Positions 1 to 64,000 are shown, counted from the first letter of the stretch. The stretch is DNA of 64,000 nt from an uncultured Actinomycetes bacterium (GCA_963704725.1 OY969934.1:864001-928000); one strand, 5' to 3'. The notes: a model not told the origin generated them from the letters alone. Program-made: numbers and translations.

Positions 1-250
1 TTGAGGTATCGCCACGTCCGCCGGACCTGAGGGCATCGTCCGGTTGGGGCGCTGGGGAGCGAGGCAAGCGAGAAGGACTTGAGGCCTGGCACGAACCCCT
101 CCCGGGATGAGCGGTTGCGCTAATCCGGGAATCTGACTTCAGAGAAGCGGAGTGTCAACGTCGCCCGGTGTCGTGGTGCCAGGGCCCGCTCGCTGAGCCG
201 AACTCGCGACACTGGCAGCAAGCTCGGGGCGTTCGGCCCTTCCCGGGGGA

Positions 251-689
251 CTAGCCTCGGATCGGCGTCGGGCCGGGGGCACGAACGCCCGCGAGAGCGG
301 GTGCGCGTCTTCGGTGCTGAGGTCCGAGACGCGGAACTCCTCCTGCGGGGGAAGTCGCCGAAGATCGGTGACCTCCCAGTAGATCGCCCAGGGGTCCTCG
401 CCCGCGGTCGATGGCGGGCGAAGGCGTTGGTCGGCACGCCGCATCGCTTCGTGCGTCACGTAGCGCGTGTAGCGACCGTGCCAGCGTACGAGCGATTCTC
501 CGACCGGCCGCTCGTCATCGAGCGACTCGTACAGGTAGACCGGCGCACCGGCAACGACGCCTCGCTCCCAGAACAGGTCCACTCGCTGCGTCCAGAACAG
601 CACGGTCGTCATGTGGTTCTCCGACGCGCTGTCGAGATGCACCTTGGCACTGGGGCGAACAGGGCGGTGGCGAGTGGCTTCTGCTTCAT
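251..689 (-). pseudogene. Hypothetical protein (possibly PUA/EVE-like fold), interrupted by two apparent 1-nt frameshifts
   Basis: Reconstructed as MKQKPLATALFAPVP / VHLDSA...VYLYES...RPPST...WAIYWEVTDLRRL...FVP / GPTPIRG*. ATG at 689 with GAGGGA upstream, shifts near 642 and 275, TAG at 251-253. Fold is a guess. Confidence 0.5.
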
Positions 690-698
690 GGATGTCCC

Positions 699-1160
699 TC
701 ACGCCGGGTTGCTGCCAAAGGGCCGGCTTGTGCGCCGTCGTCCCTTCAGATAGGCGTCGGCAGCGCGCTGGTCAGCCTCGATGTTCATCTCTCGTGGCAC
801 ATAGCTGATCCTGATGCGATCTCCGAACTCCTGGATCAGCTTGCCGGCGTCCCGGTGAAGCTGTTCGTACTTCTTGCGCTTCGGCTTCTCCTTGGTGATC
901 TCGGTGACCAGGGTTGCCCTGTCCGAGTACACATGGAGCTCCGCCGGATCATGAGATCGGGCCATCTTGAGCCCCGCGATGAGGGCCCGGTACTCCGCCC
1001 TATGGATGTCCTCCTCGTCGATCGTTCTCGAGATGTAGTCCACGACGACCAGAGACCCGCGAACGTGCTGCCGGAGTACCGCGCCGATCGCGGCCACCCC
1101 CGACGGGTTGTTCCGAGAGGGCTTGCTCGCGTCCGTGTTCAGGTACATCCAAGCAGACAT
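699..1160 (-). CDS. Ribonuclease HI family protein
   Basis: LNTDAS...AIGAVL, RAEYRALIAGL, VYSD, YVPREMNIEADQRA carry the RNase H acidic tetrad. ATG 1160 with GGAGGGG RBS. Confidence 0.85.
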   Translation of the reverse strand: MSAWMYLNTDASKPSRNNPSGVAAIGAVLRQHVRGSLVVVDYISRTIDEEDIHRAEYRALIAGLKMARSHDPAELHVYSDRATLVTEITKEKPKRKKYEQLHRDAGKLIQEFGDRIRISYVPREMNIEADQRAADAYLKGRRRTSRPFGSNPA

Positions 1161-1560
1161 CGGTTCCCCTCCCTGCCGAGCGACAGCTCGCGGCCTCATC
1201 GATGGGCACATTTGGGCGGATGGTAGCTGCATCGCATGCCGTGGGTTCTCTTCACGGCGTCCCAAGGTCCAGGGAGCGGGGGCAGAAGCCGATACCGAGA
1301 GCAGGATTGTGAGGGAGGCACAGGTGACCCGGCGCGCGAAGCCAAGAAGTGGTCGGCGGGTGCGAAGACGTTCGAGAAGAACAAGCAGCGGGTTCTGGCC
1401 GGAGGGACTTTCGCGTCGCAGAAGTCCTCCGATTGGCGCAGGAAGTCAAAGCACCGCTGATGTGGTATCCGGATCAGTCCGAGGCAGCGCTGGACGGACG
1501 ACGCGGTCGGGTTCTCCGGGAAGCGGCGTGGGCTGCCCCGTCCCGGGAATCGACTAAAGG

Positions 1561-2376
1561 ATGCGCATGGAAGTCATCGTGTGGAACATGCAGCACAACG
1601 AGGGCAACTGGGGGCCGCCGCGTCGCGGCGGCGAGCTCGCGGCGGATCTCCACCTGTTGTGCGAAGCACCGAAGCCGCCTCGAGACATCGTAGCGATAGG
1701 CCAGCGGCGAACGGTCGGCCTCGCAGGCGACCTCCCGCTCGATAGGCCCGTCATCCGTGAGTGGTCCACGGCGGTGGCCGCTGACTCAGGCCCGACCTTC
1801 ATCACCGACGCACGTCGCGCGCGCGAGTACAGGGATCGCCCACCTCTGCCGTTCAAGCCGTCTCGGCCGGGCACCTGGACCGCCGCACGCGTGAAGCTCG
1901 GTCGACTCACAGTCACCGCGGTCGCGCTGTACGGGCTCCTTGATGAGATGTCGGACGATCCATGTACCGTCCCTCTTCGGAGCTCGCCCCGATCTTCGAC
2001 CACCGGGTCTACAGCAAGTATGTGCTGCTGGGCGGCGACTTCAACATCTTCGCGAACCCCCGTCCGGTCGATCGCGCTCGCGAGCGGCATCGATCGGTGC
2101 TCATGCGCCTCGAGGCGTACGGTCTGACGAACTGCCTGGACGGATTCCTACGGCCGACGCGGGATGCCCGTGAGGATCCCTGCCCTTGCGGCGCGAAGCA
2201 CTGCCGTCAACATTGGAGGACGTTCAGGAAGAAGTCCATCCACTCGCGGGCGTGCCTACCAAGAGGACTACCTCTTCATCTCCAGGGCGATGGCCGATTT
2301 CCCCCGGGAGTGCAGCGTGCTCGCGTTCCAGCGGACGAGCGACCACGCTCCCGTACGGGCGATGTTCGATGTCTAG
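1561..2376 (+). pseudogene. Endonuclease/exonuclease/phosphatase (EEP) family protein, split over three frames
   Basis: VIVWNM, LLCEA, VLLGGDFN, YQEDYLF and SDHAPV occur in order across ORFs 1561, 1962 and 2164. Shifts near 1960-1975 and 2240-2250. Confidence 0.8.
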
Positions 2377-2438
2377 CGGCAAGGAGGACTCGCGCGGGCG
2401 GCGCGGATCACCGAGCGCTCGGGCGGGATAGGAAGCGG

Positions 2439-3138
2439 ATGAGAGAGTTCGACGGAGCCCGCGAGTTGCCCGAGGATTGGGCTGCCGCGCTCGGCGAGGA
2501 GTTCGAGAAGCAGTACTGGAGGAACCTTCGGGACTTCGTATTCGGTGAGCGGAGGAGCTACGCCGTGTACCCGCCTGCTCGAGACGTTCGCGGCGTTCCA
2601 CTTGACGCGGCTGGCCGACACGAAAGTGGTGGTCTTGGGGCAGGATCCGTACCACGGTGCCGGCCAGGCGCACGGGTTGGCTTTCTCCGTGCCGTGCGGC
2701 ATCCCGGTGCCACCATCGCTCGGGAACATCCACCGCGAGCTGCACGACGACCTCTGTGTGCTGATCCCCGAGCACGGGAACCTCGAGCCCTGGGCGCACC
2801 AGGGGGTGCTTCTGCTCAACACCGTGCTGACGGTGCGGGCCGGCTCGCCCGGCTCACATCGGGGCGGCGGCTGGGAGACCTTCACCGATGAGGTGATCAA
2901 GATCGTCGACTCGAAGGCCGAGCCTGTCGTCTTCATTCTCTGGGGCAAGGTGGCTCAGCGGAAGAGGAAGCTCATCACGCGGACCCCGCCCGAGAGGATC
3001 ATCGGATCGCCACACCCTTCGCCCCGGTCGGCTCTGAAGGGGTTCTTCAGAGCAGGCCGTTCAGCCGGGGCGAACTGCGCGCTCGTCTCGGCGGAACGCG
3101 AGGGGGTCGACTGGAGGCTGAGTGATGGGTGTCGATGA
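2439..3138 (+). pseudogene. ung: Uracil-DNA glycosylase family 1, frameshifted near 2580 (possibly a sequencing error)
   Basis: LPEDW...VYPP / GQDPYHG, AHGLAFSV, PPSL, GVLLLN, VFILWG, HPSP motifs. Confidence 0.9.
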
Positions 3139-3228
3139 GGGCGAAGGACGCGGATCGTCCTCGCGGTGGGACGGTCCCGACGGAGCGGTCCCATGAGTGA
3201 CGACGGGGACGAAGGGTCGACAACGTAG

Positions 3229-3915
3229 ATGAAAGGCGGCCCGCCAGCAGCCCTTTGGTGTTCCGAGCCGCACCACTCGCTAGACTCAGCGCAGAGGAGC
3301 AGCCCAGTGGTCGACTCGGAAGCCAGGTCGTTGCGCGCAAAAAGCCGTCGCCCAGAACTCGTCGCCCTCGGAGCCTATCGACTTGGCCGGACCGGAACGA
3401 TTACTCGGCTACGGGGACAGACCGCCAAGAAGGTCAACGACCTGTGGGGGGCTGCAACCGAGTACGCCGTGACGGCCGAGGACGGAACGGACCTGCTCCT
3501 GCAAGACATCCGGTGGGACAACGGCCAGCGTGACGTCAGGGCCGTAGAGCGGCACGATACGCCGTCACCGTATGACACGGTCGTGGGTCGCCTTCGAATC
3601 AGCGTGGATCCCATCGAGGATGATCTCTTCATGGAGCTCCGACAGGCGCGTATCAAGGCAGGTGGCCGAGCTCAACCTGCACCGGCGACTCTTGAAGAAC
3701 TGGATGAGGGTGCCGGCGTATCGGTCCGATCGGCCCTCAGGGAGCTGGGCGGGCGCGTCGGCACCAAGGAAGTCCTCCTCGGCCGAAGAGACCAGACCCG
3801 CGACCGCTTGTGCTGCCGCTTCTCCGAGGCTTCGGTGCTGGTGCCGCCTGCGGTGTTCGTCCTCACGAGGATCGCCCCGGTAGGTCGCGGGTATCGGTGG
3901 CGATACTCCGACTAG
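3229..3915 (+). CDS. Hypothetical protein (start uncertain)
   Basis: 228-aa ORF with protein-like composition following ung. No motif recognised. Confidence 0.55.
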   Translation: MKGGPPAALWCSEPHHSLDSAQRSSPVVDSEARSLRAKSRRPELVALGAYRLGRTGTITRLRGQTAKKVNDLWGAATEYAVTAEDGTDLLLQDIRWDNGQRDVRAVERHDTPSPYDTVVGRLRISVDPIEDDLFMELRQARIKAGGRAQPAPATLEELDEGAGVSVRSALRELGGRVGTKEVLLGRRDQTRDRLCCRFSEASVLVPPAVFVLTRIAPVGRGYRWRYSD

Positions 3916-4337
3916 TTCAGCCGGACTGATCCGTTCCGGATTCGACCGAATCCGTTCCGAGAACCCCCAGAACGGCGCTGACCTGGCAGGTCAGAGGTTT
4001 CCTGCCAGCCCCACCTGGCACGAGGGCGAGGGCGAGGACTGGCAGCCTGACTGGAAGGATATCGGGACCAGATCGTTCCCGAGCGTTGGCGAGGACAATG
4101 ATCATCCAGGATCTCGAGGCCCGTTTCTACGTCTGCGGACCGTCGATGGTCGGGTACGGGGTGCGCAGGACGAGCTGGTCGTGAAGGATTACACGCTGGG
4201 AGCGATCGTCATGTGGGCCGATCTCCTCGCGCACTCCGATGTCCAGGTCCCGTCGAGGGCTAGTTCGAAAAGCCGTAGCGGTTGGGGGCGTCCGTTCACG
4301 GCGCTTCGCGGCGCAATCGGTCGGGATGGCGGCGCGT

Positions 4338-5015
4338 TCAGTGGCCGATGTCGCGACCGCCCGCCTCGACGAGCCCGCTCTCGTAGGCGAAGACCACGAC
4401 CTGGGCACGGTCGCGCAAGCCGAGCTTGGCGAGGATGCTCGACACGTGCGACTTCACCGTGGCGGCTCCGATGAAGAGCTCCTTGGAGATCTCGGCGTTG
4501 CTGGCCCCGCGCGCGATCGCGGCCACCACCTCGCGCTCACGGTCGGTGAGGCGTTCCAGGCGATCCGACGCCGCGGTGTCGACCGCGAGCCGCTCGGCGA
4601 ACTTCCCGATCAGGCGTCTCGTGATCGATGGAGCGAGCAACGCTCCACCGTCGGCCACGGTGCGCACGGCGGCGACGAGCTCGTGGGGGGCGATGTCCTT
4701 GAGCACGAAGCCGCTGGCCCCGGCGCGCAATGCCCGGTAGACGTACTCATCGGGATCGAACGTCGTCAGGATGAGCACCCGCACGTCCCAGTCGGCGTCC
4801 GCGAGGATCCTCGAGGTTGCCTCCAGGCCGTCCATGTCCGGCATCCGGATGTCCATGAGGATCACGTCCGGGCGATGCGCACGTGCAACCTCGATCGCCT
4901 CGAGCCCGGTCCCGGCCTCGGCCACGACGTCGATGTCCTCCTCGTGACCGAGGACCATGGCGAACCCGCCCCGCACCAAGGCCTGATCGTCGACGACGGC
5001 GACGCGGATGCTCAT
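4338..5015 (-). CDS. NarL/LuxR-family response regulator
   Basis: VAVVDDQALVRGG, LMDIRMP, LTTFD, and HTH LTDREREV...TVKSHVSSILAKLG. Confidence 0.95.
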   Translation of the reverse strand: MSIRVAVVDDQALVRGGFAMVLGHEEDIDVVAEAGTGLEAIEVARAHRPDVILMDIRMPDMDGLEATSRILADADWDVRVLILTTFDPDEYVYRALRAGASGFVLKDIAPHELVAAVRTVADGGALLAPSITRRLIGKFAERLAVDTAASDRLERLTDREREVVAAIARGASNAEISKELFIGAATVKSHVSSILAKLGLRDRAQVVVFAYESGLVEAGGRDIGH

Positions 5016-6214
5016 GCCGGCTCGTCCCCGATCGGCAGGAGGGCAACGAGCCGGAAACCCCCACCCGGACGCGGCCCGGCGTCGAGACTTCCCCCCAACA
5101 GCAGAGCGCGCTCGCGCATGCCGACGATCCCGTGGCCGGACCCGGGCAGGATGGTGGCGCCGTGCCCCTCATCGAGCACCTCGATGGCGACCCGATGGTG
5201 GTCGCTGGTGAGCCGCACCTCGGTCCTGGCGCTGGGTCCGGCGTGTTTGAGCACGTTGGTCAGCGCCTCTTCGACGATGCGGTACGCGGACAGGTCCACG
5301 CGGGCCGGGAGATCGGTCCGCACGCCCTCCATCGTCAGCGAGACATCGAGACCTGCGTCTTCGAACTGGTCGACGAGCCGGGGGACGTCGGCGATCCCCG
5401 GCTGGGGACCGAGGTCATCGCGTTCGGCCTCCGGCCGCAAGACATCGAGCAGATGGCGCAACTCATCGAGCGCCTGACGTCCCGCTTGTTCCACCGCCTC
5501 CATCGCTTGCAGGGCACCCGCCGGGTCGTCGGCAGCAACGGTCTTGGCGGCGCCGGCCTGCACCGTCATCAAGCTCACGCGATGAGCGACGATGTCGTGC
5601 AACTCGCGCGCGATACGCGTCCGTTCCTCCGCCACCACCCGGCGGGCCTCGGCCGCGCGTTCTCGCTCCAGCTCGAGCGCGCGCTCGACACGGAACCTCA
5701 TGCGGCGTCCGAGGTACCACACCCCCGCCATGACGGCGAACCCGAATCCGACGTCGGCGGCGCTCATGTCCTCCCCGGTAAGCGGCGCGCTCAGCACGAA
5801 GACCAGCGCGACACCCAACGCGACGTAGCTCCACCGTTCGGTGGTGACGTAGCGAGCGACGCTGTACAACGCGATCAAGAAGGACACCCCCACCACCTGG
5901 GAGTAGTCCAGGATCCCGGAGAGCTCCGCCGCGATCAGGGTCACGGCGAGCACGGCCAGGGGCTGGGACCGACGCCAGAGGATGACGCCGCATGCCACCG
6001 CGAAGACGAAGAAGGCGAGGACGGGTACGTCACCGAGCGGGCGGATGGCGAGGTCGTCCGGGTTGGCGCCCTCGACCACGAACACCGACAGCAGGAACAC
6101 GACGATGGCGAGGGCGGTGTCCGCTGCACGCGGCCAGCGCGTGAACGGGCCTCGATACTGCCGCTGGGCGCTCCCGGGCGGAGCCTGAGCCTGAACCTGA
6201 ACCTGCACAGCCAT
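5012..6214 (-). CDS. Membrane sensor histidine kinase (HisKA_3)
   Basis: TM helices, ERTRIARELHDIVAH, EALTNVLKHA, GHGIVGMRER. ATG 6214 with GAGGTG. Confidence 0.95.
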   Translation of the reverse strand: MAVQVQVQAQAPPGSAQRQYRGPFTRWPRAADTALAIVVFLLSVFVVEGANPDDLAIRPLGDVPVLAFFVFAVACGVILWRRSQPLAVLAVTLIAAELSGILDYSQVVGVSFLIALYSVARYVTTERWSYVALGVALVFVLSAPLTGEDMSAADVGFGFAVMAGVWYLGRRMRFRVERALELERERAAEARRVVAEERTRIARELHDIVAHRVSLMTVQAGAAKTVAADDPAGALQAMEAVEQAGRQALDELRHLLDVLRPEAERDDLGPQPGIADVPRLVDQFEDAGLDVSLTMEGVRTDLPARVDLSAYRIVEEALTNVLKHAGPSARTEVRLTSDHHRVAIEVLDEGHGATILPGSGHGIVGMRERALLLGGSLDAGPRPGGGFRLVALLPIGDEPA

Positions 6215-6507
6215 GCGGTTCACCTCGTTTCGATGATGATGGCACACCCCGAGAGCCGGTCCACGGTTCGCGGCGTCCGGCGACCACGGTAGGCCGCCTC
6301 GACGACGTCGTCGTCCTCCCACAGACGGTTCCGGTCTCCGTCCCCAGGGGGAGCGTCGGAGGCTCGGCGACCCACCAGGAACCGTCTTGCGGGGGAGCCT
6401 TCAATCGTTCCGTGGGGCGGCGACGGCGAGCACGTGGGTCCCTACCTTCGTCACGTACCCGCCGTCGAGCGCTCGGGCTCACGGCCACGGAACGAAGGAG
6501 GATCCTC

Positions 6508-8751
6508 ATGAAGCTCTCCACCGAGTCGTTGGCTCGATCGGCGGGCCGCCACCCGTGGCGGACGCTGGTCGTCTGGGTTGTTGCGCTGGTCGCGGCCGCC
6601 GTCCTGGCGTCGCAGTTCCTCGGCGATGCCCTCACGACCGATACCGACTTCACGAACGATCCCGAGGCGAAGCGCGCCGCCGCGCTGGTGGAAGAGCGGC
6701 TGCGCGGGGCCGACGCCGACACGGAGTTCGTCGTCGTGACGGCGGGGTCGACGGTGACCGACCCCGCGTACCGGGCCTTCGTCGGCGAGCTGCAGGCGGC
6801 GGTCGCGGCCCTCGGCCCGGACGTCGTCCAGCACGTGGGGAGCTACCTGACGAACGAGGGTCCGATCTCCGAGAGTGGGCGATCGACGCTGCTGCCGGTG
6901 ACGCTGGCCGGCGTCGACCACACCGCGCTCGGTGAGCATGCCCGGCAGCTGGTCGACAGCGTGAAGGGCGTCGAGGTTCCACGAGGCTTCCGAGCGCTCG
7001 TGGCCGGGCCCGCCACGCTCGAGAACGACTTCATCCGGCTCGCCGAGGAAGGGCTCCAGAAGGGCGAGGGCATCGGTCTGGCGGTCGCGCTCGTGGTGCT
7101 GCTGCTCGTGTTCGGTGCGGTCGTCGCCAGCCTGATCCCGATCGTCCTCGCGGTGATGGCGATCGCCATGGCCCTCGGTGCCGCCGCGCTGTTCGGCCTG
7201 GTCTTCGATCTTCCGTTCTTCATCGCCAACATCATCACGATGATCGGTCTGGCGGTCGGCATCGACTACTCGCTGTTCATCGTGTCCCGCTACCGCGAGG
7301 AGCGGGGCAGTGGCCTCGACAAGCTCGACGCGATCGCCCACACAGGCGCCACCGCAAGCAGGGCGGTGCTCTTCTCCGGCCTCACGGTCATGATCGCGCT
7401 CATGGGCATGCTCCTGCTGCCCAACACGATCTACCGGAGCATCGGTCTGGGGGCCATGCTCGTGGTCGTCATCGCGGTGGCAGCCTCGCTGACCCTGCTC
7501 CCCGCGGTGCTGGCGCTGATGGGGGACAGGGTCGATGCGCTGCGCATCCGGGGCCGAAGGAGCGGCTCTGCGCAGCGGCAGCGGCGGTTCTGGGATCGGA
7601 TCGCCGGGGCGGTCATGCGCCGACCGGTGGTGAGCATCGGCGTGGCCGTCGGCATCCTGGCGGTGGCCGCCCTTCCGTACCTCAGCATCCACGAGGGGTT
7701 CTCGGGCGTGAGCACGCTGCCCGACGGGGTGGACTCCAAGCAGGCGTTCGTCATCCTGGAGCGCGAGTTCTCCGGTGGCCTCGGCTCGCCGGTGGAGATC
7801 GTCATCGACGGCGACATCACTCCGCGGGTGGTCGCCTCCATCGAGGACCTGCGGGCCGCGTTGGCGGCCGATCCATCCTTCGGCCCGTCCGATGTCGAGG
7901 TCGATCGGGCGGGCGACCTGGCGCTCGTGTCCGCACCCTTGTCCGGTGACATCGTCGGCGATGCCGCGCTGGACGCGATCCGAGAGCTGCGCCTCAGCGT
8001 CGTCCCTCGGATCTTCGACGACGTGCCGGCCGAGGTGCTGGTGGGCGGCGACACGGCGTACAACGTCGACTACCTCGACCAGACGAAGCGATACACGCCC
8101 ATCGTGTTCCTGCTGGTGCTCGGGTTGTCCTTCGTGCTCCTGACCGTGGCGTTCCGCTCGCTGGTCATCCCCGCGAAGGCGATCGCCATGAACCTCCTGT
8201 CGGTCGGGGCCGCCTTCGGGATGCTGGTCCTGTTCTTCCAGCGGGGCGTGGGGCCCGAGTTCTTCAAGGACATCGCGGGCTGGCTCGGCTTCGGCCAGGT
8301 CGAGGCGATCGAGGCGGGGCTGCCGTTGTTCATCTTCGCCGTCCTGTTCGGGCTGTCGATGGACTACCAGGTCTTCCTGCTCTCCCGCATCCGTGAGCGG
8401 TTCGATCACACCGGCGACAACCCCGGGTCGGTCGCCCACGGGCTGCGCTCCACCGGCGCCCTGATCACGGGAGCCGCGGCCATCATGGTGGCCGTCTTCG
8501 CTGGCTTCGCCGCCACCCCACTTGTCGGGCTGCAGCAGATGGGGTTCGGGCTGGCGGTCGCCGTCGCGCTCGACGCCACCCTCGTCCGCTGCGTCCTGGT
8601 TCCCGCCGCCATGAAGCTCCTCGGCAACCGGAACTGGTATCTGCCGTCCTGGCTCGAATGGCTCCCCAACGTCAGGGTCGACGGCGTGGCGAAGCCCGCC
8701 CCGGTCGCCGAACCCGGTGACTCAGAGCGCGAACTCGTTCCTGTCGGATGA
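6508..8751 (+). CDS. MMPL family RND transporter
   Basis: GLAVGIDYSLFIVSRYREE and GLSMDYQVFLLSRIRE repeats, LLGNRNWYLP. RBS AAGGAGG. Confidence 0.95.
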   Translation: MKLSTESLARSAGRHPWRTLVVWVVALVAAAVLASQFLGDALTTDTDFTNDPEAKRAAALVEERLRGADADTEFVVVTAGSTVTDPAYRAFVGELQAAVAALGPDVVQHVGSYLTNEGPISESGRSTLLPVTLAGVDHTALGEHARQLVDSVKGVEVPRGFRALVAGPATLENDFIRLAEEGLQKGEGIGLAVALVVLLLVFGAVVASLIPIVLAVMAIAMALGAAALFGLVFDLPFFIANIITMIGLAVGIDYSLFIVSRYREERGSGLDKLDAIAHTGATASRAVLFSGLTVMIALMGMLLLPNTIYRSIGLGAMLVVVIAVAASLTLLPAVLALMGDRVDALRIRGRRSGSAQRQRRFWDRIAGAVMRRPVVSIGVAVGILAVAALPYLSIHEGFSGVSTLPDGVDSKQAFVILEREFSGGLGSPVEIVIDGDITPRVVASIEDLRAALAADPSFGPSDVEVDRAGDLALVSAPLSGDIVGDAALDAIRELRLSVVPRIFDDVPAEVLVGGDTAYNVDYLDQTKRYTPIVFLLVLGLSFVLLTVAFRSLVIPAKAIAMNLLSVGAAFGMLVLFFQRGVGPEFFKDIAGWLGFGQVEAIEAGLPLFIFAVLFGLSMDYQVFLLSRIRERFDHTGDNPGSVAHGLRSTGALITGAAAIMVAVFAGFAATPLVGLQQMGFGLAVAVALDATLVRCVLVPAAMKLLGNRNWYLPSWLEWLPNVRVDGVAKPAPVAEPGDSERELVPVG

Positions 8752-8762
8752 TCGCGATGCCA

Positions 8763-8792
8763 GCCCAAGGGACGCTCCGGCGTCCCTTGGGC
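8763..8792 (+). terminator. Hairpin downstream of the MMPL gene
   Basis: GCCCAAGGGACGC-TCCG-GCGTCCCTTGGGC, a perfect 13-bp stem. Confidence 0.65.
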
Positions 8793-8998
8793 GGCATCCG
8801 TTGCACCTGATCGGCGGTCCTCGACTCGGTCACTGCCGCAGTAGATGCACGGTTCCACGGTCCCAATCATGGCAGCCGATCCGGCGACGCCTCCCGTGCT
8901 CGCGCTTCCGGCCCCTCACGATCCGCGGACATGGTTCCTACTGCGTAGACCTCCTCGACTCTGCGAAATCGAGTAGTTGACTGGCCTAATGTGCTCGG

Positions 8999-9436
8999 GT
9001 GAGGTGGTGGCGGAGGAACCGGGCTAAGAACGAGCAACCCGACACAACGCGTGGATGGTTCGACTTTGGTGGCGTCGTCGAGCCCGACTTGTCCGAGCCG
9101 CAGCGACGCCTGCTCATCGCTGCGAGAGCTCGCCTCGATTCGCTCGCACCGTCGAGGGTAAGCGCCTGGGAATCGTGGGCGTCATTTGAGCCGCCATACA
9201 CGGTTGACGGAGCATTGTGGCTTTGCGTGGAGATCCCTGCAGAGCGTCACGACAGCCTGCAGCTCGGCATCTGGGCCGAGACGATTGTCGGCGGGTTGCA
9301 GGACCGGCACTATGCCTGGGATTACCCCAAGGGTGAGCGGTTCCGCGCAACCATCCACACGGACACACTTGACGCGTCGATTACCGAAGCGCTCGACTGG
9401 TTGGAAAGCGAGATGCGCAACCGCGATCTCGTTTAG
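8999..9436 (+). CDS. Hypothetical protein
   Basis: 145-aa ORF with protein-like composition and lower GC. Confidence 0.55.
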   Translation: MRWWRRNRAKNEQPDTTRGWFDFGGVVEPDLSEPQRRLLIAARARLDSLAPSRVSAWESWASFEPPYTVDGALWLCVEIPAERHDSLQLGIWAETIVGGLQDRHYAWDYPKGERFRATIHTDTLDASITEALDWLESEMRNRDLV

Positions 9437-9626
9437 TGGACGTTGCTACCTGCGATAAGGCAAGCGGGTCGCCCTTGAGGAGGGTGCGGAGAGCGAGCTC
9501 CGATACCCAGTCTGAGCTCGTGACAGGTGGATCCGGGTGGGGTTGTCGCGAGCCGAGGCTGACAACCGGCCGCTGGCGTCCTCCGCAACCGGAGTTGGGG
9601 GGCAGCTTCGGTCGCCGCCTTTTCAC

Positions 9627-9974
9627 TCAGTGAACCGTGCACCTCCAGCTGATCGACCTGATGCTGACGACGCCATCGCCGTAGCGCAAGGGCCTCGAGC
9701 GGTGCCCGTTTGGAGGAAGAGAAGTGGACCAGTGAATGTGATCCTGCACCGTATCCCCGTCCGACAGGATGACCGAGATACCCCAACGGCAGGACACTCC
9801 TTCGGCTTGGTTGGTGCGATTCCTGAACGTCCAGGTGGTCGCCCCGCCGGTGAGTGACTCGGTGATCCGGAGCTCTTTCGACCTGTAGACGGTGGGGGCT
9901 CCTCCAGCTGATGCGGGAAGCGCGGTCAGCGCGAGGAACACGCAGACGACCCCCGCCAGGATGGCGCGTCGCAC
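9627..9974 (-). CDS. Small secreted hypothetical protein
   Basis: Signal peptide MRRAILAGVVCVFLALTALPASA, beta-rich body, GGGGAGG upstream. Confidence 0.65.
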   Translation of the reverse strand: MRRAILAGVVCVFLALTALPASAGGAPTVYRSKELRITESLTGGATTWTFRNRTNQAEGVSCRWGISVILSDGDTVQDHIHWSTSLPPNGHRSRPLRYGDGVVSIRSISWRCTVH

Positions 9975-10118
9975 GATGCCTCCCCTCGACAGATTCCATC
10001 GTAGGTATCGGTTCCACCAGGCGGTTCGACCTGAGGACCTGAGGGCCCCTCGATCTCAGGACGTTCGAGGGACGTCGCGGCCCGCGGCTCGGTGCGTTCG
10101 CGTGCCTGCCGAGTTCTC

Positions 10119-10430
10119 CTAGACGACCGGCTCGACGTGCGGGGCCGGCTCCCGGTGAGCCCAGTGGTTGAGCTCGATCCCGAGGCCGGAGACCCAGCGG
10201 ACGTACCGTTGGCACTCGCGGCAGCCGAGCACCAGGGCGCTGAGCTCGCGTTCGGCGGCGGTCTTCACGTCCGGGAGCACCTGGCGGAGCATCTTGAGGT
10301 CGATGACCAGCGGGTGAACCCGCTCCCCGTCTCGGCGAAAGCCTCATCTACAAGCACGTCGGCCTTGCCAGCCTGCTCGGCGAGGGTTCGGACTGCTCCC
10401 TCAAGGATGTCCTGTCCTGTCGGGTCACGG
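10119..10430 (-). pseudogene. Small CxxC/His protein, frameshifted
   Basis: DILEGAVRTLAEQAG / VHPLVIDLKML...LGCRECQRYVRWVSGLGIELNHWAHREPAPHVEPVV*. TAG at 10119-10121, start uncertain. Confidence 0.45.
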
Positions 10431-10609
10431 GGGGATCGTAGGGGCGCGTGCCGACGGTGCCGTGGCAGCCCGGCATGAAACGAGGGCGACGTCGAGCGGC
10501 TCCGGGACTGCCGACCAGAAGAAGCAGTGGCGCTCAACCTGATTCGTGAAGGCCCAAGCTCGTAGTCCTCGGCGATCCCACGGAACCAGGACGCGGGTCC
10601 CTCGGACAG

Positions 10610-11116
10610 ATGGGCTGGCGATTCCCGAACCGACGTGTCGTAGGTGAAGGTCGCCTCTCATGGTCGGGCAACGGCCTCAAGAACGGACCGCGGGCGGCCG
10701 TAGGATTGGGTATGGCCGCGCGCAGGTTGGAGCCCGGTCCCATCTTCGCCGACTCACGTCGGCGCTCGGGCCCGCACTCGCGCCGGGACCGCGACTGGCA
10801 GATCGTCATAGTCGGGGTTTCCCTCGTCGCGATGCTCCTGTTCGAGATGTTCCATTCGCCGCCTTGCAGCTTGGCGTTGTCGAAGTGCACGGGAACTGAA
10901 TTCACCGCGAAGATCGCCGTCAACCTCATTTGGGGAACCGTGATGGGGACGTGGGTGGGCGTCGCTCTCGCGGCGATCATGGGCATGATCGTTGACGCCC
11001 TGGACGCCCACCGATCGGGAGGAACGACCGCGCCGTTGGTCCGAATCATCGTCGCGACGGCCGCCGTCATCATCGTCCTCGTGGTCGTCCTCGTGCGGTT
11101 CCATTTCCTTGCGTAG
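10610..11116 (+). CDS. Hypothetical membrane protein (start uncertain)
   Basis: Three hydrophobic segments in the C-terminal two thirds. Confidence 0.5.
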   Translation: MGWRFPNRRVVGEGRLSWSGNGLKNGPRAAVGLGMAARRLEPGPIFADSRRRSGPHSRRDRDWQIVIVGVSLVAMLLFEMFHSPPCSLALSKCTGTEFTAKIAVNLIWGTVMGTWVGVALAAIMGMIVDALDAHRSGGTTAPLVRIIVATAAVIIVLVVVLVRFHFLA

Positions 11117-11256
11117 TAGAGCTGAGGCGCGCAACGTTCGCCGCAACTGTCCGGTTCGGGGCCACGCGAGGCTGCCCCTCCCCCCGGCGGTCCCGGATAG
11201 CCCAGGTCCATGGGGTCTGACCCGCCCCTCCCCCGGCCTGTAGCCTCGCTGTCGCC

Positions 11257-11769
11257 ATGCTTCGTCGGACAGCGTTCGTGACGCTCGCGATCTTCGCGGC
11301 CACATGTTCGATGTCGGAACCGGCCTCGAATGAACCGGTGTCCGGCGATGGCGCCGTGATCATCAGCGGAGACATCGAAGTTCATGACGTGATTCGGCTC
11401 TCGGAAGTGAATTCGTATGCGACGCCCTCACCGCCAGATCGCGAAGGATTCATTGACCTCGAATGGGACGGCCAGACAGTAGGGGTCTACCTGAAGGGTC
11501 CAGCGGCTGAGGGCGAATCGACGAACGTTAAAGTTCACGTTTCCTTCGATGCGGATGACGGGGTTACGTGGCTGTTCGCGTCCAATGTCCGGAAGAACCG
11601 GGGTCGTTGCTCGATCACGATCACGGCCGTTGGTCCTGTTGGACTCGAAGGATCCTTCCGATGCGCCGATGTGCGACCCGTGGTCACTGGCTCGGACGGA
11701 TCTCGCGGGGATCCGCCAGGCCGAGATCCGCGAGTCGAAATCGCGGGGGATTTCGTCGTCAGGACGTGA
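11257..11769 (+). CDS. Hypothetical secreted protein or lipoprotein
   Basis: MLRRTAFVTLAIFAATC signal, beta-rich body with a Cys pair (CSITIT...GSFRC). Confidence 0.65.
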   Translation: MLRRTAFVTLAIFAATCSMSEPASNEPVSGDGAVIISGDIEVHDVIRLSEVNSYATPSPPDREGFIDLEWDGQTVGVYLKGPAAEGESTNVKVHVSFDADDGVTWLFASNVRKNRGRCSITITAVGPVGLEGSFRCADVRPVVTGSDGSRGDPPGRDPRVEIAGDFVVRT

Positions 11770-12037
11770 TCGGCCGTAGGGTCAGATTCGTGGCTGCTGT
11801 CGAATGCCTGCTCTGCCTCCTGTGCTCCAGCCGGCCACCGTCCCGGCGATCGGCAGGTACGACATCGCCGGGCTCGGTGAGGGGACCGTCCCCATGGTTC
11901 CCTGCGAGCGGCACGCCGGCCTTCTCGAGGACCACGTGCTCACGTTGCGCGCGGAGCATCCGAAGGGCGAATAGGCGTCTCTGCCTCCTCGGGAGCGGGC
12001 AATCAAGGTCGAGGGACCACAAGCCGACCCTGAAGAC

Positions 12038-12589
12038 GTGACGACTTCTTCAGCCGCGCCCGTCCCGGAGCTCCAGCTGCACGAGCTCTACCGGGACTGC
12101 GCCCAGATCGCGGCGAGGCTGTTCATCGGCTCCGACCCCTGTCCCGAGAATCCTCTGGAGATCTACCTGCCGGTCCCCTGCGGCGAGCGTGTGCTGGCGG
12201 CCCACCCCGATCTCGTGGTGTCCCTCATCCACACCGGAGCCCACGCTGAGTACCCCGGGCAGATGCTCCTGGTGTGGCCGATCAAGGACGGCCCCGTCCC
12301 CGACGTCCCCAAGGCTCGGCGCGTCGCCCGGCTCATCGCGGAGCACCTGAGACAGGAACCTCACGGAGAGAACGGCCAGCATCCCTTGGTCTATCTCCAC
12401 TGCCAATCCGGGGTGAACCGTTCGGCTCTCATGGCGTGTCTCGTCCTGCTCGAGCAGGGGATGAGCCCGAGGGAGGCCATCTCCCGGGTCCGCGAACGGC
12501 GGCAGGGGTCGCTGTCGGACGAGTACGCCGACTGGCTACGCACTCTCCAAGCCGGCGGACGAGCCATCGGAGGCTCTGCGGGCCGATGA
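12038..12589 (+). CDS. Dual-specificity/tyrosine phosphatase family protein
   Basis: WPIKDG general-acid loop and VYLHCQSGVNRS CX5R motif. Confidence 0.9.
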   Translation: MTTSSAAPVPELQLHELYRDCAQIAARLFIGSDPCPENPLEIYLPVPCGERVLAAHPDLVVSLIHTGAHAEYPGQMLLVWPIKDGPVPDVPKARRVARLIAEHLRQEPHGENGQHPLVYLHCQSGVNRSALMACLVLLEQGMSPREAISRVRERRQGSLSDEYADWLRTLQAGGRAIGGSAGR

Positions 12590-12992
12590 GGGTGATCCGA
12601 TCGACCATGGCCGGTTCCTCGACGAGCTCAGGTCCAGGGCTCACTCCGACGAGTTCCGTTCCGCCATCGACACGATCGGCGCGCGTCTTCCCGACGCCGA
12701 TAGGGATGAGGCGGTGTCGCGGCTCGGCCATGGGATCGCTGCGCTCGAGGCGGTACCCGCCGCGATCTTCGCCTTCCTCAATTGCCCCGACGCCTTCGCA
12801 GATGCCGTGATCGGGGCCGTCAGCCTCGGCGGAGACACCGACACCATCGCCGCCATGACCGGCTCGATCGCCGGCGCCCGCCTCGGCGAACGCGCCATCC
12901 CCGCGATATGGAGAGAGGGGGTTGAAGGAGCCGCCGAGGTGGTCGGGCTCGCAGATGCCCTGTGTGCGCGGTCGGCTCGGGGGTCTTCATGA
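12570..12992 (+). pseudogene. ADP-ribosylglycohydrolase, C-terminal part only
   Basis: EAVPAAIFAFL...AVSLGGDTDTIAAMTGSIAGARLGERAIP. The frame is open upstream into the phosphatase 3' end, but the N-terminal GDA/TDD motifs are absent. Confidence 0.75.
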
Positions 12993-13129
12993 CGTGGGGC
13001 GCAACGGCGTCCAAAGGGTTGTCAGCGGACCGACCTATGCCGATGGGGCGCTGGACGGAACACGGCATGCCACGCCAACCGAAGACCCTACGGCCTACTT
13101 CAACAGCAACGCCGTCTGCGGGCGCGGGG

Positions 13130-13528
13130 TCACTCCATGCCCGGCCATGGCCAGCGTGTCAGATCGGCGTCCACCTGAGCGCCGAGGATGCAGAACTCGT
13201 TGCCTTCGGGGTCGGCAAGGACGATCCACGACACGTCTTCGCCCTGGCCCACGTCGGCGCGTTGTGCGCCTAGTGCGAGCACGCGCTCGACCTCCTCGTC
13301 GCGAGATCGGTCGGTCGGGCTGACGTCGATGTGGACGCGGTTCTTGACCGATTTGCCTTCGGGCACCGGCACGAACGCGATCAGCGGCACCGCGGGGGCC
13401 GGCGGCTTGAGCCACGCGATCTCGTCGTTGGATCCTCCAACCTCCCACCCCAAGACGTCGCCCCAGAAGCGCGCGAGCGCTTCGGGGTCGCGGGCGTCGA
13501 CGATCAACTCGGTGAACCTGCACGCCAT
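13130..13528 (-). CDS. VOC/glyoxalase family protein
   Basis: LARFWGDVLGW, KNRVHID, WIVLADPEGNEFC. Confidence 0.9.
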   Translation of the reverse strand: MACRFTELIVDARDPEALARFWGDVLGWEVGGSNDEIAWLKPPAPAVPLIAFVPVPEGKSVKNRVHIDVSPTDRSRDEEVERVLALGAQRADVGQGEDVSWIVLADPEGNEFCILGAQVDADLTRWPWPGME

Positions 13529-13555
13529 GAGCCCTCCCTCAAACGGAAGCCGGGG

Positions 13556-13825
13556 CTACTTCTTGACGTACACCACCATCGTCGACGGGATCATCCCGGC
13601 TCGCTCCGCCGCCGCCGCCAGTTCCGAAGAGAAGGAGCTCTGCACTGCCTGGAAGGCCTCCATGTCAGGGACGTCCCACGTGCTGGCGACCTGGTTGCTG
13701 CCGTCCGCGGCGACGTAGCTGGCCCCGTCCGACGCGACCGCCGACATCGCGGGGACCATCTCTGCCTTGAACTTCAACCACTCCTCGACGTCGTTGACCG
13801 CCGCGGTGACGATGATCTGGGGCAT
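13556..13825 (-). CDS. Small hypothetical protein (possibly dimeric alpha-beta barrel)
   Basis: 89 aa, strong GC3 codon bias, GGAAGGAG RBS. Confidence 0.7.
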   Translation of the reverse strand: MPQIIVTAAVNDVEEWLKFKAEMVPAMSAVASDGASYVAADGSNQVASTWDVPDMEAFQAVQSSFSSELAAAAERAGMIPSTMVVYVKK

Positions 13826-13882
13826 GACGAGTCTCCTTCCGGACGCCGACCAGCTCGGGGCGGCAACTATACGAGACCCTCA

Positions 13883-15061
13883 CTAGGGTCGGGCGCGCCG
13901 CACTTCGACGCGGTGCTCGCGGTAGCGGATCAGGTCCCAGGCGATCAGGCCGCAGCAGACCGCCGCCGCGAGCGCGAGGGAGGCGAGCGCCGGGAGCTCG
14001 AGTGCTCCTGGGATGAGCGCCAGCATCGCGAGGCCGGCCGTGAGCCGGCCCGGGCCGATCCATCCCGGTCGCTCGGTCGTCGTGTGGCGGATGAAGTGGA
14101 CCACCCGGAACCTTTGAAAGACGTGCGTCAGGTAGTAGAGCGAGAGGCCGCCACAGAGCGCGACCGCGGGGACGGCACCGAGCGGTTCGTCGACGCCCTC
14201 GATCGTCCCCTTCAGGCCGAGGGCGAACAGGACGATCCCGGCGATCATCGGCAGGTGGAGGTAGCGGTAGTAGTCACGCGCGAGCTGGGCCTGCATCGCC
14301 CCGCTCGTCTCCGACAGCTGGCGCTCTGCCAGGACGGCCAGGACGTCGAAGTACGCCCACCAGAGCGCCGCGATGACGAGGATGCCCAGGATCGCCGCCG
14401 AGACGATGCCGGGGGTGAGCGGGACGTGGGTGGCTCCCACGCCCAGGGCGATGACCGACTCACCGAGCGCGATGATGACGATGAGGCCGTAGCGTTCGGC
14501 GAAATGGTTCGGCGAGATGTTGGCCGCCCGTCCGCGACCGAAGACGACGTCTGAGTAGATGACGACGAGCGCGAGCACCCACATCGCCGCTCGCCAGGGG
14601 GTATCGACGAACGCGGCCGCGAAGATGAGGACGGGTCCGGTCGTCTCTCTTGCCGCGAAGCGCGTGAGCCGCCGCAGCGCGTTCCGGTCGCGCCCGCCGC
14701 TGATCATGTAGAGCGCCAGATTGATGAGCCGCACGACCAGGTAGGCGACCGCGAAGAGCACGCCCTCGTCTCCGAACGCGCCCGGGACCGAGAGAGCGAC
14801 GAGGAACATCGCGATCATCGCGGCGAACATCCCCGCGCGCACGATGCCCTCCTCGGGCTCGAGGGAATTCGTCAGCCAGGCATAGCCCGTCCACAGCCAC
14901 CAGATCGCCGCGAGGACGAGCAACCCATGTCCGAGCCCCCGCCAGGTGCGGTCGTTCGACATGAGCTGGGTGACCTGGGTGACCGCGAAGACCACGACCA
15001 GGTCGAAGAACAACTCCAGCGGTGTGACGCGCTGTTCGCGCTCGCCCTGTCGATCGGCCAT
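13883..15061 (-). CDS. ltrA: Low temperature requirement protein A family
   Basis: RVTPLELFFDLVVVFAVTQ, HFAERYGLIVIIALGESVI, LWWAYFD, YLHLPMIAGIV. Confidence 0.9.
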   Translation of the reverse strand: MADRQGEREQRVTPLELFFDLVVVFAVTQVTQLMSNDRTWRGLGHGLLVLAAIWWLWTGYAWLTNSLEPEEGIVRAGMFAAMIAMFLVALSVPGAFGDEGVLFAVAYLVVRLINLALYMISGGRDRNALRRLTRFAARETTGPVLIFAAAFVDTPWRAAMWVLALVVIYSDVVFGRGRAANISPNHFAERYGLIVIIALGESVIALGVGATHVPLTPGIVSAAILGILVIAALWWAYFDVLAVLAERQLSETSGAMQAQLARDYYRYLHLPMIAGIVLFALGLKGTIEGVDEPLGAVPAVALCGGLSLYYLTHVFQRFRVVHFIRHTTTERPGWIGPGRLTAGLAMLALIPGALELPALASLALAAAVCCGLIAWDLIRYREHRVEVRRARP

Positions 15062-15174
15062 CCGAAACCCCTCTTCCTCGAACGGCGCCAGCGTATGCCG
15101 AACCGTTGATCGAAGGCCCGAGTCGCTCCCTCCCCACCGGCGACCTAGAATCAATGATCGAGCGAGGTGATCCG

Positions 15175-16311
15175 ATGTCGTCACTCGTTCCACGCGATCG
15201 GTACGCGGCACTCGGTCGCTGCACGTACCTCAACCAGGCGGCGCTGGGCCTGATACCGGTTCCGGCGGTCGAGGCGATGCATGCCTTCGTGGAGCAGGTG
15301 GCGCAGTACGGCAACCTCTTCCTCAGCGACGACCAGGAGGCTGCCATCCTCGACCGCGTGCGTTCGGCCGGCGCCCGGTTGCTGGGTACCTCAGCCGAGA
15401 AGCTGGCCGTCGTCGGGAGCGCGAGCGAGGGACTCGGCCAGGTCGCGTCGCTGCTCGCGGCCGACCGCGGGACCGTCGTGCTCGTCGCCTCGGACTTCCC
15501 GAGCGTCACCTACCCATGGCTGGTCGACGCCCGGCGACGAGGGATCTCGCTCCGATTCGTCGAGGACCGCCCCGACCGGAACCTCACGCAAGATCTCGTC
15601 GACGCGGTCGATCCGAGCACGGTGGTCGTCGCCTTCGGCGTCGTCCAGTACGCGACCGGTACACGCGTCGACGCCCACCGGGTTGTCACAAGGGCTCACG
15701 AGGTCGGCGCCCGCGCGGTCGTCGATGCGACGCAACTGGCCGGCGCGGGACCCGTCGAGACGGCGTCATGGGGCGCGGATGCGCTGGTGACGAGTGGCTA
15801 CAAGTGGCTTTCCGCCCACGGGGGAGTGGCCTTCCTGGTCCTGGCTCCGGATCTGGTCGGACGGATGCCCGGGCTCGTCGGCTGGAAGGGAACGCGCGAT
15901 CCGTTCGCCTTCGACGCGCAGACCCTTCGACTGGCCGAAGACGCGCGCCGCTTCGAGCTCTCGACCATGTCCTACGCATCCGTCATCGGGCTCGAGTCTT
16001 CGATCGCGATGCTGTCATCCATCGGGGTCCATCGGATCGACCGGCATGCCCGGCGCCTCGCGGAACGGCTCGTCGACGGAGTCGGTGAGTTGGGATGGCA
16101 CCCGTTCAGGCCGCTCGGCGACCCCTCGGCGAGCTCTCACATCGTGTCCCTGCGGCACGCCGACCGCGATCCGGCGGTCGCGGCCGAGCGCCTTGCCTCC
16201 GACCGGCGGATCATCTGCGGTGGCCGAGGTGGTGGTCTGAGGATCTCCCTCCACGTCTACAACGACGACGAAGACGTGGACCGGCTCGTGGAGGCGATGC
16301 GGCGCCTGTGA
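15175..16311 (+). CDS. PLP-dependent aminotransferase class V
   Basis: YLNQAALG, DFPS, VVDATQLAG, SGYKWL (PLP lysine), LRISLHVYND. Confidence 0.9.
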   Translation: MSSLVPRDRYAALGRCTYLNQAALGLIPVPAVEAMHAFVEQVAQYGNLFLSDDQEAAILDRVRSAGARLLGTSAEKLAVVGSASEGLGQVASLLAADRGTVVLVASDFPSVTYPWLVDARRRGISLRFVEDRPDRNLTQDLVDAVDPSTVVVAFGVVQYATGTRVDAHRVVTRAHEVGARAVVDATQLAGAGPVETASWGADALVTSGYKWLSAHGGVAFLVLAPDLVGRMPGLVGWKGTRDPFAFDAQTLRLAEDARRFELSTMSYASVIGLESSIAMLSSIGVHRIDRHARRLAERLVDGVGELGWHPFRPLGDPSASSHIVSLRHADRDPAVAAERLASDRRIICGGRGGGLRISLHVYNDDEDVDRLVEAMRRL

Positions 16312-16381
16312 CGGCGCCTCCGAGGACCTCGGAGGGTTGGGCGTCCAAGGCGAGGCTGCTCGCCTGACGGCGGAGCTCGTC

Positions 16382-18148
16382 TCAGGCGCCGGACCGGATC
16401 CGGGCGGTCGATTCGCTCTCGGCCGGCCAGTGGCCGAGGTCCCCGGCATACGAGATGCGGAGGCGGTACCGTCCGGCCGCCAGGTCCCCGGCGGCGAACT
16501 CGAACTCGCCCGACTGGTTGGTCGTGACCGTCACCGGGGGATGGGCGGCCGGGTCGAGTCGCAGGACGTCCCGGTCGAGCTCGGCGCCGCCCAGGTACAC
16601 GATCGCGGCGTACGCGCTGCCGGCGGAGGACTCGGGGACCGCGGCCTCGACGGAGAAACGGTACGCCGCTCCGGGAGTCACGGGGAACGGCGTCGTCGCG
16701 TCCACGCTCAGCGGCTGGGTGGGCCCGGCGACCAGCCGCAGCATCCGGCCCCCGTCGCGGTCGCTCGCGACGACCGTGGCGCTTCCCTCTCCGTACGGTC
16801 CCCATCCGTCCAGGCCCAGGCCGAAGTCCGGGTTGTGGATCCGGTTGGCCGATCCCTCCTCGGTGTAGGAAGTGCCATAGACGCGCACGTCGGCCTCGCC
16901 CGGCCCGGCGCCCTCGGTGTTGACCCGGAAGACGATCACGGCCGAGGTCGCTTCGTCCGGGACCACCCCGGACAGGCTGAGGACCTGTGTCCCGCCGCCC
17001 AGCGGCGTGGCCTCCAGCGCGACCGCCCCGACGACGGGATCGCCGTCGACCGTCGTCAGGGTCCCGGCGGCGAGCGCACCGTCGCCCGAAGCGGCGCCGG
17101 CCAGCTGCATCATCGTGCGCGCCCCGAAGTACCGCCGGATCAGCCCCGTGAACGTCGACGGGTCGCTCTCGGGGAGCAGGTGGTCGGGGTGGTCGAACCA
17201 GGAGCCGAAGACGACATCGTCGGGGGTCCCTCCCTGCACCTCCTCGTACGCGTACGCCCGCTGCATCGCGAGCGCGGCCCACGCCTCGTCCGAGTCCGTC
17301 TCCCCTCCGTTGTAGTACAGGCCCGTCCGAACCCCTTCGGCGCGCGCCGAGCCCTCCGCGGCGTGGAGCGCCTGGGGCCAATCGGCTCGCTCCCAGTCTG
17401 CGTCCAGGTGCAGGAACGCGAACCGCTCGCCGTTCGCATGCCCGTATGCGCGCAGCCACTCCGCCAGGTCCTCGCTCGAGATGTCGCTCCAGACCGGCTC
17501 GATGTCGCCGATCACGACGTCCGGTTCGACCGTCCTCAAGAGCCGGGCGTAGTCGGAGACCTCCCGCGCGATCCTGTCGGTCGACCAGTGGCACGCGTTG
17601 GCGCCGTCCCAGAACCGGCCGAACGCGAACGGCTCGTCGAGCGCGACGATGTCGACCGTCCCTCCCAGGCTCTGGATGCGCCGCACCTGGTCGAGGGTGA
17701 AGACGCCGCCGAACCCCTCGACGCCGCCGCCGCAATCCTCCGACGCCGGGAGCGGACCCAGCTCCAGCGCCAGAGCCATGCCCCGCCGTTCGACACCCTC
17801 GATGATCGTCCTCAGGTCCTCGTCGGTGGCGTAGTGCTCGACGAACGTCCCGGGGATCGAGAACACCCGGACCCGGTCGGCGGTCTGGGGCCAGGCGTCG
17901 GACGACTCCCACAGATCGAGATAGTCGACGGCGCCGTCGTTGAAGGGCAGGTCCGAGCCGGCCGGCAGGGGCGGAAGCGGGGCGAACCACACCTCCGGCC
18001 CAGAGGTCGCGTCGGGGCTCGGGACCGACCCGGTGGGCGACCCGCCGGTGGTGGTCGCGGTGGGACCCCCGTTCGAGGACGTCGGTCCGGTGCATGCCGC
18101 GATCACCACCAGCGAGGCCGCGAGCGGAGCCATGCCGGCGCTCCGCAT
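16382..18148 (-). CDS. Secreted lipoprotein with a possible glycosidase-like barrel and CBM/Ig-like C-terminal domains
   Basis: Lipobox IAAC, T/P linker, ALDEPF and IGDIEP motifs, IHNPDFGLGLDGW (CBM-like), beta-sandwich tail. Confidence 0.65.
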   Translation of the reverse strand: MRSAGMAPLAASLVVIAACTGPTSSNGGPTATTTGGSPTGSVPSPDATSGPEVWFAPLPPLPAGSDLPFNDGAVDYLDLWESSDAWPQTADRVRVFSIPGTFVEHYATDEDLRTIIEGVERRGMALALELGPLPASEDCGGGVEGFGGVFTLDQVRRIQSLGGTVDIVALDEPFAFGRFWDGANACHWSTDRIAREVSDYARLLRTVEPDVVIGDIEPVWSDISSEDLAEWLRAYGHANGERFAFLHLDADWERADWPQALHAAEGSARAEGVRTGLYYNGGETDSDEAWAALAMQRAYAYEEVQGGTPDDVVFGSWFDHPDHLLPESDPSTFTGLIRRYFGARTMMQLAGAASGDGALAAGTLTTVDGDPVVGAVALEATPLGGGTQVLSLSGVVPDEATSAVIVFRVNTEGAGPGEADVRVYGTSYTEEGSANRIHNPDFGLGLDGWGPYGEGSATVVASDRDGGRMLRLVAGPTQPLSVDATTPFPVTPGAAYRFSVEAAVPESSAGSAYAAIVYLGGAELDRDVLRLDPAAHPPVTVTTNQSGEFEFAAGDLAAGRYRLRISYAGDLGHWPAESESTARIRSGA

Positions 18149-18558
18149 CGACCACCCTCGGGGCGGCAATGGTGACCTCCTCAGCAGCACCTCGAGCTGC
18201 GCCGGGCACCGCCCGGCCGTCGGCCGATGCTACCCGGCCCGGGTGGGCACCGGGCCACCGTCGACGCACGGTCCCGCCGTCGGCGGATCGGCTGTGGACT
18301 GGGATCCCGCGTTGACCTCCCCGTCTGGGCCGCCAGCTGGACCAAGGAACTCGCCGATCCTGCCCGGGGGAGGGTCCCGCGCGGAAGCTGCTCACAGGTG
18401 AAGCCGATGCCACGCACGGCCTCGTTGTACGCGGGAGCATCCGCCGCCGTGACATCAAGGCCGGTGAGCGTGCCTTCCCCGGCGGCGTAGGTCAGGGTGA
18501 GGCTGGGTCCGTTCAAGCTCCATTCCAGTTCATAGCAAGGCCGAGACCGAGGATGCGA

Positions 18559-19203
18559 TCAGGATCGGAGAAAGGTGATCACGGCCAAGACTCGCCGATG
18601 ATCCTCCGGGCTCGGTTCCAGCCCCAGCTTCGAGAAGATCGACCGAGTATGGGCCTCCACCGTCTTTGAGCTCAGGAAGAGGCGCTGACTGATCGCCTGG
18701 TTCGATCGCCCCTCGGCCATGAGCGAGAGAACATCGCGTTCGCGCTCGGTCAGATCGTCGAGCGGCCCGGTCTCTCGCGGGCGCGTCACCAAGCGCGTCA
18801 CGATCTCGGGGTCGACCACGGACTCGCCACGCTCGACGCGGGTGATCGCATCCGACAGCTCGACCATATCGTTCACGCGGTCCTTGAGGAGGTACCCGAT
18901 GCCTCGAGCCCCGTCTGACAGGAGGCGGACCGCGTACACCGTCTCCAGGTATTGCGAGAGCACGAGGATCCCGACCTGCGGCGCGATCGCCCGGATCTCG
19001 TGAGCGGCGCGGATGCCCTCGTCGGTGAACGACGGCGGCATGCGGATGTCCAGGACGACGACGTCGGGCGAGGCCGTCCGAACCGCGTCGAGGAGTTGCT
19101 CCACATCCCCCGCCTGCCCCACGACCTCGAACCCGGACTCCCCGAGCATCCGGGCAAGCCCCTGCCGGAGAAGGACCGAGTCGTCCGCGAGGATCACGCG
19201 CAC
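18559..19203 (-). CDS. NarL/LuxR-family response regulator
   Basis: VILADDSVLLRQG, LDIRMPPSFTDEG, HRRVLAV. GTG start at 19203. Confidence 0.95.
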   Translation of the reverse strand: MRVILADDSVLLRQGLARMLGESGFEVVGQAGDVEQLLDAVRTASPDVVVLDIRMPPSFTDEGIRAAHEIRAIAPQVGILVLSQYLETVYAVRLLSDGARGIGYLLKDRVNDMVELSDAITRVERGESVVDPEIVTRLVTRPRETGPLDDLTERERDVLSLMAEGRSNQAISQRLFLSSKTVEAHTRSIFSKLGLEPSPEDHRRVLAVITFLRS

Positions 19204-20921
19204 GGGATCACCGCTCGGATCCGCGTTCCCGTGGTCTCCGCGCTCTCCACCTGGAGCCGGCCGCCGATCGCGGACACGCGATCGTCCAACCCGCGGAGCC
19301 CCGATCCGCGCCCCAGGTCGGCGCCGCCGATGCCATCGTCCGCGATCTCCACCATGAGGCTTCCGTTGGCCCTCGCCACCCGCACGCTCACCCGGCTCGC
19401 CTCGGCGTGCTTGGCGACGTTCGCCAACGCCTCGCACACGACGAAGTACGCGGTCGCCTCGACCGTCGGGGGATAGCGATCGCTCGGCACCTCGGCCGAC
19501 ACGATCACCTGGGCTCGCTCCACGAGCGATTCGACCGCAGCCGACAGCCCCTCCTCGGTCAGGACGGCCGGGTGGATGCCCTGCGCGAGATCTCGGAGCT
19601 CGCTGATGGCCGCGGCCGCCTCCTCGGCGGCGTCGCCCAGGAGCCGAGCCAGCGTGGGATCCCCCGAGGAGATGGCCCGGTCTCGGGCCATCCTGAGTCC
19701 GAGGGAGAGCGAAAGGAGTCGCTGCTGTGCGCCGTCGTGGAGATCGCGCTCCAGCCTGCGCCGCTGCGTGTCGGCGGCCTCGACGATGCGGGCTCTCGAG
19801 GCCCGGACCTCCTCCAGCGTCGCGCGGACCTCGGCCTGCAACCGCTCGTTGTCGATCGCGAGCCGGGCAGCGGCCGATGCCGCCTCGACCAGCCTGTGTT
19901 CCTCCGACAGGGCGGGGTCGTGGATGATGACTCCGAGCGGCTGTCCGCCGCGCTCGATCATCGTCACGGCCCGGCGAGATGGGTCGGCGGGAAGCCGAAC
20001 CGGCCGCCCCAGCGAGTCGACGAACGCCTGCCGGTCCGGCACCCAGTACGCGAGCTCGGCCGACGGGTCATGCAAGGTCCGTGCGAGCGCATCGCGAAGG
20101 CTCGTGCTGGGCAACGGCTCGCCGAGATCGATGAGGAAGTCGCCAACACCCGCCTGTCGGATCCCGCTCCGGAGCACTCCGATGAGGAACCCGATCGGAA
20201 CGCTCAGCTTGGCGGCGACGACGCAATAGAAGATGGCGTCCCCGACCAGGGCCGAGGCGCCGACGACTCGGGCCACGATCTCCGCGCCGAGTGCGGCGAA
20301 GAGGAGGAGCGCCGACACGATCACCGGTGCGTAGACCCGGCGCGCGGTCTGTGTCGTCCGGTACCAGCGCGCGACGACGACGGCCACGACCGCGACGAGC
20401 ACACCGATCGCGATCTTGTCTCGGATCCAGAAGAGACGATCGGCGAACTCCCCGCCGTGAACGATCTGGAGCGCGTTCTCGCCTGGCAGGCCGAGGGAGC
20501 GAGGGTCGAGGCCGAGGACCGCCAGGATCGTGAGACCCACCAGCGTGTAGATGACTCCGACGACGACGCGGTCGATCCGGGATCGCAGTCGGCCGTCCGG
20601 ATACGCGAGCAGAACGTGACCGAGGATCGAGAGATGCACGGGTTGCAGGATCATGCCGATCCCGAACAGCAGGCCGTTCGGGTACACGCTCACCCCCGAG
20701 AGGGCCCACGAGACACCAGCCACGTACAGGAGCACCCCGAGCCGGTTGCGGGGGTTACGGGACCACATCACGATCCCGGCCGACATCGTCATGAACCCGA
20801 CGATCACGTCCGCGACCAGCGTCTCCTGGGGGGCGATGCCCAGGGAGACGAATCCCGCCTCCCCCACGGTCGCGACGATCGGGACGGACGCCCAGAGCGC
20901 GATACGTCTGCCCCGGCTCAC
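19194..20921 (-). CDS. Membrane sensor histidine kinase
   Basis: About seven TM segments, RRRLERDLHDGAQQRL, EALANVAKHA, DDGIGGA. Confidence 0.93.
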   Translation of the reverse strand: MSRGRRIALWASVPIVATVGEAGFVSLGIAPQETLVADVIVGFMTMSAGIVMWSRNPRNRLGVLLYVAGVSWALSGVSVYPNGLLFGIGMILQPVHLSILGHVLLAYPDGRLRSRIDRVVVGVIYTLVGLTILAVLGLDPRSLGLPGENALQIVHGGEFADRLFWIRDKIAIGVLVAVVAVVVARWYRTTQTARRVYAPVIVSALLLFAALGAEIVARVVGASALVGDAIFYCVVAAKLSVPIGFLIGVLRSGIRQAGVGDFLIDLGEPLPSTSLRDALARTLHDPSAELAYWVPDRQAFVDSLGRPVRLPADPSRRAVTMIERGGQPLGVIIHDPALSEEHRLVEAASAAARLAIDNERLQAEVRATLEEVRASRARIVEAADTQRRRLERDLHDGAQQRLLSLSLGLRMARDRAISSGDPTLARLLGDAAEEAAAAISELRDLAQGIHPAVLTEEGLSAAVESLVERAQVIVSAEVPSDRYPPTVEATAYFVVCEALANVAKHAEASRVSVRVARANGSLMVEIADDGIGGADLGRGSGLRGLDDRVSAIGGRLQVESAETTGTRIRAVIPCA

Positions 20922-21277
20922 GCGCCCTCTCCGACGATGGCCGCGAAAGCGGTTCCGGAGAGATCCTCCTTCGCGATGAAGCCGGCAGCAGCGCTGGATC
21001 GCATCCGAGTCCGGTACGCGGTGACATCGTGGCTCGACGTCATGACGACGAGCGCGGGAACGTCCCTGGCGATGCGGTTCGCGACGTCGAATCCGTTCAT
21101 GTCGGGCAGCACGACGTCCAGCAGGATCAGGTCCGGCCGGAGTCTCAGGGCGGCGGCGACCGCCGTCGCGCCATCGCCGGCCTCTCCGACCACCTCGTAG
21201 CCACTCATCTCGAGCATCTGCCGGGCGCGGGCCCGGAAGCTCGCGTGGTCGTCGACGACCAGAACACTTCGCACCAC
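20918..21277 (-). CDS. Stand-alone receiver-domain response regulator
   Basis: VLVVDDHASFR, LLDVVLPDMNG, GFIAKEDLS. No output domain. Confidence 0.9.
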   Translation of the reverse strand: MVRSVLVVDDHASFRARARQMLEMSGYEVVGEAGDGATAVAAALRLRPDLILLDVVLPDMNGFDVANRIARDVPALVVMTSSHDVTAYRTRMRSSAAAGFIAKEDLSGTAFAAIVGEGA

Positions 21278-21444
21278 GGATGGATTGTCGCAACCGGAGG
21301 CCGCATGTTCCAGAGGGTCATCCCTCGACGGCGACGAGCGTTCCGGCGCGGGATCCGAGGGCTGGCCCCGATGCACCCAGGGATGACGCCTGGGTACGGT
21401 CGCCCGATCCCAGGACCGATCCGATCCCGGAAGGGAGGGCGAGG

Positions 21445-23250
21445 ATGAGACCACTCCAGCGAACCAGGTTGCTCCGGAGCTCGATCGCCGTCCTGGTCGC
21501 CACGTTCGTCGCATGTGGCGGAACTCGTGGTGACCTTCTCGATCTGCCCGGCCACTCACTTGGCCCCTGTTCGCGGGAGTACGTCCACCGGATCGACGAA
21601 TCCGTGGACACCACGGAGCTGGTCCCATGGCTGATGGCGATGGGCGATGGTGCGACACGCCCCGAGGCGTCGGGCTTGGGCATCCTGGCGGCGGCGCCCG
21701 CGCTGCCGGACGCAGCGGCGGCCTGGGACTCGGTCCAGGTAGCGATGATCCGCGACCAGATGACGCTGGCGGAGGCCGAGTGCGACCGGGACGCCGCGTT
21801 CTGGGTCCGGGCGCAGGCCGGGTTCGAGGACCGGATGGGGCCGGTACTCCAAGGGAGCGTGGACGCCACGACGAACGGCGACCCGCACCTCGAGACGTTC
21901 GACGGGCTCCGCTATGACTTCCAGGCCGCCGGCGAGTTCGTCCTGGTGAGCTCGACCGAGGACGACTTGCAGATCCAGATCCGCCAAGAGCCGTTGAGCG
22001 GCTCGCGCACCGTGAGCGTGAACACCGCGATCGCGGCGGACGTGGAAGGCGACCGGGTCGGGGTCTATGCGGGAGAGGAACGGATCGGCGTGTTCGTGGA
22101 TGGCATCCTGGAGGAGGTGCCACCGACCGGCACGTCCCTTCCTTCCGGTGGCCGGATCGAGACCGGCGAGCAAGGCGCGTTCGTCATCCGATGGCTCGAC
22201 GGGTCGGAGCTGAGGATCCTCCAACGGTCCGATCGTCTCGATGCCGTGGTCGCGCTGGTCGATGAACGTGCCGGTGAGGTGGCCGGCCTGCTGGGAGACG
22301 CGGACGGCTCGGCCGAGAACGACCTCACGCCTCGTGGAGAAGCGCCGCTCGAAGTCCGCCATGCGGACTTCGAGCAGCTGCATCGATCGTTCGGCGACAG
22401 CTGGAGGATCGACGACGCGGGCTCGCTCTTCGACTACCTGCCGGGTGGCGGCACCGCGACCTTCTCGGATGTCACGTTCCCAGATCGTCCGGTGACGCTG
22501 AACGACCTCGACCCGGGTGACCGTCGTCGTGCGTCCGGCGTGTGCGAGGCCGCCGGCCTCCTCGCCGAACCGTACCGGTCTGCATGCATCTACGACGTGG
22601 TGGTGACCGGCGAGGACTCGTTCGCCGAGCAGACCGCGACCGTCCTCCAGCTGGAGACGGTGACGGTCTCGCCGGTCAACGTCACGACCTTCGACGGCCT
22701 CTCGTATGACCTCGAGACTCCCGGGTCCTACGTCCTGGTCGAGGCGCCGGGCGGCGGCTTCGAGGTGCAGGCGACGATCGGCGTCGACGCCGACGCGACG
22801 AGCGTTCGTCTCGTCTACTCGGGCTTCGCCATCGATGTGGCGGGCGATGTCGTGGAGATCCGGGCCGGCACGGCTGAGGTGATCGTTGGCGGAGAGCCGC
22901 GCACGATCCCCGATGCGGGGCTCGACCTCGGTGGCGGAGGCTCGGTCACCGCGAGCGGAACCTCGTTCACGATCGCTTGGGCGGATGGAAGCTCGATCCA
23001 GTTGAGCGCCCAGGATGCGGCCGGATACGACGCGTCGTTCTCGCTCGCGGCGGAGCGCACAGGCGCGGTGTCCGGCCTCTTCGGCGACGCCGACGGCAAC
23101 CCCAGGAACGACTTCATGACCCCGGCGGGGCGGGAGATCCACCCGTGGGGGGGTCCGCCCGACGTCTTCCGGGCACACGTGGATCTGGACTTCGCCTCGA
23201 GCTGGCGCGTGGCGCCGGAGGCATCGCTGTTCGTCGATCCGGACGCCTGA
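21445..23250 (+). CDS. Lipoprotein with two von Willebrand factor type D (VWD) domains
   Basis: Lipobox FVAC, GDPHLETFDGLRYDFQAAGEFVL, GLLGDADG, FGDSWRI, CIYDV, then a second TTFDG...GLFGDADG repeat. Confidence 0.85.
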   Translation: MRPLQRTRLLRSSIAVLVATFVACGGTRGDLLDLPGHSLGPCSREYVHRIDESVDTTELVPWLMAMGDGATRPEASGLGILAAAPALPDAAAAWDSVQVAMIRDQMTLAEAECDRDAAFWVRAQAGFEDRMGPVLQGSVDATTNGDPHLETFDGLRYDFQAAGEFVLVSSTEDDLQIQIRQEPLSGSRTVSVNTAIAADVEGDRVGVYAGEERIGVFVDGILEEVPPTGTSLPSGGRIETGEQGAFVIRWLDGSELRILQRSDRLDAVVALVDERAGEVAGLLGDADGSAENDLTPRGEAPLEVRHADFEQLHRSFGDSWRIDDAGSLFDYLPGGGTATFSDVTFPDRPVTLNDLDPGDRRRASGVCEAAGLLAEPYRSACIYDVVVTGEDSFAEQTATVLQLETVTVSPVNVTTFDGLSYDLETPGSYVLVEAPGGGFEVQATIGVDADATSVRLVYSGFAIDVAGDVVEIRAGTAEVIVGGEPRTIPDAGLDLGGGGSVTASGTSFTIAWADGSSIQLSAQDAAGYDASFSLAAERTGAVSGLFGDADGNPRNDFMTPAGREIHPWGGPPDVFRAHVDLDFASSWRVAPEASLFVDPDA

Positions 23251-23296
23251 CGGGGCAGACGGCAGCACCGCGAGCGCACAGGGAGAGGAGAGCGTC

Positions 23297-25486
23297 ATGA
23301 GTGCACACCGATGCGCCGCCGGATCGGTCGCCGTCGTCTTTTCGGTTGCGGTCTGGGCGGTCGGCATCGTCGGTCCCCAGGCATCGGCCGATCCGAACGG
23401 CCTGGTGCCGATGCAGGTCTGGTACAACCCTGAGCTCGGCGACTACTTCAGCACCACGCACCCCGCGTGGACCCCGAACCCGGCGTCCCCGACCTCGATC
23501 CGGATCGGCTACCGGTACGTCGGCGTGCGGGGCTTGGTCTTCGATCCCGCGCGTCCCCAGCCCCCGGACACCTTGCCGCTCTTCGGCTGGTACAGCCCGT
23601 CGCGGGGCGACAACTTCGTGACGACGAACCCATCCTGGGCCGGCCCGGCAGATCCGAAGATCGGCTATCACTTCGTTCGACTCGAGGGATACGTCTACGA
23701 CAGGCCGGTGGCCGGCACGGCGCCACTCGTGCTGTGGTTCGCGCCGTCGCTCGGCGACAACCACACGACGGCCGACCCGACTTGGAGCGAGCGCACCCGC
23801 CACGGAGCCGAGGGCTACAACCTCGTGGGCGTCCAGGGCTACGTGGTCCCGGGTCCCCCCTCGCCGAACGACCCCGTCGGCCCGCGCACGTTCGGCTACG
23901 GTCGGGCCGTCATCGAGGGCGACCGACCCTTGCTGCTGATCATGGTCGACTTTCCGAGGCTGACCTTCCGCGCTCCGCACACCTCCTCGTACTACTCGCG
24001 GATCCTGTTCGGACCCGACGAGCCGAACGTGAGTTCCTACTTCCGCGACGTCTCCAATGGGCGATTCACGTTCCACCCCGCGGGGCCCGGGGTGATCGGA
24101 CCAGTGACGATCCGCTTCGGCCTGGGCACCGCCAACAGCGGTCGCCAGGCCATCGCCGCCGCGGCTGAGGACGGGCTGTTCGACTTCCGCGCGTACGACG
24201 TGAACCCGCGAGACGGGGTCGTGAGTCGCCGCGAGCTGGCGATCGAGCTGGTCACCGCGGCACCCCTGAACGTCGTCGGAGGCCAGACCAGCGATCTCGT
24301 TGGGTGTCTGTTTGCGCTGCTCCCGACCTGCCTCGATGCTTCGGTCAGCTCGGTGGACGAGGGCTCATTCATGGACAACTTCGCTCACGAGCTCGTGCAC
24401 CAGATCGGGGCTGGCGTGGAAGAGGACCTGTACGGGTCGGACCTCGGGAATGGCGGGTCCGTGTGCCATAGCTCGTTTGCGACCCTGATGTCCTGCACCC
24501 TCCGCGCCGAGCCGGCAACCCTGACGGCCGCACTGAACCCCTATCACCTCGATCCCTGGCACAAGATTCAGTTCGGATGGATCCGGCCGCGCATCGAGCC
24601 GATCTCCAACACCGGCTCGTGCGGCATCCTGGATGCCCAGCAGTTCGATTCCGTCGAGGGGAACCTGCGACCGATCATCTTCTACGACCCGGCTGTCGGG
24701 ACGAGTCGTTACTTCATCGCGGAGTTCCGCACGCCGTCCTCCTCCATCGGGCCCGGATACGACGCCTCCGTCGCGGACACGGGTGTCGCGATCTGGTCGA
24801 TCCGGACGGGCGCGGACGGCAGCATCTCGCATATCCGAGGCGTGTCGATCATTCCCGGTGACGACAGGACGCTGGAAACGAATGTCGTCGCCGGCGCCGA
24901 CCAGCCGAAGGATTTCCAATCGGACGGCATCCTCGACGCGATCTGGGCGGGGCCGGACGGCATCCTCGACACGAGGAAGGCGCCGACGGACGCGTACGGC
25001 GACGACGCCGCGGATTTCCTCGTCGGAGCGCCGAACGCGATCCGAGGCGTCTCCTCGTTCTGGACGCAGGCCAATGGCGAGTTCGACCTGCGCATCGGAA
25101 ACGATCCGTGGCTGACACCCGAAGGGGGTATCCGCTTCCGAGTCGGCCCTCTGCCGGCGCTCCGCCAGGCGAGCGTCGCACTCGAGTGGACGACCAAGGA
25201 CGCGTTCGTTCCGAGGCTCGACCTGCTGCGTTCGGCGGCGACGGTCACCACGGGCTCGATGGTCGCCGTGGACGGCGTCTTCGGCGCGCAGCAGTTGTCG
25301 CGAACACTCTCACTGCGCGGCGAGACGGGGGTGGTCTACGACCTCCAGGTGGAGGGCTGGAGCTGCGGTCGAGTCACGGCGACCATCCCCACGGATGTGC
25401 CGCCGGGCGAATACGACCTCGTCGCGTTCGCGGGCCCGGATCACGCGCAGGGCGGGAACTCCATCCCTCTCGCGGTGACCGCGTGA
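23297..25486 (+). CDS. Secreted M6 (immune inhibitor A)-like zinc metalloprotease with N-terminal repeats and an Ig-like tail
   Basis: Signal peptide, three GDx(F/H)xT / GY..V...G repeats, LLLIMVDF, VSSYFRDVSNGRF, FAHELVHQIG, DLY, LMS, HLDPWHKIQFGWI. Confidence 0.8.
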   Translation: MSAHRCAAGSVAVVFSVAVWAVGIVGPQASADPNGLVPMQVWYNPELGDYFSTTHPAWTPNPASPTSIRIGYRYVGVRGLVFDPARPQPPDTLPLFGWYSPSRGDNFVTTNPSWAGPADPKIGYHFVRLEGYVYDRPVAGTAPLVLWFAPSLGDNHTTADPTWSERTRHGAEGYNLVGVQGYVVPGPPSPNDPVGPRTFGYGRAVIEGDRPLLLIMVDFPRLTFRAPHTSSYYSRILFGPDEPNVSSYFRDVSNGRFTFHPAGPGVIGPVTIRFGLGTANSGRQAIAAAAEDGLFDFRAYDVNPRDGVVSRRELAIELVTAAPLNVVGGQTSDLVGCLFALLPTCLDASVSSVDEGSFMDNFAHELVHQIGAGVEEDLYGSDLGNGGSVCHSSFATLMSCTLRAEPATLTAALNPYHLDPWHKIQFGWIRPRIEPISNTGSCGILDAQQFDSVEGNLRPIIFYDPAVGTSRYFIAEFRTPSSSIGPGYDASVADTGVAIWSIRTGADGSISHIRGVSIIPGDDRTLETNVVAGADQPKDFQSDGILDAIWAGPDGILDTRKAPTDAYGDDAADFLVGAPNAIRGVSSFWTQANGEFDLRIGNDPWLTPEGGIRFRVGPLPALRQASVALEWTTKDAFVPRLDLLRSAATVTTGSMVAVDGVFGAQQLSRTLSLRGETGVVYDLQVEGWSCGRVTATIPTDVPPGEYDLVAFAGPDHAQGGNSIPLAVTA

Positions 25487-25589
25487 AGCAAGGCTGATGG
25501 CCCCGGTCTACCCGGAGCTACCGACGCCGAGTTCGTGACGCAGCAGGCGTACGGCCCCGTCGCCCGGATGATGGTACCGATGGCCTCGA

Positions 25590-26393
25590 CTACTGAGGCC
25601 TGCGCGCGACGATGAGTAGATGTGAGCTTGCCCCGATCAACGTCGCCTCCTGCTCGACGGCCCGCGCGACCCGCAGGATGTTCTCGCGACCAGCGATGTC
25701 CTCTTTGAAGTCCGCCCAGAGCAGCCACCCCGGTCCTTCGATCCCGAAGAGGCCCTCGACCTCCAACCCGGCAGCTTCAACCTCCTCCCGCAACTCATCG
25801 GGATGATGGAAGAAGGCCGTCGTGAACCACTCTGGGCGGTGCGTCGGATTCCGGTGCTGACCAGCCGCGAGATCGAGCTCGACGATCTGCTCGAACGCTG
25901 GGTCACCGAGCCAGCCGTTGACGAGGCCGTCCAGGAGCGAGGCGAACCTCGAGATGGCCGCAGCGAGGATCACGCCATCGGAACGCATAACGCGCCTGGC
26001 CTCCGTCAGGGCGCGCACTCGCTCGTTCCGGTCGGTGAGGTGATACAGCGGACCAAGCATGAGGACGGCATCGCATGAGGAGTCGTCCTGCTCCAGGCTC
26101 CGCGCATCACCGATCGAGGCTGTGAACGATCGATGGCCCCCGGCAACCTCAGTCGCTTGTTCAACGTGAAGTGGCACGGGATCGACGAGGTGGACGTGGT
26201 AACCCGCCCCGGCAAGCCACGACGCGTAGGCACCCGGGCCGCCGCCGACGTCGAGGATGGTGGCGGGAGCGGGAGGCAGGAAGCGGAGGAGCAGTTCCTT
26301 CGTCCGAGCGAACTCGATCCCGGACGGTTCTCCCGTCAAGCGCTCGCGCTCGTACCCGGAGTCGTAGTGCCGGTGGATCGCGTCCTCTCCCAT
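25590..26393 (-). CDS. Class I SAM-dependent methyltransferase
   Basis: ILDVGGGPGAY, LVDPV, GDARSL, DAVLMLGPLYHL. Confidence 0.93.
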   Translation of the reverse strand: MGEDAIHRHYDSGYERERLTGEPSGIEFARTKELLLRFLPPAPATILDVGGGPGAYASWLAGAGYHVHLVDPVPLHVEQATEVAGGHRSFTASIGDARSLEQDDSSCDAVLMLGPLYHLTDRNERVRALTEARRVMRSDGVILAAAISRFASLLDGLVNGWLGDPAFEQIVELDLAAGQHRNPTHRPEWFTTAFFHHPDELREEVEAAGLEVEGLFGIEGPGWLLWADFKEDIAGRENILRVARAVEQEATLIGASSHLLIVARRPQ

Positions 26394-26677
26394 GCGAGAA
26401 CTGTATCCGTGCGAAGACGTGCAGCGCGAAAAGCCGCATCCAGCCAGCTGGCCGAGTCCGGATCGATATCAGGACCCGTCGTCCCCTCGCCCGCCTCGGT
26501 CGTCGCCGCGTGGAGGGGCGTCCCGCCTCCGCCCCGTCCGTGTGGGACGTTCGGCCGGTTGCCCTCGAACTGGGCGTTCCCGTAGAACGGGGCTGGGCCT
26601 GTGCCGCGCAAGGCTCGGTGCGGACGTCGCCGGACGCCCGGCCGGAAGGGGAGCGCGGGAGGAAGGGAGGGAGCATC

Positions 26678-28435
26678 ATGCGGTCTCGGTCGTCAAGGAC
26701 CGTGTTGGTCCTAGGGTTGGTCGGGGTGATGGCGTGGGCGACGGGTGGGATCTCGCCCACGGTCGCTGGGCCGAGAGGGGTTCTCCGGTTCGACGTCACC
26801 CTGTCGCCCGCGCTGCAGACGGGGAACGTCACCGGGCGGGTCTTCGTGATCGCCTCCACGGTGGCCGGGACGTCCCAGCTGTCGAGGATCAATAGCGCGA
26901 CGAACCCCCAGCCGTTCTGGGGCATGGACGTGTCCGACTTGGCCCCGGGAGCGAAGCTGACCTTCGCCACCGCCGGTGTCTACGGCTACCCGATCGAGCA
27001 ATTGCAGGACCTGCCCCCAGGTGACTACAACGTGCAGGCGTTCATGGATGTCTACACACGGTTCACGCGATCGGATGGATCGGTCGTCTGGTTGCACATG
27101 CCGTGCGGCGACGGGCAGCGCCCGACCAGCTCGCCCGGCAACCTGTTCAGCCCCGTCGTCCCGATGCGGCTGGACGGGAAGCTGTCGGGACTGCAGACCC
27201 TCACGCTCGATCAGATGATCCCGTATCCGGACGGAACGGCGCCGTTCCCGGAGGACGCGCCCGACGAGACGTGCCAGCAGGGCAACTATGTCGACTCGGC
27301 GCACATCAGGCACGTGAAGATCCAGAGCGAGCTCCTGACGGAGTACTGGGGCCGACCGATGTACATCGGAGCGAACGTGCTGCTGCCGATGACCTACGAC
27401 CAGCCGGGGCACGAAGCCGACCGCTACCCGGTCGTGTTCCAGCAGGGCCACTGGCCCGGCGGGGGGGTGCTCGGCTTCAGCGAGACCTCCACGACCGGCT
27501 TCTCGGCGTGGTGGAAGGCGGAGGACACGCCGCAGATGATCGGCGTCTCGATCCGTCACGAGAACCCGTACTACGACGACTCGTACGCGGTGAACTCCGC
27601 GAACCTCGGACCGTACGGGGACGCGATCACGCAGGAGCTGATCCCGTACATCGACGCGACCTTCCGGACCTATCCGGACCGGTGGGCCCGGACGCTGATG
27701 GGGGGGTCGACGGGCGGCTGGGAGGCGCTCGCGCAGATGGTGTTCTACCCGGAGGTGTTCGGCGGCACTTGGCCGAGCTGTCCCGACCCCGTGGACTTCC
27801 GCTTCCATCAGATCGTGAACGTCTACTCGGACGCGAACGCCTACTACACGGATCGCCAGTGGGTGGACACGCCGAGGCCGTCCTCCCGGAACGTCCCCGG
27901 GAACACGACGCTCACGATGGTCGAGGAGAACCACTGGGAGCTGGCGCTCGGGACGCGCTGGCGGTCGACGAAGCAGTGGGGCGTCTGGTCGGCCATCTAC
28001 GGTCCGCAGGCTGCCGACGGCTACCCGGCGGACATCTGGGACCGTGAGACGGGAGCGATCGACCACGCCGTAGCGGAGGCCTGGCGGCCCATGGACATCC
28101 GGCAGCACATCGTCGACAACTGGCCGACGCTGGGGCCGGAGCTGAGCGGCCGCATCCACGTCTTCGTGGGCGACGACGACACGTACTTCCTGAACGACGC
28201 CGTCGAGCTCCTGGAGGCGGCCGCCGCCGATCTGACAAGCCCGGACGCGAACTTCGAGTTCCAGTACGGGCACAACCAACCGCACTGCTGGAGCCCCTAC
28301 ACGAACCAAGAGCTGCTCCAGATCATGTTCGACGCGATGATCGCGGACGCGCCGACCACGGTGGCCGCGGACGCGACACCCGCCACCGTGGTGCCGGGGA
28401 GCCACGTGTTCCGTCATCTGGACGCGCGAGACTAG
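26678..28435 (+). CDS. Secreted alpha/beta-hydrolase (putative esterase family)
   Basis: Signal peptide, LMGGSTGGW nucleophile elbow, VGDDD, QPHCW. RBS GGGAGGGAG. Confidence 0.85.
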   Translation: MRSRSSRTVLVLGLVGVMAWATGGISPTVAGPRGVLRFDVTLSPALQTGNVTGRVFVIASTVAGTSQLSRINSATNPQPFWGMDVSDLAPGAKLTFATAGVYGYPIEQLQDLPPGDYNVQAFMDVYTRFTRSDGSVVWLHMPCGDGQRPTSSPGNLFSPVVPMRLDGKLSGLQTLTLDQMIPYPDGTAPFPEDAPDETCQQGNYVDSAHIRHVKIQSELLTEYWGRPMYIGANVLLPMTYDQPGHEADRYPVVFQQGHWPGGGVLGFSETSTTGFSAWWKAEDTPQMIGVSIRHENPYYDDSYAVNSANLGPYGDAITQELIPYIDATFRTYPDRWARTLMGGSTGGWEALAQMVFYPEVFGGTWPSCPDPVDFRFHQIVNVYSDANAYYTDRQWVDTPRPSSRNVPGNTTLTMVEENHWELALGTRWRSTKQWGVWSAIYGPQAADGYPADIWDRETGAIDHAVAEAWRPMDIRQHIVDNWPTLGPELSGRIHVFVGDDDTYFLNDAVELLEAAAADLTSPDANFEFQYGHNQPHCWSPYTNQELLQIMFDAMIADAPTTVAADATPATVVPGSHVFRHLDARD

Positions 28436-28457
28436 GAACGCCCGTCCGACGCCACGT

Positions 28458-28496
28458 CGGCGAGGGGCCCGGCCCTCCGGGGCGGGCCCCTCGCCG
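28458..28496. terminator. Hairpin between convergent genes
   Basis: CGGCGAGGGGCCCG...CGGGCCCCTCGCCG, a 14-bp stem. Confidence 0.65.
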
Positions 28497-28569
28497 CGTC
28501 TCCCGGTCCGGGGGTTCACCGCGTGGCGGTTGCTGACCGTGCTCCGGCCGGTCGATCCTGGAGCGGGAA

Positions 28570-29076
28570 CTACCTGCCGGTGGCGGAGAACCAGGTCGTC
28601 GCGGACGGTCCGACGAACACGATGGGCGCCACGCAAGGATCGGGCAACGCCACCGTGGCTTCGATCCTCGAGTTCCCGGTCGGCGTCGCCGGGAAGGGCG
28701 CCGTCGCGACGTTCGCCGTGACGAGCGCACCGTCGACCTCGCTCAGGCAGCTCACGACGGCCACGAACGCGGGGATGGGGTTCGTGCCCTGGCGTTCGGG
28801 CGGGACCGGCGGCGCCGCGAGCAGCACGAGACCGCGGACCTCCACCTTGAGGTGCCCGTCGACACTCAGCTCCCCCTTGGCGCCCGCGATCTGCCACGGC
28901 AGGCCGCCGCCGTTGATCCCGCGGATCGGGTTGGTCGCGCCGACGAAGACTCCGTCGACCGGGGCCATGGTGGAGAACTCGAGCACCTGTCCCTTGCCGG
29001 CGCTCCATGCGGGGAGCTGCGCCAGCAGGACGGATCCCGCGATGACGGCGAGCAGCACCACACCTCGTCGTTTCAT
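28570..29076 (-). CDS. Secreted hypothetical protein
   Basis: Signal MKRRGVVLLAVIAG..., GINGGGLPW, Cys pair. RBS GAGGGA. Confidence 0.75.
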   Translation of the reverse strand: MKRRGVVLLAVIAGSVLLAQLPAWSAGKGQVLEFSTMAPVDGVFVGATNPIRGINGGGLPWQIAGAKGELSVDGHLKVEVRGLVLLAAPPVPPERQGTNPIPAFVAVVSCLSEVDGALVTANVATAPFPATPTGNSRIEATVALPDPCVAPIVFVGPSATTWFSATGR

Positions 29077-29325
29077 CTTCCCCTCCTCTCGGGCCGGGCA
29101 TCCCCGTGTGGACCTCGATGACGCGCCGGGGCCGGGACGCGTACAGGGGATACGGGCCGCTCGGCGATCGGGATTCCGCGGCCGGTCTCGGCCCGATCCG
29201 CCGCGAGGAAACTGCCGGGCGCGTTGTGGATCCTCCGATCGAGAGCAGCCGAGTGGAGTCCAGGCCCACCCGTGCCGGTAGGGTCGGGTGTCGTTCGAAC
29301 CTCGGACGTCCAATCGATCGGAGGA

Positions 29326-30297
29326 ATGATGCGATTCGCCATCCTGGTGAGGGCCACGGACGCGTCCGAGGGGGGCGGCATGCCGAGCGAGGAGATCCTG
29401 ACCGATGTCGTCGCGTACCACGAAGACCTCGCGCGAGCCGGCGCGCTGTACGACGCGACGGGCCTGAGGCCGACCCGGGAGGGTTGGCGGATCCGGTACA
29501 CGGGCATGACGCGGACCGTCATCCAGGGACCGTTCGCGCCGGCCGCCGGACAGATCGCCGGTTACACCGTCATCCAGGTCCGTTCTCGAGAGGAGGCGAT
29601 GGGTTGGGCCATGCGCTTCCCGCGGCCAACCCTCGAGGACGTTGAGGGCGAGATCGAGGTCCGCCAGTTGTTCGAGCTCGAGGACTTCGTGCAGGGACCG
29701 GCGATCGCACGGTTCCGGGAGCTGGGCTCGATCGATGCGATCGCCGCAGACGTGGAGCAGGCCCGCCCGGACCTCGCGTCGGCGACGGCGCCCAACGGCA
29801 CGGCCACGATCCTGTTCACCGACATCGAGGGGTCGACCCAGCTCACCGAGCGCCTCGGTGACCAGGCGTGGATGGCCGTGCTGCAGGAGCACAACGCGAT
29901 CGTTCGGGCGCAGGCCGCGGCGCATGCTGGGTTCGAGGTGAAGTCGCAGGGCGATGGGTTCATGTTGGCCTTCGCCTCGGCCCTCGACGCCGTCCGCTGC
30001 GCGACCGGGATCCAGCGAGCCCTCGCCGAGCGAGACCCGCAGTCCGAGCAGCTCCGAGTGCGGATCGGACTGCACACGGGTGAGCCGGTACGCGAGGCCG
30101 ACGACTTCTACGGCAAATCGGTGATCCTCGCGGCTCGCATCGCCGCCGAGGCACGCGGCTCGGAGATCCTCGTCTCCTCGCTGGTGCGCGACCTCACCGA
30201 GAGCACGCGTGAGTTCGTCTTCGACGATCCGACTGATGTGGAGTTGAAGGGGCTCTCCGGGATGCACCGGTTGTCGGCGGTGCGCTGGAGGACGTGA
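29326..30297 (+). CDS. YciI (DGPF-type) domain fused to a class III adenylate cyclase domain
   Basis: N-terminus GLRPT...QGPFA...IAGYTVIQVRSREEA...IEVRQLFE. C-terminus ILFTDIEGST, VKSQGDGFM, RIGLHTGE, LAARI. Confidence 0.85.
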   Translation: MMRFAILVRATDASEGGGMPSEEILTDVVAYHEDLARAGALYDATGLRPTREGWRIRYTGMTRTVIQGPFAPAAGQIAGYTVIQVRSREEAMGWAMRFPRPTLEDVEGEIEVRQLFELEDFVQGPAIARFRELGSIDAIAADVEQARPDLASATAPNGTATILFTDIEGSTQLTERLGDQAWMAVLQEHNAIVRAQAAAHAGFEVKSQGDGFMLAFASALDAVRCATGIQRALAERDPQSEQLRVRIGLHTGEPVREADDFYGKSVILAARIAAEARGSEILVSSLVRDLTESTREFVFDDPTDVELKGLSGMHRLSAVRWRT

Positions 30298-30487
30298 GGC
30301 TACGCGGCGGCGACGAGGATCGGCGTGGCGGAGACCGACAGCGTGACGCGCCCGTCCACCGCCGTGACCGATCGTGGCGACGAACGAGCGCTTCCTTCCG
30401 ACCCGTTGGATCCGCTGCGACGGTTTGTCTCGGTCCCTTTTGCCGTCTCAGGAACTACGCGAGCGATCCGCCCCACCCCCTCCGGGG

Positions 30488-31417
30488 TCACGAGACCTCG
30501 GTCTCGTCTCGCGCGACCACCTTGTGGACGAATCGATCCTTCCCGTCCATCTTGGCCTCGTACATGAGCCGGTCGGCCAGATCCACCATCTCCTCGAAGT
30601 CGGCGGGTGGACGCTCGAAGGTGACCACCCCGATGCTGAGGGTGAGCCCGTCCGGCACCGAACCGATCGCTGACGCGAGGCGAGACCGCATATCGTTGAG
30701 GACCGACGCGACGCCGGACGCGGGCGTCTCGGGAAGAAGGACAGCGAACTCGTCTCCCCCCAGCCGGGCCACCAGGTCGGAGGTGCGCAGTCCATCGTGA
30801 AGTCCCTCGGCGAGCGCCCGAAGGACCTCATCGCCGACCCTGTGCCCCTGGGTGTCGTTCAGGAGCTTGAAGTCGTCGACGTCCACGTACACGAGGCTGA
30901 TGGCATGCCCATAGCGCGCGGCGCGATACAGCTCCACGCGCGCGATGTCCGAGAAGTACCGAGCGTTGGCGACGCCGGTGAGCGGATCGAGCCGGGACAG
31001 CTCCCGAGCCGTCGTCAGCGCTCGCAGCAGTCGATTGGTGAGCAGGGTGACGACGAGGAAGATCCCCGTTCGGACAGCTGCGTTCCAGTACGGGATCCAC
31101 GCGGACCCGTACCGGGCGCCGGAGAGCCGGTCTGCGACGAACCAGGCGGCCCCGGCGAGTGCGGCCGCCGCGATCGCGTGGCGACGTTGCGCATACCAGC
31201 CCACAAGGAAGACCGGGCCGAGGTAGAACACCGAGAAGGACAACTCCGAGCCCGTGAGCACGTCGATCGTCGCCACGAGCCCGATGAGCACGAGGCCGAT
31301 CACGAGGCCGGCGCCGGGGGACAAGGCCATGAGCGCGGCGTCGAGTCGTCGCCAGATCCCGGGTGCGGCGGGATCTGGCACTCCTCGATACTTCGTTTCG
31401 TGGCCGATCGCGGACAT
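30488..31417 (-). CDS. Membrane-anchored diguanylate cyclase (GGDEF)
   Basis: Four TM segments, DPLTG, DVDDFKLLNDTQGHRVGD, RTSD I-site, RLGGDEF. Confidence 0.93.
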   Translation of the reverse strand: MSAIGHETKYRGVPDPAAPGIWRRLDAALMALSPGAGLVIGLVLIGLVATIDVLTGSELSFSVFYLGPVFLVGWYAQRRHAIAAAALAGAAWFVADRLSGARYGSAWIPYWNAAVRTGIFLVVTLLTNRLLRALTTARELSRLDPLTGVANARYFSDIARVELYRAARYGHAISLVYVDVDDFKLLNDTQGHRVGDEVLRALAEGLHDGLRTSDLVARLGGDEFAVLLPETPASGVASVLNDMRSRLASAIGSVPDGLTLSIGVVTFERPPADFEEMVDLADRLMYEAKMDGKDRFVHKVVARDETEVS

Positions 31418-31598
31418 CTCCCGACTCGGTTTCCCAAGGCTAGCGCGCCGGCGCTGCGGTCCGGGCCGTTGCCCCGAGTCCCGTCGAGGGGAAGCCGTCG
31501 ATGACCTGCAGCATGATGGTGCCGGCATCGATGAGATTCGCGTGCGGGCTGAGTCACATCTTCGTGTTCGCACGCCACAGCGACCGAGGAGGAAGACG

Positions 31599-32435
31599 AT
31601 GACCGGGGATCGGACGACCGACGCGAGGGCCACCGGCGCATACGCCGAGGTCAACGGCATCAACCTCTATTACGAGATCCGCGGGGCCGGTCGCCCCCTG
31701 ATCCTGCTCCACGGCGGGCTCGGATCGGGTGAGATGTTCGGGCCGATCCTGCCCGCCCTGATCGAGCGCCACCAGGTCATCGTGGTCGACCTCCAGGGGC
31801 ACGGCCGCACCGCCGACATCGATCGGCCGATCGACGTCCGGCTGATGGCCGACGACATCGCGGCACTCATCGACCACCTCGGGCTCGAGAAGCCGGATCT
31901 CGTCGGCTACTCGCTCGGCGGCGGGGTCGCCTTCTTCACCGCCGTGAAGCATCCGGAGAAGGTCGGCAAGCTGGTGATGGCGGCGGCGCACATCAACTCG
32001 GACGTCATGCCGGCCGAGATGCGTGCTCAACAGGCCCAGGTGAACTCCGCGGCAGTCGAGTTCATGAAGGACACGCCGATGTACCAGCTCTATCAGCGGG
32101 TCGCTCCGCGCCCGCAGGACTTCGGGCGGCTGCTGGACAAGATCGGCGAGTCGATGAGCAGAGACTTCGACTACAGCGAGGAGTTGCGCGATCTCCGAGT
32201 GCCGACGATGCTCGTCTGCGCCGATGCGGAGATGGCGCCCCCGAGCCATTACGTCGAGGCGTTCAAGCTCCTCGACGGCGGTCTTCGCGACGGGGGTTGG
32301 ATGGGCGAGGGCCGGCCGAAGGGCGGGCACGCGCTCGCGGTCCTGCCCGGCCTGACCCACTACAACCTCTCCACCTCGCCGCTGTTCGCCGCGGTCGTTC
32401 TCGACTTCCTCGAGGGACCGCAGGGCCAGAGCTGA
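31599..32435 (+). CDS. Alpha/beta hydrolase
   Basis: LLHGGLG, DLQGHGRT, GYSLGG, PGLTHY. RBS GAGGAGG. Confidence 0.92.
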   Translation: MTGDRTTDARATGAYAEVNGINLYYEIRGAGRPLILLHGGLGSGEMFGPILPALIERHQVIVVDLQGHGRTADIDRPIDVRLMADDIAALIDHLGLEKPDLVGYSLGGGVAFFTAVKHPEKVGKLVMAAAHINSDVMPAEMRAQQAQVNSAAVEFMKDTPMYQLYQRVAPRPQDFGRLLDKIGESMSRDFDYSEELRDLRVPTMLVCADAEMAPPSHYVEAFKLLDGGLRDGGWMGEGRPKGGHALAVLPGLTHYNLSTSPLFAAVVLDFLEGPQGQS

Positions 32436-32457
32436 ACCGTCGACTGCGCGACGGCGG

Positions 32458-33732
32458 TCAGAACCTGCCGGGCCCCTCCTCAAGCGGCCCCACAAGGAGC
32501 CAGGTGCGCATGGGCCCCTTGCCTTTCACCTCGATCGACTCCCTCGGTTCCATGCGGTACCGATCGCACAGACGCGCGTGCACTCGCTCCGTGACCTGGA
32601 TCGAGCCCGGGGCGCCGTGGCTCTCCATCCGACTGGCGGTGTTCACGGTGTCGCCCCACAGGTCGTAGATGAACTTGCGCCGCCCGATCACGCCGGCGAC
32701 CACCGGACCGGTGTCGATGCCGATCCGGAGTTGGAGGTCGCTCCCTCCGGCCCGCCGCCCCTCGCACTCGCGCAGCATCGCGAACGCCATCTCGGTCACG
32801 GCCTCACAGTGGTCCCCCCGCGGGGTAGGGATCCCTCCGGCGACCATGTACGCGTCACCGATCGTCTTGATCTTCTCGAGTCCCTTCTCGTCGGCCAGCC
32901 GGTCGAAGGCCGTGAACAAGTCGTCGAGCAACGCCACCACGTCCTCGGGGGCCAGCGCGGCCGAGAGCGGCGTGAAGTCCACGATGTCGGCGAAGAGCAC
33001 CGTCGCCTCCGCGAACCGGTCGGCGATCACCTCGTCGCGGCGCTTCAGGCGCGCGGCCACCGGCGCGGGCAGGACGTTCAGCAGCAACCGCTCGGAGCGC
33101 GCGTGCTCCCGCTGCTGCTCGCGCACGAAGTACTGGAGCAGGACGTAGGCGACGAGGGAGGGCCCGGCCAGGTTCCCGGCGAAGAAGGCGATCCGGATGG
33201 GCTCGGGGATCGCCGCCGGCTCGAGGAACGGCTCGAGCGCCGTCGAGACCGCCAGGAGGGCGAGGTACGCGACGAACCAGGGCACGGCCTCGCGCGTTCC
33301 CGAGAACATGAGCGCGCCGAGCGCCGCCGAGAGCGCCCACAGGGACACGCCGCTGGAGCCCACGAACCCGCCGAGCGACCATTGGAGGGCGAACGGCAGC
33401 AGAAGCGTCAGCGCCAGTTGGATCGTCCGGAACGCTACGTAGCGCCGGGTCCGCGCGAACCAGGTGAGCAGGGCGATCGAGACCACGAGGTAGCCCAGGG
33501 GGATCGAGGCCGGCACCGGCAGGCCGAGCGCGAAATACGTGACGACCCACAGGGGTGTCAGGACACACACCAGGCACGTCGACAGCACCAAGGTCGAGCG
33601 ACGAAGCCGCTGCTCCTCCGTATCGGTCCCGACGGCGCCGAGGGCCGCCAGCCGCCGGAGCGGCGACGATCGCTCCCCGTCGATGCTCACACGTCGATCC
33701 GGTTCCACCGGGCGGATCGTGACAGCAACCAT
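32458..33732 (-). CDS. Membrane class III adenylate cyclase
   Basis: Six TM segments, LLLNVLP, VLFADIVDFT, KIKTIGDAYM, YDLWGDTVNTASRMES, VKGKG. Confidence 0.95.
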   Translation of the reverse strand: MVAVTIRPVEPDRRVSIDGERSSPLRRLAALGAVGTDTEEQRLRRSTLVLSTCLVCVLTPLWVVTYFALGLPVPASIPLGYLVVSIALLTWFARTRRYVAFRTIQLALTLLLPFALQWSLGGFVGSSGVSLWALSAALGALMFSGTREAVPWFVAYLALLAVSTALEPFLEPAAIPEPIRIAFFAGNLAGPSLVAYVLLQYFVREQQREHARSERLLLNVLPAPVAARLKRRDEVIADRFAEATVLFADIVDFTPLSAALAPEDVVALLDDLFTAFDRLADEKGLEKIKTIGDAYMVAGGIPTPRGDHCEAVTEMAFAMLRECEGRRAGGSDLQLRIGIDTGPVVAGVIGRRKFIYDLWGDTVNTASRMESHGAPGSIQVTERVHARLCDRYRMEPRESIEVKGKGPMRTWLLVGPLEEGPGRF

Positions 33733-33807
33733 CGTCGTGCGCGAGCGGACTCCGATCGCCTCAGGTCTGCGCGCAGGGGACTCAGCGCCCGGACTTGGCA
33801 TCGACGA

Positions 33808-33821
33808 TCTACATATGTAGA
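33808..33821. promoter_or_regulatory. Probable PadR operator
   Basis: Perfect 14-bp AT-rich palindrome TCTACATATGTAGA ending 8 nt before the padR GTG. Confidence 0.7.
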
Positions 33822-33829
33822 GTTAGAGC

Positions 33830-34171
33830 GTGGCCACCCGCACCCGATCGTTCTCGCCGCAGACGTCGCGCGTGCTGGTCGCGCTCGGCGGGCGGGCGGC
33901 GGAGTGGCGGTACGGCTATGAGCTGGGCCTGGAGGTCGGGCTGAAGTCGGGGTCGCTGTACCCGATCTTGATGCGGTTGTCCGACCTGGGCCTGTTGGAC
34001 TCGAAGTGGGAGCACGACCCGCCGGTGGGGCGTCCACCTCGCCACCTGTACCGGCTGAGCGCGACGGGGCTCGCCGCGGCGGCCCAGGCGCGCCGGGCCA
34101 GACGTTCGCGGACGTCGACCCGTCGCCGGCCCCAGGCCGGCTTCGGGTTCGGGAGCGCTCCGTGCTCGTGA
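33830..34171 (+). CDS. PadR family transcriptional regulator
   Basis: YGYEL, SGSLYPILMRL, GRPPRHLYRLS. Confidence 0.9.
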   Translation: MATRTRSFSPQTSRVLVALGGRAAEWRYGYELGLEVGLKSGSLYPILMRLSDLGLLDSKWEHDPPVGRPPRHLYRLSATGLAAAAQARRARRSRTSTRRRPQAGFGFGSAPCS

Positions 34172-35130
34172 TCGGTGTCGTGGCCCTGTTCCTGGTTGCC
34201 CTCGGGTGGCGCCGGACGGTGGCCGGCACGAGCGATTCGGCCGCGGCGATCGTCGATCTCTCGGCCCGGAGACTGGCTTCCACCCGGCCGGAGTGGGGTC
34301 GAGCCATGGCCGCCGAGCTGTCCTGCCTCGACGGTCGGTCCACCCGGTTGCGGTTCGCTCTCGGCTGCGCCCGCGCCGCGCTGCTTCCTCCTGCGGCGGG
34401 CGCGAATCCTGCGCCCGGAGTGCGCCTCGTGGTCGCCGCCGCGGCGGTGGCGATCGTCGGTCTCGGCATCCTCGTCCAACGACGAGCGGAGGCTGCCGCC
34501 ATCGCCCGGCACGGCGGCTCGTACGAGCTCGCCGCCGTCGTGCTCGTCCTCGCCGCCGTCGGGTTGCACGTGTGGCTGGTCGATCGACGGGCGCGGGAGA
34601 CGTCGGCACGAGCCACGGCCGCCCGCCGTTCGGGGGTCACGGTCGGGGTGTTCCTCGGGGCCACGGCCTTGCTGTTGTCGCTGCCGATCCCCGGCGCCTC
34701 GTCCTCATCCTGGTTTGGCGGCGTGACCGCCATGCTGGCGTTCCCCTTGATGCTCGTCGGCTGCCTGCTGACCGGGGTGGTGGCCGCTCGAGCGAGCGGT
34801 GACAGCGCCAGCGGTCATGAGGCGGGCGTGTGGGCGGGCCGCGTGGCCGGATCGATCATGGCCATCGGGCTGCTGGCGACCACCCTGTGGGCCACGGGAT
34901 GGTTCGTCCACGATCCGGCCACGATCAGCGCCTATCGCGACACCCTCGCTACTGTGCACGTCGGGACGTACCAATCGCAGTTCCGCACGATCGCCGGTTT
35001 CGTCTCGAGCGAGAACGTCGACGCCGCCCTGATCAGCTCTCTGGTGCTGTTCCCGCTGATCGGGTTGGTGTTCGGCGCCGTGGGCGGCGTCGTCGGTTCA
35101 CCTCGCCCCGTGCGCGGGCACGACGCGTGA
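34168..35130 (+). CDS. PadR-associated membrane protein
   Basis: GTGA overlap with padR, EWGRAMAAEL...RLRFALGC motif, multiple TM segments. Confidence 0.8.
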   Translation: MIGVVALFLVALGWRRTVAGTSDSAAAIVDLSARRLASTRPEWGRAMAAELSCLDGRSTRLRFALGCARAALLPPAAGANPAPGVRLVVAAAAVAIVGLGILVQRRAEAAAIARHGGSYELAAVVLVLAAVGLHVWLVDRRARETSARATAARRSGVTVGVFLGATALLLSLPIPGASSSSWFGGVTAMLAFPLMLVGCLLTGVVAARASGDSASGHEAGVWAGRVAGSIMAIGLLATTLWATGWFVHDPATISAYRDTLATVHVGTYQSQFRTIAGFVSSENVDAALISSLVLFPLIGLVFGAVGGVVGSPRPVRGHDA

Positions 35131-35299
35131 ATCGCGGTCCTCGACACACACCCGCGATGACTGGTGTCGGTGATCCCGCTCGCCGAGGGCTGCCGAGAAT
35201 ACCCCGTCACCACCTTCCACGAGAGGTGCGCGATCACACGCCGAGCTGCGGATCTCCGTCGGGGCCCGATGCGTTCGCCGTGAAGAGGCCATGCGCGTG

Positions 35300-35932
35300 T
35301 CAGTCGATGATCCGGGTGCGCAGGGCGATCGCCACGGCCTGCGCCCGGTCCGCCGCCCCGAGCTTCTCGTACACCTGTCGGAGGTAGGTCTTGACGGTGG
35401 CCTCGGACAGCCCGAGCTCCGCGGCGATCTGCTTGTCGGCCATCCCCTCGGCCAGGAGACCGACGACGTCCAGCTCCCGCGGCGAGAGCGCGGGTGTCGC
35501 CCCGCTCGCGCGGCTCGAGCTCGAGAACCGCTGCAGGAGCGGGCCGGTCACCTCGGCCTGGATGTAGGCGTCGCCGGCGCCCGCGGCGTTGATGGCTCGG
35601 ATCAGCTCGTCGCGCGGCGCGCTCTTCAGCAGGTAGCCGACGGCGCCGGCGCGGACCGCCTCCTCCACGTAGGTCGGCTCGTCGGCCATCGTGAGCATGA
35701 CGACGGGGAGCCCGGGAAACCGTTCCCGGATCGTGGCCAGGAACTCGAGCCCGCTGCCGTCGGGCAGATGGATGTCGAGGAGAACGACGTCGGGGCGATC
35801 GGCCTCGATGGCCTCGAGACCCTTGGTCCCCGTCTCCGCCTCGGCCACGATCTCGATCCCGCTGTCGGGCCCGAGCATCCACCGGAGCCCCTCCCGGACG
35901 ACGAGGTGGTCATCGACGACGAGGATCCGCAC
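35300..35932 (-). CDS. NarL/LuxR-family response regulator
   Basis: ILVVDDHLVVREG, LLDIHLPD, LSPRE, TVKTY. Confidence 0.95.
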   Translation of the reverse strand: MRILVVDDHLVVREGLRWMLGPDSGIEIVAEAETGTKGLEAIEADRPDVVLLDIHLPDGSGLEFLATIRERFPGLPVVMLTMADEPTYVEEAVRAGAVGYLLKSAPRDELIRAINAAGAGDAYIQAEVTGPLLQRFSSSSRASGATPALSPRELDVVGLLAEGMADKQIAAELGLSEATVKTYLRQVYEKLGAADRAQAVAIALRTRIID

Positions 35933-37748
35933 CGTCGGTCCTTTCGGCGGGCAGGGGCACCGTCGCCGTCAACGTCGTGCCGGCTTCCCGGCTGCTCATG
36001 ACCTCGACCGTGCCGCCGAGCGAGGTCACTCGGTCTCGTAGGTGCGAGAGCCCGGTCCCTTCGCGGAGGTCCTCGGTCCCGCTGCCGTCGTCGTGAACGG
36101 TCAGCACGACGCGCCCGTTCGCCTGCGAGAGACGGACCGAGACGTGGCCGGGCTCGGCGTGCTTGCGAGCGTTCATGACGGCCTCTTGAGCCGCCCGGTA
36201 CAGGGTGACGCCGACGGCGGGGTCGATCTCGGGCAGCTCGTCGACGCGGACGTCGATGGGCACGGGCCACTCGGCCTCGTGTTCGTGCGCGAGCGCTTCG
36301 AGCGCCCGGGCCAGCCCGAAGTCCTCGAGCACCGCCGGCCGGATCCGCGCCATGAACCGGCGGATGGACCGGGACTGCTCCTCCGCGAGGTCCTCGAGCC
36401 TGCCGAGCTCCTCGGCCACGTCGGGGTGATCGGGGACGCGGGCGCGCGAGCCCCGCAGGCCGAACAGGATCCGCGTGAGCACCTGGCCCAGGCCGTCGTG
36501 CAGATCGCCCACGAGGTGGCGGCGCTCCTCCTCCTGCCCCTCGACCAGGCGTCGGAGCAATCGCCCGCGCTGCTCGGTCATCTCGCGAAGGCCGTCGAAC
36601 CGCCGGGCGCTCTCGACGGCCACGCCGAGCTGCTGCGCGACCCCGGTGACGAGCCGGCGCTCGCGCTCCCCGAGCGGCGCCTCGGCCGGGGCGCAGGCTG
36701 CCAGGACCCCCCGCGTGTCCCTGCCGATCCTGAACGGCACCACGAGCACCGCGCAACGGGACCCGTCCTCGTGCGCCGACGACACCTCCGACGAGCCCGG
36801 GCGAGGCGGCTCACGGTCCTCGAGCACGTGCTGGGCGGCGGCGACCGCGGCGGGGCACATCTCGCCGTTGCTGGGCGTGAACGCGATGAGGGGAGTGGTG
36901 TCGTCCACCCACAGCGCGGCGCACCGAAGCCCCAGACCCGCCGACAGGGCGGCGAGCACCTCACGCCCGGCGCTCTCGAGCGAGGGCTCGCCCGACAGGG
37001 ACCGGGAGGTCTCGAGCAGCAGGGCCAGGTCCTCGGCCCGGTCCAGGGCTTCGCGGTGCTGCCGTGCCATGGACCGGCCGGTCGCCGCGAACAGCAAGAA
37101 CAGGAAGATCAACAGGATGGACAGGCCCGAGCCTACGGAGATCCACACCGCCAGCCGGATCTTGGCGAGGTGGGACTCGAGGGGGGCGAACCGCTGGTAG
37201 ATCTCGAACACGCCGAACACGACGGGGCCTTCATGGACGGGGACGTAGACCTCCAGGAGCGGGGCGCCGAGGGCCGTGTCGAACTCGTTCTCCTCGTGCG
37301 TCATGTCGGTGATCTCGGCCACCGGGGTCCCCGCAAGCGCGCTCGCGAGCGGATCGTCGATCGGGTAGCGCTGCCCCACCTCGCGCGGCTCGTCCGAGTA
37401 GACGATCTGGCCCGAGGGGTTCCACAGCTTCACGCGGACGTTCTCGCCGCCCAGCAACCCGTCGCGGACGAGGTGATCGAATGCGTCGTACTCCGCGCCG
37501 GTGAGCGGGTCGCCGATCGCCGGGATGAGGGCGCTGCTCAAGAGCGAGTGGACGAGGGAGTGCGCGGCGTCGGCGCGCGCCTCGAGCGACTCGCGCTCCG
37601 CGACGGCGGGGATGACGATGCCCAGGGCGATCGAGAGCACGGCCGAGACCGCCACGCCCGCGATCGAGAGGCGACCCGTCCGAGACAAGGCCGCCCACGG
37701 CAGCCGCCCAGTCTCGCGAACCGTGCCGACCAACCCCCGTTGCCCCAT
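35910..37748 (-). CDS. Sensor histidine kinase with a GAF-like domain
   Basis: Two TM segments, VRVKLWN sensor, GDLHDGLGQ, QEAVMNARKHA, HDDGSG. Confidence 0.92.
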   Translation of the reverse strand: MGQRGLVGTVRETGRLPWAALSRTGRLSIAGVAVSAVLSIALGIVIPAVAERESLEARADAAHSLVHSLLSSALIPAIGDPLTGAEYDAFDHLVRDGLLGGENVRVKLWNPSGQIVYSDEPREVGQRYPIDDPLASALAGTPVAEITDMTHEENEFDTALGAPLLEVYVPVHEGPVVFGVFEIYQRFAPLESHLAKIRLAVWISVGSGLSILLIFLFLLFAATGRSMARQHREALDRAEDLALLLETSRSLSGEPSLESAGREVLAALSAGLGLRCAALWVDDTTPLIAFTPSNGEMCPAAVAAAQHVLEDREPPRPGSSEVSSAHEDGSRCAVLVVPFRIGRDTRGVLAACAPAEAPLGERERRLVTGVAQQLGVAVESARRFDGLREMTEQRGRLLRRLVEGQEEERRHLVGDLHDGLGQVLTRILFGLRGSRARVPDHPDVAEELGRLEDLAEEQSRSIRRFMARIRPAVLEDFGLARALEALAHEHEAEWPVPIDVRVDELPEIDPAVGVTLYRAAQEAVMNARKHAEPGHVSVRLSQANGRVVLTVHDDGSGTEDLREGTGLSHLRDRVTSLGGTVEVMSSREAGTTLTATVPLPAERTDGADPRRR

Positions 37749-37975
37749 CCGAAGGTCCCCCGTTACCTCTTCGATCTCGCCTCACTGTGCTGCGCTCGGG
37801 CCGGGGTCCGGTCGGGCCGATCGGGCCCTCCGCGACGGGCCGAACGGACCGGGACCCCCCCTTCGAACGAAGGGGGCGGGGACGGGCCCGCAAGGGCACC
37901 TCGGCAGGGGCCCGGGGCGGGGCGGCCGCCTAGCGTTGCTCCCATAGCCGATCGAGGAAGAAGGAGGTCAGGGAG

Positions 37976-38584
37976 ATGCCACGTCGAACGTTCGACGCGA
38001 TCGTCTCGTCCGTCGGCGTGCTGCTGACGGCCGTGCTGATCATCGCGGGTGGGCTGCTGTACTGGGGTTACAGCTTCGCGAACAGCCAGGTCCACGAGAA
38101 CCTGAAGGCCCAGAGCATCTACTTCCCCGAGGCGGGCAGCGAGTCGCTGGCCTCGCCGGAGATCGGGCCGTACCTGAGCCAGTACGCCGGCCAGCAGCTG
38201 CTGAACGGCGAGCAGGCCCGGGCCTACGCGAACCACTACATCTTCGTCCACCTGCAGGGCATCGCCGAGGGCAAGACGTACTCGGAGGTCAGCACCCTGG
38301 CCCGGGAGAACCCGGACGACCCGGAGCTTGCCGCTCAGGTGGACACGCTGTTCCGCGGGACCACGCTGCGGGGGATGCTCCTTGACGCCTACGCGTTCTG
38401 GAAGTTCGGCCAGCTCGCCCTGATCGGATCCCTGGCGGCGTTCGGGCTCGCGGCCATCATGGGTGTGCTGAGCGTGCTGGGGTTCCGGCACCTTCGCAAG
38501 GTCTCGCCGAACGCGCAGGTCTTCGCGGTGGCGGGCGAATCGGTCTCGATCGAGGACGAGGTGGTCGTGGGGACCTCCCGCTAG
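37976..38584 (+). CDS. Conserved hypothetical membrane protein
   Basis: N- and C-terminal TM segments, AYANHYIFVHL, LFRGTTLRGMLL. RBS GGAGG. Confidence 0.85.
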   Translation: MPRRTFDAIVSSVGVLLTAVLIIAGGLLYWGYSFANSQVHENLKAQSIYFPEAGSESLASPEIGPYLSQYAGQQLLNGEQARAYANHYIFVHLQGIAEGKTYSEVSTLARENPDDPELAAQVDTLFRGTTLRGMLLDAYAFWKFGQLALIGSLAAFGLAAIMGVLSVLGFRHLRKVSPNAQVFAVAGESVSIEDEVVVGTSR

Positions 38585-38682
38585 CACGATCGCTCGACCG
38601 ATCCAGCCTCGGGGCTCGCCCGATCCACTTGGGCGAGCCCCGGTGCCGTCCTCGAGCCGGGGCCCCGCGAGGGTCTTCGGCG

Positions 38683-39528
38683 TCACCACGCCGTCGCCTC
38701 CGCGGGCGGCGGGGTCGGGTCCGGGACGTGTGCGCCCTCGTCGGCCTCCCAGGTGACCGATCCCTGTGCTCGACCGCCGGGGCCGACGTCGCGGATCTGC
38801 AGGCGGCCGTCCTCGGTCGCGACCAGCAGCCTGCCTCGAGCGTCCCAGTCGGCCCACTGCACGCCCTCGAGGAGCGTCGCCGCGTCGCCGGCGTGCAGCT
38901 CGTAGCGCACGTCGGAGCGGATCCCGTGCAGCTCGCGGATCGCCGCGTACGTTCCTCGAACGGTGAGGCGGTCCGAACCGCCGGAGCCCGGCCGCACCTT
39001 CTCCATCACGATGCGGTCGCCCCGGCGTTCGTCCCAGGCGTCGTCCTCGGCCCTCGGAGGCGTGTCGGCGGTCTCGGTCCACCCCCGCCGGCGCTCCACC
39101 GCGAAGGCGTCGGCGCGCGACAGGCGCAGGCCGAAGCGATCGCGCACGGGCCGGAGGTCGCCTCGATCGGGCTCGTCGACCTCACACACCGATCGGTCCT
39201 CGAGGAACTGCATCCCTCGCGTCCACGTGCTGCCGATCCCCCATCCGGCGAGCGCGGTCAACCAGGGCAGCCGTGAGATCGCGAGGTACGTGGCGCCGAG
39301 CTCCCACTCCGCGGACGCCTTCAGGGCGAAGTAGGCGAGCCACCGGCCGTCGGGGGACAGGTCGCACCGCTGCGGATAGATCGTCCCTCGGAGCCACGCC
39401 CCGGGCTCGTACGCGGGCGTCTCGAGGTCCCACCGCCCCACGTGCATCCACGCGCTCGGGCCCCTCCGGATGATGGCCACGATCGGAGCCCGGAGCGCCG
39501 GGATGCCGAAGATCCTCGGCCCCATCAT
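38683..39528 (-). CDS. Hypothetical protein
   Basis: RRGPS, GAWLRGTIYPQRCDLSPDG, WADWD. Good codon bias. Confidence 0.75.
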   Translation of the reverse strand: MMGPRIFGIPALRAPIVAIIRRGPSAWMHVGRWDLETPAYEPGAWLRGTIYPQRCDLSPDGRWLAYFALKASAEWELGATYLAISRLPWLTALAGWGIGSTWTRGMQFLEDRSVCEVDEPDRGDLRPVRDRFGLRLSRADAFAVERRRGWTETADTPPRAEDDAWDERRGDRIVMEKVRPGSGGSDRLTVRGTYAAIRELHGIRSDVRYELHAGDAATLLEGVQWADWDARGRLLVATEDGRLQIRDVGPGGRAQGSVTWEADEGAHVPDPTPPPAEATAW

Positions 39529-39549
39529 GCGATGGTAGGACGCATCCCC

Positions 39550-40167
39550 TCACTCGGTGCGCGCGGCGACGATGAGGCCGGCTCGCCAGCCCGGGGCCCG
39601 GCCTCGAGACGGAGGACGGATCGGGTCCATGTCGATGCCGCCCCGGGCGAGCAGCCACGAGGTGACGGAGTTCGAGTTCCACATGTCGCCGGTGTGCCGC
39701 TCGTCCCGTCCCCAGACCAGGGGTGGCACGGAGGGCACGAGATCGAGGATCTTCGACGCGACGGCGGGATCGTCCGTCACGGACACCCTGGAGACGGCCT
39801 CCGACAGGTCCGGGATGATCCCCTCTCGCCACCGCCGGATCTCGTACCGGAAGAGGCGCAGGCGCCCGGCCGGTCTCGTTCCGACCGGCCCCTCCACGAC
39901 CACACCGCGCTCCGAACCACGATCGTCGCGGATCGGGGTCATCTCGACGACGTAGCGGCCGTGCGGAACGACGATCTGCAGCGCGGAGTGATACAGGTCG
40001 CACCGAGGTCGGCGTTGGACCACCGCGCTGAGCGCCTCGAAGACCTTGCCGCTCAGGCGCACGACGTGCTGACCCGCGCCCAGCGGGATCCACGAGAGCT
40101 CCACCGCCGACGGCGGTGGCGTCTCCTCGGCGCTCGAGCCGCTCGTCAGCTGGGCGGAGGGTTCCAC
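39550..40167 (-). CDS. Hypothetical protein
   Basis: WIPLGAG, LYHSAL, WNSNS motifs. Start uncertain. Confidence 0.75.
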   Translation of the reverse strand: MEPSAQLTSGSSAEETPPPSAVELSWIPLGAGQHVVRLSGKVFEALSAVVQRRPRCDLYHSALQIVVPHGRYVVEMTPIRDDRGSERGVVVEGPVGTRPAGRLRLFRYEIRRWREGIIPDLSEAVSRVSVTDDPAVASKILDLVPSVPPLVWGRDERHTGDMWNSNSVTSWLLARGGIDMDPIRPPSRGRAPGWRAGLIVAARTE

Positions 40168-40580
40168 GGCCCGACGCCGCCGAGCCGTTCCGGCGTGATC
40201 CTGGTCACGAACCCCGGCGGGGGATCGGGCATGTTCGGGAAGGCGACGTCGGGACCGAGGTACGTGTGCGCGAGGCGCTGGAGCATCTCGGGGGCGCCTC
40301 CCTCGGTCACCCGCGCCGTCCCGTACACGACGAGGTACTCGAGCAGCCCCCACGCGTTCCGGTTGGCCGACGGGATGGAGAGCGCGATGCGGCCGTCGCG
40401 CCGGAGGTTCCGCAGCTTGCGCTGCTCGGGGATGGTCGCCAGGACGATCTCGTCGCCCTCGATCCCGACCCAGGCGGCCGTGACCTGCGGTCCGCCGTCC
40501 TCGTCGATCGTGACCACGTGGGCGACCGCGTCGCTCAGCAGGAGCTCGCGAGCCGCCTCCGGGAGCGGGATCCCTGGCAC
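40146..40580 (-). CDS. PPOX-class F420-dependent oxidoreductase
   Basis: VTIDEDGGPQVT, KLRNLRRDGRIALS, LAHTYLG. Confidence 0.9.
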   Translation of the reverse strand: MPGIPLPEAARELLLSDAVAHVVTIDEDGGPQVTAAWVGIEGDEIVLATIPEQRKLRNLRRDGRIALSIPSANRNAWGLLEYLVVYGTARVTEGGAPEMLQRLAHTYLGPDVAFPNMPDPPPGFVTRITPERLGGVGPWNPPPS

Positions 40581-40648
40581 CGACGCATGCTACTCCAGCG
40601 GGGGCGTTGTGGGTCTCTTGGACCGACGCCGCATCGGGCTCGCGGCGA

Positions 40649-41539
40649 TCAGGTCAGGTCGAAGGCGACGACCTCGGCGTCGGCCGTCCGTCGGTACCCG
40701 ACGGCCTCGTACACGGCGTTCGCCGGCACGTTGTCGACGTTCGAGACGAGGTAGCACGCGGCGTACCCGCGCCCCAGCAGCTCGGTGGCCAGACCGGCCA
40801 GGAGGCTCTTGGCGTACCCGTGCCCTCGGTGCTCCGGCGGCGTGTAGACCGGACCGACCCGGATGCCGGTGCCGGTGGGTCCCATGAAGCCGGCGAGGCA
40901 CACCGGCCCGGACGCGCCGACCCACAGCCGGTAGCCGGCGTCCTCCGCCTCCAGTCGTCCGCCGAGGAAGCGGCGGAGCTCCGCCGCGCCGAGCTCGTCC
41001 TGCGATGGAGCCTCCTCCGCGAAGTCCCGCATCCACCCCACGACCAGGTTGCGGTCGCCCCGGTCCGCGGGCCTCGGTTCGCCGTCCGTACGAGGCACGG
41101 GTCGCACCTCCTCGAGCGCGTAGTCGGTGAGTCGAGCCACGACGCGCGGCGACCGACCGGTCGCGCTCGTCCATCCTTCGACGAACGCGTCCACGGCGGG
41201 GTGGTTCCCGGTGACGCCCGGAAGCCCCGGGGCGTCCGCCGCGATGGCCTCCACCAACGGCGCGATGGCCGCGCCGTCCACGGGATCTCCGAGGAGCAGG
41301 TCGCGCGGCGGGGTCCACAGCGCGGCCGCGACGGGCTCGGGGTCGCGCGCGATCCACCCCTGGTGGAACTCGAACGGGTTCGTTCCGGAGGCGTGCATCG
41401 CCGCGACCCCCAGGATGAGGTGGTTGCGGGCCTCGTCGCGCCGCAGGAGCGGACCGGCCAGGCTCAGGAACGGGATCGCGTCGTCGGCTCGCAGGATCTG
41501 CACGACCGAGACGCTAGCGGCCGGCGGGCCGAAGGTCAC
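40649..41539 (-). CDS. GNAT family N-acetyltransferase
   Basis: RVGPVYTPPEHRGHGYA, NVPANAVYEAVGY. Confidence 0.9.
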   Translation of the reverse strand: MTFGPPAASVSVVQILRADDAIPFLSLAGPLLRRDEARNHLILGVAAMHASGTNPFEFHQGWIARDPEPVAAALWTPPRDLLLGDPVDGAAIAPLVEAIAADAPGLPGVTGNHPAVDAFVEGWTSATGRSPRVVARLTDYALEEVRPVPRTDGEPRPADRGDRNLVVGWMRDFAEEAPSQDELGAAELRRFLGGRLEAEDAGYRLWVGASGPVCLAGFMGPTGTGIRVGPVYTPPEHRGHGYAKSLLAGLATELLGRGYAACYLVSNVDNVPANAVYEAVGYRRTADAEVVAFDLT

Positions 41540-41594
41540 CCCCGTCGGGTTGACACGACCAGACCGCGGGTCGAGGCGCTGATAGGTTCGAGCC

Positions 41595-43067
41595 GTGCAG
41601 GGTCCGCACGATCCCGACGGCCACCACCCGGCCGATCCGCACGCTCCGTACCGGCGCCTCGATCACGACCGGTCGCCGTTCCTGTCGCGGCGGCGGTTCC
41701 TGAGGACGTCGGGTCTCGCGCTCGCCGGCGCCACGCTGTACGCGTGCACCGGCGGAGGCCGCAAGACGCCGGTCGTCGCCCCGACGGCCACGAGGTCGGT
41801 CGAGGCGATCGACACCCGCTGGCCGATCAAGCGCGTCGTGTACGTGATGCCCGAGAACCGGAGCTTCGACAACATCTTCGGGTCGTTCCCCGGCGCCAGC
41901 GGGGCGAGCACGGGTCTGAAGTTCGGGGAGGAGGTGCCGCTGACGCCGTCCCCGCACTGGCTCCCCGGCGATCTGCCGCACGACCGGGCCGCGTTCCTGC
42001 TCAGCGTCGACGAGGGAGCGTACGACGGCTTCGGGACCGGCCAGTTCGGGGATCCGTGGGCGTACACGAGGTTCGAAGGGAGCGCGGTCCCCATCTACTG
42101 GCAGCTCGCGGGCGACTACGTCCTGTGCGACAACTTCTTCTCCTCGGTCGGCGGCCCCTCGTACCCGAACCATCTGTTCTTCGTGGCCGGCCAGTCCGGC
42201 GGCGTGCTCGACAACCCGGAGAACATCGAGGTCCGCACGGACGAGCACGGTCAGTTCAAGAGCTGGGGCTGCGACGCCGTGGGCGAGAACGTGTTCGTTC
42301 TGGTGAAGGACGACAAGGGCAACCTCACGAAGCACGACACCTGCTTCACCTTCCGCACGGTTCCCGAGCAGCTTGAGGAGATCGGCGTGAGCTGGGCCTA
42401 CTACTCGGCCAGCCCCTACCAGAGCGGATACTTCTGGAACGCCCTCAACGCGATCGACGGCGTCTTCCACACCGACCTGTGGCGGGACGAGACGATCCGG
42501 CCGGTCGATCGGATCGTGGACGACATCCGCGCGGAGAGGCTGCCAGCCGTCACGTGGGTCACCCCGCGCTTCGAGCTCTCGGGGCACCCACCCGAGAGCA
42601 CGTGCTTCGCCCAGACCTGGCTCGCCGGCATCGTCGACGCGGTGATGCAGAGCGACGCGTGGAAGCACACGGCCCTGTTCATCTCGTGGGACATGTGGGG
42701 CGGGCTCTACGACCACGTCGCGCCGCGAGCGGTGGACGACATCGGCCGCGGCTTCCGGGTTCCGACGCTGGTCGTCTCGCCGTACGCGAGGAAGGGGTAC
42801 GTCGACGACGCCGAGGCCGACCACTGCGCGCCGCTCAAGTTCATCGAGGACAACTGGGGCCTGCCGTACCTCACCGCGCGCATCGAGGGCAGCCACAACT
42901 TCGAGCACGTCTTCGACTTCGGATCCGACCCGCGGGCGGACGCGCGTCCCGCGCCGCGGATCGGACGCTGCTACGGCTCGCCGTGGCGGTACCCCGGGGA
43001 CGACTACCCGGGCTGGCCCGAGGGCACCGAGCCCGACGAGAGTCACTTCGTCCAGCAGGGGCCGTAG
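41595..43067 (+). CDS. Tat-exported phosphoesterase/phospholipase C (AcpA-like) lipoprotein
   Basis: SRRRFL plus LYAC, MPENRSFDN, GPSYPNH, GHPP, GGLYDHV, GFRVP. Confidence 0.9.
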   Translation: MQGPHDPDGHHPADPHAPYRRLDHDRSPFLSRRRFLRTSGLALAGATLYACTGGGRKTPVVAPTATRSVEAIDTRWPIKRVVYVMPENRSFDNIFGSFPGASGASTGLKFGEEVPLTPSPHWLPGDLPHDRAAFLLSVDEGAYDGFGTGQFGDPWAYTRFEGSAVPIYWQLAGDYVLCDNFFSSVGGPSYPNHLFFVAGQSGGVLDNPENIEVRTDEHGQFKSWGCDAVGENVFVLVKDDKGNLTKHDTCFTFRTVPEQLEEIGVSWAYYSASPYQSGYFWNALNAIDGVFHTDLWRDETIRPVDRIVDDIRAERLPAVTWVTPRFELSGHPPESTCFAQTWLAGIVDAVMQSDAWKHTALFISWDMWGGLYDHVAPRAVDDIGRGFRVPTLVVSPYARKGYVDDAEADHCAPLKFIEDNWGLPYLTARIEGSHNFEHVFDFGSDPRADARPAPRIGRCYGSPWRYPGDDYPGWPEGTEPDESHFVQQGP

Positions 43068-43077
43068 GTCTCGGCCG

Positions 43078-43539
43078 GGTAGTGGTTCAGTCTGAGGTTG
43101 CCGCTCAGCCGTGAAGAGCCCAGTCGATCAGGTGAATAAGTCCGACGGTCGCAAGGATCGCAGCGACCAGGCCTGCGAAGACGAGCATCGCCGTGAGTGC
43201 CGCCGTCATGACCTTCCTTCGGATGCGCTTGGGCGACCGGAACCATGTGATGACCGCTGCGGGGAAGGACACACCCGTCCACTTCATCCACGGTTCTGTG
43301 GGCAGTCGACTCTCGGCTGGCTCAAAGGGAGCCGGCCGAGAGTCTTGCAGGGGATTCTCGCGCTTTCGGCCCATCGCTCATTATCTCGGCAGAGCAGTGA
43401 TCGCCTGGAGTGTCCAGATGTGATCGGCCACCCCCGCGGCCATGGCTGGAGTCCGCGGGTGGGGGGCCGCGAGGCGCTTGGGCGACCGAGCGAAGTTGTG
43501 ATGGAGCAAGTGCAAGCTCACGGCCGCCGTCAGATTCTC
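43078..43539 (-). mobile_element. IS1-family element remnant: transposase C-terminus, cargo ORF and one terminal repeat
   Basis: Minus strand 43539-43381 reads ENLTAAVSLHLLHHNFARSPKRL...RTPAMAAGVADHIWTL. The terminus GGTAGTGGTTCAGTCTGA lies at 43078-43095. Confidence 0.7.
43105..43374 (-). CDS. Small membrane protein, cargo inside the IS remnant
   Basis: 89 aa with a C-terminal TM segment, between the transposase stop and the terminal repeat. Confidence 0.45.
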   Translation of the reverse strand: MGRKRENPLQDSRPAPFEPAESRLPTEPWMKWTGVSFPAAVITWFRSPKRIRRKVMTAALTAMLVFAGLVAAILATVGLIHLIDWALHG

Positions 43540-43574
43540 GGATCATCCGGTCTCGAGGGATATCGTTGCGGTCG

Positions 43575-43904
43575 ATGCGGGTCGACGAGGCGCTCCTGGC
43601 GCGGCTGCGGGTCCACCTGAGCGAGATGGCGGACGTCCAGGAGAAGGCGATGTTCGGGGGCATCGGCTTCATGCTCCGGGGCAACCTGCTGTGCGGCGTG
43701 ATGGGTGACGAGCTATTGGTTCGCATCGCCAAGCAGGATCAGGATCGCGCCATCGGGGACGGAGGCGCCCATCCCATGGTGATGGGCGGCCGATCGAGCA
43801 AGGGCTGGATCCTCGTTCCCTCATCGGGGGTCGCGACCAAGCGGGACCTGAAGCGATGGGTCGACCGCGCGGTCGGGTTCGTGGGCGCCATGCCGGCGAA
43901 GTAG
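43575..43904 (+). CDS. TfoX/Sxy N-terminal domain protein
   Basis: EKAMFGGIGFMLRGNLLCGV, MGGRSSKGWILV. Confidence 0.88.
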   Translation: MRVDEALLARLRVHLSEMADVQEKAMFGGIGFMLRGNLLCGVMGDELLVRIAKQDQDRAIGDGGAHPMVMGGRSSKGWILVPSSGVATKRDLKRWVDRAVGFVGAMPAK

Positions 43905-43941
43905 CGCCCGCGCGGTGCCGCCACGGTGGCAAGATGTCCCC

Positions 43942-44220
43942 GTGGAGGACCGTGAGCTCCTCGAGCTGGCGGAGCAGGCCCTGACCGAGATCAAGGTCGC
44001 CCAGGGCCTGTCCGAGCGCCAGGCCTCGGTCCTGGCCGCGCTGCGGATCCGGCTGAAGGGGAGCGCGGGGAAGTCGCTCGAGGAGATGCTGGAGGCCGCC
44101 GGCGACCTCGAGCCCAACCGCCTCGAGGAGAAGATGGCCGAGGTGGAGCGCAAGCCCAAGCCCTCGCTCGACGACCTGCTGAAGGGCGACCCCAAGCCCA
44201 AGCGCGACTGGCCCGCCTGA
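43942..44220 (+). CDS. Small helical hypothetical protein
   Basis: Strong codon bias, charged helical composition. Start uncertain. Confidence 0.65.
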   Translation: MEDRELLELAEQALTEIKVAQGLSERQASVLAALRIRLKGSAGKSLEEMLEAAGDLEPNRLEEKMAEVERKPKPSLDDLLKGDPKPKRDWPA

Positions 44221-44302
44221 GGCCGGGCCGAGCTCGTTCCCCGAGCGCCCTCAAGCGCGCCGCGACCGAGCCCGAGAACCACTAGAGGGCCCGAACGCGA
44301 GG

Positions 44303-45406
44303 ATGCTCATGGACGTAGCCGATCTGCTCCGCTACGCGGTCGAACGGGGGGCGAGCGACCTCCATCTTTCCGCCGGGAACGTGCCGTTCATCCGGGTGGA
44401 CGGCGAGCTCCTGCCCGCCGCCTTCCCGTCCATGGACGCGACGGACACCGACGAGGCCGCGGAGCTCCTGCTGCCCCCCCACAAGGCCTCGGAGTTCGCC
44501 CGGACGAACGAGGCCGACTTCGCGTTCACGCTCGAGGGCGTGGGGCGGTTCCGGGTCAACGTGCTCCGCCAGCGCGGGTCGGTGGCCCTCGCCGTCCGGC
44601 GGGTGGCCTCCGAGGGCCAGACCTTCGCCGAGCTGAACCTGCCCGAGGTGATCCAGACCCTGTGCGACGCCCGCCGGGGGCTGGTGCTGGTCACCGGACC
44701 CACCGGCGCCGGCAAGACCAGCACGATCGCGTCGATGATCGGCTTCATCAACCGGACCCGCCGGGCGCACGTGGTGACGATCGAGGACCCCGTCGAGGTG
44801 ATCCACACCGACGACATGTCGGTGATCTGGCAGCGCGAGATCGGTCCCGACACCGAGTCGTACGCCGCCGGTCTCCGCCAGGTCCTTCGGCAGGACCCCG
44901 ACGTGATCTTCGTCGGCGAGATCCGAGACGCCGACGCCGCGCTCTCGGCGATCCAGGCCGCGCAGACCGGACACCTCGTCCTGTCGACGATGCACACGAT
45001 CGACGCCGCCGAGACGATCACGCGCGTGGTCGACCTGTTCCCCCAGCGACAGCAGGAGCAGGTCCGGGCCTCGCTGTCGGGGGCCCTGCGCGGCATCGTC
45101 TCGCAGCGGCTCCTCGAGCGGCTGGACGGCCGCGGCCGGATCCCCGCCGTCGAGATCCTCATCAACACCGGCCGGGTCTCCGAGCGGATCCTCGACCCGG
45201 CGACCACGACCGAGCTCACGGACGTGATGGCCGAGAGCCGGTTCGACGGCATGCAGACGTTCGATCAGTCGCTGCTCGAGCTGGCCAGGGCCGGCCTGGT
45301 GGCCGACGATGACGCCCGGGCCGTGGCCACCAACCCGCACGACTTCGACCTTGCGCTCCGCGGCGAGATGGCACAGGCGCGAGGCGCCGCAGCACTGGGG
45401 GCCTGA
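44303..45406 (+). CDS. PilT/PilU family ATPase
   Basis: ASDLHL, GPTGAGKTS, TIEDPVE, LRQDPDVIFVGEIRD, TGHLVLSTMH, GMQTFDQSL. Confidence 0.93.
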   Translation: MLMDVADLLRYAVERGASDLHLSAGNVPFIRVDGELLPAAFPSMDATDTDEAAELLLPPHKASEFARTNEADFAFTLEGVGRFRVNVLRQRGSVALAVRRVASEGQTFAELNLPEVIQTLCDARRGLVLVTGPTGAGKTSTIASMIGFINRTRRAHVVTIEDPVEVIHTDDMSVIWQREIGPDTESYAAGLRQVLRQDPDVIFVGEIRDADAALSAIQAAQTGHLVLSTMHTIDAAETITRVVDLFPQRQQEQVRASLSGALRGIVSQRLLERLDGRGRIPAVEILINTGRVSERILDPATTTELTDVMAESRFDGMQTFDQSLLELARAGLVADDDARAVATNPHDFDLALRGEMAQARGAAALGA

Positions 45407-45411
45407 CCGCC

Positions 45412-48400
45412 GTGGAAGCGCTCGCGGGAATGCCCACGCAGGGAGCGTGCGAGCGCTGCGGCGGCGACAACTCCCCACGAGCCCGGTTCTGCCAGCACTG
45501 CGGTTCGGCGCTCCCCTGGGACGACCCGGTCGAGGGCGGCGCGCCCGGCGAGCTGGACGCGTCCCTCCCGGACGCCGGGTTCGAACCGGCCGATGCCGCC
45601 CCGATCGTGACCGCCGTCGTGTGCGAGCTCTCCGTGGAACCGGCGACGGATGGCGACGTCGATGGATGGGGCGCCGCACCCGCGCCCGAGGTCTCCCAGG
45701 AGACGCTCGACGTCGCCCGCGAGACCCTCGGTCGGTTCGGCGCGGCGGTCGAGGATCTCCCCGGCGCGGCCGACACGCTGGCGGCGGTGTTCGGGCCGGA
45801 GCCGGGGGACGGTGACGGGCCGATCATGGCCGTCCGCGCGGCCGACGAGCTCCGCCGGACCTTGGAGGGCGGCGCGGTTCGCGTCCGCGCCGGCGTGGGC
45901 ACCGCCGAGATCGTCGGCGAGGGGCGGGGCGACGAGACCCTGTGGCGGGAGCGCGTGGTGGACCTTGCGACGGGCCTGCAGCGCAGGGCGGCCGTGGGAG
46001 AGGTCATCGTGGCCGACGGCGTGCTCCGCCGGATCCACGGCGCGGCCGAGGTCGAGCCGGTCGACCCGTACGCGCGGATCGACGGGGACGGTTCCACGGG
46101 GCCGGTCCGGCTGCTCCACGTCGATCCCGATCCACCGACGGTGTGGATCGGGTGGCCGTCGCTGGCGGGACGCGACGCGGAGCGGGATCGCATCCGCTCG
46201 GCGTTCGCACGTGCCGTGGCCGAGCGGATCGGTGTGGTGGTGCGGATCTTCGGAGACCCGGGCGTGGGCAAGAGCCGGCTGGCCGAGGAGTGCCTGCGCG
46301 AGCTCTCGGCCGACGGATCGGCGCGCACGGTGTCCGTGCCGTGGGGCCCGGCAGCCGAGCCGGGCGGCCCGTCCTCGCTGGCCGCACTGGTCGAGGTGGT
46401 CGCCGGTCTCACCCCGTCCGCCGATGCCGACCGGGTGCGAGCCGGGGTGGACGGCCTGCTCGAGGGGCGCCCCGACGCCGACCGCGTGGCGGCGCGACTC
46501 CTGCCGGCCCTCGGCGTGGCCGGGGCCGCCGATGCGCAGGGGACGGGGTGGGCCCTCGGACGCTTCCTCGAGGCCGCGGCCTCGGAGCTGCCCCTGGCCG
46601 TCCTCGTGGAGGACTGCGACCGGGCGGTGCCGTGGTTCCTCGAGCTCCTTCGCTCCGCGGTCGTGCGCGCCCGGAGCCCGGTCCTGGTCCTGGCGACGGG
46701 GGCCGCCGACGGGTGGCCGACCGCATGGGAACGCGAGCCGGTCGAACAGCTCCGGATCGATCCGCTCGGTCCGGAGGCGATGGGCTCGCTCCTGAACGAC
46801 CTCCTGCTCAACCCCGACACGCCGGCATCCGCCCGCGATGCGCTGATCGCCGCCTCGCACGGCAACGCGTTGCAGGCCGAGCATCTGGTTGCGGCGCTCG
46901 TCGACCGGGGCTTCCTCCGGTGGCACCATCGCCGGTGGGTTCCCGTCGAGGATCTCGAGCTCCCCGCCCCGGACCTGCGCTCGCTCGTCTCCCTTCGCCT
47001 GCAGGACCTCGAGCCGACCGAGCGCGCCTGTCTCGGGCTGCTGGCCGTGGCCGGAGCCGAGATCCCCTCGGGGCTCGTCGAGGAGCTGGTACCGAACGAC
47101 GACGACGCCTCCATCCGCGACCGCCTGGCCTCGCTCGTCGCCAAGCGCTTCCTCCGGGCCGAGACCGACGCAGAGCAGGAGTCCTACGTCTTCCATCACG
47201 AGCTGGTGCGCGACGTCGCCCGGGCCGAGGTCCCGCCCGAGACCGGGTCCGAGGTCCACGAGCGGTGCGCGCTGTGGCTGCAGGAGCGATACGGGGCGCG
47301 GCTGTGGCGCCACGCCCAGGCGATCGCGGCTCATCTGGAGGCCGACGTGCGGTTCGGCCTTGAGCGGGGTTCGGCCGTGGGCGACGCCGGGCGCCGGGCC
47401 GCCGACTTCCTCGGCTCGACGGCGGAGATCCTCTCGGCGCTCGGCGACGAGGAGGGGAGCTTGGCGATCCTGGAGCGCGCCCCCGGACTGCTCGATCCGG
47501 ACGACCCGACCCGGGCGGGGACCCTGCTCCGCACGGCGACGGCGGTCGCCGCCTCGGGCCGGTCCACCACCGCGGATCGGCTCTCGATCCAGGCGGCGCG
47601 AGCGGCGCGCGAGACGGGGGACGGCGCGACGGACGCACGGGCGCGGCTGCTCAGGGCCGTGCTCGCGGACGGAGGACGGAGCTACGGTCGGATGGAATCG
47701 ATCTGGGAGGTCGCGGAGCAGGCCGAGATCGCCTGCCGGGACGCCGAGGACGACGCCGGCCTGTCGGAGGCATGGGCGGCCCGGGCGGCGGTCCATCGCC
47801 GATGGGGGCACTGGGCGGCCGCCGCCGACGACGCGGAACGGTCCGCGGACCACGCCGCCCGAGCCGGGCTCCTGCACGAGGAGTCCGAGGCGCTCCGGAT
47901 GCTGGTCCGGTGTCTCGAGGGATCGCCCGCGCCGATGGAGGAGTCGATCGATCGATGCCGGGCGGTGCTGGCACGGGCCGGTGGCCGGAGGCAGGTGGAA
48001 GAGGAGGCGTCCGGGGTCCTCGCGATCCTGCTGGCCCGCCACGGCTCGTTCGAGGAGGCCGAGCGGCACGTCGCCGCGGCCCGGAGCGCCGCCGAGGAGT
48101 CGGAGCCGGGGACCGGTCTCGCGCGCGCCCTGCATCGCGCCGCCGCTGTGGAGACCCTGGCGGGACGGCTCGAGCGGGCCGAGGAGCTCCTGGTGCAAGC
48201 TCGCGATGTGGCGGTCGGGTCGGCGGACGAACGGACCGGAGCGGCGATCGGCGCCACGCTCGCCCACGTGATGCTCGACGCGGGGCGCGCCGAGGAGGCT
48301 CGGCAGCTCCTGGAGGAGGTGGAGCGGACCGCGGCCGCGGACGACGTGGTCACGCAGGTGGTCTGGCGCTCGGGCCGGGCCCGGGCGCTCGCGTCCTTGG

Positions 48401-48924
48401 AGCAGACGGAACAGGCCCGTGAGCTCGCCCGCCAGGCGATCCGGCTCGCCGAGCAGACGGACCTCATGGACCTGCGGGCGCGCGCCCTGCTCGCGCTGGC
48501 CGAGGTGCTCCGGGCGGAGGGTCGCACCAACGAGGCGGCGGCGTTCGCGCGCCGCGCCCTCCGGGCGCTCGAGCGGCGGGGAGCCACGGTCCCGGCTCAG
48601 CAGGCCCGGTCGGTCCTGGCGTCGCTCGATCGTCCCGCCGCCGCGCTGCCCGACGCGCCCCCGGATGTGCCGGCGGACGGGGATCCCGGCTCGCCCGGGG
48701 ACGAGGTCCCGTCGCCCCCCGAGCCATCGGAGAGGTGGCCGAACGGCGACGCCGACGTCGTCGGTGAGGAGCCGCGGCACTCTCCGTTCGCCGACATCGC
48801 TTTCGGCGGCGGGGGCGACCGGTCACCCGAACCCGCACCCGTGCCGGCGGCCCCGGATCCGGACCCGGAGCCGAGTGGTGACGGGGCGACCTCGAGCTCC
48901 TGGTGGTCGTTCGGGAAGCGCTGA
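45412..48924 (+). CDS. Zinc ribbon, degenerate class III cyclase, P-loop ATPase and TPR-like protein
   Basis: CERCG...FCQHCG, eroded cyclase fold, GDPGVGKS, VLVED, GNAL, FHHELVRDVA, helical repeats, Pro-rich tail. Confidence 0.85.
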   Translation: MEALAGMPTQGACERCGGDNSPRARFCQHCGSALPWDDPVEGGAPGELDASLPDAGFEPADAAPIVTAVVCELSVEPATDGDVDGWGAAPAPEVSQETLDVARETLGRFGAAVEDLPGAADTLAAVFGPEPGDGDGPIMAVRAADELRRTLEGGAVRVRAGVGTAEIVGEGRGDETLWRERVVDLATGLQRRAAVGEVIVADGVLRRIHGAAEVEPVDPYARIDGDGSTGPVRLLHVDPDPPTVWIGWPSLAGRDAERDRIRSAFARAVAERIGVVVRIFGDPGVGKSRLAEECLRELSADGSARTVSVPWGPAAEPGGPSSLAALVEVVAGLTPSADADRVRAGVDGLLEGRPDADRVAARLLPALGVAGAADAQGTGWALGRFLEAAASELPLAVLVEDCDRAVPWFLELLRSAVVRARSPVLVLATGAADGWPTAWEREPVEQLRIDPLGPEAMGSLLNDLLLNPDTPASARDALIAASHGNALQAEHLVAALVDRGFLRWHHRRWVPVEDLELPAPDLRSLVSLRLQDLEPTERACLGLLAVAGAEIPSGLVEELVPNDDDASIRDRLASLVAKRFLRAETDAEQESYVFHHELVRDVARAEVPPETGSEVHERCALWLQERYGARLWRHAQAIAAHLEADVRFGLERGSAVGDAGRRAADFLGSTAEILSALGDEEGSLAILERAPGLLDPDDPTRAGTLLRTATAVAASGRSTTADRLSIQAARAARETGDGATDARARLLRAVLADGGRSYGRMESIWEVAEQAEIACRDAEDDAGLSEAWAARAAVHRRWGHWAAAADDAERSADHAARAGLLHEESEALRMLVRCLEGSPAPMEESIDRCRAVLARAGGRRQVEEEASGVLAILLARHGSFEEAERHVAAARSAAEESEPGTGLARALHRAAAVETLAGRLERAEELLVQARDVAVGSADERTGAAIGATLAHVMLDAGRAEEARQLLEEVERTAAADDVVTQVVWRSGRARALASLEQTEQARELARQAIRLAEQTDLMDLRARALLALAEVLRAEGRTNEAAAFARRALRALERRGATVPAQQARSVLASLDRPAAALPDAPPDVPADGDPGSPGDEVPSPPEPSERWPNGDADVVGEEPRHSPFADIAFGGGGDRSPEPAPVPAAPDPDPEPSGDGATSSSWWSFGKR

Positions 48925-48980
48925 GCTCCGCCATCGCCTCCCATCGGTCGAGACGCGATGGGCTCGAGCGGGTCTTCGGT

Positions 48981-49319
48981 TCAGCCCTCGGTTACGACGG
49001 CCGGGAGCTCGGAGACGAGCGGGTGATCGAGCCCGAGCGCGTCGAACGCCACCGCTCCGCCCGGCGCACCGAGCCCGCTGACGGTAGGACCGAAGAACTC
49101 GCGCTCGACCTGCGCGTAGTGCTGCCATTCGGGGGGCAGGTCGTCCTGGTGGAAGATCGCCGTCACCGGGCACACCGGCTCGCACGCACCGCAGTCGACG
49201 CACTCGTCGGGATGGATGTAACCCTTGCGGAGCCCGTCGTAGATGCAGTCGACCGGACACTCGTCGACGCACGACCGGTCGTGCACGTCGACACAGGGTT
49301 CCGCGATGACGTACGCCAT
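48981..49319 (-). CDS. fdxA: 7Fe ([3Fe-4S][4Fe-4S]) ferredoxin
   Basis: MAYVIAEPCVD...CVDECPVDCIY...HPDECVDCGACEPVCP. RBS AAAGGAGG. Confidence 0.95.
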   Translation of the reverse strand: MAYVIAEPCVDVHDRSCVDECPVDCIYDGLRKGYIHPDECVDCGACEPVCPVTAIFHQDDLPPEWQHYAQVEREFFGPTVSGLGAPGGAVAFDALGLDHPLVSELPAVVTEG

Positions 49320-49527
49320 GGCGCCTCCTTTATCGGTGAGCCTTCGCAGACCACGGTAAGGGGCGGGCCGGCAACGGCATCCCAACGTGAGGCAATGGAT
49401 CGGGAAAGAACGCTCGGGACGTCAGCCCGACGCGTCGGTGACCGCGTACAGGCGCCACCCGGGTAGGCACGCCCTTGGGGGCGTGCTCGCCCCGGTCGTC
49501 GATCCCGCCGACGCCCTCGTCGCGCTC

Positions 49528-50079
49528 TCAGCCCTTGGGCCCGGGGATCCCGAGTGGTCGTCCGTTGAGGGTCGCGGTCAGGTCCGTCGGGACCGCGGTC
49601 CGGAAGGTCTGCGCCGCATGACACGCCCGCTCAGCGTGCGCGACGAGCCTGGCCACGTCCGGCTCGGGCGCGGGGCTGCGGACCTCGAGGTGGAACGTGA
49701 CGTTCTGGAACGCGCCCGGCGGACCTCCGAGATCGAACTTGTCCGCGACGCTGAACGACGCCCGCACGTCGACCTCGGCGTCCTCGATCTCGACTTCATA
49801 CAGTGGCGAAAACTTCGCCAGCTGGGTCAACAGTCAGAAGGCCGCACCCGCGACGACGTACTGCAGCGGCGCGGGAGCGAGGTCGTCGCCCCCTCGCTCG
49901 GCCGGCTCGTCCGACTCGATACGGAACCGCCCGATCCGGCCGGTCATGTGCAGGTTCCGGTCGATGCGCGCCACGGCCCGCTGGGTGAGCACCGGCACCT
50001 GCTTCGTGTGTTCGCGGCTCTCCTCGTAGGCTCGCCGCATCTTCTCCAGGTCGACCCGGCCGGTCGGCTCGTCGCCCAT
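49528..50079 (-). CDS. OsmC-like protein, predicted selenoprotein (Sec at codon 82)
   Basis: ORFs 49834-50079 and 49528-49830 share a frame and are joined by a single TGA: SDEPAERGGDDLAPAPLQYVVAGAAF-U-LLTQ...AERACHAAQ. A hairpin follows the TGA. Confidence 0.85.
49801..49824 (-). promoter_or_regulatory. Candidate bacterial SECIS element
   Basis: CAG-C-TGGCGAA-GTT-TTCGCCA-CTG, with the loop G 21 nt after the UGA. Confidence 0.7.
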
Positions 50080-50234
50080 GTCGTCCTCCCCCCTCTCGAC
50101 GCGCTCACTGCGAGCGAGCAGCCTACCCCGGCGAAGGATGCCACCTGCGCGGCGGCACCCGGGCCCTCCCTTCGGACGCGGCTCGGCGGCCCCGGAAGCC
50201 CCGGCTTGACCGGCGCATGCGGCTCGTGGTTTGG

Positions 50235-50247
50235 TTGGTCTGACAAA
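50235..50247. promoter_or_regulatory. FadR-subfamily operator candidate
   Basis: TTGGTCTGACAAA, a near-palindrome of the TGGTCxGACCA type, in the divergent intergenic region. Confidence 0.6.
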
Positions 50248-50330
50248 CAGGTCAGCAGACGGTCTGAGACGGTCTGAGTCAGTCTCGATGACCGTCCGCC
50301 GACTTCAGGGGAACTCGTCCGAACGAGGCG

Positions 50331-51059
50331 GTGGGGGTGCAGCAGCAGTTCGGGCCGATCGAGCGACGCAAGGTCTACGAGCTCGTCGCCGATCGCCTGG
50401 TCGAGGAGATCTCGGCGCGCCGGCTCAAGCCCGGCGACCCGATCCCGGCCGAGCGGCAGCTCGCGGAGACCCTGTCGGTCGGCCGCTCCTCGATCCGCGA
50501 GGCGCTCCGGATGCTCGAGTCCCGCGGCCTGATCATCTCCCTCGGCCACGGCGCCTTCACGGTGGCCGAGTATGGGAACCCGCTCAACGCGTCGCTCGCC
50601 CTGCTCGTCGAGATGCGCCACGGCGACCTGCAGGAGCTGTTCGAGGTGCGCAAGGTGCTCGAGGTCGAGATGGCCGGCATCGCGGCGGAGCGGAGGTCCG
50701 AGGTGGACCTGGAGCGCATGCGCCGGGCCATCGAGGCCATGGACGAGGGGATCGGCGTGGCCGACCGCTACATCGCCGGCGACCTCGAGTTCCACCAGGC
50801 GGTGGTGGCGGCGACCGGCAACCGGATCGCGCGCTCGGTGATGGAGGCGATCCGCGACGTGATGCGCCTCGCGCTGTTCGAGATCTACCGGATCCCCGGC
50901 AGCCCCGAGCGGTCGATGGAGCAGCATCGCCGGATCCTGGAGGCCGTCGCGCAAGGCGATCCCGATCTGGCCCGCGAACGCGTCCGCGAGCACCTGGTCC
51001 GTGTCGAGAGCGAGATCGTCGCCCCGCCGCACGCCGGGGAGGACGGGGCCGATGGCTGA
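50331..51059 (+). CDS. FadR/GntR family transcriptional regulator
   Basis: PAERQLAETLSVGRSSIREALRMLE HTH, FCD domain GDLEFHQAV. Confidence 0.95.
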   Translation: MGVQQQFGPIERRKVYELVADRLVEEISARRLKPGDPIPAERQLAETLSVGRSSIREALRMLESRGLIISLGHGAFTVAEYGNPLNASLALLVEMRHGDLQELFEVRKVLEVEMAGIAAERRSEVDLERMRRAIEAMDEGIGVADRYIAGDLEFHQAVVAATGNRIARSVMEAIRDVMRLALFEIYRIPGSPERSMEQHRRILEAVAQGDPDLARERVREHLVRVESEIVAPPHAGEDGADG

Positions 51060-51933
51060 GCTCGGGTTCGTCGGGCTCGGAGTGATGGGGGGGCGGATCG
51101 CCAAACGCCTCCTCGACGCCGGACACCGCGTCACCGGCTTCAACCGCACGGCCTCCCGGGCCGCCTGGCTCGTCGACGCGGGGATGACGCCGGCCCGTTC
51201 GCCGCGGGAGGCGGCCGAGGCGGCCGACATCACGTTCTCGATGGTGACGAACACGACCGCGCTCAGGGCCGTCGTCGGCGGGCCGGACGGCGTCGTTGCG
51301 GGGCTCGGCCCCGGGAAGCTCTACGTCGACATGAGCACCGTGAGCCCGGCCGAGAGCCGGGAGATCGCGGGGCACGTCGCGGAGACCGGCGCCCGGATGC
51401 TCGACGCGCCGGTCTCCGGGAGCGTCGTCACGCTGGAGGAGGGCCGGCTGTCGATCATGGTCGGCGGCGAGGCCGAGGACGTCGAGCGCGCGATGCCGGT
51501 GCTCCACGACATCGGTCCCAAGGTGACGCACGTCGGCGGCAACGGCCAGGCGGCGCTCATGAAGATCGCCTCGAACCTGAACCTGGCCGTGCAGATGGTC
51601 GCGTTCAGCGAGGCGGTCCTGCTGGCCGAGAAGGGGGGCATCGCCAGGGAGACCGCGGTCGAGGTCCTCGTGAACAGCGTGATCGCCTCGCCGATGGTCA
51701 AGTACCGCGGCCCCTTCGTCCTGCGGGAGCCGGACGAAGCGTGGTTCGACGTGAACATGATGCAGAAGGACCTGCTCCTCGCGCAGGAGGCGGGGCGCCG
51801 GCAAGACGTCGTGCTGCCGACCACCGCTGTGGCGAACGAGCTGCTCACGGCGGCGCGCGCGATGGGACTCGAGAAGCACGACTTCGCGATCGTGTTCGAC
51901 GTGCTCGCGCACCTGTCGGGGACGAAGCGGTGA
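51052..51933 (+). CDS. Beta-hydroxyacid dehydrogenase (3-hydroxyisobutyrate/tartronate semialdehyde reductase family)
   Basis: GFVGLGVMG, DAPVSG, MKIASN, KDL. Confidence 0.93.
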   Translation: MAELGFVGLGVMGGRIAKRLLDAGHRVTGFNRTASRAAWLVDAGMTPARSPREAAEAADITFSMVTNTTALRAVVGGPDGVVAGLGPGKLYVDMSTVSPAESREIAGHVAETGARMLDAPVSGSVVTLEEGRLSIMVGGEAEDVERAMPVLHDIGPKVTHVGGNGQAALMKIASNLNLAVQMVAFSEAVLLAEKGGIARETAVEVLVNSVIASPMVKYRGPFVLREPDEAWFDVNMMQKDLLLAQEAGRRQDVVLPTTAVANELLTAARAMGLEKHDFAIVFDVLAHLSGTKR

Positions 51934-52925
51934 GCGACGTCCGGGAGCGCGAGGGGATCGGCTCCCTCTCGCGGGACGACGCGGTCCGGCTCTACGAGCA
52001 GATGGCTCGGATCCGCCACTTCGAGCTCCGCGTGAACCAGCTCTACCTGTCCGCGAAGATGCCCGGCCTGGCGCACCTGTATGCGGGGCAGGAGGCCGTG
52101 GCCGTGGGGGTGTGCAGCGTGCTCGGACCGCAGGACGTCATCACCAGCACCCACCGGGGCCACGGGCACTGCCTGGCCAAGGGCGCCGCCGTGGACCGCA
52201 TGTTCGCCGAGCTCCTCGGCAAGGCCGACGGCTACTGCGGGGGCAAGGGCGGCTCGATGCACATCGCGGATCCCGAGACCGGCAACCTGGGCGCCAACGC
52301 CATCGTGGCCGGCAGCACCGGCATCGCCACCGGCGCGGCGCTGTCGGCCCTTCGCCGGGGGACCGGGGGCGTCGCCGTCTGCTTCTTCGGGGAGGGCGCC
52401 CTCGGCCAGGGCGTGCTCTACGAGGTGATGAACATGGCCTCGCTGTGGAAGCTGCCGGTCCTCTACGTCTGCGAGAACAACCTCTACAACGAGTACACGC
52501 ACTATCGCGAGACCACGGCCGGCGAGGTCCTGGCACGCGCCCGGGCGTTCGGGATCCCGGCCGAGTCCGTCGATGGCCAGGACGTGCTCGCCGTGCGCGC
52601 GGCCGCATCGGTGGCCGTGGAGCGGGCTCGCGCCGGCGACGGTCCCTCCTTCCTGGAGTGCCGGACGTATCGCACCTTCGGCCATCACGTCGGCGACGTG
52701 GACCGCGCCTACTACCGCTCCAAGCAGGAGGAGGAGACCTGGCGCACCGAGCGCGACCCCATCGCCCTGCTCGGCGAGCGCCTTCGCGAGGGGGGCGCCG
52801 CCGACGAGGCCTCGCTCCGCGAGCTCGACGAGCGGGTCGCGGCCGAGGTCGCCGCCGGCGAGCGGTTCGCGCTCGATGCTCCGTACCCCGATCCCTCAGA
52901 GGTGGACCGCGATGTCCACGCCTAG
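51930..52925 (+). CDS. TPP-dependent dehydrogenase E1 alpha subunit (AcoA/PdhA-like)
   Basis: HLYAGQEA, STHRGHGH, GKGGSMH, FGEGA...CENN, TYRTFGHHVGD. Confidence 0.95.
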   Translation: MSDVREREGIGSLSRDDAVRLYEQMARIRHFELRVNQLYLSAKMPGLAHLYAGQEAVAVGVCSVLGPQDVITSTHRGHGHCLAKGAAVDRMFAELLGKADGYCGGKGGSMHIADPETGNLGANAIVAGSTGIATGAALSALRRGTGGVAVCFFGEGALGQGVLYEVMNMASLWKLPVLYVCENNLYNEYTHYRETTAGEVLARARAFGIPAESVDGQDVLAVRAAASVAVERARAGDGPSFLECRTYRTFGHHVGDVDRAYYRSKQEEETWRTERDPIALLGERLREGGAADEASLRELDERVAAEVAAGERFALDAPYPDPSEVDRDVHA

Positions 52926-53943
52926 CCGCGTGCAGGACGTCGCCGCGACGGGCGCGCGCGAGCTCACGTTCGCCGAGGCGGTCCGCGAGGCCCTGCAGCA
53001 GGAGCTCCGCCGGGACGAGCGCGTGTTCGTGATGGGCGAGGACGTCGCCGAGGCCGGGACGCCGTTCAAGGTGCTCTCTGGCCTCGTCGAGGAGTTCGGC
53101 ACCGGCCGGGTGATCGACTCGCCGATCTCCGAAGCCGGGATCACCGGGATCGGGGTGGGGGCGGCCATGACGGGGATGCGCCCGGTGATCGACATCATGT
53201 TCGGCGACTTCCTGACGCTGGCGATGGACCAGCTCGTGAACCAGGCCGCCAAGGTCCACTACATGTCCGGCGGCAAGCTGCGGGTGCCGATGGTGGTGCG
53301 CACCACGCTGGGAGCCACCCGGCGCTCGGCCGCCCAGCACAGCCAGAGCCTGCACGCCTGGGTGAGCCACGTCCCCGGGCTCAAGGTGGCCCTTCCCGCC
53401 ACCCCGGCCGACGCCAAGGGGCTGCTCGTCTCGGCGATCCGCGACGAGGGGCCGGTGGTGATCTTCGAGGACAAGATGGACTACCAGGTCCGCGGCCCGG
53501 TTCCCGAGGGCGACGGCGCCATCCCCCTCGGCGTGGCCGAGGTCAAACGAGCCGGAACCGACGTCACGGTCGTGGCGACCTCCAGCATGGTCCGCGTGGC
53601 CCTCGCCGCCGCCGAGCTGCTCGAGCCCGAGGGGATCTCGCTCGAGGTGATCGACCCCCGGACGACCTCCCCGCTCGACGCCGAGACCCTGGTCGCCTCG
53701 GCGCGGAAGACCGGCCGGGCCATCGTGGTCGACGAGGGGTACCGCCGGTACGGGGTGACGTCGGAGCTCGCGTCGGTGATCGCCGAGGGCGCGTTCTACG
53801 ACCTGGACGCGCCGGTCCGCCGCCTGGGGGCCATGGACGTGCCGATCCCGTTCTCCCCGGTGCTGGAGGACCTCACCGTGCCCACGCCAGAGCTCGTCGC
53901 CGCCGCCGCCCGGGAGCTCTGCGGCGCCGGAGGGGGTGCCTGA
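52912..53943 (+). CDS. TPP-dependent dehydrogenase E1 beta subunit
   Basis: MGEDV, DSPISEAG, DQLVNQAAK, AAQHSQS. Confidence 0.95.
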   Translation: MSTPSRVQDVAATGARELTFAEAVREALQQELRRDERVFVMGEDVAEAGTPFKVLSGLVEEFGTGRVIDSPISEAGITGIGVGAAMTGMRPVIDIMFGDFLTLAMDQLVNQAAKVHYMSGGKLRVPMVVRTTLGATRRSAAQHSQSLHAWVSHVPGLKVALPATPADAKGLLVSAIRDEGPVVIFEDKMDYQVRGPVPEGDGAIPLGVAEVKRAGTDVTVVATSSMVRVALAAAELLEPEGISLEVIDPRTTSPLDAETLVASARKTGRAIVVDEGYRRYGVTSELASVIAEGAFYDLDAPVRRLGAMDVPIPFSPVLEDLTVPTPELVAAAARELCGAGGGA

Positions 53944-53945
53944 TC

Positions 53946-55103
53946 GTGGCCACCGAGGTGATCATGCCGGCGCTCGGCGTGTCGCAGGAGACGGGCCGTG
54001 TCCTTCGGTGGCTGAAGGCGGCCGGGGACGAGGTCGCCGCCGGCGAGCCGGTGGTGGAGATCGAGACCGACAAGGTCACGGTGGAGATGGAGTCTCCCGC
54101 GGCCGGGGTGCTCGCCGAGATCCAGGCGACGGAGGGCCAGGACGTGCCCGTCGGCCAGGTGATCGGGCTGATCCTTCAGCCGGGGGAGAGCCCACCCGAG
54201 CGGTCCGTCGCCGCGCCCGCGGGCGACGGGCCCGGCGGCGCGCGGCGGTCGATCGCCCCCGCCGCGTCGGCGAGTGGAGCCGGCGCGCGCGCGGCGGGGA
54301 CCGGCCGCGCGGCGGCATCGCCGCTCGCCCGGCGGCGGGCAAAGGAGGCGGGGATCGACCTCGGCGACGTGCTCGGCTCGGGCCCGGGCGGGGCGGTGAC
54401 GGCGGCAGACCTGGATGCCGCGATCGCGGCCATCGCGCCGAGCGGGGAGACGGCCGAGGCGAGCCCGACGTGGCGGCGCATGGCCGAGCACGTCAGCGCC
54501 TCGTGGGTCGCGCCGCACTTCTCCCTCTCGCGGGACGTGGACGCCGGGGCCCTCCTGTCCCGGCGGGCGGAGCTCGGCGAGGAGGTCACGCTCACGGATC
54601 TCCTGGTGTGGGTCTCGGCAGGCGCGCTCGAGCGGCACCCCGAGGTGAACGCTCGGTGGGAGGACGGCGCGGTGCGCCGGGTGGCCGAGGTGAACGTGGG
54701 GATCGCGGTGGCGCTCGACGACGGGCTGATCGTCCCCGTCGTCCGCGACGCGAACCGCCTGGACGTCCACGGGCTCGCCGAGCGGCGGCGGGACCTGGTC
54801 CATCGCGCGCGCGCCGGGTCCCTGCGGCCCGAGGACGTGCAGGAGGGGACGTTCACGATCAGCAATCTCGGGATGTACGGCGTCGACTCGTTCACGGCGA
54901 TCGTGAACGGGCCGCAGGCCGCGATCCTGGCCGTGGGCCGGGTCGCGGACCGAGTGGTGGCGGTGCAGGGGCATCCGGTCGTCCGCCCCCGGATGCAGCT
55001 CACGCTGTCGTGCGACCACCGCGTGGTCGACGGCGCGCGAGCGGCCCGGTTCCTCGACACGTTGTCGATGGCGGTGGAGGAGCCGTCACGGCTCGAGCCG
55101 TGA
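53946..55103 (+). CDS. Dihydrolipoamide acyltransferase E2
   Basis: Lipoyl site ETDKVT, ASPLARRRA binding domain, TISNLG, DHRVVDG. Confidence 0.95.
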   Translation: MATEVIMPALGVSQETGRVLRWLKAAGDEVAAGEPVVEIETDKVTVEMESPAAGVLAEIQATEGQDVPVGQVIGLILQPGESPPERSVAAPAGDGPGGARRSIAPAASASGAGARAAGTGRAAASPLARRRAKEAGIDLGDVLGSGPGGAVTAADLDAAIAAIAPSGETAEASPTWRRMAEHVSASWVAPHFSLSRDVDAGALLSRRAELGEEVTLTDLLVWVSAGALERHPEVNARWEDGAVRRVAEVNVGIAVALDDGLIVPVVRDANRLDVHGLAERRRDLVHRARAGSLRPEDVQEGTFTISNLGMYGVDSFTAIVNGPQAAILAVGRVADRVVAVQGHPVVRPRMQLTLSCDHRVVDGARAARFLDTLSMAVEEPSRLEP

Positions 55104-55155
55104 CGGGAAAGGAGGTCGGGGGTATGACGGGGGCAGCTCGGAAGGGAGGTCGCTG

Positions 55156-56424
55156 ATGCGCGCGTGGCCCAGGCTGGTTGCCGCGTTCGCGGTGCTGATG
55201 CTCCTCGCGGCGGCGTGCAGCAGCGACGACGACGGCGGCGGGGCCACGGGGGCGACGGAGGCGACCGGAGGCACCACCGCGACCGGTTCGTCCGGGCCCT
55301 CGGGCGAGCCGATCAAGATCGGCATCTCGCTGCCGCTGACGGGGGACTTCTCGCAGCCCGGCGGTGAGGCGGAGCGTGGCTACCGGGTGTGGGCGGACCT
55401 GACGAACGCGGCCGGCGGCATCCTGGGGCGCCCGGTCGAGCTGGACATCGTGGACGACGCGAGCAGCCAGGACACCGTGGTCACCGACTACAACCGGCTG
55501 ATCACCCAGGACAACGTGGACCTGCTGCTCGGGACGTTCTCCTCGCTGTTGAACATCCCGGCGTCGGCCGTCGCCGAGCGCAACCAGATGGTCTACGTCG
55601 AGCCGGCCGGCGGCTCTCCGGACCTGTTCGACGACGGGTACGAGTTCCTGTTCTTCGCCCAGCAGGCGACGGCGCCGCATCAGGCGGACAAGTTCGTGGA
55701 GTGGGTCCTCTCGCTCCCCGAGGACCAGCGGCCGACGACGGCCGCCTATCCGTCGCAGGACGACCCGTTCGCGCTGCCGGTGATCGAGAGCATCCGTGAC
55801 CAGCTCACCGATGCCGGGATCGAGAACGTGTACGAGAACGTGTACCCGCCGGACACGACGAACTTCGACACGATCGCCAACGACATCCAGTCGAGCGGCG
55901 CGGAGCTCGTCGCGCAGGGCGCCGTCTTCGAGGACGGCGTCGGGCTCGTCCGGTCCTTCCAGCGGATCGACTACAACCCGCAGGTCCTGTTCCAGACCTC
56001 GGCGCCATCCAACAGCGATCAGTACGCCGAGGGGATCGGGGCCGACAACACGGAGGGGATCTTCTACGCGGTGAGCTGGCACCAGGACACGGACACGCCG
56101 CAGAACGCCGACTTCGTGGCGGGCTACGACGCGGCCTACGGCGGGATCCCCGCCGAGGACGCCGCCGACGCCTTCGCATCGGCGCAGGTGCTCCAAGCGG
56201 CGGTCGAGGCGGTCGGAAGCCTCGACCAGGTGGCGATCAAGGACTGGCTGCACGCGAACACCGTGGACACGGTGCTCGGACCGCTGTCTTGGGACGAGAC
56301 GGGCGCCCCGCAGGGGGAGTTCCTGCTCGCGCAGTGGCAGGGGGGCCAGGCCGAGATCGTCCTGCCGGCGGAGGTCGCGACGACCGACACGATCGTGAAC
56401 CCCAAACCGGAGTGGGCGTCCTGA
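55156..56424 (+). CDS. Liv-type ABC transporter substrate-binding lipoprotein
   Basis: Lipobox AAAC, IKIGISLPLTG, GGILGRPVEL. Confidence 0.93.
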   Translation: MRAWPRLVAAFAVLMLLAAACSSDDDGGGATGATEATGGTTATGSSGPSGEPIKIGISLPLTGDFSQPGGEAERGYRVWADLTNAAGGILGRPVELDIVDDASSQDTVVTDYNRLITQDNVDLLLGTFSSLLNIPASAVAERNQMVYVEPAGGSPDLFDDGYEFLFFAQQATAPHQADKFVEWVLSLPEDQRPTTAAYPSQDDPFALPVIESIRDQLTDAGIENVYENVYPPDTTNFDTIANDIQSSGAELVAQGAVFEDGVGLVRSFQRIDYNPQVLFQTSAPSNSDQYAEGIGADNTEGIFYAVSWHQDTDTPQNADFVAGYDAAYGGIPAEDAADAFASAQVLQAAVEAVGSLDQVAIKDWLHANTVDTVLGPLSWDETGAPQGEFLLAQWQGGQAEIVLPAEVATTDTIVNPKPEWAS

Positions 56425-56455
56425 GTCGACGACCGGGAACGGAGGAGGTGGGTCG

Positions 56456-57337
56456 ATGACCCACCTCCTCCAGACCGTGCTGCTGGGGCTGCTGATCGGC
56501 GGCGTCTACGCGCTGCTCGCGTCCGGGCTCACGCTCATCTTCGGCGTGATGCGGATCATCAACGTGGCCCACGGCGCGTTCCTCGTGCTCTCGGCGCTGT
56601 TCACGTACGAGCTGTGGCGGCACCTGGGACTGGATCCGCTCGTCGCGGTGGTGATCACCACCCCGGCGATGTTCGCGATCGGCTGGCTCGTCTACCGCGG
56701 GCTCATCGCCCGCATCCGCACGGCGCCGGTCTCGATGTCCGTCCTGCTCACCTTCGCGCTCGCCATCACGCTCGAGGGCATCATGGGCATGACCTGGAAG
56801 AACCGCTTCCGCTCGGTCACGCCCGGTTACTTCAACGATTCGTTCCACGTCGGTTCGTTCTTCATCCCGAAGCCGCATCTATTCGGCTTCGGGATGGCGG
56901 CCGTGGTGCTCCTCGCGCTCTACCTGCTCCTGACGCGGACGTGGGCGGGGCGCGCCATCCGCAGCGCGTCGGAGAACCCGGAAGGAGCCCAGCTCGTCGG
57001 CGTCGACATCCGGGCGGTCGCGGCGCTGACGTTCGCGGTCGGCATCGCGACGACGGGCGCGGGGGGGTCGATCCTGTCCGTGCTCTACGCGTTCTTCCCG
57101 GCCTCGCACTACCAGTGGATCTCGCGGCTGCTCGGGATCGTGGTGCTCGGCGGGATGGGGAGCATCCCGGGGGCGGTGATCGCGGCGCTCGTGCTGGGCG
57201 TCACCGAGACGCTCACCGTCGACTACGTCTCCCCGCGGTGGGGCGTGGCCGTCTTCTATGTGGTCATCCTGCTCGTGCTGCTCGTGCGGCCCCGCGGCCT
57301 GCTGGGCGCGCGGCTCCGGGAGGACGTGGCCGCGTGA
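56456..57337 (+). CDS. Liv-type ABC permease (LivH-like)
   Basis: [34 protein letters not shown]. Confidence 0.93.
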
Positions 57338-59148
57338 GACGGGCGACGGCGCTCCGGCGCGGGCTGATCGGGCTCGTCGCCCTCGGGCTCGTCGTGTTCC
57401 CGATCCTGCAACCCGAGGACCTGTACCGACAGACGGTGCTGATCTTCATCTTCGTGCTCGGGACGATGGCGGTGGGGTGGAACGTGATCGCCGGGTTCAC
57501 GGGCTACGTCTCGCTCGGGCAGAGCGCGTTCCTCGGGCTGGGCGCGTACACCACCGGGATCCTGTCGCAGCACGTCGACATCTCTCCGTTCTATCTCGTG
57601 CCTCTGGGCGGCATCGTGGCCGCGGTCGTCGCGGCGCTGCTCGGCCTGACGATCATGCGGTCGCGCGAGCACGCCTTCGTGATCAGCACGATCGCGTTCC
57701 TGTTCCTGATGCAGGCCGTCGCGTTGAACTGGCGCGGGTTCACCGGCGGCTCGAACGGGATCCGTCTCCCGTTGCCCGGCTACGATTTCGCGCTCGGGCA
57801 CCTCCCGTTCTACCTCGCCAGCCTGGGCCTGCTCGCGCTCTCGGTGCTGATGGCGTGGTGGATCCGCCGGACGAAGCTCGGGGCCGGGCTCCTGGCGATC
57901 CGCGAGGACGAGGACAAGGCGGCGGCGATCGGCGTGCGCACGACCGTCTACAAGATCCTCGCCTTCGTGGCCAGCGCCGTGCTGACCGGCATGGCCGGTG
58001 GGGTGTACGCCTACTTCCTCACGTTCATCGACCCCCGGGGGATGTTCGACATCCTGGCGAGCGTGCAGATCGTGCTGGCGTGTCTCCTCGGGGGGCGCGG
58101 CACGATCTGGGGCCCGGTCATCGGCGCGTTCGTCATCATCCCGCTGAACGAGGTCACGGTGGACGTGGCTTCGGGCGAGGGGGTGCGCCTGTTCGTGTTC
58201 GGTCTGGCGCTGCTCCTGGTCGTGCTGTTCCTGCCGCGCGGCGTGATCCCGACGATCCGCACGGCGATCGAGCGGCGCCGGGGCGGGGCGGTGCCCTTCG
58301 AGCGGAGATCGCCGGTCCCCGCGGCCGCGCCCACCATCGCCGCGGCTCCGCCCACCATCGCCGCGGCTCCGCCGCAGCCGGTCCGGCCGCTGCTCGAGAT
58401 CGAGGGCCTTGCCCGGCGCTTCGGCGGCGTCACCGCCGTCGACGGGTGCTCGTTCGGCGTCCGCGAGGGCAGCCTCACGGCGCTCATCGGGCCGAACGGA
58501 TCGGGCAAGACGACGGTCTTCAACCTCGTCACGGGGATGATGCGCGCCGACGGCGGCGCGATCCGGCTCGACGGCCGGCGCATCGACGGCATGCTGCCGT
58601 GGGACCGCGCCTACCTCGGGCTGGGGCGCACGTTCCAGATCACGAGGCTCTTCCCGCAGATGACCGTGCTCGAGAACGTCGTCGCCCCGCTCCGGGGGTT
58701 CCGGTGGCGCGACCTGGCGGCGGACGCCGTCGGGGGGCCGGAGGCCCGCCGTGCCGAGGAGCTCCTCGGCTTCGTGGGGATGGCCGACTTCTCGCACCAG
58801 CCGGCGTGGCGGCTCTCGTTCGGCCAGCAGAAGCTCGTCGAGCTGGCGCAGACGCTCATGCTCGAGCCCCGGCTCATCCTTCTCGACGAGCCGGCGGGCG
58901 GCGTGAACCCCGGGATGATCGACCGGATGTGCGACCTGATCCGCGAGCTGAACCGGGGCGGGGTCACGTTCCTGATCGTCGAGCACAACATGCCGGTGGT
59001 GCTGGATCTGTGCGATCCGATCCTCGTCATGGCGCGGGGCGCCGTGATCGCCGAGGGCGCGCCGCGCGAGATCCAGAGCGACCGCGGCGTCCTCGAGGCG
59101 TACCTCGGCGAGGCGTGGGGCGGCGCGCCACAGCCGACGGGGGTGTGA
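57334..59148 (+). CDS. Fused LivM-like permease and LivG-like ATPase
   Basis: [16 protein letters not shown], then [20 protein letters not shown]. Confidence 0.92.
58329..58370 (+). repeat. Perfect 21-bp tandem duplication in the permease-ATPase linker
   Basis: GCCCACCATCGCCGCGGCTCC twice, encoding PTIAAAP repeats. Confidence 0.85.
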
Positions 59149-59915
59149 TGGCGGCGTTCCTCGAGCTCCGCGACGTCGACGCCGGGTACGCCGGCGCGCT
59201 CGTCCTTCGCGGCGTCGGTCTCGACGTGCAGCGCGGCCGCATCACCTGCGTGATCGGGCCGAACGGAGCGGGCAAATCGACCCTGCTGAAGGCGATCAGC
59301 GGGGTCGTGAGGGCGACGCGCGGGCGCATCGCGCTCGACGGCTCGCCGATCGAACGGCTGTCGGCGGGCGAGGTCCTCTCGCGCGGGGTCGTCCAGGTTC
59401 CGCAGCAGCGGGCGCTGTTCCCCAACCTCACGATCCGCGAGAACGTGTTGATGGGCGCGTACATCCTGCGCCGTGACGCGTCGCTGGTGCGCGAGCGATA
59501 CCGGCGCGTCGAGGAGACGATCCCCCTCGTCGCCGAGCGCGCCGACGAGCGGGCCGGGAACCTGTCCGGCGGGCAGCGACGCGCCGTGGAGTTCGCCCGG
59601 AGCCTCATGCTCGACCCGACCCTCGTACTGCTCGACGAGCCCTCGCTCGGCCTCGACCCGAAGGCCCTGGCTCAGGTGTGGGAGCTGATCACCGGGATGC
59701 GCGACGCCGGCCGGACGATCCTGCTCGTCGAGCAGAACGTGCGCCTCGGGTTGGGGGTGGCCGACGACGGCGTGGTGATGGAGGGCGGCTGCGTCCGCCT
59801 CACCGGAACGGCCGCGGACGTGCTCGCCAACCCGGAGATCGCCGACCTCTACCTGGGCGGCACGACCCGGCACCCGGTGGACGCGCCGCCGGCCGCGGAG
59901 CCCACGCGCGGATGA
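59148..59915 (+). CDS. Liv-type ABC ATPase (LivF-like)
   Basis: [31 protein letters not shown]. Confidence 0.93.
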
Positions 59916-60832
59916 GCGGCGTGCTCTGGGCGGCGATCGCCGGCGTGCTGTTCGGCGTGTTCCAGAGCGTGAACCGGGCGGCGCTCGTCGAGCTCGACGT
60001 GTTCGCGTCGACGTTCCTCCAGCTGCTCGTCGCCTCCGCGTTCATGGTCGTCGCGCTGCTGATCCAGGGCGTGGACGTGGTCGCCTCCGCGCCCGGGAGC
60101 GCGTGGGTGAACTTCACGATCGCCGGCCTCGTCCACTTCCTGATCGGCTGGACGCTGATCAACCTCAGCCAGAAGCGGCTGGGGGCGGCGCGGACGAGCC
60201 CGCTGCTCGCGACGTCGCCGCTCTTCGGCACGCTGATCGCCGCCGCGACGCTGGACGAGACGCCGTCCGCCGTCGAGCTGGCCGGCATCGCGCTGATCGT
60301 CGCCGGCGTCTACGTCGCTCAGCTCGAGCGGGCGCGGAGGGTGCCGGTGCCGGCGGGCGCGGCGGCACCCTCGACGGAGCACCGACACGAGGCCACGTTC
60401 CGCGCCTCGCTGTTCGGGCTCGGGGCGGCCCTCGCGGTTTCGGTGAGCCCGATCTTCATCCGCCGGGGGCTGGAGGACGTCGACAACCCGGTGCTCGGCG
60501 TCACGATCGGCGTGGTCGTCGCCACGATCGCCTACGGGCTCGTGTTGCTCGCGCGCCGGCCGAGGGCCCGGCTCCTGTCGGCGTCGCGGCGGGCGCTCTC
60601 GTGGAAGGCGGTCGCCGGGGTGCTCGTCGCGTTCGGGACGTGGACGCGCTGGTACGCCCTCGGCCGGACCTCGGTCGCGGCCGTGCTCGCGCTCGCGCTC
60701 CTGTCGGTGCCGACCGTGATCGTTCTGGCGCCGATGGCCGCCGGTCGGCACCTCGAGCCGATCACCGCACCGATCGTGGCCGGGTCGGCGTTCGTCGTCG
60801 CCGGGGCGCTCGTGCTGATCGCGACGGGGTGA
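59912..60832 (+). CDS. DMT/EamA family transporter
   Basis: About ten TM segments in two repeats. ATGA overlap with the upstream gene. Confidence 0.85.
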
Positions 60833-60839
60833 GGGCGAC

Positions 60840-61832
60840 GTGATCGTCGACATCCACGCGCACGTCATCGTCCCGGAGATCACCCGGGAGTCCGGGGGCG
60901 ACGAGCCGTGGCGCCCCTCGGTCCGCTGGGAGGACGGCGCCCAGGTGGTCGAGCTCGGCGGGCGGGCCATCCGCTCGGCCGTGCGCGAGTTCGTCCGCAT
61001 CGACCGAGTGCTGGAGCAGGAGGCGGGTTCGGGCGTCGAGCACGTTGTGCTGTCCCCGTGGGTCAACCTCCTCCCCTACGGGCTCGACCCCGCCGAGGCG
61101 CTCGAGGTCTGCCGGCTGCAGAACGACGCGCTCTCCGCAGCCGCCGCCGCGCATCCGGGGCGGGTGAGCGCGCTCGCGGCCGTTCCGCTGCAGGAGCCGG
61201 AGCTCGCGGCCGGCGAGCTCGAGAAGGCCATGGGCACGCCGGGGGTGGTCGGCGCGGAGGTCGCGGCGAGCGTTCGCGGCGCGTACCTGGGGGACGACCG
61301 GTTCCTCCCGTTCTGGGAGGCCGCAGAGGCGACCGGCGCGCTCGTGCTCGTGCATCCCACGACGAAGGGGTTCGACCTGCCGGTGTTCGGCGAGTCCTAT
61401 CTCTGGAACACGGTGGCCAACCCGCTCGAGACGGCGGTGACGGGCGCCCACCTCGTGATGGCCGGCGTGCTCGAACGGCACCCCCGGCTCCGGATCGTGC
61501 TCGCGCACGGAGGGGGGGCGCTGCTCGCCGTCCGGGGACGGCTCCGGCACGCCCACAGGTTCCAGCCGCAGGCCCGGTCGAGGCTCCGCGAGTCCCCCGA
61601 CGACTCGTTGCGGCGCCTGCACTACGACACCGTGACGCACGATGCCGACCTGCTGCGCGCGCTCGTCGGGTACGCCGGCGCCGGCCACGTGCTGCTCGGG
61701 TCGGATCACCCCTTCGACATGGGGACGTCCCGCCCCGTGGACGAGGTCCGCGCGCTCGGCCTTCCGGCGGAGGACGAGGCCGCGGTGCTGGGCGGCAACG
61801 CCGAGCGGCTCTTCGGGGTGGGGGGGACGTGA
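60840..61832 (+). CDS. Amidohydrolase_2 family protein (ACMSD-like decarboxylase/hydrolase)
   Basis: VDIHAH, LVHP, AHGGG, YDTV, LGSDHPFDM. Confidence 0.92.
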   Translation: MIVDIHAHVIVPEITRESGGDEPWRPSVRWEDGAQVVELGGRAIRSAVREFVRIDRVLEQEAGSGVEHVVLSPWVNLLPYGLDPAEALEVCRLQNDALSAAAAAHPGRVSALAAVPLQEPELAAGELEKAMGTPGVVGAEVAASVRGAYLGDDRFLPFWEAAEATGALVLVHPTTKGFDLPVFGESYLWNTVANPLETAVTGAHLVMAGVLERHPRLRIVLAHGGGALLAVRGRLRHAHRFQPQARSRLRESPDDSLRRLHYDTVTHDADLLRALVGYAGAGHVLLGSDHPFDMGTSRPVDEVRALGLPAEDEAAVLGGNAERLFGVGGT

Positions 61833-63415
61833 CCGCGGCCGAGTTCGACGTCGTCGTGGCCGGGGCGGGGCACAACAGCCTCGTCGCCGCGGCGTACCTG
61901 TCGCTGGCCGGGTTCCGGTGCCTCGTGCTCGAGGCGCGCGACGGGATCGGCGGCGACACGAACACCGAGGAGCTCACGCTCCCGGGATTCCGCCACGACT
62001 CCTGCTCGACCGCGCACAACCTGATCCAGGCGAGCCCCATGCTGCGCGACGACGAGCTCCACCTCGGCGAGTACGGGCTCGAGTACCTCCACCCCGACCC
62101 CGTCGTGCACGTCCCGCTGCCCGACGGCGCGTGGATCACCCAGTGGCGCGACGTCGATCGAACGGCCGAGGAGCTCGCGAGGTACTCGCGCCGCGACGCC
62201 GACGCCTACCGCCGCCTGCTCGCCGACTACGAGAGGGTGGCGCCGGTCTTCGGCCGATACCGCAACACGCCGATCGGGTGGGGACCCTCGCTGCCGGAGC
62301 TGCTCGCCGAGCACCCGGACGGTCGTCGCTGGCTCCGGATCCAGGCCATGAGCGCCTGGGAGGTCATCGAGGACGCGTTCGAGGACCCGCACGTCCGCGC
62401 GTTCCTGCTGTGGATGGCGTTCATGACCGTGCAGCCCCCCGAGCGCCCCGGCACGGGGCCCCTCGCCTCCTCCCTCGTCTTCGGCCGCCAGCGCCACAGC
62501 TGGACGCTGCCGAGGGGCGGGTCGGGCAGCCTGCCGGCCGCGCTCGGCCGCCTGATCGAGAGCCACGGCGGGACGATCCTCACCGGCCGCCCCGTCGTCG
62601 GGGTCGTGCTCGAGGGCGGTCGGTGCGTCGGCGTCGAGACCGCCGACGGCGAGCGCCACCTGGCCGCCCGCGCGGTCCTGTCGACGATCCACGTGAAGCA
62701 CCTCCTCGAGATGGCGCCCGCCGACGCGTGGGGCGAGGACTTCCGCTTCGGCGTCCGGACGTGGCGGCCCGGCGTGTCGATGTTCGTCACCCACTACGCG
62801 ACGACGGCTCCCCCGCGCTTCCCCGTCGGCGATGGAACGCTCGAGTCCTCGGCCGCCGGAACGCCCGGCTCGGTCCAGCGGATGCTCCGCGTCGGCTCGG
62901 AGTTCATCCGAGGCGTGGTCGCGACGGACGACCCGGTCCTGCTCGTGCTCTGTCAGACCGTCGCCGATCCCTCGCGCGCGCCCGAGGGCAAGCACACGCT
63001 GAAGATCGTGGGGTTCCAGCCCTACGAGCTGCCCGAGGGACCCGAGCGCTGGGACGAGATCCAGGACGAGGTCTCGGCCGCGAACCTGGAGCACCTGCGC
63101 CGGTACGCGCCGAACCTGACCGAGGACGTCATCCTCGCCCGCGTCGTGGAGAGCCCGCTCGGGCTCGAGCGCTTCAACGCCCACAACTGGCACGGGTCCT
63201 GTCACGGCGGCGACCAGGGGCCGGCGCAGTCCGGGGCGCTGCGACCGGCGCCGGGATGGGCCGGACACCGCACGCCGGTCGAGGGCCTGTACCAGACCGG
63301 CTCGACGACGCACCCCGGCGGGTCGGTGTCGGCCGGGCCGGGACGCAACGCCGCCATGGTGATGCTGAGGGATCTCGGAACGAGCCTCGAGGAGGTGCTG
63401 CAACGTGCCGGATGA
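61829..63415 (+). CDS. FAD-dependent oxidoreductase, phytoene desaturase/PYROXD2-like
   Basis: GAGHNSLVAAAYL, TPVEGLYQTGSTTHPGGSVSAGPGRNAA. Confidence 0.9.
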   Translation: MTAAEFDVVVAGAGHNSLVAAAYLSLAGFRCLVLEARDGIGGDTNTEELTLPGFRHDSCSTAHNLIQASPMLRDDELHLGEYGLEYLHPDPVVHVPLPDGAWITQWRDVDRTAEELARYSRRDADAYRRLLADYERVAPVFGRYRNTPIGWGPSLPELLAEHPDGRRWLRIQAMSAWEVIEDAFEDPHVRAFLLWMAFMTVQPPERPGTGPLASSLVFGRQRHSWTLPRGGSGSLPAALGRLIESHGGTILTGRPVVGVVLEGGRCVGVETADGERHLAARAVLSTIHVKHLLEMAPADAWGEDFRFGVRTWRPGVSMFVTHYATTAPPRFPVGDGTLESSAAGTPGSVQRMLRVGSEFIRGVVATDDPVLLVLCQTVADPSRAPEGKHTLKIVGFQPYELPEGPERWDEIQDEVSAANLEHLRRYAPNLTEDVILARVVESPLGLERFNAHNWHGSCHGGDQGPAQSGALRPAPGWAGHRTPVEGLYQTGSTTHPGGSVSAGPGRNAAMVMLRDLGTSLEEVLQRAG

Positions 63416-64000
63416 ACGCATCGAGGCCGCGATCGCGAACTGGGCGCCGCGGTTCACGTCGCAAGGGGTCGACCCGAACGACTTCGCGCGGGTCACGGCG
63501 CCGTTGGAGCGATGGGACGAATGGCTCGATGCCTGGTGCGCGAACGGCGATCTGCACGCGGGGCTCGCGCGCGAGGCCGAGGAACGCGGCCGAACCCTCA
63601 CGGCCGGCGAGGCGTGGGTCCGCGCCACGCTCTCGTACCACTTCGCGAAGTTCGTGTGGATGGTCGACATGGACCGGTACCGCTCCGCTGCCGACCGTTC
63701 CGTCGCAGCGCTGCGCGAGGCGCACCGCCTCCTCGACCCGTCCGCCGAGCGCATCGAGGTGCCGTTCGAGGGCGGAGCGATGGTGGGCAACCTGCGGCGC
63801 CCGGCGGGGATCGACCGGCCGCCGCTCGTGCTCCTGCTCCCCGGGCTCGACTCCACCAAGGAGGAGTTCTTCACGTGGGAGGACGTGTTCCTCGCCCGGG
63901 GCATGGCCACCCTGTCGCTCGACGGCCCGGGGCAGGGCGAGACCGGCTACCACACGCACATCCGGGCCGACTACGAGGTCGGGCCGATCGCGATGCTCGA
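63405..64000 (+). CDS. Alpha/beta hydrolase similar to 2,6-dihydroxypseudooxynicotine hydrolase (runs off the window)
   Basis: NWAPRFTSQGVD, YHFAKF, PGLDSTKEE, DGPGQGE. GTG 63405 with GGAGG. Confidence 0.8.
   Translation, partial: MPDERIEAAIANWAPRFTSQGVDPNDFARVTAPLERWDEWLDAWCANGDLHAGLAREAEERGRTLTAGEAWVRATLSYHFAKFVWMVDMDRYRSAADRSVAALREAHRLLDPSAERIEVPFEGGAMVGNLRRPAGIDRPPLVLLLPGLDSTKEEFFTWEDVFLARGMATLSLDGPGQGETGYHTHIRADYEVGPIAML

Follow-up and report, generated by a model that had tools for sequence, protein, structure and literature searches.

An OsmC-family selenoprotein encoded divergently from a catabolic operon with 2-oxoacid dehydrogenase genes in an uncultured Actinomycetes bacterium

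Does a selenocysteine-containing OsmC-family protein, encoded back to back with 2-oxoacid dehydrogenase genes that have no adjacent dihydrolipoamide dehydrogenase (E3), take electrons from the lipoyl arm of that complex, or does it serve the neighboring operon in another way? The question arises from a 64,000-nucleotide stretch of DNA from an uncultured Actinomycetes bacterium (GCA_963704725.1 OY969934.1:864001-928000; hereafter the window, with positions counted from its first letter). Our analysis located the selenoprotein gene and a downstream ferredoxin gene on the minus strand, divergent across 251 bp from a plus-strand operon encoding E1a, E1b, and E2, all where the initial annotation had placed them. 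That annotation had proposed a new redox system in which the OsmC protein re-oxidizes E2 instead of or alongside E3.

The minus-strand gene (49528..50079) encodes a 184-residue protein interrupted by a single internal TGA (49834..49836), read in frame as selenocysteine (U82) within the motif AAF-U-LLT-Q (UxxT), with a second cysteine, C153, in ERACHAAQ. RNA folding placed a SECIS hairpin with a GUU apical loop on the same strand (49802..49823), beginning 13 nt past the UGA. Across 40 distinct Sec forms, 92.8% of the aligned cells pair, both sides change in five of the nine pairs, and none of 500 shuffles reached the observed values. The loop G is invariant in all 40 of these Sec forms and is replaced by C or T in all 22 distinct Cys forms, and the codon at the Sec position in 83 readable homolog loci is TGA in 47, TGC in 35, and TGT in one. 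The genome carries selD (376 bits), selA (472 bits), and selB (293 bits), all above their cut-offs, together with a tRNA-Sec with anticodon TCA (ARAGORN). Taken together, the in-frame UGA, the covarying SECIS, the Sec-specific loop G, the decoding machinery, and the codon split among homologs establish the gene as a genuine OsmC-fold selenoprotein, with Sec at the first (peroxidatic-type) position and Cys at the second.

The protein belongs to a known family, NF041052 (OsmC-related (seleno)protein), as demonstrated by its NCBIfam OsmC_like_Se score (146.8 bits versus a cut-off of 95; residues 31-173 on model positions 2-144), its published UxxT motif, and the alignment of U82 and C153 with both cysteines of 3cje and of the Ohr structure 6mjn. 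The Pfam OsmC model (PF02566) also matched (49.8 bits versus 27.5), and all 30 Foldseek matches listed at E<=0.001 for our structure model, a monomer of moderate quality (pLDDT 71.8), were OsmC/Ohr entries. R41 aligns with the catalytic Arg of Ohr and is K or E in homologs, hence not conserved. R48, R62, and E58 are invariant among homologs, and at the quality of this monomer model any catalytic role for them would be putative. The novelty claimed for the redox system does not extend to the selenoprotein, whose family and UxxT motif were published in 2005 (Zhang, Fomenko, and Gladyshev; PMC1088965). The window protein shares with the family, as characterized in the relevant part of that paper, the OsmC fold, Sec in UxxT at the first conserved Cys, a bacterial SECIS with a conserved apical-loop G, and the existence of Cys homologs. 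It departs from the family as characterized there in its carrier, a high-GC and probably actinobacterial genome with nearest kin in Dormibacterota, and in its attachment to a defined catabolic cluster; it also bears an N-terminal extension of about 30 residues. The closest relatives occupy 12 loci in Dormibacterota MAGs, 11 of them with 69-76% identity and the remaining one with 47%. The new result is the defined catabolic-operon context and its extent of about 15 genes.

The operon diverges from the OsmC gene and runs past the window end on the plus strand. It opens with a GntR/FCD regulator of the FadR subfamily (50331..51059), composed of an N-terminal GntR wHTH and a C-terminal FCD domain (Pfam, 66.1 and 108.9 bits), for which the nearest NCBIfam models (NanR, LldR, GlcC, and PdhR) all score below cut-off; in relatives the cluster likewise begins with an ortholog of this regulator (60-77% identity). 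The second gene encodes a beta-hydroxyacid dehydrogenase resembling HIBADH or tartronate-semialdehyde reductase (51052..51933; Pfam NAD_binding_2 and NAD_binding_11), with NCBIfam matches below the equivalog cut-offs. The initial annotation had omitted these two genes and the continuation of the operon past the transporter. There follow a TPP-dependent E1 alpha (51930..52925; Pfam E1_dh, 249 bits; PDH_E1_alph_y, 333.7 bits, under the cut-off of 393.85), E1 beta (52912..53943; Pfam Transket_pyr and Transketolase_C; NF006667, 381.6 bits versus 321), and an E2 acyltransferase (53946..55103) with lipoyl (ETDKV), E3/E1-binding, and catalytic (DHRVVDG) domains (Pfam Biotin_lipoyl, E3_binding, and 2-oxoacid_dh). 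Start and stop codons overlap between the regulator and the dehydrogenase and between the dehydrogenase and E1 alpha, the starts of the latter two (51052 and 51930) being chosen starts. As the initial annotation had noted, E2 is followed directly by transporter genes, which Pfam assigns to a Liv-type ABC importer: a substrate-binding protein (55156-56424), LivH (56456-57337), a LivM-LivG fusion (57334-59148), and LivF (59145-59915), a unit (55156..59915) kept downstream of E2 in relatives.

Beyond the importer lie an EamA-family membrane protein (open frame 59678..60832, with the true start probably near 59912; Pfam EamA) and an Amidohydro_2-family hydrolase/decarboxylase (60840..61832; Pfam) whose orthologs in relatives share 66-76% identity and whose family adjoins OsmC in Dormibacterota loci. 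The next gene encodes a CrtI/amine-oxidase-superfamily FAD oxidoreductase (61829..63415; Pfam Amino_oxidase and NAD_binding_8), CrtO/CrtI-like in NCBIfam at a score far below cut-off, with orthologs of 51-53% identity near OsmC in three loci (L024, L031, and L144). An alpha/beta hydrolase (Pfam) starts at 63405, reaches 64000 within the window, and ends at 64469. Only 10 nt separate it from an XDH-family molybdenum subunit (64480-66771), with no gene in between. This subunit is an orphan: its Fe-S/FAD subunit is missing in cis, and, among the six MoCoBD_1 and four Fer2_2 genes of the genome, the nearest Fer2_2 lies 117 kb away. Inspection of the operon past the window extended it by the rest of the hydrolase and the molybdenum subunit, and no E3 gene was found within 300 kb downstream.

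On the other side of the selenoprotein gene, 208 bp away, the 112-residue ferredoxin (48981..49319, minus strand; Pfam Fer4) scored 158.8 bits against the NF045480 FdxA_Actino equivalog (cut-off 125). It is a second FdxA copy, the other lying at genome positions 1235119-1235433, and none of the other loci examined has a ferredoxin next to OsmC or next to the operon. A consensus scan placed a weak terminator-like hairpin between the two genes (49414..49430, minus strand; one found versus 0.4 expected). The 251-bp region separating OsmC from the divergent GntR gene (50080-50330) had been credited with a FadR-type box. It does hold a candidate operator-like cluster (50236..50285, unstranded) made up of TGGTCTGAC, a tandem AGACGGTCTG repeat (x2), and GAGTCAGTC; with TGGTCTGAC and two GGTCTGAG copies in the region, three of the eight GGTCTGA copies in the 64-kb window fall within 41 bp. 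Since the cluster is closer to the GntR gene, whose start is 45-95 bp downstream of it, than to OsmC, whose start is over 150 bp away, co-regulation of OsmC and the operon through these repeats would be only a guess.

The absence of E3 from the window, on which the proposed re-oxidation hinged, was borne out: no Pyr_redox_2 or lipoamide-dehydrogenase match occurs there, within 300 kb downstream, or anywhere from 538 kb to 1,237 kb of the genome. An E3 is nevertheless available in the cell. The genome encodes one true Lpd (1721922-1723280; TIGR01350, 479.4 bits versus 408.8), about 800 kb from the window E2 and 2.8 kb from another E2, and the window E2 retains an E3_binding domain (46 bits versus 23.7). 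This domain also binds E1 in complexes with E1 alpha and beta, so its retention is a weak argument against an E3-independent complex. With a single Lpd encoded elsewhere and two of the three E2 genes lacking a neighboring E3, a missing adjacent E3 is normal in this genome. These facts, together with the canonical lipoyl, E3/E1-binding, and catalytic motifs, indicate that E1a/E1b/E2 most likely form an ordinary 2-oxoacid dehydrogenase served by the single Lpd. The E1a-E1b-E2 order, the three-domain E2, and the service of several E2s by one Lpd match heterotetrameric-E1 operons of the pdhABC/bkdABC/acoABC type with E3 elsewhere; unlike these, E1a and E2 here score below the PDH equivalog cut-offs, and the three genes form part of a conserved set of about 15 that also encodes a hydroxyacid dehydrogenase and a Liv-type importer.

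Gene neighborhoods in other genomes tie OsmC to the operon while separating it from E2. Every one of the five relatives in which the operon could be traced far enough carries within it a Sec-OsmC paralog distinct from the window OsmC. In three of them (G258, G275, and G137), the order is GntR-HIBADH-E1a-E1b-E2-Liv-EamA-Amidohydro_2-flavoprotein-hydrolase-[Sec-OsmC paralog]-Mo subunit; the other two (G277 and G279) share it up to the in-operon OsmC but have no Mo subunit after it. This paralog adjoins an M24 hydrolase as well as the alpha/beta hydrolase and the Mo subunit; in L170, L173, and L174 the Mo subunit follows it at a distance of about 50-200 nt. Its distance from E2 is 9-12 kb. In Dormibacterota and metagenome contigs, the window-type OsmC stands beside orthologs of the distal operon genes: 6-21 nt downstream of the Mo subunit in L033-L035 (54-58% identity between Mo subunits), directly next to the flavoprotein (51%) and hydrolase (48%) orthologs in L144, and directly next to a LivF ortholog (59%) in L140. 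The two OsmC lineages are only 29-32% identical, and the window gene is the sole TGA-containing OsmC of its genome, where it appears to have displaced the in-operon paralog of relatives. The gene content of the locus and the conserved co-location of OsmC are direct observations. The in-operon paralog in five of five relatives and the window-type OsmC beside distal-gene orthologs support a functional tie between this type of selenoprotein and the operon. This much of the initial annotation's overall reading held; re-oxidation of E2 by OsmC for want of E3 found no support.

The explanation we favor, with somewhat better than even confidence, is that OsmC is an accessory selenol/thiol hydroperoxide reductase of the divergent catabolic operon and that E1/E2 are ordinary. 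The oxidative enzymes of the GntR-controlled operon would release peroxide or hydroperoxide, which OsmC, perhaps co-regulated with the operon, would remove at the expense of a putative reductant. The E1a/E1b/E2 complex would draw on the Lpd encoded elsewhere, and the window-type OsmC would have taken the place of the Sec-OsmC paralog found within the operons of relatives. Some observations speak against this explanation. The tie to OsmC is not universal: the G457, G517, and G335 clusters lacked OsmC over the stretches fetched. Most OsmC-family loci have no neighbor in common with the window, and the Cys clade lies near mer-type genes instead (MerA above cut-off in two of three tested; MerR-HMA and a glutaredoxin-domain protein). 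No RNA run was found to contain this DNA.

A more intimate role, in which OsmC is a component of the pathway itself, either as partner of the orphan Mo subunit or as reductase of a hydroperoxide intermediate from the alpha/beta-hydrolase-fold or flavin enzyme, seems to us unlikely. It gains from the finding that members of two OsmC lineages adjoin the Mo subunit, and do so in either gene order, from the orphan state of that subunit, and from a Pfam scan of the OsmC neighbors in L033-L035 that found no Fer2_2 or CO_deh_flav; among the papers listed by our library search, none connects OsmC with a cluster of this kind. However, the hydrolase and Mo subunit adjoin with no OsmC between them in G457, G517, and the operon of the window genome itself, the in-operon OsmC of G277 and G279 has no Mo subunit after it, and adjacency alone is no proof of physical or catalytic partnership.

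A chance neighborhood, with OsmC and the ferredoxin as stand-alone stress or housekeeping genes beside an accessory catabolic island, is somewhat less probable still. It would fit the absence of OsmC from all 13 other genomes of the genus, the restriction of a close homolog to this one of 294 genomes of the class, and the second-copy ferredoxin with its non-conserved synteny. Neighbor families of OsmC are likewise heterogeneous: each is confined to 9 or fewer of 55 loci, and 40 of the 51 OsmC loci flanked by 4 kb or more matched no cluster query except the Lpd-like one. Against coincidence, two phyla show an OsmC selenoprotein next to this gene set, in at least five arrangements and with either OsmC lineage.

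Electron transfer from dihydrolipoyl-E2 to OsmC would, by analogy, be chemically plausible. Lipoylated proteins donate electrons to Ohr/OsmC enzymes through their lipoyl groups, as summarized in PMC5384416 (citing Cussiol 2010), and the window locus shares with that system a two-residue (Cp/Cr-type) site on an OsmC/Ohr fold and a lipoylated E2 encoded nearby. In that system, reduction of the lipoyl group is maintained by E3 (Lpd) with NADH, and a dedicated E2 is unnecessary. The window OsmC differs in having Sec in place of the first Cys, and the position of its R41, aligned to the Ohr catalytic Arg, is not conserved. The AhpC-AhpD-DlaT-Lpd relay of Mycobacterium tuberculosis also passes electrons from an E2 lipoyl arm to a small protein of a peroxidase system, but it needs Lpd, and its adaptor is AhpD, of the CMD fold, not OsmC; the likeness lies in the E2 lipoyl arm as donor, a role that at the window locus would be hypothetical. 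Nothing that we found marks out the window E2 as the electron donor of OsmC. Clusters of this class do offer some support, as all six that carry OsmC also carry E1/E2 and no Lpd-like match turned up in the seven related cluster loci (L170-L176). Yet the predicted co-localization of OsmC(U/C) with E1/E2 failed across the family (E2 in 0/51, E1b in 0/51, and E1a in 1/51 loci flanked by 4 kb or more; E2 in none of six further OsmC loci of the phylum), and Dormibacterota pair the same OsmC with the distal module without E1/E2. No OsmC was found in the fetched stretches of the G457, G517, and G335 clusters, of which G335 has E1/E2 beside the module and G457 has neither E1/E2 nor OsmC. With a true Lpd in the genome, re-oxidation of the E2 dihydrolipoyl arm by Sec-OsmC without E3, coupling 2-oxoacid oxidation to reduction of a peroxide or pathway intermediate, is very improbable.

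A broader reading, which we hold only tentatively and think doubtful, is that a widespread and undescribed catabolic module (Liv-type importer, Amidohydro_2, CrtI-like flavoprotein, alpha/beta hydrolase, and orphan XDH-family Mo subunit) has repeatedly recruited OsmC-fold selenoproteins as a dedicated component that acts directly with the Mo subunit or the hydrolase. If so, OsmC might, for instance, reduce a hydroperoxide intermediate, or accept or relay electrons, together with one of these enzymes, and two OsmC lineages sharing 29-32% identity would have been recruited independently to one cluster, with the genome studied here capturing the displacement of one by the other.

Our sequence analysis established that the OsmC-family gene at 49528-50079 (-), which carries one internal TGA, encodes a genuine selenoprotein of an already known kind. 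When the TGA was read as selenocysteine, the protein displayed the motifs AAF-U-LLT-Q and ERACHAAQ, and U82 and C153 fell on the two cysteines in alignments to both 3cje, an OsmC-like structure, and Ohr 6mjn. The AlphaFold model (pLDDT 71.8) retrieved only OsmC/Ohr proteins among the 30 listed Foldseek matches (E<=0.001), and the product scored 146.8 bits against a cut-off of 95 on NCBIfam NF041052, the OsmC-related (seleno)protein family. The source genome (G000; 3.45 Mb, a single contig, ~70% G+C), in which the window spans 864001-928000, contains selD, selA, and selB, all above their cut-offs, together with tRNA-Sec. The closest database proteins either carried W at the selenocysteine site, as if TGA encoded Trp, or were cut there, leaving 103-aa C-terminal pieces starting with MLTQ or N-terminal pieces ending in AGAAF, and more distant homologs (50-56% identity) had Cys at this position. 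Across 93 homolog loci (12 from genomes, 1 from a phylum genome, and 80 from metagenomes), the codon was readable in 83, where it was TGA in 47, TGC in 35, and TGT in 1. A hairpin begins 13 nt 3' of the UGA. Because the folding energy of the 62-nt element was not significant by itself (z = -0.74), the case for a SECIS was built on covariation: among 40 distinct Sec forms, 92.8% of cells paired versus 84.0% in shuffles, both sides had changed in 5/9 pairs, and none of 500 shuffles reached the observed values. The apical-loop G was invariant in Sec forms and replaced by C or T in 22/22 distinct Cys forms. The literature has described OsmC-like selenoproteins with a UXXT motif since 2005 (PMC1088965), and a 2026 review (PMC13188914) includes them. 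A well-supported selenoprotein call is nonetheless of value, since gene callers split or mistranslate such genes.

On the opposite strand, a GntR/FCD regulator (50331-51059, +) is followed by genes for a beta-hydroxyacid dehydrogenase (51052-51933, +), the 2-oxoacid dehydrogenase subunits E1 alpha (51930-52925, +) and E1 beta (52912-53943, +), and an E2 (53946-55103, +) comprising lipoyl (ETDKV), E3_binding, and catalytic (DHRVVDG) domains. Start and stop codons overlap among the first four genes, which places them in one operon. As the initial annotation had noted, transporter genes follow E2: a Liv-type ABC importer with its binding protein at 55156-56424, then an EamA protein and an Amidohydro_2 gene (all +). 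The operon extends past Amidohydro_2 through a CrtI/amine-oxidase-superfamily flavoprotein (61829-63415, +) and an alpha/beta hydrolase (63405-64469, +, running past the window end) to an XDH-family molybdenum-binding subunit outside the window (64480-66771, +), 10 nt after the hydrolase. Convergent with the latter, and likewise beyond the window, lies a BBE/FAD_binding_4 oxidase (genome 930827-932266, window coordinates 66827-68266, -); its best NCBIfam resemblance was to BagK/FevA1-type oxygenases, far below the cut-off, and it may be a further H2O2-forming enzyme of the neighborhood. At the other end, a 1170-aa regulator-like protein (45412-48924, +) combining a double zinc ribbon with an AAA_16 ATPase domain and TPR repeats bore a weak resemblance to a TOMM kinase/cyclase fusion (106.9 bits versus a cut-off of 705.75). 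Elsewhere in the genome, ARAGORN detected an unusual tRNA-like gene whose anticodon has four bases (cggg) at 2024947-2025036 (-).

Viewed from the E2 side, orthologs (matches at E <= 1e-70; 58-71% identity) were found in 9/294 class genomes, including the source genome, and within the genus in G090 alone, where the contig is 3.9 kb long. Seven ortholog loci (L170-L176), their genes called by a GC3 heuristic as in the other foreign loci, revealed one conserved cluster in the order GntR, hydroxyacid dehydrogenase, E1a, E1b, E2, SBP, LivH, LivM/G, EamA, Amidohydro_2, flavoprotein, and hydrolase. In 5/5 loci reaching the far end (G258, G277, G279, G275, and G137), an OsmC gene interrupted by an in-frame TGA lay 3' of the hydrolase, although these related genomes are not mutually independent and many contigs are short. 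This in-operon OsmC (~140-150 aa; motifs ALCA-U-TNV and ARYCPVDS) belongs to a different lineage, with 29-32% identity to the window protein and NF041052 scores of 70-82 bits, short of the cut-off. It was preceded in G258 and G275 by an M24 creatinase/prolidase-like gene, identified as such in G258 (L170 16094-17299, +), with an equivalent 1.3-kb gap in L173; the gene is absent from the source genome and may hint at an amidine or peptide-like substrate class. In the source genome the hydrolase and the molybdenum subunit are immediate neighbors, and of the five PF02566 genes there, only the window copy contains a TGA. The simplest reading of these gene orders is displacement, in which a Dormibacterota-like OsmC at the operon head would have replaced a lost in-operon paralog. 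The association of OsmC with the cluster is not universal: G457 carries the module without E1/E2 and without OsmC, in G517 the hydrolase adjoins the molybdenum subunit with no OsmC, and G335 pairs the module with a more distant E1/E2 and lacks OsmC within the 19 kb examined.

From the OsmC side, a close homolog of the window protein was found in 0/13 other genomes of the genus and, among the 294 class genomes, in the source genome only; the NF041052 cut-off was reached in 7 of 401 sampled genomes of the phylum (including G542). The nearest genomic relatives came from 12 contigs labeled Dormibacterota, one mislabeled Micrarchaeia, and the Dormibacterota proteins showed 69-76% identity to the window protein in 11/12 contigs and 47% in the twelfth. 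A conserved co-location with E1/E2 did not emerge: in the 51 loci with 4 kb or more of flanking sequence, E2 and E1b were detected in none and E1a in one (L025), and E1/E2 lay beside OsmC in 0/6 further phylum loci. On L025 (13665-15610, -), a Dormibacterota contig, the E1-alpha is 70% identical to that of the window and adjoins a hydroxyacid dehydrogenase, with an M48 peptidase next and no E1-beta or E2 detected within 10 kb. Even the commonest neighbor family of OsmC was present in no more than 9/55 loci. Orthologs of distal operon genes recur in the loci closest to the window OsmC. Three of them (L033, L034, and L035) place the molybdenum subunit (54-58% identity to the window gene), OsmC, and Amidohydro_2 on one strand, with 6-21 nt between the first two; L140 reads hydrolase, SBP, LivH, LivM, LivG, LivF (59% identity), and OsmC; in L144, OsmC is flanked by the hydrolase and flavoprotein (48% and 51% identity, respectively); and L024 and L031 carry the flavoprotein (52-53% identity) and Liv genes 2-5 kb away. 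'Lpd-like' genes beside Cys-form OsmCs were rejected as E3 partners because 2/3 tested were MerA above cut-off and MerR-HMA regulators lay alongside. Glutaredoxin-domain genes, MerR-HMA, and MerA occurred near the Cys clade on metagenome contigs (L093, L098, L104, L106-L108, L111, L115, L116, L147, L149, L158, and L161), which suggests a metal or thiol-stress context unlike that of the Sec clade.

It is the distal oxidative module, consisting of the importer, Amidohydro_2, flavoprotein, hydrolase, and molybdenum subunit, and not E1/E2, that forms the conserved partner of the OsmC selenoprotein. Because of this partnership, we read OsmC, from sequence and gene order, as a putative accessory selenol peroxidase of the cluster, which would clear peroxide or hydroperoxide arising as the cluster oxidizes its substrate. 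The molybdenum subunit is an orphan large subunit, and the in-operon OsmC lies directly 5' of it in 3/5 loci; the genome has six MoCoBD_1 genes versus four Fer2_2 genes, the latter all at genome 1045-1048 kb and 2352-2358 kb. A bolder and less likely reading is that OsmC would instead be an enzyme of the pathway or would partner this orphan subunit. A second orphan XDH-family molybdenum subunit occurs at genome 178171-178839 (+), with no Fer2_2 gene nearby. The best NCBIfam resemblance of the operon subunit was to glyceraldehyde dehydrogenase alpha (687 bits versus a cut-off of 790), and its homologs, found in MAGs of Actinomycetota and Armatimonadota, carry the name 'xanthine dehydrogenase family protein molybdopterin-binding subunit'. 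The flavoprotein resembled CrtO/CrtI and the hydrolase FrsA, below cut-off only, and Amidohydro_2 showed no NCBIfam resemblance; substrate assignment from NCBIfam was dropped, as all resemblances fell below cut-off. Our literature search on OsmC and molybdopterin gene clusters found no paper describing their association, which is not proof of absence.

The initial annotation had proposed that OsmC may re-oxidize the lipoyl arm of the window E2 in place of E3 or together with it. Its observation that the window lacks an E3 was correct, with no Pyr_redox_2 or lipoamide-dehydrogenase match in the window or in genome 538-1,237 kb, and no Lpd-like match was present in L170-L176. The lack of an adjacent E3 is ordinary in this genome: the sole gene reaching the lipoamide-dehydrogenase cut-off lies at genome 1721922-1723280 (479.4 bits versus 408.8), and among three E2 genes, one (genome 1718430-1719101) is 2.8 kb from this Lpd, whereas the window E2 and that at genome 660946-661593 are without a nearby Pyr_redox_2 gene. 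The window E2 retains a peripheral-subunit-binding domain (Pfam E3_binding), a weak argument taken alone because in E1-alpha/beta complexes the same domain binds E1 as well. We read the E1/E2 proteins as probably forming a normal 2-oxoacid dehydrogenase complex served by a shared Lpd encoded elsewhere. By analogy with the Ohr/OsmC proteins described in PMC5384416, a lipoylated E2 is a plausible reductant of OsmC, but no evidence singles out the window E2 or favors an E3-free cycle.

The 251-bp spacer between OsmC and the operon was borne out by the sequence, as was its putative regulator-type box, in the form of TGGTCTGAC together with AGACGGTCTG as a tandem repeat. Of the eight window copies of GGTCTGA, three fall inside a 41-bp stretch of this spacer, and the operator-like repeats at 50236-50285 are separated from the start of GntR by 45-95 bp and from that of OsmC by >150 bp. 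No sigma-70-like promoter was predicted in 48900-50400 by a promoter scan, and no Rfam family matched anywhere in the window. A search for RNA datasets covering 48981-52000 turned up none. The 112-aa ferredoxin (48981-49319, -; Fer4; 158.8 bits versus a cut-off of 125 on the NCBIfam FdxA_Actino equivalog), convergent with the regulator-like protein, has OsmC 208 bp upstream, and a consensus scan placed a terminator-like hairpin between them, which is weak evidence. The ferredoxin had been taken as a member of the system; it is the second FdxA copy of the genome, and we do not count it as a part because no other locus examined had an FdxA-type ferredoxin adjoining OsmC or the cluster. Within the same genus, G093 and G084 also have a second FdxA copy, in neither case syntenic with the window.

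On its own, a known selenoprotein family adjoining what reads as a normal 2-oxoacid dehydrogenase, with E3 shared from elsewhere, is ordinary. The ~15-gene cluster is conserved in Actinomycetota-like genomes, Dormibacterota, and metagenome contigs and repeatedly carries an OsmC-type selenoprotein, thereby offering an experimentally approachable setting in which to ask what OsmC-like selenoproteins do.
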